Assembly: GCA_045046875.1 (NCBI GenBank)
Contig: JASFYY010000057.1
Span: forward strand, 1 to 22,761
Source of the DNA: Verrucomicrobiota bacterium
GTDB taxonomy: Bacteria; Verrucomicrobiota; Verrucomicrobiia; Verrucomicrobiales; DEV007
Reading direction: 5' to 3'
DNA: 22,761 nt
Below are positions 1 through 22,761 of this stretch, in pieces. Within the stretch, counting starts at the first letter, position 1. Each line of letters opens with the position of its first letter. The notes beneath the pieces were generated by a model. That model worked only from the letters and a program-made list of their open reading frames with translations. It did no database searches and was not told where the DNA came from. Position numbers and translations under genes: made by a program.

Positions 1-1347
1 CCCAAAGAACGCACGCTCATCAGCGGCTCTGTGATCGCCGCCGCGGATATGGACAAGGACGGCGACATCGATCTCTTTTCTGGTGGCCGCCTGAACCTGG
101 ATGACTACCCCAATGCCGCCCAACAACGGCTACTGATCAACGTCGGTGATAAAATCACCGACCAAGCCAAAGAACTCGCACCCGATCTTAACAAAGCCGG
201 CATGGTCACCGGCGCGCTGTGGTCGGACATCGACAACGACGGCGCCATCGATCTGCTGATCACCACCGCCTGGGGACCGGTGCGTGTCTATCACAACCAA
301 GATGGCAAACTGGTCGAGACTACCAAAGAAGCGGGACTATCCAAAGCCCACGGCTGGTGGCAAGGCATCGCGGGTGGCGACATCGACCATGACGGCGACA
401 TCGACTACGTGGTCACCAATCTCGGACGCAACACCAAATACCAACCCACCCCCGAACACCCGATCGAACTCTACACCGCAGACTTCGATGGCGACGGCAA
501 AACAGAGCTGATCGAAGCTTCTTACGAAGATGGCAAACTGTTCCCCATTCGTGGCCGTAGCTGCAGTTCGGATGCGATGCCTTTCATCTCAAAAAAGTTC
601 AAAACCTATGACGCCTTTGCCAAAGCAGACCTTGTTGAAATCTACAGCAAACCCAAACTCGACACCGCCCTTCATCTACAACTCAATCACATCGACAGCT
701 CAGTATTGATCAACGACGGCGAGGGACACTTCAAAATCCAGCCACTGCCCCTGCTCGCCCAAATCGCTCCAGGCTTCGGCGTCGTGCTCGAAGACTTCGA
801 CGGCGACGGTCAACTCGACATCGTCATCGCCCAAAACTTCTACTCCCCACAACCCGAAACCGGACGCATGAACGGCGGGTTGGGCATTTTTCTTAAAGGC
901 AAAGGCGACGGCACCTTTGACCCCATCGACCCAGCAATCAGCGGTATCGTCATCCCCGAAGACGCCAAGGCCCTCGCCTGTGGCGACCTCAACAACGATG
1001 GCTCACCCGACCTGATCTGCACCACCAACAACGGCCCGCTGCGAACCATGCTCAATACCACCCGCGGTCCCAACATGCGTTGGAGCACCCTGAAACTAAA
1101 AGGCAAAAACGGCAACCCAACAGCGATCGGCAGCCGAGTAGAGATCACCACTTCCGCAGGCCGCAAGTTAGTGCGCGAGATATACGCCGGAGGCTCCTAC
1201 CTCGCTCAATCCTCCCCCACCATCTTCGTTGCACTGCAACCACAGGAAACGATTTTAGAAATTCTCACCCGTTGGCCTGATGGGAAAACATTAACCACCA
1301 GCTTCAAAAAATACCGACGGCAATTGGAGATCACGCAGAAGGATTAA
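1..1347 (+). CDS. FG-GAP/VCBS repeat protein with C-terminal ASPIC/UnbV domain (CRTAC1-like), 5' end outside window
   Basis: Repeated DxDxDGxxD motifs (DMDKDGDID, DIDNDGAID, DFDGDGQLD, DLNNDGSPD) and an ASPIC/UnbV-like tail (GNPTAIGSRV...GGSYLAQS...RWPDG). The frame is open from base 1. Confidence 0.85.
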   Translation, partial: PKERTLISGSVIAAADMDKDGDIDLFSGGRLNLDDYPNAAQQRLLINVGDKITDQAKELAPDLNKAGMVTGALWSDIDNDGAIDLLITTAWGPVRVYHNQDGKLVETTKEAGLSKAHGWWQGIAGGDIDHDGDIDYVVTNLGRNTKYQPTPEHPIELYTADFDGDGKTELIEASYEDGKLFPIRGRSCSSDAMPFISKKFKTYDAFAKADLVEIYSKPKLDTALHLQLNHIDSSVLINDGEGHFKIQPLPLLAQIAPGFGVVLEDFDGDGQLDIVIAQNFYSPQPETGRMNGGLGIFLKGKGDGTFDPIDPAISGIVIPEDAKALACGDLNNDGSPDLICTTNNGPLRTMLNTTRGPNMRWSTLKLKGKNGNPTAIGSRVEITTSAGRKLVREIYAGGSYLAQSSPTIFVALQPQETILEILTRWPDGKTLTTSFKKYRRQLEITQKD

Positions 1348-1870
1348 TTCTGCCAAGTTGCACAAACGGGAATAGCTGGAGGCAAAGAGAAGAGACAAAA
1401 ATAAGAATAATTTGTCCGCGAAAGGCACCAAAGACACGAAAAAATATAATATTTGTAAGGGTTTTTTTGTCCCATCCCATCTTCACTTTCATGATTTTTG
1501 TGCTGACTCCGTCTGTCTCGCTCCTACTCTGCGAATGGTTAATTCGAAATAGCATACAAATAAAGGGACGGAGCTATCATCAGTGAATAGCGAACGAAAT
1601 GCGTGATTTGAAAGAGCTTAAAATAAGGTCAACTGATACGCTGCGAATGCATCAAAGCACAGGATTGATCAAAGGGTTCCTAATTTTTAAATCCGGGAAT
1701 ACAGAAAAATCCCTGTCCGCAGTCCATAACTCGGTCATCCGATGATTAAGACCGCTTGCCGCAATACGCGCCTTCTGTGCAAGGCCACCAAGCTTATTCA
1801 AGTAAAATTTCCAACCGACCAAGCTCCTACACACAGGAGGAAATAAGCTTGCCTATAGGTTTGATTTGTT

Positions 1871-1886
1871 GTATATCCATATATAT
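1871..1886 (+). promoter_or_regulatory. Putative VapBC autoregulatory operator
   Basis: Imperfect palindrome GTATAT-CCAT-ATATAT abutting the vapB ATG at 1885. There is no SD sequence, so the transcript may be leaderless. Confidence 0.45.
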
Positions 1887-2118
1887 GGAAACAACGGTTT
1901 TTAAAAGCGGAGGCTCGCAAGCTGTCCGCATTCCTAAAGAGTTTCGCTTTTCTAGCAAACGAGTGGAAATCGAGCGTAAGGGCGAAACCATCATTCTACG
2001 ACCGTTGAAGGAAAAGCACACTTGGGCAAACGGATACATAGAGAGTATTCGCAATAATCCGGTCGATGAAACATTCCAACGCCATTCTCAGGGCGATCAC
2101 AAAGAAATCGAAATGTGA
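1885..2118 (+). CDS. vapB: AbrB/MazE/SpoVT-fold antitoxin VapB
   Basis: METTVFKSGGSQAVRIPKEFRF signature. Start reassigned from 1756 to ATG 1885. The stop overlaps the vapC start (TGATG). Confidence 0.92.
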   Translation: METTVFKSGGSQAVRIPKEFRFSSKRVEIERKGETIILRPLKEKHTWANGYIESIRNNPVDETFQRHSQGDHKEIEM

Positions 2119-2513
2119 TGTTTTTGCTCGATACAGATACATGCATTCATATTTTGAAAGCTCGCACCAAAGTCATTGAGCATTTTGAAAGCAGCGACCC
2201 AAACAATGTTTTTCTATCGTCAATAACGTATCACGAGTTACTCTACGGAGCGTTGCACTCTGCTGCAGTTGAAAAAAATAAAAAATCTTTAGAAAATTTC
2301 ATCCACCCGTTGAATGTTTTGCCTTTCACCAGACAATCTGCCATCCGATCATCATCCGTCAGAGAAGCACTCGCCGCCATCGGCAAGCCTATAGGCCCGC
2401 TGGACAACCTCATTGCCGGCCACGCTCTTGAGCATGGTTTAATTGTAGTAACTAACAATACGCGGGAATTTTCTCGTGTGGAAAAATTAGAACTAGAAAA
2501 TTGGGCAAATTGA
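2115..2513 (+). CDS. vapC: PIN-domain toxin VapC
   Basis: FLLDTDTCI...EL.YGA...IGPLDNLIAGHA...VTNNTREFSRV..L.LENW PIN motifs. Confidence 0.95.
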   Translation: MMFLLDTDTCIHILKARTKVIEHFESSDPNNVFLSSITYHELLYGALHSAAVEKNKKSLENFIHPLNVLPFTRQSAIRSSSVREALAAIGKPIGPLDNLIAGHALEHGLIVVTNNTREFSRVEKLELENWAN

Positions 2514-2609
2514 ATCCCTCCATCTTCTCTTCTTCTTATCTCCGTATCTTCGTGTGACCCCCCTCCCACCTTCTTCACTCCCCTGTTCAATATTCAACAT
2601 TCCCCCCTC

Positions 2610-3578
2610 CTAGCCCATCACCCGCTCCAACACATCCGCAATCGTATGCAGGGCGTTTCCCTCAAGCTGGTTGCCAATATAAATATACGAAGGTTTCTCA
2701 GCTCGCTGCTTTCTGGACATCAGATTTCTTAATATACTGGTCAACGAATCCCGCGAGCTCGGGTCAATCTCATAAATCCGGTTATAAGGCGCCATCTTCT
2801 CCTCCGCCCACTGATGGGTGTGATGCGGCTTCAGCAGATAACGCGCCGCGACAAAATCATTCTCCTCCAACGCATGCAGACCGATCTGCTCGTTGATCGG
2901 CGGCATGTGCGTCCACTGGTTATAAATATGTGCCACCCCGTGCCGTTTGAGTGTGGCGAAATACTCCGGGTGCAACAGATTCTGATTTCGAATCTCCACC
3001 CCATACTGCCACCCCGTGGGCAAATCGGTAAAAAACTGATCCAGCTCAGCTACAAAATCCTGCCCGTGAGCGTAATCCTCTTTGCTGAAATGCGAAAACT
3101 CAAAAATCAGCATGCCCACCTTGTCACGAAAAGGTTCGAGGTAGCGCAAAAACAAATACTGCAAGGTCAGGGCATTGAGAAAACTGTCATTCGGCTTGCC
3201 CGCCCGATCACCGAAGGATTTCACTTCGGGGAAATTTTTAATCGTGATCTCATCCGGCACCTTGAAAGAAAAACGAAAACCCGGAGGAGCTTGTTTCATC
3301 AGACCTTCGAAATACTCCGGCTTGGGAAAACGGTAATAAGTGGCATCCACACAGACCGAACGAAAACAACCCCCATACTCCTCCAAGCAGCCCCGCTCAA
3401 AGCTCGCTTTGGAAAAAGTCTTGTTCCAAAGGTAGCGCTCCTCATCATAGAGCATGCCACACCAACCCTGGTATTTCCAGGAACTGGTACCCAGATAAAT
3501 CTGATGATCATCGGCCAGACCATCCAACAAAGGCTTCAAGTTTTCGCATCGAAACAACATCGCCGGAATGTTGAACAA
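2610..3578 (-). CDS. DUF72 family protein
   Basis: IYLGTSSWKY..W, DATYYRFP and FRFSFKVP..IT motifs typical of DUF72. Confidence 0.85.
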   Translation of the reverse strand: MFNIPAMLFRCENLKPLLDGLADDHQIYLGTSSWKYQGWCGMLYDEERYLWNKTFSKASFERGCLEEYGGCFRSVCVDATYYRFPKPEYFEGLMKQAPPGFRFSFKVPDEITIKNFPEVKSFGDRAGKPNDSFLNALTLQYLFLRYLEPFRDKVGMLIFEFSHFSKEDYAHGQDFVAELDQFFTDLPTGWQYGVEIRNQNLLHPEYFATLKRHGVAHIYNQWTHMPPINEQIGLHALEENDFVAARYLLKPHHTHQWAEEKMAPYNRIYEIDPSSRDSLTSILRNLMSRKQRAEKPSYIYIGNQLEGNALHTIADVLERVMG

Positions 3579-3688
3579 GTTCGAAACAAAAATCTAGCAA
3601 AAAATAACTGAATGCTGCGTGGGGTGCAGGTCAAAAAAGTTAGCCGTTGGCTATTGGAAGCTACCTTATCACCCATCAACATCATTCC

Positions 3689-3831
3689 GCCCTTTTAGGG
3701 CTGGTAATAAAATCGATTTAACCCCAGCGCTTCGCACCGGGCTATATCATTGAGCACCGTTGGTGCAAGAGAGATGAAAGCAAACTGTCCTGTAAGGACA
3801 AAATGTGATAGCCTTGTGCGAAGCGCTGGGT
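3689..3831. repeat. REP-like composite palindromic element
   Basis: Arms CCCAGCGCTTCGCACCGGGCTAT (3723-3745) and ATAGCCTTGTGCGAAGCGCTGGG (3808-3830), 21/23 complementary. They enclose hairpins GCACC-GTT-GGTGC and TGTCCT-GTA-AGGACA, with GCCCT-TTT-AGGGC at 3689-3701. Confidence 0.7.
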
Positions 3832-3845
3832 AAAGGAGGTTTGCG

Positions 3846-4319
3846 TTATTTGGCCTCGTCAGCTTCTGTCGACACCGCAGCTTCATCTTTCAGGGCCGCC
3901 AACAACGCGTGCCAGGCCAGCGTCGCGCATTTGATCCGTGCCGGAAACTTCCTCACCCCGGCCAGTGCCGCCAGATCCCCCATCGTCATCAGATCGATTT
4001 CAGGCTCATCCTGATCGGTCAGCAAAGCCACCACCTCGGCGACCTTTGCTTCGATCTCATCCGCCGACAAACCCTTGACCGCCGAAGTCATGATCGAAGC
4101 CGACGCTTTGGAAATCGCACAGCCCTCACCGGTAAACGTCACGGCTTCCACATTGCCTTTGCCCGGCGTCGCCTGACGCAGATACACTTTCAACCGATCC
4201 CCGCAAAGTGGGTTAAACCCCTCGGCTTCTCCGGTATGAGGATCCAGCTCGCCCTCATTGTGAGGATGTTTGTTATGCGAGAGGATGATGTCTTGGTAAA
4301 GATCTGATAAGTCGTCCAT
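3846..4319 (-). CDS. sufU: SUF system NifU-family protein SufU
   Basis: LYQDIILSH, NPLCGD, GCAISKASAS and PARIKCATLAW motifs. Lies directly downstream of sufS. Confidence 0.93.
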   Translation of the reverse strand: MDDLSDLYQDIILSHNKHPHNEGELDPHTGEAEGFNPLCGDRLKVYLRQATPGKGNVEAVTFTGEGCAISKASASIMTSAVKGLSADEIEAKVAEVVALLTDQDEPEIDLMTMGDLAALAGVRKFPARIKCATLAWHALLAALKDEAAVSTEADEAK

Positions 4320-4329
4320 GAAATATATA

Positions 4330-4361
4330 AGAAGTTAGAAACTAGAAGATAGAAGGTAGAA
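4330..4361. repeat. Intergenic heptamer tandem repeat (AGAAGTT AGAAACT AGAAGAT AGAAGGT AGAA)
   Basis: About 4.5 copies of AGAAnnT filling the sufS-sufU spacer. Confidence 0.7.
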
Positions 4362-4364
4362 TTT

Positions 4365-5576
4365 TCATGCGAACATTTTTTGCACTTTGCGGATGGCGGC
4401 AACGAGAACGTCCGCTTCTTCGGTTGTATTGTAAAAGGCAAATGATGCTCTGGCTGTCCCGGACACTTTCAAGTGATCCATCAACGGTTGCGCACAGTGG
4501 TGACCGGCACGAATGGCCACTCCCTCGGTATCGAGAATGGTGCCGATGTCATGCGGATGTATACCGGTCAGGGTAAATGAAATTACCCCCACCTTGTCAG
4601 CCGCATTGCCATGAATCGTCAGCCCTTCGACTCCCTTCATCGCCGCTGTCGCGTAGTCGAGTAATCCCTTTTCGTAGTTCTCGATCGCATCGTGACCAAT
4701 TTCATTCAGGTAATCGACCGCTGCTCCCAGTCCGATCGCGCCACTGATGTTCGGTGTGCCCGCTTCAAAACGCTCGGGGATGCCACGGAAAGTCGTGCCG
4801 GCAAAACTCACTTGCTCGATCATATCACCACCACCCTGATAAGGTGGCATCGCGTTCAACCATTCCTGCCTGCCCCACAATACCCCCACCCCGTCGGGGC
4901 CGAACATTTTATGACTGGAAAAGGCATAAAAATCGCAGCCAATGTCTTGCACGTCCACCCGTAGATGCGGCACTGCCTGCGCACCATCCACCAGCACCAT
5001 CGCACCTTTTTCTTTGGCCAGTCGGGTCATCTCCTTCACCGGATTGATCGTGCCCAGGGCATTGGATACATGGGTGAACGCCGCCACCTTGGTGCGCTCA
5101 TTCAGCTTGGCGGAAAAATCATCGAGATCGAGTTCCCCATTCTCATTGATGCCCGCCACCTGAATCACCAAACCCTTGCGCTGTGCGAGAATCTGCCACG
5201 GCACAATGTTGGCGTGATGCTCCATCATCGTCAGCAAAATTTCATCGCCCTCCTGCAAACGCTCACCGTAACTGTTGGTCACCAGGTTGATCGCCTCCGT
5301 TGTGCCACGCACAAACAACACTTCGCAGGTCTTCGGCGCATTGATCATCTTCGCCAGGCGCTCTCTCGCCCGATCATATTGATCGGTAGCGTCCATGCTC
5401 AGGTAATGCACCCCGCGATGGATATTCGAATTTTCGTGCTCAAAAAACCGCGAAATCTTATCGATCACCGCCCTCGGTTTCTGGGTAGTCGCCCCGTTAT
5501 CAAGGTACACCAAAGGTTTCCCGCTCACCTCACGGGACAAAATGGGGAAATCAGATCTTACAGCAGCAACATTCAT
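4365..5576 (-). CDS. sufS: SufS-family cysteine desulfurase
   Basis: YLDNGATTQKP, NIHRGVH, EHHANIVPW, the PLP Lys motif SSHKMFGP and the catalytic RAGHHCAQP. Confidence 0.97.
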   Translation of the reverse strand: MNVAAVRSDFPILSREVSGKPLVYLDNGATTQKPRAVIDKISRFFEHENSNIHRGVHYLSMDATDQYDRARERLAKMINAPKTCEVLFVRGTTEAINLVTNSYGERLQEGDEILLTMMEHHANIVPWQILAQRKGLVIQVAGINENGELDLDDFSAKLNERTKVAAFTHVSNALGTINPVKEMTRLAKEKGAMVLVDGAQAVPHLRVDVQDIGCDFYAFSSHKMFGPDGVGVLWGRQEWLNAMPPYQGGGDMIEQVSFAGTTFRGIPERFEAGTPNISGAIGLGAAVDYLNEIGHDAIENYEKGLLDYATAAMKGVEGLTIHGNAADKVGVISFTLTGIHPHDIGTILDTEGVAIRAGHHCAQPLMDHLKVSGTARASFAFYNTTEEADVLVAAIRKVQKMFA

Positions 5577-5647
5577 AGACTAAGACAGGCCAGCGGCCTG
5601 CCTATCCCTAGCACGGTTCCAGTGCTCGTGCCGCCAAAATCTACCCA

Positions 5648-6190
5648 TCAATGAGCAAGGCCGGCATCACTCAACATCGCCACCGCCGGCCGGTCCACCA
5701 CTGGCCGCAAAGTGCCTCGACTGTCTTTGGGCCAATCCGCACCCTGCTGGATCCAGCGATAAATCAGCTCACGCTCTTCCTTGCCCATCCGGTGTTTCTC
5801 AGGCGGCATCGCTTTTTTATTGCCCTGCTCTAATTTCAACACCTGGTAAAAACGACTCGACTGCGGTTTTTTCGGAACGATAAAAGGCCCGCCCTGCCCT
5901 GAAGCAAAAGCCAGTTCGCGCGTTTCGAGATTCAAATCCCCCAATAGCAAACCGGTGTTGTGACAACGCAGACAATAATTTTCCAGCAAGGGTTTCACTT
6001 CGGTCAAAAAATTCACCTTGTTTGTTTTTTTCTCCTCGGATGGTTCCTCACTCAATCTGGCCGTATCGCCCAGGCCGGACTCCTCTGTTCCCGTTTTGCT
6101 GCCCGCGCATCCTCCCATCAATGCCAGCACACCACTCAACACCCCAACGGCCACCATTTTTTGCATCCACTGTTTTTTCATAATTATCAT
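5648..6190 (-). CDS. Planctomycete-type cytochrome c domain lipoprotein
   Basis: Lipobox-like LMGGC, F..EVKPLLE.YCLRCH heme motif, MPP axial Met and WIQQGA. Confidence 0.85.
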   Translation of the reverse strand: MIIMKKQWMQKMVAVGVLSGVLALMGGCAGSKTGTEESGLGDTARLSEEPSEEKKTNKVNFLTEVKPLLENYCLRCHNTGLLLGDLNLETRELAFASGQGGPFIVPKKPQSSRFYQVLKLEQGNKKAMPPEKHRMGKEERELIYRWIQQGADWPKDSRGTLRPVVDRPAVAMLSDAGLAH

Positions 6191-6256
6191 CTTCTTTTTT
6201 CCATTCTAATAACATCCTCACTCACTGCCTAGATCAAATTTAAAAAAATCTGCGCA

Positions 6257-6706
6257 TCAATTGCTGCCAGCTCCCGGACTCAAATTTTTCTCCATCAAAC
6301 GATGTGGGATGCCCGCTTCAAAAAATTCGCACCCCTCGGCAAGCACAAACCCGAGGCTTTTATAAAAAGGAATCGTCCAAGTCTGCGAATGCAGGATCAA
6401 GGAGGCCATGCCCCGTTGACATGCCGCTTGCTCTAATTGCTCCACCAGTGCCGCCCCCACTCCGCAGCGTCGCCATTTTTTCACAACCGCCACCCGGCCA
6501 AGACGCCCCTCCGGCATCAAACGCGCCGTGCCAATCGCCCCCCCGTCTTCATCTTCCGCCAACAAGTGCAGACAGCGGGCATCCCACTCGTCCTGCTCCA
6601 TTTCTTCCGGCACCTGCTGCTCCTCCACAAACACCTCGAATCTCACCGCCAGCAACTTTTGCCTAGCCTCCTCCCAATCCACTTGCCTGATAAAAAACCT
6701 TTTCAT
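6257..6706 (-). CDS. GNAT family N-acetyltransferase (ElaA/YjcF-like)
   Basis: VRFEVFVEEQ.VP, GTARL, GRVAV...R..GVG, FYKSLGF and FFEAGIPH motifs. Confidence 0.9.
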   Translation of the reverse strand: MKRFFIRQVDWEEARQKLLAVRFEVFVEEQQVPEEMEQDEWDARCLHLLAEDEDGGAIGTARLMPEGRLGRVAVVKKWRRCGVGAALVEQLEQAACQRGMASLILHSQTWTIPFYKSLGFVLAEGCEFFEAGIPHRLMEKNLSPGAGSN

Positions 6707-6743
6707 TATTCGCTGGATTTGAGTATAACCCAGATTTCAATCC

Positions 6744-7079
6744 ATGTTAAGCATAGACGACATTATTCAATTAGAGCAACAAGCTGCGCAGGAACTCGAT
6801 CTGTTGCAAGCAGACCTAGCCTCCTCTGGTGATGAAGTGGCCGCCATCCCACCCGATAAAGCCATCGGTCGTCTGTCGCGTCTCGACGCCATGCAAATGC
6901 AACAAGTCGCCAAAGCAGCGCAACGTCGTCGCGAAGACCGCATCACCGCTTTGCAAAACGCACTCGACCGCATCGATGCCGGACGTTACGGCCAATGTGA
7001 ACTTTGCCACAACTGGATAGCCCTCGATCGCCTGCAAGCCCAGCCCGAAGCCATACGTTGCGGGGATTGTGCTGGCTAA
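6744..7079 (+). CDS. TraR/DksA C4-type zinc finger protein
   Basis: Coiled coil with IGRLSRLDAMQ, then ALDRI..GRYGQCELC...I...RL.A.P....CGDC. Confidence 0.9.
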   Translation: MLSIDDIIQLEQQAAQELDLLQADLASSGDEVAAIPPDKAIGRLSRLDAMQMQQVAKAAQRRREDRITALQNALDRIDAGRYGQCELCHNWIALDRLQAQPEAIRCGDCAG

Positions 7080-7142
7080 TTTGCTCGCCAGCCTATATGG
7101 ATCACTTGTCCCTGCTGTGACAATCGAGCCAATTACCACATC

Positions 7143-8282
7143 ATGAACTCCGAAAGCAACCCTTACGCAGAACTTATTCGCCAAACCCGACTGCTCAGCC
7201 AAGCTTCGCGCAAAGATCTCGCCGATGCAGTCAACAACGCCCGCTCCACCGTCGGTCGCCAGGTGGATCACCTGGTTCAAGCCAACTACTTAGTCGAACT
7301 GGGCCCCGAAGCGATGAACTCGGCAGGACGCCCACGCATCCTGCTGGAACTCAACCCCGAAGCCGGCTGTTTTTTTGGCATCGATTTCGAAGCTCGCTCA
7401 CTGTTCGGAGTCGCCGTGGACTTCGCCCAGAATACCATCGCCCGCCACACCATCACCCATCAGCAAGCGCCTTCGGCCGATCAATTGATCCACTCCATCA
7501 AACTGCTGCTCAAACACCTGCAGGACGAAGCTGGCAATCGCCCGCCCCTGGCAATCGGAGTCGGCGTTCCCGGGCATGTGGACCCTGACAAAGGGCTCGC
7601 GCTCCACTACGAACATATCTCCGGTTGGGATAACATCCCACTCGCAGAAGAGATCGGTGCCAGTTTCAATGTGCCCGTTTTTTTGGATAACAATACCCGC
7701 ACCATGATCCTGGCCGAGCGCTGGTTTGGCTCAGCCGCCGGTTGTGAAAACCTGATTTGCCTCAATGTGCGCACCGGACTTTCGGTGGCGGCTATTTCCG
7801 ACGGCAAACTGTTGCGCGGCTCTCATAACCTCGCCGGTGAAATCCGCGGCTGGCCTGCCCCGCGCGATCACGATCCCGATGCCAATCAATCCCTCGAAGA
7901 AGTAGGGTCCTTGTCCGCCATCCTCGAACCCTACATCGGTGAAGGCAATGACCTCACCGCAGCCTGGAGCCGCTTCCGTGACCAGTTGAAATTTGCAGAC
8001 CCGCAGGCGCTCGCTAAACTCACCGACATCGCCTGTGTCCACGGCCATACCGTGGCTACCCTGGCTCAACTGCTCAACCCGGAAAAAGTCATCCTCACCG
8101 GCCCGCTCAGTGAAATTGGAGACACTTACCTCGATCTGGTCAACCAGGCCTCCCAGGTGGCATTGGAAAATATTCCCCTCACCTCACCTCCCATCCAGCT
8201 CTCCAATCTGGGGCTTTATTCCGGAGCCATTGGTGCTTCCGCCCTTGCCCTGCAGCATTGGGTTCCCAATATCCAGCAGTAA
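7143..8282 (+). CDS. ROK family transcriptional regulator (NagC/XylR-like)
   Basis: N-terminal HTH and GRP motif, then GVGVPG.VD, PVFLDNN and G.HNLAGEI. Confidence 0.9.
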   Translation: MNSESNPYAELIRQTRLLSQASRKDLADAVNNARSTVGRQVDHLVQANYLVELGPEAMNSAGRPRILLELNPEAGCFFGIDFEARSLFGVAVDFAQNTIARHTITHQQAPSADQLIHSIKLLLKHLQDEAGNRPPLAIGVGVPGHVDPDKGLALHYEHISGWDNIPLAEEIGASFNVPVFLDNNTRTMILAERWFGSAAGCENLICLNVRTGLSVAAISDGKLLRGSHNLAGEIRGWPAPRDHDPDANQSLEEVGSLSAILEPYIGEGNDLTAAWSRFRDQLKFADPQALAKLTDIACVHGHTVATLAQLLNPEKVILTGPLSEIGDTYLDLVNQASQVALENIPLTSPPIQLSNLGLYSGAIGASALALQHWVPNIQQ

Positions 8283-8308
8283 TTTCGCCGCTAGGCTTCC
8301 CCACACTC

Positions 8309-8362
8309 AGCCATTTGATATTAATTTCGTTTGAAATTAATATCAAATGGCTTTACTTTTTT
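8309..8362 (+). terminator. Perfect 20-bp inverted repeat followed by a T-tract; probable intrinsic terminator of the ROK gene
   Basis: AGCCATTTGATATTAATTTC-GTTT-GAAATTAATATCAAATGGCT, then TTACTTTTTT. Confidence 0.7.
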
Positions 8363-8391
8363 ATGTTATTAAAATAAACATCTTGAGTCCC

Positions 8392-9732
8392 ATGAAAAAT
8401 TCCCCCGAAAACGTAGCCCCCTCAAAGCACATGGATGCATCATCCAGTCGCCGCCTTTTCCTTAAAAGCACCGCTGCGGCCAGCACGCTGGCGCTACTTC
8501 CCCAGGCAGTGCACGCGGCTACGAATGATACGATCAAACTCGGCATCGTCGGCTGTGGCGGACGTGGCACTGGAGCCGCCGCCCAGGCGATGAACGCAGA
8601 CGACGGAGTGAAGCTCGTCGCCGTTTGTGATGTCGACCGCGACATGGCACAGCAAAAAGTCGAACTGCTGAAAAAACAAAAACCCAATCAGGTCGACGTC
8701 CCAGACGAACAGATTTTTTCCGGATTCGAGGATTATAAAAACGTCATCTCCAGCTGTGATGTGGTCATCCTCGCCACTTCGCCCGGCTTCCGCCCTTTGC
8801 ACTTCGAAGAAGCAGTCAATCAGGGCAAACATGTTTTCATGGAAAAGCCCGTGGCCACCGACGTGCGCGGCATCAAACGAGTGCTCGAATCCGCCAAAAT
8901 AGCCAAGGAAAAAAATCTCAAAGTCGGAGTAGGTCTGCAACGCCGCCACCAACCCACTTACCAGGATTACATCAAACGTATTCAGGACGGTGCGCTCGGT
9001 GACATCGTTTACATGCGCGCTTTCTGGGACGGCACAGCGCGGGCAGGCAAAGAAAAACGCCCCGATGAAACCGAGCTGCAATACCAAATCCGCAACTGGT
9101 ATTATTTCACCTGGCTCTCAGGTGACCACAATGTTGAACAACACGTTCACAACCTCGACGTTTGCAACTGGGCTAAAGGCAATGTGCATCCGGTCCGGGC
9201 ACAGGGCATGGGCGGTCGCCAGGTGCGTAATAAAAAAATCAACGGACAGATTTTTGATCACCATTTCATCGAATACGAATACGCCGACGGCACCCGGATG
9301 TTCTCCCAATCACGTCAGATCCCCCGCTGCTGGAAATCAGTCAGCGAATCGATCACCGGCACCCTCGGTGAAGCGCATTTCGAACGCGGACGTTTTTCCA
9401 TCACTGGTCCCAAAGCCGACGCCAAAAGACTACGCAAGGGCGAAGACGGTCATCAACTTGAGCACTACCCGCTCTTCGAAGCCATTCGCAAAAACCTGCC
9501 CTACAACGAAGCTGAACGCGGCGCCAACGCCACCATGACCGCCATCCTCGGGCGCATGTCCAATTATTCCGGCCAAGCCGTCACCTGGGATGAAGCGATG
9601 GCCTCCAATCTCACCCTGGTGCCCGACGACCTCACCAGTTTCGACTCCACCGCCCCGGTGCAACCCGACGCCGAAGGCTGGTATCCGGTCGCCGTGCCCG
9701 GTCAAAGCAATCCCTATCACCGCTGGTATTGA
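8392..9732 (+). CDS. Tat-exported Gfo/Idh/MocA oxidoreductase
   Basis: SRRLFLK twin-arginine signal, GCGGRG, HVFMEKP, VGLQRR and EQHVHNLD. Start taken at ATG 8392, with 8431 as an alternative. Confidence 0.92.
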   Translation: MKNSPENVAPSKHMDASSSRRLFLKSTAAASTLALLPQAVHAATNDTIKLGIVGCGGRGTGAAAQAMNADDGVKLVAVCDVDRDMAQQKVELLKKQKPNQVDVPDEQIFSGFEDYKNVISSCDVVILATSPGFRPLHFEEAVNQGKHVFMEKPVATDVRGIKRVLESAKIAKEKNLKVGVGLQRRHQPTYQDYIKRIQDGALGDIVYMRAFWDGTARAGKEKRPDETELQYQIRNWYYFTWLSGDHNVEQHVHNLDVCNWAKGNVHPVRAQGMGGRQVRNKKINGQIFDHHFIEYEYADGTRMFSQSRQIPRCWKSVSESITGTLGEAHFERGRFSITGPKADAKRLRKGEDGHQLEHYPLFEAIRKNLPYNEAERGANATMTAILGRMSNYSGQAVTWDEAMASNLTLVPDDLTSFDSTAPVQPDAEGWYPVAVPGQSNPYHRWY

Positions 9733-9776
9733 AATAAAACTCGACCTCCAGCCCAGCAAACTTACATTCACAAATT

Positions 9777-9807
9777 CTACAGCCTACCGCCTAAACACCT
9801 ACCGCCT
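9777..9807. repeat. Intergenic heptamer-like tandem repeat (CTACAGC CTACCGC CTAAACAC CTACCGC)
   Basis: Four CTA-initiated units just upstream of the MFS start. Confidence 0.6.
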
Positions 9808-9815
9808 TCCCCACT

Positions 9816-11210
9816 ATGAGCAAACTCGATAACAAACCCTGGTATGATGGAATCACCCGCTATCAATGGCTCGTCCTGGTCGTCGCCTGTCTGGGCTGGA
9901 TTTTTGATGTGTTTGAAGGGCAGGTCTTTGTCGCCTCGATGCAGGATGCTATGCCCGATTTGCTGGGGACCACTCCGGATGACCCCAAGGTCAGCGGATG
10001 GAACAACTGGGCCTTTGGCTCCTTCATGCTTGGTGGTGCGGTGGGCGGCATCTTCTTCGGCATGATGAGCGACCGTGTCGGCCGCACCAAAACCATGATG
10101 ATCACCATCCTGTTTTACTCGGCTTTTACCTGCGTCACTGCTTTTGCTCAAGAGCCCTGGCACATGGTGATATTACGCTTTTTTGTCGCCATGGGAGTCG
10201 GTGGGGAATGGGCCGTGGCTTCAGCCATGGTTGCAGAAGTCATGCCCAAACGCGCCCGCGCGATCACCAGCTCCATCTTTCATGCCTCCAGCGTTTTTGG
10301 AACCCTGCTGGCGGTTGCGGCGATCTCTTTACTGATCGGCAACGAAGAATTGAACGCCAGCCTCGCCGAAAAAGGCATCGACGGATGGCGAATCGGTTTT
10401 GCCATCGGAGCACTGCCCGCTCTGCTCATTCTCTGGATCCGCTGGAAACTGAAAGAACCCGACTCGTGGAAAGCCGCACGTGAACGCGCCAAAAACGACC
10501 CTACCCAAAAGCAGGGACGACTGGGCGAGCTGTTCGTCAAACCACAGCTGCGCAGCACCCTGATCGGCGTCACCCTGGCCACTGTCGGACTGGTGACTTT
10601 CTGGGGTATCCATATTTATGGAAAAAACGCCCTGATGCGCAATACCCAGGCAGAAGTTTTGCGAATAGAAAATATCGCGCCCGATGCTGAAAAAGCGGTG
10701 AAAGCCGTGGCCTATCAAAAACACAAATCAAAGATCAAAACATCGGAAATGCTCAGCATGACCTTTAATACCGTCGGTGGCGGACTAGGCCTCATTCTAT
10801 TTGGAGCCATCTCAAATCGTCTGGGAAGGAAGGGAGCCTTCATCATGTATCATGCCGTGGCTTTTGTGATGGTCATCATATTATTCAAGATCCTTATACC
10901 CAATCCCGAAACTTCGAATCTAACCTATATGTTATTTCTTCCCGTATTCGGTTTTTTCACCCTGGGCATGCATGCCGGTTACGCGGTTTATTTCCCCGAG
11001 CTCTATCCCACCCGCTTACGCGGAACCGGCGCAGGGTTCTGTTTCAACATGGGACGACTGGGAACAGCCGCGGCATTTTTCTTTTTCGGTAATCTGGCAA
11101 CTCCCTTGCTGCCCGAACAACAAGCCCTCTTGCTCTCGCCGCTCTACATCGTTGGTTTAGTCGTGGTGCTGTTCGGCAAAGAAACCCGTGGCGAAGAATT
11201 GCCCGATTGA
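9816..11210 (+). CDS. MFS transporter
   Basis: Motif A (G.MSDRVGR), RFFVAMGVGGEW, PELYPTRLRGTG, KETRG and multiple TM segments. Confidence 0.95.
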   Translation: MSKLDNKPWYDGITRYQWLVLVVACLGWIFDVFEGQVFVASMQDAMPDLLGTTPDDPKVSGWNNWAFGSFMLGGAVGGIFFGMMSDRVGRTKTMMITILFYSAFTCVTAFAQEPWHMVILRFFVAMGVGGEWAVASAMVAEVMPKRARAITSSIFHASSVFGTLLAVAAISLLIGNEELNASLAEKGIDGWRIGFAIGALPALLILWIRWKLKEPDSWKAARERAKNDPTQKQGRLGELFVKPQLRSTLIGVTLATVGLVTFWGIHIYGKNALMRNTQAEVLRIENIAPDAEKAVKAVAYQKHKSKIKTSEMLSMTFNTVGGGLGLILFGAISNRLGRKGAFIMYHAVAFVMVIILFKILIPNPETSNLTYMLFLPVFGFFTLGMHAGYAVYFPELYPTRLRGTGAGFCFNMGRLGTAAAFFFFGNLATPLLPEQQALLLSPLYIVGLVVVLFGKETRGEELPD

Positions 11211-11241
11211 TTGCCTGGCCATCCTGACTTATCACTGATGG

Positions 11242-11997
11242 GTGTCGCCTGAAATCACTGCCCTCATCCTCGTTGCCCTGTTCATGGCGGGCGCGGCTTT
11301 TGTCCAGTCGGTCAGCGGCTTCGGCATGGCCATCGTGGCGGTGGCCACCCTGCCGCTGGTGATGGATCTCAAGGACGCGATCGCCCTGATCGCGGTCTTC
11401 AACCTTTTTGTCAGCACCCTCACCCTGTTCTGGAACCGCAGCGGTTTTTCCTGGAAAGACGCCCGACCACTGGTGATCGGCATGATCATCGGCATCCCTC
11501 TTGGATACCACTTCCTGCAAAACACCAATTCCACCCTGCTCATCCGGGTACTCGGAGCCGTACTGATTCTGATCGCCATCAGCGATACCCTGTTGTCGCG
11601 CAAGTCCCACCTCTCGTTGCCTACCTGGTCCGCCTGGCCACTGGCTATTTTTGGGGGAGTCATCGGCGGCGCGTTTAATGTCGGCGGCCCGCCCATCGTC
11701 GCTTACACCTACTCCCAGCGGTGGAGCAAAACCCAAGTCGTCGCCACCCTGCAAACCGTTTTTCTCATCGCCGGTTTTTTCCGCAACGGTCTTATGATCA
11801 GTCACGACCTCACCACCAGCGGACGCAACGACTGGTCTTGGGGACTGGCCACCAATCTGCTCGCCTCCATCCCGCTCGCCATCCTTGCCATCTGGCTGGG
11901 AAAAAAATGTCTCGACCGGATTCCGCAAAATACCCTGCGCGCCACCGTCTTCACCTTCATCTTCCTGATGGGAGTGAAATATTTATTTTTTCCCTGA
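11242..11997 (+). CDS. Sulfite exporter TauE/SafE (TSUP) family membrane protein
   Basis: VQSVSGFG and GGAFNVGGPP motifs, with about 8 hydrophobic helices. Confidence 0.88.
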   Translation: MSPEITALILVALFMAGAAFVQSVSGFGMAIVAVATLPLVMDLKDAIALIAVFNLFVSTLTLFWNRSGFSWKDARPLVIGMIIGIPLGYHFLQNTNSTLLIRVLGAVLILIAISDTLLSRKSHLSLPTWSAWPLAIFGGVIGGAFNVGGPPIVAYTYSQRWSKTQVVATLQTVFLIAGFFRNGLMISHDLTTSGRNDWSWGLATNLLASIPLAILAIWLGKKCLDRIPQNTLRATVFTFIFLMGVKYLFFP

Positions 11998-12079
11998 ATC
12001 AACGGTCAAACACACGTCAGTGAAATCATTTGTCAGCCACCGACAAATGATAAACATTGGCCCATCCAAATTCTATATT

Positions 12080-12643
12080 ATGAAAACCCCACACTTGATA
12101 TTACTCGCCACCCTAGCCCTGCTCACTCCACAGTTGAATGCACAAGAGAGCACCGCCTACCAGGGCAAAGTGCACTCCATCCCCGGCTTGATCGAAGCCG
12201 AACATTGGGACGAAGGCAAATCCGGAGCGGCCTACCACGATGTCGATGAAAAAAATCGCGGTGAAAATTATCGTGAAAAAACCCAGGTCGATATTGAAAA
12301 GCGCCCCGATGCCTCCAATGGCCATGGTATCGGTTGGACCAAAAAAGGCGAATGGCTGGTCTATACCGTCAATGTAAAAGAAAGCGGCACTTACCACATT
12401 GAGATTCCCGTCGCCTCAAAAAAACCTGGCGGTATTTTCCATATGGAAATGAATGGCAAAGACGTCACCGGCCCGATCAAAGTGCCCGATACCGGTAGCT
12501 GGCAAACTTTGAAAACCATCGTCCACAAAAACGTCAAACTGACAAAAGGCATCCAGCGCATGAAAGTGATCATGGACAGCGAAGGTGACTCAAAAAGCAT
12601 CGGTGACATTGACTACTACAAGTTCATCGCAACCGCCAAGTAA
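12080..12643 (+). CDS. Secreted stand-alone carbohydrate-binding (CBM6-like) protein
   Basis: Signal peptide MKTPHLILLATLALL, then IPGLIEAEH.D.G..G.AYHD, GW...GEWL.YTVNV..SG.Y and TGSWQT. Start reassigned to ATG 12080. Confidence 0.8.
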   Translation: MKTPHLILLATLALLTPQLNAQESTAYQGKVHSIPGLIEAEHWDEGKSGAAYHDVDEKNRGENYREKTQVDIEKRPDASNGHGIGWTKKGEWLVYTVNVKESGTYHIEIPVASKKPGGIFHMEMNGKDVTGPIKVPDTGSWQTLKTIVHKNVKLTKGIQRMKVIMDSEGDSKSIGDIDYYKFIATAK

Positions 12644-12681
12644 CCTGCCCTGCCAGCCATATTCGCTTTTATTACACCACT

Positions 12682-12891
12682 ATGAATCCCGACCCACCCA
12701 CCGCTTCACCCATCGGCTCCGGTTTCAAATGGGCCTTCCTCGGAGTAGTCCTCAGCCTGGTAGGCGCAGCCATCGCTCAAAGCATGGGCATCCGGGATTT
12801 CCAATCCGCCGCCCTGCTTTACGCCCCCGGCGGTTTTATCGGCGGCTTCCTGATCGGCTGGATGAAATCCAAAAATTCAGATGAAGAATGA
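12682..12891 (+). CDS. Small two-TM hypothetical membrane protein
   Basis: 69 aa with two hydrophobic segments. Co-oriented with the cluster and followed by a terminator. Confidence 0.6.
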   Translation: MNPDPPTASPIGSGFKWAFLGVVLSLVGAAIAQSMGIRDFQSAALLYAPGGFIGGFLIGWMKSKNSDEE

Positions 12892-12924
12892 TTAGTGCCT
12901 TGATTCTGATTTAACCTCAACCCT

Positions 12925-12955
12925 AAAAAGGGTGCCTGATAGGCACCCTTTTTTT
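12925..12955 (+). terminator. Intrinsic (potentially bidirectional) terminator
   Basis: AAAAAGGGTGCCT-GAT-AGGCACCCTTTTTTT. Confidence 0.88.
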
Positions 12956-13033
12956 GTCCCCGGATCTTTTGATATATTTCGGGCTATAAAATATAGTCTT
13001 GACTAATATTTTTAGTAAACTCTATTCATTCCC

Positions 13034-13897
13034 ATGGAATTCACCTGCTGCAAAAACATCATCGCTCTGAACCTTTTATTCATCACCCAGCTCCCCCACA
13101 TCTCATTGGCGGATGAGCCTCCTATAGACTCCAGCAGCCCCACCCCCACCAACCCAGCGGGAACCCTACTGCAATGGAGCCCCCATGTTTCCGGAGCAGC
13201 TCGACTCAATCAAGCGCTGGTCACTGATCGCCCTGACTTTACCGAGGCCTCCGTCACGGTGGGCAAAGGCATCACTCAAATTGAGTTTGGCTACACCTAC
13301 ATCGATGGCGGTGACTCCGAGCTACACTCTCTCGGCGAAGCGCTGCTGCGTTACGGCATCCTCACCAACTGGCTGGAACTGCGACTGGGGTTTCTGCCTC
13401 TCATTGAAAATGAGCAAAAAGGATTTGCCGATCTCTACCTCGGATTCAAAATTGCACTCACCCCCCAACAAGGGTTGCTCCCCGAAATGGCCATCATTCC
13501 CCAAAGTTTTGCCCCCACCGGCAGCCAGAATTTCCGCTCCCACGGCTGGGAGCCAGGGCTCAACTGGGTCTATTCCTGGCAGATCAACGACACCCTCTCC
13601 ACCGCAGGTTCAAGCCAAGTCAATCGCCGCTTTAACAACGAAGGCAACGATTTTTACGAACTCGCCCAATCCTGGACCGTCAGCGCCTCACTTACCGAAA
13701 AAATAGGCGCCTATAGTGAATGGTTCGCACTGCTCCCTCTCGGCGGCAGTGACTCACAAAACGAACACTACCTCAACGGCGGTTTCACCTACCTCATCAA
13801 CCAAAACCTACAGGCCGACATCCGGGTCGGCTGGGGACTCAATGAACACGCACAAGACTTTTTTGCAGGCGCCGGCCTTTCAATCAGGTTTCAATAA
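13034..13897 (+). CDS. Putative outer-membrane beta-barrel (MetA-pathway phenol degradation-like 'transporter')
   Basis: TDRPDFTE motif, LRYG....LELR, amphipathic strands and C-terminal GLSIRF. Confidence 0.8.
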   Translation: MEFTCCKNIIALNLLFITQLPHISLADEPPIDSSSPTPTNPAGTLLQWSPHVSGAARLNQALVTDRPDFTEASVTVGKGITQIEFGYTYIDGGDSELHSLGEALLRYGILTNWLELRLGFLPLIENEQKGFADLYLGFKIALTPQQGLLPEMAIIPQSFAPTGSQNFRSHGWEPGLNWVYSWQINDTLSTAGSSQVNRRFNNEGNDFYELAQSWTVSASLTEKIGAYSEWFALLPLGGSDSQNEHYLNGGFTYLINQNLQADIRVGWGLNEHAQDFFAGAGLSIRFQ

Positions 13898-13948
13898 ATG
13901 CCCAAGACCTGCAAGGATCATCACTTGGAAAAGTCGTCGTATGAGTCA

Positions 13949-14182
13949 ACCGAACGCCTGATCGAGGGCGCGCACCGACGGTTGATGGTGAATATAGGAT
14001 TTTCGACTGAAGACGCGTGGCGTTTTGCTCGACAGTTTAAGGTGTCGACATTTGGCTGTGTTCAAAATTGGATCAGCGACGAGCTAGGTGAGATGCAACT
14101 GTAGCTGATGCAAGAAGTGTATCGCAGCAATTAGGTCAATCCAACGAGAATCGGTTAGAAGGCGATTTGACATAAATTCTGA
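13949..14182 (-). pseudogene. Decayed terminal cassette remnant with possible attC relic (13949-14033)
   Basis: ATG at 14173 lies 16 nt after the core but stops after 29 codons. GCGTTTTGCTCGAC (14020-14033) mimics the GTTTT-GTT attC end and matches the leading core 6/7. No convincing stem remains. Confidence 0.4.
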
Positions 14183-14300
14183 GTCGAACGGTTGAGGCTA
14201 GCTGATCCTCTGCGAGGGCGAGCGTAGCTTGGTGGATAATGCATCAAAGTTAGAATGGACTGACAACGGGCAGAGGATTAGCTACGCCGTTTTGTTGAAC
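14183..14300 (-). repeat. attC site, family B (118 bp; 7-bp deletion vs other B copies)
   Basis: + strand: GTCGAAC..GGCTAGCTGATCCTCTGC...GCAGAGGATTAGCTACGCC-GTTTT-GTTGAAC. Confidence 0.88.
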
Positions 14301-14554
14301 TTATCGTTGAGGAGAAATGGCTCAGGGAAGTCGCCTATGAGATGCCAACCCTAATCAATTTCCTTGGTTATCTCAAGAAATTCAATAAAATCCTCCGGCA
14401 AGGGCTTTCCGGGTTTTCTGCTCAGCGCATCGATTTCTGACTGATTCGCCCCATCGGCGACAATCCGATCCTCGGGAATGAGGTCACACTCGAATATTTC
14501 AGCAGAGCGTTTTATACATCCAATCAGGCTTTCTAGCTCCTCACGGGCAATCAT
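14301..14554 (-). pseudogene. Truncated SMI1/KNR4 (SUKH)-like cassette gene
   Basis: GANQSEIDALSRKPGKPLPEDFIEFL resembles the SMI1/KNR4 N-terminus. TAG at 14351 follows 67 aa, and the cassette is too short for a full domain. Confidence 0.55.
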
Positions 14555-14558
14555 TCCA

Positions 14559-14685
14559 GTCGAACATCGAGCACAGGCAACCCGCTACTGGTAGCGGGCT
14601 TTCGTGTTCAAGTTGAGGGCTGAATTTTTCATTTAGGTTTTGACTGCGAGCAAGTAACGAGTTGCTCTGCTACATTTTCCTCACT
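14559..14685 (-). repeat. attC site, family A, degenerate (inverse core AAC mutated)
   Basis: GTCGAAC-ATCGA-GCACAGGCAACCCGCTAC...GTAACGAGTTGCTCTGCTAC-ATTTT-CCTCACT. Confidence 0.8.
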
Positions 14686-15387
14686 TTTAAGTCGGTTGTA
14701 ATAATCGTTCCGGACTTCTGGATCCATCATGATCTTGTAGTCAAACGAGCCACACTTGAAACAGGTATGCCATAAGGGTGGCCGAGGATAAAGACCAGGT
14801 ATCAATCCTTTCAATTTATCCCATAGGGTCTTGTGCCGAAATCTAGACTTTCCGATATAGCTACAGTCTTCGCATCGAGTGAAACTGCAAAACTCTTTTG
14901 GCAGGTCAAGGCGAAGACCATCAGCCATCAATGCAAACTCTGTTTTGAGGGCAGCGTCGAGATCCTGAAGATCATCGGGTGGATAGAAAATTTCTTCGTG
15001 GTCGGTCCCTTTGAAGGACAGTTCTTCCTCAATATCGGAAAAAACTGCCAGCAATGGATCTGAATAACCTGTATCCGCATAAATTCTCGCTAGCATATGT
15101 AGGGCCTCTTCTGCAGCAGTTTCGCCGCACTCGTAACTCCTTTGAACCAGCCCAGCAGACTGTTGTGCCTCTACAACCTCATTGACACACTCAATCTTCA
15201 ATTCCTTGCAGGAATTACGGAAATAGGACTCTATTTCCTCCGATTCGAATTTTGGGTTAAGTCCAGCAAGGATTCTGAGACTAGGAGTATCGGAACCTTC
15301 GCAAAGACGCTCGACAGCCCAGTCCACATAGAGACTTGAAAACGCAGAGCCCAGTGACCGCTTCAGCATTAGAGTGTCGGTCTCCAT
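14629..15387 (-). CDS. Cassette hypothetical protein with C-terminal CxxC...CxxC zinc ribbon
   Basis: Start reassigned to ATG 15387, 13 nt after the core. Motifs YVDWA..L.EGSDTPSLRILAGL and CEDC...CFKCG. The C-terminus reads into the attC. Confidence 0.8.
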   Translation of the reverse strand: METDTLMLKRSLGSAFSSLYVDWAVERLCEGSDTPSLRILAGLNPKFESEEIESYFRNSCKELKIECVNEVVEAQQSAGLVQRSYECGETAAEEALHMLARIYADTGYSDPLLAVFSDIEEELSFKGTDHEEIFYPPDDLQDLDAALKTEFALMADGLRLDLPKEFCSFTRCEDCSYIGKSRFRHKTLWDKLKGLIPGLYPRPPLWHTCFKCGSFDYKIMMDPEVRNDYYNRLKSEENVAEQLVTCSQSKPK

Positions 15388-15393
15388 TTTTTG

Positions 15394-15519
15394 AGCGAAC
15401 ATCAAGTCACACCGTATCCCTGGGCGGGAGCGCACGTTGACGAATAGTTTGATGGTTAAAATTAGGGTGAATCATAACTACGGGGCGGCTCAGGAATTCG
15501 GTACTGACTATTGTTAGGC
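15394..15519 (-). repeat. attC site, family C
   Basis: AGCGAAC..GTCACACCGTATCCCTG...CAGGAATTCGGTACTGAC-TATT-GTTAGGC. Homologous to 18932-19057. Confidence 0.85.
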
Positions 15520-15539
15520 ATTAATGTGCGGAATCTAGA

Positions 15540-16199
15540 TTACGGACTTGTCTTATCCCAACAGGTGAAGAGACTCTTAAAATCGTCACTCAGCTTTTCA
15601 ACATCTCCATTGAAGCCACTTTCGACGTCAATCCATACAATCCCTGAGCATTCATTTCCTTTTCGATAATCGAGACAAGTGAAAGCATGGCCATCCGTTT
15701 CGAGTATCATTAATCGGTCGAGTATCGACTTGTATGAGACCAGTTCCGACCCACCTTCCACGTCTCCACGAATTGTTAGCCACTCGTATACCGGAATCAC
15801 TGTGGCAAGCTTCTGATCCTCGAAGGGGTCGAGGGTTATGCCGGCAACGCCGTTGAACAGACTCTCCTCCTTTAGTGCCAATTCGTGGAACCAGCCCCCA
15901 TTCTGGTGCATCATTAATTGACGAAGGTCAGCGGGGAGTTTCACGCAATACTTCTCTTCAAAGGTTGCCAGCAACTTTGGGTTTAGGAGGCCAAATTCAG
16001 AGGAACCCTCAGTCAATATTGACCGATAATCAGCCTTGGCTGTCCATTCTTGAAACCTCTTCTTGAACTCCTTTTTTAGGATTTTCTCGCGCTCTGGAGA
16101 ATATTGATAGCAGGGCATACACATCCCAGCACACCTCTCAGCGGTATCCGGGAGCACCATTGCCTCACACTTTTTACAGGGTACGCGCTCAGTGGTCAT
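15540..16199 (-). CDS. Cassette SMI1/KNR4 (SUKH) family protein with N-terminal Cys-rich motif
   Basis: FEEKYCVKLPADLRQLMMHQNGG and DGHAFTCLDYR......IVWID......LSDDF motifs. The N-terminus has CKKC-x10-CAGMCMPC. Confidence 0.85.
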   Translation of the reverse strand: MTTERVPCKKCEAMVLPDTAERCAGMCMPCYQYSPEREKILKKEFKKRFQEWTAKADYRSILTEGSSEFGLLNPKLLATFEEKYCVKLPADLRQLMMHQNGGWFHELALKEESLFNGVAGITLDPFEDQKLATVIPVYEWLTIRGDVEGGSELVSYKSILDRLMILETDGHAFTCLDYRKGNECSGIVWIDVESGFNGDVEKLSDDFKSLFTCWDKTSP

Positions 16200-16216
16200 A
16201 TTGTGTAGATTTTATT

Positions 16217-16342
16217 TCCTAACGTCGAGCTCACCCAGCACTGGGTAGGGAGAGAGCGGGAACGAAGGGGTTGGTGTTTAAAGTCATGTCGGATTTTAAC
16301 ATCGGGGAGGCTCAGTGCTTGGTATACAGCGTTTTGCTCTGT
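16217..16342 (-). repeat. attC site, family D (inverse core AAC->AGC)
   Basis: TCCTAAC-GTCGA-GCTCACCCAGCACTG...CAGTGCTTGGTATACAGC-GTTTT-GCTCTGT. Confidence 0.8.
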
Positions 16343-16767
16343 CTTGGTGTGATATTCCATTTCCAGGAATGATGCCGAGCATCTTTGAGCCGGTTGGCAA
16401 TCCTGATTATCTTCCAATGTAGCCAGTTTCGAACCTCTCGGATCTCGTAGTCACCATTTAGGACGCCAAAGTTGAGTAATCCGCTCGGGCCACCGTAATT
16501 CTCTACCCAAGCAAGGGTTTTATCTTGATCCAATGGGTAGCCATCGATCCTGATACTTGAATCTGTCTTTACCAGCGATTCGTAAAAACATCTGCTCGAC
16601 TCATATCTAACAAGATCGTGGGGGCGAAACATCCACCAAGTCCTTTTGTTTTGAGATATCCGATCCTGCGTCATCCAGAGGAGATCTGTTGAAACATTTT
16701 GAGACGAGAGAAAATCGCGAAATTGCTCCACCGCTTTGTCGAATGCTGGTCGATCAGAGTATTTCAT
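16312..16767 (-). CDS. Cassette hypothetical protein
   Basis: 151-aa ORF starting 8 nt after core GTTCTGT and ending inside the attC. No recognised family. Confidence 0.75.
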   Translation of the reverse strand: MKYSDRPAFDKAVEQFRDFLSSQNVSTDLLWMTQDRISQNKRTWWMFRPHDLVRYESSRCFYESLVKTDSSIRIDGYPLDQDKTLAWVENYGGPSGLLNFGVLNGDYEIREVRNWLHWKIIRIANRLKDARHHSWKWNITPRQSKTLYTKH

Positions 16768-16768
16768 G

Positions 16769-16895
16769 ACAGAACGTCGAGCACAGGCAACCCGCTACTG
16801 GCAGCGAGCTTTCGTATTCAAGTTAAAGGTTAAAGTTTTCATTTAGATTTCGACTGGAGACTAGTAGCGGGTTGCTCTGCTGCGTTTTGTTCTAC
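16769..16895 (-). repeat. attC site, family A
   Basis: ACAGAAC-GTCGA-GCACAGGCAACCCGCTAC...GTAGCGGGTTGC[T]CTG[C]TGC-GTTTT-GTTCTAC, with two extrahelical bases. Confidence 0.93.
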
Positions 16896-18292
16896 CTAGG
16901 TTTGCCCTTCACGTAATTTTGCATTCCTTGATCCCGCCACCAAGACCGGATTTTCTCTATGGCCACATCTTTAGTCGCAATAGGTGCCTTCTCATCGTAA
17001 CTAAATCCAATACCAGTAAAAATTTGAATTGCCTCCGCAACTGCATCGCATCTGCGAATAGTCCACTCTGATTTGCCGTCCCTTGCGACCGCGTAGTCAT
17101 CTCTGAAGTCAAGTGCGTCAATCAGAAGGTGCATTGGAAATTTTGCCTTTGTATAGCCCTTTGGTAAACCTCCACGTCCACCATAAGCAATCTCGCATAG
17201 CATTTCTATAATTGCCGATCCCCTCTTCGATAGTGGGTTCTCTTTATTTTTAAGAAATAAGCGCTTTCTAATTTCTGCCTGGTACTTTTCGCTCCCGTAT
17301 AGGATCATCTGGCGAAGAGCGTAATCTTGGGCATTAGAGTCAGCGGCCCCGTCGTCAGGTAAGTCCTTTGGAAAATTATAACCACCAGTGAGATACGCAT
17401 CTGTAACTGTTGCCAATTTTGAATTGTCCCCAAGTTGGCACATCAGTGATGATAACTGCGGGAGCTGGTAAGGGTCTCTTGTATTACACATCTCGCGAAG
17501 CTTCTCCAGAACCTGCTCTTTCTGGCCATGTTTTTCAGCGAGCATATCCAGAAGTATGAGAATCTGATAAATCCCTGGATCTTCTTCGATCGCAATCCAT
17601 TTCTGTTCCACTTCTGACTTGCCGCGACTCTTAAGATACCATGACGTGATCGAAGCAATCGTCTTTTCCCGAATCTCAGAGTTCTCGTTGGAGAAGTAAG
17701 ATCCAGTTGAACTCCTCCGATAGAATGGAGTCGTAGTGAGTTCATTAAGGATTTGGATCGCCGCATCCTGATAGCGAAGGATTGTGCGCGAGGAAGCATT
17801 ATGACGCCAAAATCCTACTGAGCGGGTGGGACGTCGATCGTCAAGCAATTTGACTAATGCAGGAATTGCCGGTTGTCCTATCTCTTTGAGTTTGATTGCC
17901 GCGTTGGGAATCCCTTCGCGTTGACCGAAGTCCTGCAGAAGATAACACATACCGGGTTGGCTATGTTGATAGCAGTTCACATTGCGAAGATGGTAAATCC
18001 AATGATCTATTTGTTTCTCCAGGCTGAGATTCTTAACATCCTTGGACTCCCGCCACTCGGAATCCTCCCTAGCCATATTTTCCAATAGTTCGGCCAACTC
18101 TTTCGACTCCTTTGCATAATGACTTTCTGAAAATTTCACTGACACTTTACGAAAGAGCTTAGCTGCATATTTACGATCACCCTTATCTTGAAGAGAAGTG
18201 ACACCAGCGTTGAAGGTCTTCCACACTTTCTTTTCATTTCCTTCACACGCAAAGAGAAGAAATGATAAAACTAATAAAATGGCCGGCCGCAT
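16892..18292 (-). CDS. Cassette lipoprotein, alpha-helical (HEAT-like) hypothetical
   Basis: Lipobox LFAC and HEAT-like AAIKLKEIGQPAIPALVKLLDD. The stop TAG lies in the inverse core. Confidence 0.8.
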   Translation of the reverse strand: MRPAILLVLSFLLFACEGNEKKVWKTFNAGVTSLQDKGDRKYAAKLFRKVSVKFSESHYAKESKELAELLENMAREDSEWRESKDVKNLSLEKQIDHWIYHLRNVNCYQHSQPGMCYLLQDFGQREGIPNAAIKLKEIGQPAIPALVKLLDDRRPTRSVGFWRHNASSRTILRYQDAAIQILNELTTTPFYRRSSTGSYFSNENSEIREKTIASITSWYLKSRGKSEVEQKWIAIEEDPGIYQILILLDMLAEKHGQKEQVLEKLREMCNTRDPYQLPQLSSLMCQLGDNSKLATVTDAYLTGGYNFPKDLPDDGAADSNAQDYALRQMILYGSEKYQAEIRKRLFLKNKENPLSKRGSAIIEMLCEIAYGGRGGLPKGYTKAKFPMHLLIDALDFRDDYAVARDGKSEWTIRRCDAVAEAIQIFTGIGFSYDEKAPIATKDVAIEKIRSWWRDQGMQNYVKGKPR

Positions 18293-18300
18293 ATTTTAAG

Positions 18301-18425
18301 GTAGAACGAAAGAGGCTAGCTGATCCTCTGCGGGAGCGAGCGTAGCTTGGTGGATAATGTATCAAAGTTAGAATGAGCTGACAACTGAAAACGAGCAGAG
18401 GATTAGCTACGCCGTTTTGTTATGC
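18301..18425 (-). repeat. attC site, family B
   Basis: GTAGAAC..GGCTAGCTGATCCTCTGC...GCAGAGGATTAGCTA[C]GCC-GTTTT-GTTATGC. Confidence 0.92.
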
Positions 18426-18923
18426 CTTTGGCTTTAGAGGACGGGTGTCGCGAATACCGTGATAGGGATTTACGTATCCACCCTTCGGATCAACGAAATC
18501 CCATTCAACTGAGAATTTTATTTTACGATCGTCAATCACAACGGTGCAGATTGCAGAAATTTCGTAATGACCAGACATCTCTGTTGAAAACTTTTTCTCC
18601 TGAATTGATTGGACGTGCACTACTGATCCTTTGGGGAGTTGTATAATCTTTCGATATTTTTGCCCGTATGAAAAGAGTTCCGCAATTTCCCCCTCATTAA
18701 CTGTTGCCTCTGGCGAGTCTGGTGAATCAGAAAAGTAAAAAAAATTGTCAAGAATGTAATAGTGGTTGGGATTTTGATGCTCCCAAACACACGCAAAATC
18801 AGAATGAACTATCAGGTCAACTCCAACGAAATTTTTGTATTCCTTTAGTGAGGAAACGTTGCTAACAGAGGAGCCAGAACAACCAACCCAAAACAAGGCA
18901 ATGGCAAATCCAGCCTGTGTCAT
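18420..18923 (-). CDS. Cassette hypothetical lipoprotein
   Basis: MTQAGFAIALFWVGC lipobox-like start (alternative ATG 18935 overlaps the core). The stop TAA lies in inverse core GCATAAC. Confidence 0.75.
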   Translation of the reverse strand: MTQAGFAIALFWVGCSGSSVSNVSSLKEYKNFVGVDLIVHSDFACVWEHQNPNHYYILDNFFYFSDSPDSPEATVNEGEIAELFSYGQKYRKIIQLPKGSVVHVQSIQEKKFSTEMSGHYEISAICTVVIDDRKIKFSVEWDFVDPKGGYVNPYHGIRDTRPLKPKA

Positions 18924-18931
18924 ATTTCTTG

Positions 18932-19057
18932 GCATAACGTCGAGTCACACCGCATCCCTGAGAGGGAGCGCGCGTTGACGAAGGGTTTGATGGTTAAAAT
19001 TAAAGTAAATCATAACTATGGGGCGGCTCAGGGATTCGGTAATAACTATTGTTCGGC
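18932..19057 (-). repeat. attC site, family C
   Basis: GCATAAC-GTCGA-GTCACACCGCATCCCTGAG...CTCAGGGATTCGGTAATAAC-TATT-GTTCGGC. Confidence 0.88.
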
Positions 19058-19730
19058 AACTGTTTTTTCGGGGCCGACGAACGGTTCAGTCTCACGTTGG
19101 CTCAGAATCTCTCGCATATATCGAGGCAAGTCCTCATATCGGCAAATGTCAATACTGTGTTCATATCCGCCCTCAATACTGTCTCCATCTTCTACACTCT
19201 GTATCCAAAGTTCGCCTGGGGGGATCTCATCTCGCCGTTCGTCATCTTCTCCACCTCGCACGATGTAGATCGCCGAAATGAAACCAATCTTCACTCAACG
19301 AATAGAGGATGCCGCGCTCCCATTTTTCCTCGAACAGTCCTTTGAAGTGGATCGAAATGGCGTCTCCGAAGTTTTCGTGAATTGCCTCAAAGAGGCGTAA
19401 TCTGAAAACTCGCCCCTCGACTCGGGCATCTGGAATTTCTACGAGCAAATTTCCGTATTTGTCATGCCGTTTTCGAAGAGATTCTAAAATAAATTTGGAC
19501 AAATCCGCGCGTAGCTCATCAACGATACGCTGAAGGCGCACTTGATCTGCCGCATTAAGGCCGATGGCGTTCATAGTGTGAACGTTCAGTGCGCCCGTGT
19601 GAAATTCAATCAGATCGAGGGAAATGATCTCTGGGTCTTGAATCCCGACAATCGGAACCTCTCCGTCTGGTGAATCACAGCCTGCAATAGCAAGTAGCAA
19701 CAGTGCCGATGCGAGTCTCCAGTGTTTCAT
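19046..19730 (-). pseudogene. Cassette lipoprotein gene, apparently frameshifted (19242-19730 plus 19046-19294)
   Basis: Lipobox IAGC. Two overlapping ORFs in different frames together fill one cassette, and the second ends in the attC (..VAEQ*). Confidence 0.6.
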
Positions 19731-19736
19731 TTCTTA

Positions 19737-19862
19737 GCCGAACGTCGAGCACAGGCAACCCGCTAGCTGGGGCAAGTGTGAACGAAGATATTAAGGGTTA
19801 AAGTTTTCATTTATTCGTAACTACGGGGCGGCTAGCGGGTTGCTCTGCTGCGTTTGTTCTGC
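19737..19862 (-). repeat. attC site, family A
   Basis: GCCGAAC-GTCGA-GCACAGGCAACCCGCTAGC...GCTAGCGGGTTGCTCTGCTGC-GTTT-GTTCTGC. Confidence 0.92.
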
Positions 19863-19888
19863 TTCTTATTCTGACCTTCGGCCGCATA

Positions 19889-20440
19889 TTAGTCACTCAG
19901 AATAGATATTTTTAAGCCCTTCGCTTTAAAGGTTGTGGCCCGTGCGGCGTCGCCTTCTTTAAAGGCAGAGATTACTTTCATTGAAAAACGCATTGTCCAA
20001 TCCCCAGGTTGTAGGATGAAATAATCATAGAGTTCAATTTCGAAGGTTTTGCTCTCGCCTTTTCGGAACGCATGAACTCGCGATGAGTATCCGACTTTTA
20101 TTCCATCGCCAAATACGATTGCTCCTCGCTTAGTGAACGGGCAAACGATTCCATTGGAATCAATAAGACCAACCTTGCAAGAGAGGATCATGTTTGGTTC
20201 GATAACTGTTACGAGACTTGCTGATATGTTTGCGACCTTAATCTGAATTTTACAGCTGCCATCTTTGGAGTTTTGCGGGACGAATATTTTTACGCCAATC
20301 TCATTTGATTCCAATTCTATCACACTTTCTTTGCGAGGATTGCTAGAGTCCGCAGCGAAAGCAGTGGGGCCGTTGAGGATAAATACCAAACTTACAGCAA
20401 CCGCTGAGATTACTTTCATGGAATGGGTGCGATGCTTCAC
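19889..20440 (-). CDS. Cassette secreted hypothetical protein (beta-rich)
   Basis: Signal peptide ending AFA. The GTG start is 14 nt after the core. Confidence 0.75.
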   Translation of the reverse strand: MKHRTHSMKVISAVAVSLVFILNGPTAFAADSSNPRKESVIELESNEIGVKIFVPQNSKDGSCKIQIKVANISASLVTVIEPNMILSCKVGLIDSNGIVCPFTKRGAIVFGDGIKVGYSSRVHAFRKGESKTFEIELYDYFILQPGDWTMRFSMKVISAFKEGDAARATTFKAKGLKISILSD

Positions 20441-20447
20441 TTCTTAG

Positions 20448-20575
20448 GCACAACGTAGAGCACAGGCAACCCGCTACTGGCAGCGAGCATTTGTGTTCAT
20501 GTTGAGGGTTAAAGTTTTCATTTAGGTTTTAACTAAAGGGGGGGTAGCGGGTTGCTCTGCTGCGTTTTGTTCTGC
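20448..20575 (-). repeat. attC site, family A
   Basis: GCACAAC-GTAGA-GCACAGGCAACCCGCTAC...GTAGCGGGTTGCTCTGCTGC-GTTTT-GTTCTGC. Confidence 0.93.
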
Positions 20576-20591
20576 TATGTCTCGATGAGCG

Positions 20592-21224
20592 CTATCGAAC
20601 GAGCGATTCGTAAAAACTAGATGCTGACTCATAGGCACCATTATGGCAATAAAGATCATCAATAAACCATCGCCCAGATTCCTTAACTAAAATCACAGAA
20701 GTATTTCGTTCGTGACCTGAATACTGAGCTCCCTTCCCCCATACGTAGATTACATCTGTTATTGCTTTTGGGTAAGTTCCCGCGACATCTGGAATCGCAC
20801 CTTCCTCGATGGTGGTTCTGTGCGCTCCCCCTACCTTAAAAGATGTCGGAGGTTCCCATGATTGTAATATCGCTTTTCTTCCGCCGATTCCTAAAGGATG
20901 GTAAACATATGGTCCTGGCTGCACCACGCTTCTACCTGCATATTGGGCTTTCGAAGTAGCGATCCTATGCCTGAGATTACCGGAGAAATATTTCCGGCAG
21001 AACTCCGCGTCCCGGAGGAGGGCCTCGTCATAACGAGCGGAGAAAACTCTCTGCATAAATCCCCTCACTGCATCTTCCGGTGACTCAAAACCATCCGAAT
21101 GTTTGCGATCATCCGCATATGGAATATCAAAACTTTCGGCATCCGGAAACGTAGTGCGATCCGACATGCTAAAGTAACAGCACGAAGACAATGCTAGACA
21201 CAAGAGCACGATTGCGTTTCTCAT
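20592..21224 (-). CDS. Cassette lipoprotein, possibly NTF2-like/DUF3828-like
   Basis: Lipobox LSSC, SPEDAVRGF and C-terminal LVKESGRWFIDD. The family call is tentative. Confidence 0.7.
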   Translation of the reverse strand: MRNAIVLLCLALSSCCYFSMSDRTTFPDAESFDIPYADDRKHSDGFESPEDAVRGFMQRVFSARYDEALLRDAEFCRKYFSGNLRHRIATSKAQYAGRSVVQPGPYVYHPLGIGGRKAILQSWEPPTSFKVGGAHRTTIEEGAIPDVAGTYPKAITDVIYVWGKGAQYSGHERNTSVILVKESGRWFIDDLYCHNGAYESASSFYESLVR

Positions 21225-21234
21225 GATTTTATAG

Positions 21235-21357
21235 GCAGAACGTGGAGACTAGCCAGCCGCTACCGGCGGCGGGCGTTGCTTCTGGGCTTGATGTTAAAAT
21301 TACGGTGATCCATAACAGTTAGCGGGTAGCGGCTTGGTCTACGCCGTTTTGTTCGGC
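21235..21357 (-). repeat. attC site, family E
   Basis: GCAGAAC-GTGGA-GACTAGCCAGCCGCTACC...GGTAGCGGC[T]TGG[T]CTA[C]GCC-GTTTT-GTTCGGC. Confidence 0.9.
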
Positions 21358-22143
21358 ACGTGCGGTCTTCGACGTGGCTTCACTATGCGTTAAGGCAACC
21401 ATCGGTTCAATGAATTTACGGATCGATTCGTTCAAACGTTCGTATCCGGCTTCTGAAAGATGAAGAAAATCGCCACTATAGTCAGAGGTGACGTGCCCAT
21501 CGTCGCCAGCCAACACCTCGGCGCTTACAAAGACCGTAACACCGTCTGAAGCCAAGGACTGAAGTTACTTATTTACCTCGTCAATCGCGGGGTCAACTCG
21601 ATCAGACCAGAATGGTCTACGCTCGAAAGGGAGTTCGCCCACAGGAAAGATTGTGGTGACAATAACATGAGCGCCATGATCCCGAGATCGACTGACGATG
21701 TGCCCAATATTCTCCTTACAGCGTTCGATGATCTGCGCTTCGGCGTCTGGAAAGAGCGGAATTGTCTTAAGATCATTGATACCAGCCTGCAATACAACGA
21801 TCCTAGGGCTGAGCGGAGCTAGATGATAACCGAACCTGCCGAGTATTTGCTCAGTGGTTTGCGCGCCAATTCCTAGATTCAATGTTCGTCCTTCAAGCCA
21901 TGTTGGCTCCGGCCACTGCGCCGCTCGAGAATCGCCGTAAAAGACCAGAGCGAGATTTTCCGGCGAGGATGTCACTTCAAGCTGTCTCAATCCCAATGGG
22001 TCGAGCCGCACGGCATTTGCTTCGCTGTAGTAGAGCTTCGCTCGCTGAAATACGATGTAGTTCGCCGCAAATGCGCCGACCAGAAAAAGGACGAGTAGCG
22101 CACCAATAGAGCGTTTGAGGATCGTCCTTCGTGCTACTCTCAT
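21319..22143 (-). pseudogene. Cassette SGNH/GDSL hydrolase with in-frame nonsense codon at 21565-21567
   Basis: GDSR, GIGAQ and GIND blocks precede the TAA. The catalytic DFLH follows it in the same frame (EVNK*LQSLASDG). Confidence 0.88.
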
Positions 22144-22149
22144 TTCTTT

Positions 22150-22274
22150 GCCGAACGGTTGAGGCTAGCTGATCCTCTGCGGGAGCAAGCGTAGCTTGGT
22201 GGACAAGGTATCAAAGTTAGAATTGGATGACAACTGAAAATGGGCAGAGGATTAGCTACGCCGTTTTGTTGTGC
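22150..22274 (-). repeat. attC site, family B
   Basis: GCCGAAC-GGTTGA-GGCTAGCTGATCCTCTGC...GCAGAGGATTAGCTACGCC-GTTTT-GTTGTGC. Confidence 0.92.
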
Positions 22275-22281
22275 TCCGAAT

Positions 22282-22608
22282 TCAGTTTGACGTAATTGCG
22301 GAATTAACAGCCGAAATGGTATTAGTTGATTTATCAATCGTAATCGACACAATCAATCCCTGTTCAGAATACTGCTTCGTTTGATAATCAAAAATATAAA
22401 TAGACCTTCCATTCACTGACTCGTATTTGTCGGCTTTAGATAAAAAGGTTTGAAACTCATCTGCGCTACTTCCAATCGGAAACAGCTTCGCAAGCCGAAT
22501 TTCGAACCCTGAATCACTATAAGTCTCGCAACATGCGTGAAATTTACTTTCATAATTTTGAGAGCACGAGCATACTAAGATCAGTGACAATAAGAGAAGC
22601 TTATTCAT
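22282..22608 (-). CDS. Cassette small hypothetical lipoprotein
   Basis: MNKLLLLSLILVCSC lipobox-like start. The ATG is 13 nt after the core. Confidence 0.78.
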   Translation of the reverse strand: MNKLLLLSLILVCSCSQNYESKFHACCETYSDSGFEIRLAKLFPIGSSADEFQTFLSKADKYESVNGRSIYIFDYQTKQYSEQGLIVSITIDKSTNTISAVNSAITSN

Positions 22609-22614
22609 TTATTG

Positions 22615-22696
22615 GCACAACGTCGAGCACAGGCAACCCGCTACTGGCAGCGAGCTTTCGTGTTCAAGTTGAGGGTTAAAGTTTTCATTTAGATTT
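22615..22696 (-). repeat. attC site, family A, interrupted in its loop by a group II intron
   Basis: Aligns with 16769-16850 up to ...CATTTAGATTT, then similarity stops abruptly. Confidence 0.9.
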
Positions 22697-22761
22697 GTAG
22701 AGTAGGGACGGCTCCGACTTGGAGCCATCCCCCTCATCAAACCGGACGTGCGGTTCTCCCG
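22697..22761 (-). mobile_element. Group II intron 3' end (distal domain V and domain VI)
   Basis: The minus strand reads CGGGAGAACCGC-AC-GTCCGGTTT (DV with AC bulge), GAT, then the DVI stem GAG-GGGGATGGCTCC-AAGTC-GGAGCCGTCCCT-[A]-CTC-TAC with a bulged branch A and an AY end. Confidence 0.9.

Follow-up and report, generated by a model that had tools for sequence, protein, structure and literature searches.

attC sites of the window

The window (the whole stretch of DNA analyzed, 22,761 nt) carries an array in which single, co-oriented ORFs lie between attC sites. The sites have an AAC...GTT R box with unpaired spacers of 5-6 nt. Their L box and stem are paired, one arm carrying extrahelical bases, and compensatory changes maintain the pairing. 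The window's plus strand corresponds to the attC bottom strand, with the extrahelical bases in the 3' arm. Eleven full sites and one half site were delimited, as follows.

14183..14300 (-), attC of family D, 118 bp, with a 7-bp deletion; motif at 14243; the array's last site in gene direction
14559..14685 (-), attC of family A, decayed; degenerate motif at 14619
15394..15519 (-), attC of family B; motif at 15455
16217..16342 (-), attC of family C; variant motif at 16277
16769..16895 (-), attC of family A; motif at 16829, wider tandem block at about 16821-16836
18301..18425 (-), attC of family D; motif at 18361
18932..19057 (-), attC of family B; motif at 18993
19737..19862 (-), attC whose loop is a mosaic on a family-A stem; motif at 19797
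20448..20575 (-), attC of family A; motif at 20508
21235..21357 (-), attC of family E; motif at 21293
22150..22274 (-), attC of family D; motif at 22210
22615..22696 (-), half attC of family A, its loop split by a group II intron; motif at 22675

A preliminary description of this DNA had proposed a 9-mer, RTYAAARTT, fixed in position within attC sites of near-constant length. All of its motif coordinates were correct, and the motif started 58-61 nt from the left end in 12/12 sites (60, 60, 61, 60, 60, 60, 61, 60, 60, 58, 60 and 60 nt, in the order listed). The near-constant length was likewise confirmed: the full sites measured 118, 127, 126, 126, 127, 125, 126, 126, 128, 123 and 125 bp (n = 11), ten of them within 123-128 bp, and the 118-bp exception is 7 bp shorter than its 125-bp sister sites. 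The consensus itself held for ten exact copies, all on the plus strand of the window (none on the minus strand) and all within attC sites, but not for the sites at 16277 and 14619. The background of RTYAAARTT was 4.9e-5 per position genome-wide; 523 copies were seen against 579 expected, with no over-representation outside attC, and on this count a genome signal of the uptake sequence, Chi or KOPS type was rejected.

Two matches to TIGR02249 (integrase) above the cut-off lie outside the window's contig. An internal stop interrupts the first and a contig end cuts the second; the window holds none. Contig joints that skip whole cassettes, found in three metagenomes, fit recombination by IntI on the bottom strand, but other arrays could be their source.

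The intron of the half site reaches the window with its 3' end.

22697..22761 (-), group II intron 3' end (domains V-VI), cassette-sense, inserted into the attC loop and truncated where the contig stops; Rfam Intron_gpII

The Rfam match is truncated and scores 24.5 bits, below the gathering score. A full copy of 1,418 nt lies in L239, and its 65-nt end is identical to that of the window; the intron ends, an RT remnant and a CGACUC hairpin loop (a candidate 6-nt EBS1 for the 5' exon) were found, so that the intron may be IIB-like. The RT is internally deleted and without a Pfam match, and no group II RT scored above threshold in the intron's own assembly, where its copies are cut at contig ends. 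An intron search matched 93 genomes, most only through a short repeat inside the intron. Group IIC-attC introns also target attC sites, on the bottom strand at TTGT/T and antisense to the genes, as the relevant parts of PMC3001079 and PMC7923331 describe; assignment to that class was rejected because the insertion here is on the sense strand, mid-loop, at GAGTTG/AAA, with entry probably through the 6-nt match.

A conserved block in one attC lineage

The five stem families are branches of one attC lineage of ~126 bp, which accounts for their shared length and for the homology of their loops. This block-bearing lineage was present in 95/151 genomes of the order, presumably Verrucomicrobiales. 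The exact 9-mer is genus-specific (26/41 sites in the window's genus vs 2/99 elsewhere), and is the AT-shifted, genus-level form of a wider conserved block, GGTTRAnGGTTnnAAT on the bottom strand. Between sites with diverged stems, the 9-mer columns were 59% identical, compared with 32-34% in the flanking loop columns. The preliminary description was therefore right that a position-fixed cis-element is under constraint here, and its condition for refutation, a motif no more conserved than the flanking loop, does not describe these sites. Conservation across differing stems also stood, although not as a lone island, the whole loop being homologous across the five stem families; and the unit is not the 9-mer but the 16-nt tandem block with the ATG upstream of it.

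A uniform-rate simulation on the loop tree produced 0.5-3.1 columns at >=85% vs 10 observed, and the observed clustering of columns was reached in 0/300 simulations in each of six settings. Within the block, conserved bases alternate with variable ones. The within-family block rate (0.045) was excluded as evidence, because many sites had been fetched by a pattern that fixes those bases.

No covariation was detected in the loop, while the stems covary: RNAalifold placed all of its 17 predicted pairs (150 sites) in the outer stem, with two-sided changes in 16/17, and the top 11 pairs by mutual information (MI) were all stem pairs. Loop repeats as stem decoys were rejected, with 0 such pairs among the top 40 MI pairs. 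As judged by these alignments, the loop is selected as sequence rather than as fold.

A mini-ORF in the attC loop

On the transcribed strand, the block, 9-mer included, follows closely on an ATG. An ATG-led sense-strand frame was found in 9/12 sites of the window, with a gap of 9-54 nt to the next gene; the three family-D sites offer TTG-led frames.

14585..14632 (-), mini-ORF, ATG, 15 codons; terminates within the 3' stem arm
15407..15475 (-), mini-ORF, ATG, 22 codons
16231..16287 (-), mini-ORF, ATG, 18 codons; 23 codons if read from the in-frame ATG at 16302
16795..16842 (-), mini-ORF, ATG, 15 codons; the 9-mer falls within codons 2-5, and the frame ends 27 nt before the ATG at 16767
18945..19013 (-), mini-ORF, ATG, 22 codons; 9 nt separate its end from the following ATG at 18935
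19763..19810 (-), mini-ORF, ATG, 15 codons
20474..20521 (-), mini-ORF, ATG, 15 codons
21260..21313 (-), mini-ORF, ATG, 17 codons
22641..22688 (-), mini-ORF, ATG, 15 codons; starts 8 nt past the intron 3' end
14198..14266 (-), family D, without ATG: TTG-led frame of 22 codons, weak candidate
18316..18384 (-), family D: TTG-led frame of 22 codons, weak candidate
22165..22233 (-), family D: TTG-led frame of 22 codons, weak candidate

Across all sites, a sense-strand loop ATG was present in 128/165, against 81 ± 6 in shuffles. Among 89 copies from 10 close families, 3 of 267 ATG bases had changed; the other loop positions changed at 0.099 per base and the stems at 0.031, and the ATG was the least changed of 55 triplet offsets tested. 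The three changes gave TTG, GTG and AGG, and the AGG copy has lost its stop too. The stop codon was changed in 8 copies, 7 of which still end in a stop. Two ATG zones were mutually exclusive among 76 loop families (neither in 23, one in 33 and 18, both in 2; Fisher p = 1.7e-4, or p = 0.02 at coarser clustering).

The frames run for 15-23 codons, stop-free within the loop, and end in the 3' stem arm. Premature loop stops occurred in 4/57 ATG frames vs 28.5/57 in the other frames, and when stem arms were swapped among 53 units the share of in-frame stops fell from 0.89 to 0.54, the real value being reached in 0/5000 swaps. In a held-out set of 48 new sites, 32 had the ATG (14.6 expected) and 31 of these 32 frames were closed, vs 19.5 in other frames; the 18 novel types among them had the ATG in 11 (6.1 expected), and all 11 were closed. 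The p-values overstate the case, since the sites are kin with only about eight start/stop layouts. A conserved peptide was rejected: dN/dS was 0.89, compared with 1.01 and 0.84 for the two alternative frames, and all three reading frames are used across the block (30/15/5). Comparison of these sites thus indicates selection on the start and the stop of the mini-ORF, and none on its peptide.

The frame is not universal. About 30% of loop families lack the ATG, as do 24/81 representative sites, including family D of the window and one mostly ATG-less clade. Other length classes function with few or no such frames, a closed loop ORF being found in 0/21, 0/14 and 12/68 sites.

A proposed translational relay and alternative readings

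On balance, the loop mini-ORF is probably a built-in translational relay like ORF-11 of attI1. On the cassette-sense mRNA, the loop presents a start codon, and the stretch behind it, complementary to the 9-mer and the tandem block, is G-poor and A/C-rich. A ribosome would start or restart at this AUG while the long RNA hairpin of the attC is still unclosed. It would keep the 3' arm of the hairpin open and hand over to the next cassette gene, 9-54 nt past the mini-ORF stop. What would count is the act of translation, the peptide being irrelevant, and the 9-mer would be a local, AT-rich version of the start-proximal part of the frame. The host setting is one in which Shine-Dalgarno sequences are rarely used.

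That setting agrees with the gene starts of this host, which hardly uses Shine-Dalgarno (11% of starts have SD-like words, as do 13% of internal ATGs); none was evident before the loop ATGs, and the assembly did not yield the 16S 3' end. Over the 21 nt that follow it, the loop ATG scored like true gene starts (3.7, against 2.4 for the latter and -2.6 for internal ATGs) and matches them in base make-up, whereas the upstream context was weak (-1.9 vs 2.7 for true starts). AACC ranked only 52/244 among the 4-mers enriched behind true starts. The AUG region was more open than in shuffled loops in 49/57 cases. Against a relay, individual bases of the block are kept whichever of the three frames is used, and a plain requirement for an unstructured, G-poor stretch explains this base-level conservation only in part. 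In class 1 integrons, attC deletion altered downstream expression in a minority of cases only, in the account given in PMC11511950.

Comparable elements are known. Short ORFs in attC that raise translation of the next cassette are attributed to Jacquier et al. 2009 in passages of PMC8876359 and PMC11511950, where they are, as here, on the sense strand and proposed to act by termination-reinitiation that prevents the RNA hairpin. As those passages present them, they are a few anecdotal cases from mobile integrons and start near the upstream gene's stop; here the frame is a fixed part of an order-wide chromosomal lineage, starts mid-loop and bears signs of selection on start and stop. The earlier suggestion that the element may be undescribed thus holds only in part. 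ORF-11 and ORF-17 of attI1 span 11-18 codons, their peptide hardly matters, and they end 2-62 nt before a cassette gene without its own ribosome site (PMC8876359), which resembles the 15-23 codons and 9-54 nt gap found here. In the same account they belong to attI, act on no cassette but the first and depend on a Shine-Dalgarno sequence, whereas the loop mini-ORF moves with every cassette of the lineage and does so without Shine-Dalgarno. The Vibrio VCR sites share the length (120-129 bp), a long loop and uniformity within a species, as stated in sections of PMC5371416 and PMC12614218, so constant attC length alone is not new. Judged by the primers printed there, VCR loops have a G/T-rich top strand, a skew found here on the bottom strand; unlike VCR, dozens of stem families here follow one loop plan.

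It is unlikely that the tandem block is instead a binding site for a host factor or the integrase N-terminal region, serving recombination control or cassette genesis, with the mini-ORF a separate matter. Such a site would suit block bases conserved whatever the frame or ATG position, the two direct GTT-led repeats 7 nt apart, the block without an ATG-led loop frame in 3/9 sites of the 104-105-bp class of another order, and the integrases of 458 and 469 aa, which have no Pfam match before residue ~143 (an extra N-terminal region of ~140 residues; a search for its homologues left the query alone among 315 candidates of near length). A required recombinase site is not supported, because the block occurs in 0/69 sites of 106-108 bp and 0/30 of 85-102 bp from the same kinds of arrays, the ~106-bp family making up 68/105 attC sites found in one complete genome. 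In addition, the block is not enriched elsewhere in the genome (ratios 0.9-1.5, small counts), its score falls in ATG-less sites (9.8 vs 11.0 of 13), and a Vibrio long-loop swap conferred no integrase specificity (0/72, as reported in part of PMC12614218). Sites for IHF, XerD, DnaA, boxA and ECF and G-quadruplexes, compared by eye with consensus sequences, were rejected, none being consistent across families.

Plain inheritance from one ancestor, with cassettes moving between genera, recombination swapping loops, and block and ATG as leftovers, is improbable. The whole loop is indeed homologous, attC families that are almost identical turn up in separate families of the order, chimeric sites exist (3/81 by a strict test, several in this genome by eye), and 1-nt alignment slips can produce fast and slow blocks. 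However, the uniform-rate simulations never matched the clustering, conserved and variable bases alternate inside the block, and the ATG and stop act as selected sites in close families, so that this reading is largely refuted for the ATG.

A promoter in the loop, either the antisense -10 box suggested earlier or a sense-strand promoter read by an alternative sigma factor (compared by eye with consensus sequences), is very unlikely. TAAAAT/TAAAGT does occur in the window's genus, and the family-D site at 18301..18425 holds the sole sense sigma-70-like match among the window's attC sites, with a TG extension (18384-18356, minus strand). The antisense box is unsupported because the A at -11 is lost outside the genus (83% of own-genus sites vs 12% of others) and the array has fewer sigma-70-like matches than shuffles (5 vs 11.2). 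No antisense match was found at the motif, the loop did not show -35 and -10 elements 16-18 nt apart with T-12, A-11 and T-7, and the closest TTGAC in the loop, present in just some families, is 14 nt away from the hexamer. By eye, this genome's tRNA leaders show ordinary TTG...TAnnnT promoters. Least probable is an inner hairpin that aids bottom-strand folding and has the 9-mer as its 5' arm: consensus columns 56-64 are complementary to columns 75-83 and the bottom strand is predicted more stable in 31/33 stem families, but pairing in both inner helices (H1 and H2) equaled the column-make-up expectation, with outer-stem pairs far above it and no inner pairs from RNAalifold.

The relay reading may be extended, tentatively and at odds we would put short of even, to an attC with two jobs, the stem acting as DNA for the integrase and the loop as mRNA with an SD-free relay, in which the tandem AACC block is a specific initiation signal. 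If so, the stem would drift freely by compensatory change while the loop is selected, every cassette would carry a translation hand-over for whichever cassette comes next, and there would be one reason for long loops of fixed length, and for a fixed address that the sense-strand group II intron exploits.

The attC loop is usually viewed as variable filler that affects DNA folding only. The lineage described here, missing from the 11 taxon models of PMC8352920, whose main text is without mention of Verrucomicrobia, provides a large natural series in which stems vary while start codon and frame persist. It offers a candidate initiation signal for a phylum seemingly without Shine-Dalgarno use, addresses the expression of distant cassettes in long chromosomal arrays, and bears on a possible active role of attC sites in moving ribosomes through an array.

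The attC lineage of the array

The 5.6-Mb assembly (51% GC), of which the window is contig C57, contained 55 attC-like matches spread over many contigs. Within the window, a minus-strand cassette array ran from 14.2 kb to the end, and no integrase gene was found. The preliminary description had reported a 9-mer (RTYAAARTT, plus strand, corresponding to the attC bottom strand) at a fixed position in the attC families; its coordinates were rechecked in the window and the observation was borne out as stated. The loops of all 55 matches could be aligned over their full length, and as they are homologous throughout, the five stem families had no independent origins. Chimeric sites, whose left and right arms came from different families with the joint inside the loop, occurred in this assembly (C13, C25, C43, C133) and in fetched loci L142, L158 and L194. 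Pfam matches were obtained for cassette genes at 15540-16199 (SMI1/KNR4, SUKH) and 21565-22143 (GDSL-like hydrolase), and none for eight other cassette proteins tested. Between attC sites 18932 and 19737 there is, apart from a 162-aa gene, a short or gene-poor stretch of cassette (19046-19294) that may be a second small ORF.

A covariance model built from 31 own-genome attC sites matched 95/151 genomes of the order, which is probably Verrucomicrobiales, the label given at source to a same-genus integrase, and 11/151 in a phylum-wide sample. To reduce loop bias, 109 fetched loci (638 kb) were rescanned by stem structure alone, which yielded 250 unique attC sites against 0 in a 111-kb shuffled control, with some bias remaining because model matches still formed the centre of each locus. 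Lengths fell into classes near 59, 85-102, 106 and 126 bp. Long attC sites of even length are known from Vibrio (sections of PMC5371416), so these two properties are not new.

The arrays of one complete genome (L063-L067) combined at least 68 copies of a 106-bp family with 32 sites of the 126-bp class, and an RAC-N5-GCG element near the stem was seemingly common to the 96-, 106- and 126-bp classes. A 93-bp family was almost unchanged among five genera belonging to three families (L051, L062, L032, L072, L054), pointing to recent order-wide cassette exchange. A 104-105-bp class was found in another order (L089, L091, L096, L098, L103, L109), some members keeping the tandem block described below but missing the left loop part and the ATG. 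The window's attC lineage also turned up under a few record titles naming Alphaproteobacteria, Planctomycetes or Lentisphaerales (L117, L130, L153, L154, L185), which may reflect transfer or mis-binning. In L121, L149 and L158, from different records, the R end of an attC site was replaced by one and the same foreign sequence, possibly an attC-targeting insertion sequence.

The L001 integrase gene (1092-2454) was oriented towards its own cassettes and disrupted, by an internal stop and probably also by a frameshift, with a long inverted repeat ahead of a probable attI near 2583-2632. Upstream of the gene lay TGTTC-N4-GAACA (1029-1050), a match to the Verrucomicrobia LexA box that suggests SOS control. 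Integrases of 469 aa (L273:1492-2901) and 458 aa (L275:1075-2451) had no Pfam match for their ~140 N-terminal residues.

Conservation within the loop

The 140 sites of 121-130 bp were reduced, after removal of two false sites, to 74 non-redundant sites, and one reversed and two misaligned rows were discarded. In published passages, attC loops are portrayed as variable elements that exert their effect via folding and strand skew (PMC5027507, PMC8946536). Three bottom-strand islands were conserved across the 74 sites: G.G.GCG (columns 28-34), the tandem block GGTTRAnGGTTnnAAT (49-64) and RACTC (80-84). The 9-mer occupied columns 57-65; outside the window's genus its GTT, A62 and T64 were kept (0.67-0.91), and A60 and A61 were not (0.12, 0.19).

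An inner-hairpin fold was dropped as the basis of this conservation: pairing in the outer stem greatly exceeded column expectation, the two candidate inner helices merely equalled it, and all 17 pairs predicted by RNAalifold from 150 sites belonged to the outer stem. The conservation is not a fold. Shared ancestry would leave the motif no more conserved than the flanking loop; in the larger set, among 794/969 own-genus versus other-genus pairs with stems <50% alike, the block halves were 0.62 and 0.59 identical, against 0.34 and 0.32 in the adjoining loop. When uniform rates were simulated on the loop tree, no run reached the observed clustering (0/300, six settings). The 9-mer and block region is a real, constrained element.

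A loop-only pattern gave at least 124 matches at at least 121 loci in GTDB genomes. Of the 124 listed, 64 passed a strict structure test with the offset at 48-51. The other 60 were judged by eye, and all but 2 (Flavobacterium) belonged to attC sites that were damaged, half or chimeric. Verrucomicrobia made up 71/80 titled matches listed, a bias expected because the pattern was derived from this order; the informative outcome is absence outside attC sites, not taxonomy.

A group II intron, oriented in the gene sense, interrupts the last attC of the window. Insertions of this lineage into attC loops were:

Window 22697-22761, sense strand: intron part
C26 of the same assembly, from 25365, sense strand: intron insertion
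L231, L232, L234, L236, L239, L279, L281, L282, sense strand: intron insertions

All six near-identical 3' ends seen (2 own genome, 3 G003, 1 G005) shared one loop position, and the sites involved represented four stem types or more. In G031, from another family, a relative occupied the same position in two sites, one clear and the other decayed; this position was not seen in 17 more distant intron 3' ends inspected. Both 5' junctions seen ended in GAGTTG, which is complementary to the RACTC island; one hairpin loop of the intron reads CGACUC, and an intron-free allele was found in a metagenome contig. The conserved loop serves the intron as an address, and this targeting does not account for the loop's conservation. 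The single full copy (1,418 nt) contained a short repeat and an RT with an internal deletion. Elsewhere, attC ends reading TTGT then GTGTG (L164, L172, L193, L197, L212, L225) would be the pattern expected of IIC-attC intron insertions.

The loop ATG and mini-ORF

A sense-strand ATG lay directly ahead of the block in 128/165 sites, against 81±6 in shuffles. Across a set of 217 sites (76 loop families), the ATG fell into either of two zones, with hardly any site using both. Its frame contained loop stops in 4/57, versus 28.5 in other frames, and reached a stop in the 3' arm; the stop-bearing arm frame tracked the ATG (16/19 vs 6/19 in one class, 29/31 vs 5/31 in the other). On a poorly resolved tree of 81 representatives with noisy frame calls, the frame label changed 27 times, with starred branches requiring at least six changes in each group. 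In 89 copies from 10 close families, an ATG-less eleventh family being left out, none of the 55 triplet offsets was more stable than that of the ATG, whose changes gave other start codons or, once, came together with stop loss. With pairs included (up to 35 groups), it was altered in 7 copies, to GTG, GTG, TTG, ATT, ATA, AGG and GCA. The search pattern contained no ATG, and the ATG-frame pattern recurred in a later set of 48 sites (15 genomes). In the window, 9/12 attC sites had the ATG mini-ORF and the three family-D sites only a TTG frame. Selection does not act on the peptide. Bases following the ATG, including the 9-mer, resemble first codons of this genome's real genes. A/C-rich repeats after a start codon can raise translation.

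At sequence level, the analysis establishes an attC lineage, sequence-level constraint, and a selected start and stop. The preliminary description had proposed an undescribed cis-element. Small attC ORFs are already known, termed anecdotal in the relevant passages of PMC11511950; our literature search, which covered few subscription papers, found no published account of this attC lineage, of the block in its loop or of a loop ORF shared across it, and attC tables in integron-survey supplements may list these sites.

Possible translation across the attC hairpin

The element most likely forms the beginning of a mini-ORF built into the attC site. We consider it probable that the ATG is retained as a start codon, and lean slightly towards this also accounting for the block. 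Confidence in the second point is lower because the block is kept base by base in three frames, lacks the ATG in 3/9 sites of the 104-105-bp class, and a third of families are ATG-less. Passages of PMC8876359, citing Jacquier 2009 and Hanau-Bercot 2002, state that attC hairpins within mRNA can impede ribosomes, that short ORFs inside attC can ease this, and that ORF-11 of attI1 acts through being translated, its peptide being irrelevant. As the AUG would be transcribed ahead of the 3' arm, a ribosome could load, hold the attC RNA hairpin open, and restart at the next cassette gene.

What the first reader, a model, noticed from the sequence alone, without database searches (positions are those of the whole stretch)
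22615..22761. Group II intron inserted in the attC loop, on the same strand as the cassettes
Seen: the last family-A attC breaks at 22696/22697 and is joined to a DV/DVI intron end (...CCCTACTCTAC|AAATCTAAATG on the minus strand). Established: classical IIC-attC introns insert antisense to cassettes, into the bottom strand beside the inverse core, and have a shortened DV. Here the intron is co-oriented, sits in the variable loop 82 nt from the core end, and the visible DV half looks full-length (non-IIC). Inference: this is a separate intron lineage that uses a repeated attC family as a multi-copy homing site. It would splice out of the array transcript while blocking excision at that attC in DNA. 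Four other family-A copies in the window are unoccupied candidate targets.
Basis: partly seen in the sequence, partly recalled or inferred. Interest (0 to 1): 0.85.

Follow-up and report, generated by a model that had tools for sequence, protein, structure and literature searches.

The report
Sense-strand attC-homing group II intron
The window ends inside a mobile self-splicing intron that has copied itself, pointing the same way as the genes, into one fixed spot in the loop of this bacterium's integron recombination sites, a habit so far described in detail only for a different intron class on the opposite strand.

Summary
Confirmed. Bases 22697-22761 (minus strand) are the last 65 nt of a group II intron (DV 3' half and DVI), joined at 22696/22697 to the loop of a family-A attC, in the same direction as the cassettes. 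The window is a whole contig, so the intron body and far junction are not assembled in this genome.

Related DNA supplies them. Near-identical introns (98-100% over the last 65 nt) sit at the same attC position in 7 sites whose 3' flanks are only 60-81% alike: 2 in this genome, 4 in two same-genus genomes, 1 on a metagenome contig. All 3 visible 5' junctions carry the missing attC arm.

The complete copy (L082) is 1967 nt and encodes an intact 439-aa RT/maturase without an endonuclease domain. The ribozyme is not IIC: it has an AGC triad, a 5-nt DV loop, a 5-7 bp EBS1-IBS1 pairing that covaries with its targets, and no match to the Rfam models that IIC anchors hit. It looks IIB-like and resembles classes E/F, but the class is not settled.

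One paper reports IIB introns in integrons. Fixed-site homing into the attC loop was not found in print. The scan noted sense-strand attC introns of other lineages before, none with this protein. Splicing and any block to cassette excision are untested.

The parts
22697..22761 (-). Last 65 nt of the group II intron: 3' half of domain V, then domain VI with bulged A 7 nt from the 3' splice site, ending ...CUACUCUAC. Cut off by the contig end.
   Evidence: RF00029 24.5 bits, truncated. 98-100% identical to 6 other copies. The full DV/DVI of the C26 copy scores 50.4 bits.
22614..22696 (-). 3' exon: the remaining part of the interrupted family-A attC (loop segment, 3' arm, R' core GTTGTGC at 22621-22615).
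   Evidence: alignment with intact copies; repeat family D1.
22282..22608 (-). Next cassette ORF (108 aa, no Pfam match). It starts 10 nt after the R' core on the same strand as the intron.
16766..16897 (-). Intact family-A attC, the best model of the unoccupied target. The equivalent insertion point is 16850/16851 (minus strand ...CCAGTCG|AAATCTAAATG).
   Evidence: The bottom strand folds as an attC-like hairpin, -24.8 kcal/mol, z -3.5, 0 of 200 shuffles as stable.
14556..14690 (-). Intact family-A attC. Target variant ...GCAGTCA|AAACCTAAATG (junction 14640/14641).
19728..19863 (-). Diverged family-A attC; its target region is poorly conserved.
20445..20577 (-). Intact family-A attC. Target variant ...TTTAGTTA|AAACCTAAATG (junction 20529/20530).
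13925..14045 (-). Terminal attC of the array, unoccupied here (...CTTCAGTCG|AAAATCC, junction 14003/14004). Its 3' half and the chromosomal flank are near-identical to the 3' exon of the complete intron copy on L082.
14351..22608 (-). Cassette array: 13 ORFs on the minus strand separated by attC-like repeats of at least three families. 11 of the 13 have no Pfam match.

Best explanation
The window's right end is the 3' end of a retromobile group II intron lineage of Verrucomicrobiales that homes into integron attC sites. It inserts into the top (cassette-sense) strand at one fixed position of the variable terminal loop, about 12 nt 3' of the central stem's 5' arm and 76-82 nt upstream of the R' core.

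Shown here:
- The intron is real.
- It is co-oriented with the cassettes.
- Near-identical copies occupy the same position in diverged attCs.
- The complete copy encodes an intact RT/maturase without an endonuclease domain.
- An EBS1 loop in domain I pairs with the last 5-7 nt of the 5' exon and covaries with it.
- The ribozyme lacks the IIC hallmarks.

Inferred:
- The target is chosen mainly by EBS1-IBS1 pairing, with a weak 4-5 bp EBS2-IBS2 pairing.
- Because the IEP lacks an endonuclease domain, cDNA synthesis is primed by nascent strands at a replication fork, as established for other En-less introns.
- Because the intron is transcribed with the array, it can splice out of the cassette transcript and costs little.
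- In DNA, the roughly 2 kb insert separates the two attC arms, so the bottom-strand hairpin cannot form and that cassette boundary is frozen.
- ORF-deleted copies depend on the IEP supplied in trans.
For: Intron identity: RF00029 hits at 24.5 bits (truncated) and 50.4 bits for the C26 copy. The DV/DVI fold is -49.6 kcal/mol, z -5.8, 0 of 200 shuffles.

Site specificity: 7 of 7 copies with a 3' flank sit at ...CTCTAC|AAA[T/C]... of attC-like sequence. The intron's last 65 nt are 98-100% identical, while the 85-nt 3' exons are 60-81% identical, median 68%. Six of the 7 exons end in an (A/G)CGTT core 75-82 nt downstream.

5' junctions: 3 of 3 carry an attC 5' arm. Contigs of run X3 join the L082 5' exon directly to ...CATTTAGATTT exactly at the intron's first base, giving empty sites (table 7). 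The G137 halves form 33 bridging pairs.

Complete copy L082: 1967 nt, with a 439-aa IEP carrying RVT_1 and GIIM and nothing beyond; TIGR04416 scores 362.9 bits.

EBS1, in the terminal loop of a DId hairpin:
- G137: CGACUC with GAGUUG.
- L082: UGACU with AGUCA.
- Sister lineage: UGACCCC with GGGGUCA.

Non-IIC features:
- AGC triad, and a 4-bp distal DV stem with a 5-nt loop. The two IIC anchors have CGC and 3 bp with a 4-nt loop; the criteria come from PMC1702495 passages.
- Relatives hit RF02005 (50.8, 44.2, 31.5 and 23.2 bits). The IIC-attC anchor from a class 1 integron hits RF02001 at 134.9 bits and RF01998 at 65.4 bits.
- In the IEP tree, pairing with the IIC-attC anchor is rejected, AU p 0.0004.

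Integron context: integron integrase matches in the genome of 357.7 and 269.4 bits against a cut-off of 265; a cassette-like array; an attC fold with z -3.5.
Against: - Only 65 nt of the window's own copy is visible. Its body, its 5' junction, and whether it is full-length or ORF-deleted are unknown. No RT or maturase gene is in the 94.7%-complete assembly.
- No integrase lies on this contig, and no curated attC model was available. The attC call rests on repeat structure, folds and context.
- The class is unsettled. The best solved-structure matches are IIC RTs (188 and 181 bits, against 153 for TeI4h and 125 for LtrA). A position as sister to the IIC clade is not rejected (p 0.30). L082's own RF02005 score (23.2 bits) is below the gathering score of 49.
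- The EBS2-IBS2 pairing is only 4-5 bp, was read by eye in 3 sites, and fits the window's intact site 16851 at only 3 of 4 positions.
- The intron starts G[U/C]ACG, not GUGYG.
- One occupied site (L082) has non-complementary arms (0 bridging pairs), so not every copy sits in an intact attC.
- There are no data on transcription or splicing.
Confidence: 0.85

Rival explanations
1. It is an ordinary class C (IIC or IIC-attC) intron that happens to lie in the sense orientation, like the unusual top-strand IIC intron reported in an Enterobacter cloacae integron.
For: The best PDB sequence matches of the IEP are IIC RTs (188 and 181 bits). The IEP is short and lacks an endonuclease domain, like class C. 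The AU test does not reject a position as sister to the two IIC anchors (p 0.30). PMC7923331 cites a top-strand IIC case.
Against: - The DV has AGC, not CGC, and a 4-bp distal stem with a 5-nt loop (against the criteria).
- EBS1-IBS1 is 5-7 bp, not 3-4.
- No complete hairpin precedes the insertion site; the intron splits the hairpin.
- There is no hit to RF02001 or RF01998, which both IIC anchors hit at 128-135 and 65 bits.
- Pairing with the IIC-attC anchor is rejected, p 0.0004.
Confidence: 0.05
2. The intron inserted once, and the copies spread passively by duplication or integrase-mediated movement of an intron-carrying cassette, not by repeated retrohoming into attC sites.
For: Integron cassettes move and duplicate. 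Recombination evidently reshuffles these sites: the L082 arms are chimeric.
Against: - The 3' exons (60-81% identical) and the downstream cassettes all differ, while the intron ends are 98-100% identical.
- The 5' arms differ too.
- EBS1 differs between copies in step with their IBS1.
- Empty sites with the same arms exist in run X3.
Confidence: 0.04
3. The repeats are not integron attC sites but another family of intergenic hairpin repeats, so the intron is an ordinary homing intron in a repeated element.
For: No integrase lies on the contig. The integrase contigs C117 and C27 carry no family-A repeat in the BLAST. No curated attC model was run. The MFE z-scores are moderate (-2.6 to -3.5; -1.1 for the reconstructed G137 site).
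Against: - The repeats have paired AAC...GTT cores at their ends, a 12-15 bp central stem with bulges and a long variable loop.
- They follow each of 13 co-oriented small ORFs, mostly without known families, and the next ORF starts about 10 nt after the GTT core.
- Several repeat families alternate in one array.
- The genome encodes two integron-type integrases above the curated cut-off.
Confidence: 0.06

Closest known systems
Group IIC-attC introns (S.ma.I2, Kl.pn.I1, E.c.I7 and relatives; PMC3001079, passages and section 14 read)
   Same: Group II retroelements with En-less IEPs that target integron attC sites as multi-copy landing pads.
   Different: [quoted passage not shown] They are class C ribozymes (CGC triad, short DV, no EBS2). 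This lineage is sense-oriented and sits in the variable loop about 12 nt 3' of the central stem's 5' arm. It has an AGC triad, a 5-nt DV loop and a 5-7 bp EBS1. Its IEP does not pair with the IIC-attC anchor.
UHB.I2 (CL1/IIB1) and H.ha.F1/F2 (class E/IIB fragments) of Sonbol and Siam 2021 (PMC7923331; sections 4 and 10 read)
   Same: Non-IIC, En-less introns found within integron cassette arrays or CALINs. UHB.I2 lies in the same orientation as the cassettes. The class E fragments have attC-like structures upstream.
   Different: These are single occurrences. UHB.I2 lies just downstream of an attC with no conserved exon sequence reported, and the H. halochloris copies are 5'-truncated. No fixed insertion point inside the attC, no multi-site homing and no EBS/IBS covariation were shown. 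Sequence relatedness to those introns could not be tested here.
Group IIE and IIF introns (Nagy et al. 2013, PMC3753933; passages read)
   Same: Small IIB-like ribozymes (450-700 nt without the IEP), a 5-nt DV loop, alpha' at the tip of a DId3 stem-loop, and En-less IEPs. EBS1-IBS1 is decisive and EBS2-IBS2 is dispensable for splicing. The lineage here has 647 nt outside the ORF, a GAGAA DV loop and ACUUGG in a DId hairpin loop opposite CCAAGU.
   Different: No attC targeting is described for those classes in the passages read.
RmInt1 and other En-less IIB homing introns (PMC4424553 passages)
   Same: Site-specific retrohoming by EBS/IBS pairing without an endonuclease, using replication-fork primers. 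They often sit in repeated mobile DNA.
   Different: The target here is an integron recombination site rather than an insertion sequence.

Membership tests
Group II intron (ribozyme plus IEP) | Domain V with catalytic triad and 2-nt bulge, and domain VI with a bulged branch-point A near the 3' end | tested here: met
   RF00029 at 50.4 bits (C26) and 50.5 bits (L082); the window copy is truncated at 24.5 bits. AGC triad and A at -7.
Group II intron (ribozyme plus IEP) | Intron-encoded RT with maturase (X) domain in domain IV | tested here: met
   L082 IEP of 439 aa: RVT_1 126.5 bits, GIIM 46 bits; TIGR04416 362.9 bits against a cut-off of 300. Not visible in the window itself.
Group II intron (ribozyme plus IEP) | 5' end GUGYG | tested here: not met
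   All five aligned relatives start G[U/C]ACGCC. This is a variant of the consensus; the boundary is fixed by the empty-site contigs.
Group IIC / IIC-attC introns | DV with CGC triad and a distal stem 2 bp shorter than in IIA/IIB (PMC1702495) | tested here: not met
   AGC triad; 4-bp distal stem with a 5-nt loop. The IIC anchors L083 and L089 show CGC and 3 bp with a 4-nt loop.
Group IIC / IIC-attC introns | IBS1-EBS1 of only 3-4 bp, no EBS2, and a complete stem-loop in the 5' exon | tested here: not met
   EBS1 pairs 5-7 bp with covariation. The intron splits the hairpin instead of following it. EBS2 is only a tentative 4-5 bp.
Group IIC / IIC-attC introns | Insertion into the attC bottom strand, antisense to the cassettes (PMC3001079) | tested here: not met
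   The intron is on the cassette-sense strand in the window, C26, G137 and L082.
Group IIC / IIC-attC introns | IEP inside the IIC-attC clade | tested here: not met
   In the 13-IEP tree the two IIC-type anchors form a clade at 100/99 that excludes it. Pairing with the IIC-attC anchor is rejected, p-AU 0.0004; sister to both IIC anchors is not rejected, p 0.30. The sample is small and holds no curated class references.
Group IIE/IIF (IIB-like) introns | 5-nt loop in DV instead of a tetraloop (PMC3753933) | tested here: met
   GAGAA loop in all copies.
Group IIE/IIF (IIB-like) introns | alpha' at the tip of a stem-loop in DId3 | tested here: inconclusive
   ACUUGG lies in the loop of the hairpin after EBS1 and is complementary to CCAAGU upstream. 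This was read by eye, and the MFE folds of that segment are not significant.
Group IIE/IIF (IIB-like) introns | 450-700 nt without the IEP; IEP without En domain | tested here: met
   1967 nt minus the 1320-nt ORF leaves 647 nt. Pfam finds only RVT_1 and GIIM.
Group IIE/IIF (IIB-like) introns | IEP groups with class E or F references | not testable with these tools
   No class E/F reference sequences could be fetched. A B. thuringiensis plasmid intron shares the RF02005 match (104 bits), but its class is not known to me from any call.
Integron attC site | Imperfect inverted repeat with paired R''/R' cores, bulged stem and variable terminal loop, folding as a single-strand hairpin | tested here: met
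   Folds of three of the four intact family-A copies (16766, 20445, 14556): z -2.6 to -3.5, 0-2 of 200 shuffles as stable. AAC...GTT ends.
Integron attC site | Separates promoterless, co-oriented cassettes; integron integrase present | tested here: met
   13 minus-strand ORFs with attC-like repeats between them. TIGR02249 at 357.7 and 269.4 bits elsewhere in the genome, not on this contig.
Integron attC site | Recombined by IntI | not testable with these tools
   Needs an assay.

The most novel reading that the evidence does not exclude
attC loops are a general landing pad that several unrelated group II intron classes have learned to read by base pairing. This lineage also remodels its host integron in three ways. 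Its EBS1 variants (CGACU and UGACU) track the attC variants present in the array. Its insertion freezes cassette boundaries by splitting the hairpin. Recombination between copies deletes or fuses cassettes, leaving chimeric attCs such as the one on L082, whose 3' half is the window's terminal attC while its 5' arm comes from a family-A site.
Probability: 0.3. Interest if true: 0.75.

Novelty: new variant of a known kind. Interest (0 to 1): 0.6.

Why it matters
A review of the field states that attC targeting belongs to class C, and that all other lineages home into ordinary sequence sites (PMC4424553 passages). Here a base-pairing, IIB-like intron uses the conserved loop of a chromosomal integron's attC family as its homing site, on the strand that is transcribed.

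This gives a natural system with several possible uses:
- It can test how introns and integrons, two single-strand-dependent mobile systems, interfere with each other.
- It can test whether splitting an attC hairpin immobilises cassettes.
- It can test whether sense insertion keeps downstream cassettes expressed.
- It gives a small En-less intron with a readable targeting code, and both occupied and empty natural targets for mobility assays.

Tried and rejected
- Extending the window: it is a whole contig. BLAST of the intron end and of the whole G137 intron against the genome found only the C57 and C26 3' ends. No GIIM, RVT_1 or RF02005 match in G000. The family-A arm was not found at any contig end joined to an intron 5' end.
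- RNA evidence: no RNA holder listed among the 24 runs, so splicing could not be examined. No run held more than 0.20 of the sampled words.
- Read laying used contigs only. The joints at 479>1691 (side 30, 'between: not known') and 434>1846 are weak. Only 537>1531 (side 88) is a reasonably supported deletion form.
- RF02005 matched none of the 14 control genomes, so it gave no class label.
- Class labels: AF453998 is not in the collections, PMC2525955 is not held, and PMC8919778 and PMC11701678 gave nothing on class or target.
- All plasmid tblastn hits were below 41% identity, so no close named relative was found.
- The phylum-wide protein search (401 genomes) found no close relative; the best was 52% identity, in a non-attC flank judged by eye.
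- The earlier-findings look-up by sequence found no note on this IEP, and there was none for this genome.
- Considered and dropped: an open frame running through DV/DVI into the exon in C26 (read by eye, taken as chance), and a fold search or structure prediction of the IEP (the family is clear from sequence).

Full report
**Observation.** The window is an entire contig (G000:C57, 22,761 nt) of a 163-contig, 94.7%-complete genome. From about 13.9 kb to its right end it carries 13 small minus-strand ORFs. Eleven of them have no Pfam family. They are separated by attC-like repeats of at least three families.

Family A has four intact copies and a fifth that stops at 22696. Beyond that point the minus strand reads as the 3' half of domain V and a complete domain VI of a group II intron, ending CCCUACUCUAC. 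Rfam RF00029 scores it 24.5 bits, truncated by the contig end.

A second copy at the end of contig C26 reaches 48 nt further and scores 50.4 bits, above the gathering score of 40. Both copies break their attCs at the same alignment column. The attC R' core and the next cassette's ATG lie downstream on the same strand.

**The missing body.** The assembly holds no RT, no maturase domain and no other piece of the intron. Its smallest contig is 3.7 kb, so a collapsed repeat contig would have been dropped.

Searching 401 genomes of the same order with the 113-nt C26 intron end found 99% matches in two same-genus genomes, G073 and G137.

- G137:C69 holds a whole copy on one contig. A cassette ORF is followed by an attC 5' arm, the junction GAGTTG|GTACGCC, 1431 nt of intron, the junction CTCTAC|AAACCTACATG, an attC 3' arm with AACGTT, and the next cassette ORF.
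- Its IEP has lost roughly 210 codons (RT3-7) but keeps RT0-2 and domain X.
- G073 has three 3' junctions and one 5' junction at contig ends.
- A metagenome contig (L082) found with the lineage-specific DVI pattern holds a complete copy: 1967 nt with an intact 439-aa IEP.

The record titles of the related genomes call them Verrucomicrobiales or Verrucomicrobia MAGs.

**Site specificity.** Seven copies have a visible 3' flank:
- G000: C57 and C26.
- G073: C7, C35 and L077.
- G137: C69.
- Metagenome contig: L082.

The last 65 nt of the intron are 98-100% identical among them. The 85-nt 3' exons are only 60-81% identical, median 68%. All seven begin AAA[T/C], and six end in an (A/G)CGTT core 75-82 nt downstream.

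All three visible 5' flanks are attC 5' arms. After in-silico removal of the intron, the two G137 halves form 33 bridging base pairs in the bottom-strand fold. Contigs of one public run join the L082 5' exon directly to ...CATTTAGATTT at the intron's first base. These are empty sites, and they fix the boundary.

Near-identical elements in diverged targets, together with empty sites, is the signature of repeated retrohoming. It is not the signature of duplication of one occupied cassette.

**How the site is read.** The Rfam alignment and the alignment of five relatives place a hairpin in domain I whose terminal loop is complementary to the end of the 5' exon:

| Copy | EBS1 loop | 5' exon end (IBS1) |
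|---|---|---|
| G137 | CGACUC | GAGUUG |
| L082 | UGACU | AGUCA |
| Sister lineage (L052, L078; 73-79% identical) | UGACCCC | GGGGUCA |

The sister lineage's target is not an attC. This three-way covariation identifies the loop as EBS1.

Both attC-type EBS1 variants match target variants present in the window: CGACT at 16851 and 14004, and TGACT at 14641. A GGCG(A) stretch in the internal loop upstream can pair with positions -12 to -9 of all three 5' exons (4-5 bp with G-U pairs). I treat that EBS2 as tentative.

The IEP has RVT_1 and GIIM and nothing further, so it lacks the endonuclease domain. For such introns the review states that primers come from the replication fork (PMC4424553 passages). 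That step is inferred here.

**Class.** The IIC criteria come from passages of PMC1702495: a CGC triad, a DV distal stem 2 bp shorter, 3-4 bp of EBS1, no EBS2, and a stem-loop in the 5' exon.

- This lineage has AGC, a 4-bp distal stem with a 5-nt GAGAA loop, and a 5-7 bp EBS1. It splits the hairpin rather than following it.
- As an anchor I took an intron lying antisense between arr-2 and aac(6')-Ib next to intI1 on a Klebsiella plasmid. This is the arrangement PMC3001079 lists for Kl.pn.I1.
- That anchor and a Lactiplantibacillus intron hit RF02001 and RF01998 strongly and show CGC with a 3-bp distal stem.
- The present family hits only RF02005: 50.8 bits for L070, falling to 23.2 bits for L082, which is below the cut-off.
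- In a 13-IEP maximum-likelihood tree the two IIC-type IEPs form a 100/99 clade that excludes the L082 IEP, whose own position is unresolved.
- Forcing it to pair with the IIC-attC anchor is rejected (p-AU 0.0004). Forcing it to be sister to both IIC anchors is not rejected (p 0.30).
- The best solved-structure matches are IIC RTs: 188 and 181 bits, against 153 for TeI4h and 125 for LtrA.

So it is not a IIC-attC intron and not a IIC ribozyme, but its IEP may not be far from class C.

Three features match what Nagy et al. list as idiosyncrasies of classes E and F (PMC3753933 passages): the 5-nt DV loop, 647 nt outside the ORF, and a candidate alpha' in a hairpin loop. I could not obtain class E/F reference sequences, so that assignment is a resemblance, not a membership.

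**Surroundings and distribution.**
- The genome encodes two integron-type integrases above the curated cut-off, on other contigs.
- Family-A-like attCs occur at 22 places on 10 contigs. Two of these are occupied.
- Intact family-A bottom strands fold as attC-like hairpins (z -2.6 to -3.5).
- In the phylum-wide sample of 401 genomes, no IEP closer than 52% identity was found, and that one is in a non-attC flank judged by eye.
- A 73%-identical relative in G157 lies between ordinary genes.

The attC habit therefore appears specific to a narrow lineage within a wider clade of ordinary homing introns. That clade shares the same DV across Planctomycetota, Desulfobacterota, Nitrospirota and other phyla.

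**Literature.** IIC-attC introns insert into the bottom strand, antisense to the cassettes (PMC3001079 abstract and passages).

Sonbol and Siam 2021 (PMC7923331, sections 4 and 10 read) report:
- a sense-oriented CL1/IIB1 intron just downstream of an attC;
- two 5'-truncated class E fragments in a CALIN;
- a cited top-strand IIC case.

They show no fixed insertion point inside the attC and no multi-site homing.

Four full-text searches found no paper describing IIB-type homing into the attC loop. The combination of integron, group II intron, IIB, gene cassette and EBS1 returned only that paper.

Earlier notes of this scan describe sense-strand attC-associated introns of other lineages in other genomes. 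None of them has this IEP.

**What remains inferred.** Three points are reasoned from the anatomy, not shown:
- that the window's own copy is flanked by the missing arm;
- that the intron splices from the array transcript;
- that separating the arms by 2 kb blocks IntI recombination at that site.

No RNA run was listed.

Noticed in passing
L082 (whole contig) compared with window 13760-14060: The 3' exon and flank of the complete intron copy on L082 are near-identical to the window's terminal attC half and the adjacent chromosomal gene. Its 5' arm is a family-A arm that does not pair with that 3' half: 0 bridging pairs, against 33 in G137. This chimeric attC would be expected from recombination between two intron copies deleting the cassettes between them.
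   Followed up: partly
L052 (G073:C45) minus strand, upstream of the intron; also L078: The sister intron lineage sits in ...GGGGTCA|GTCAGCATATTTTGAC. Two more unoccupied copies of that target lie within about 100 nt upstream. This is another short repeated homing site, of unknown nature.
   Followed up: no
window 1-14000 compared with 14000-22000: GC skew of the + strand is strongly negative (-0.09 to -0.19) across the housekeeping part, whatever the gene direction, and near zero in the array. GC content drops from 0.53-0.54 to 0.46-0.47. If the skew marks the replication strand, the cassettes, the attC top strands and the intron lie on the leading-strand sequence, that is, on the template of the lagging strand. 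As I recall, that is where En-less introns such as RmInt1 insert preferentially.
   Followed up: partly
L028 6143-6852 (G137 copy); run X2 contig: ORF-deleted derivatives of the intron exist. G137 lacks about 210 codons (RT3-7). One contig in a public run skips 993 nt of the ORF. Such copies would need the IEP supplied in trans.
   Followed up: partly
G000:C117:19327-20271 (L010): The best integron integrase match in the genome (357.7 bits) carries one in-frame TAG. The second (C27) is cut by a contig end. Neither contig showed a family-A attC in the BLAST.
   Followed up: no
L053 and L054 (G008:C73 and C54, contig starts): A genome of another family in the same order has two copies of an intron that is 89-90% identical over the last 115 nt. 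The C54 3' flank looks attC-like by eye (...GCGCGCTCCCGGCCAGCCGTGCC...GACGGTTATCC); the C73 flank does not.
   Followed up: no
window 15540-16199 (-) and 21565-22143 (-): The only two cassettes with Pfam matches encode a SMI1/KNR4 (SUKH) family protein and a GDSL-like lipase/acylhydrolase.
   Followed up: no
window 14186-14307, 18304-18425, 22153-22274 and 15386-15520, 18924-19058: Two further attC-like repeat families (D2 and D4) alternate with family A in the same array. None was seen occupied by the intron.
   Followed up: no
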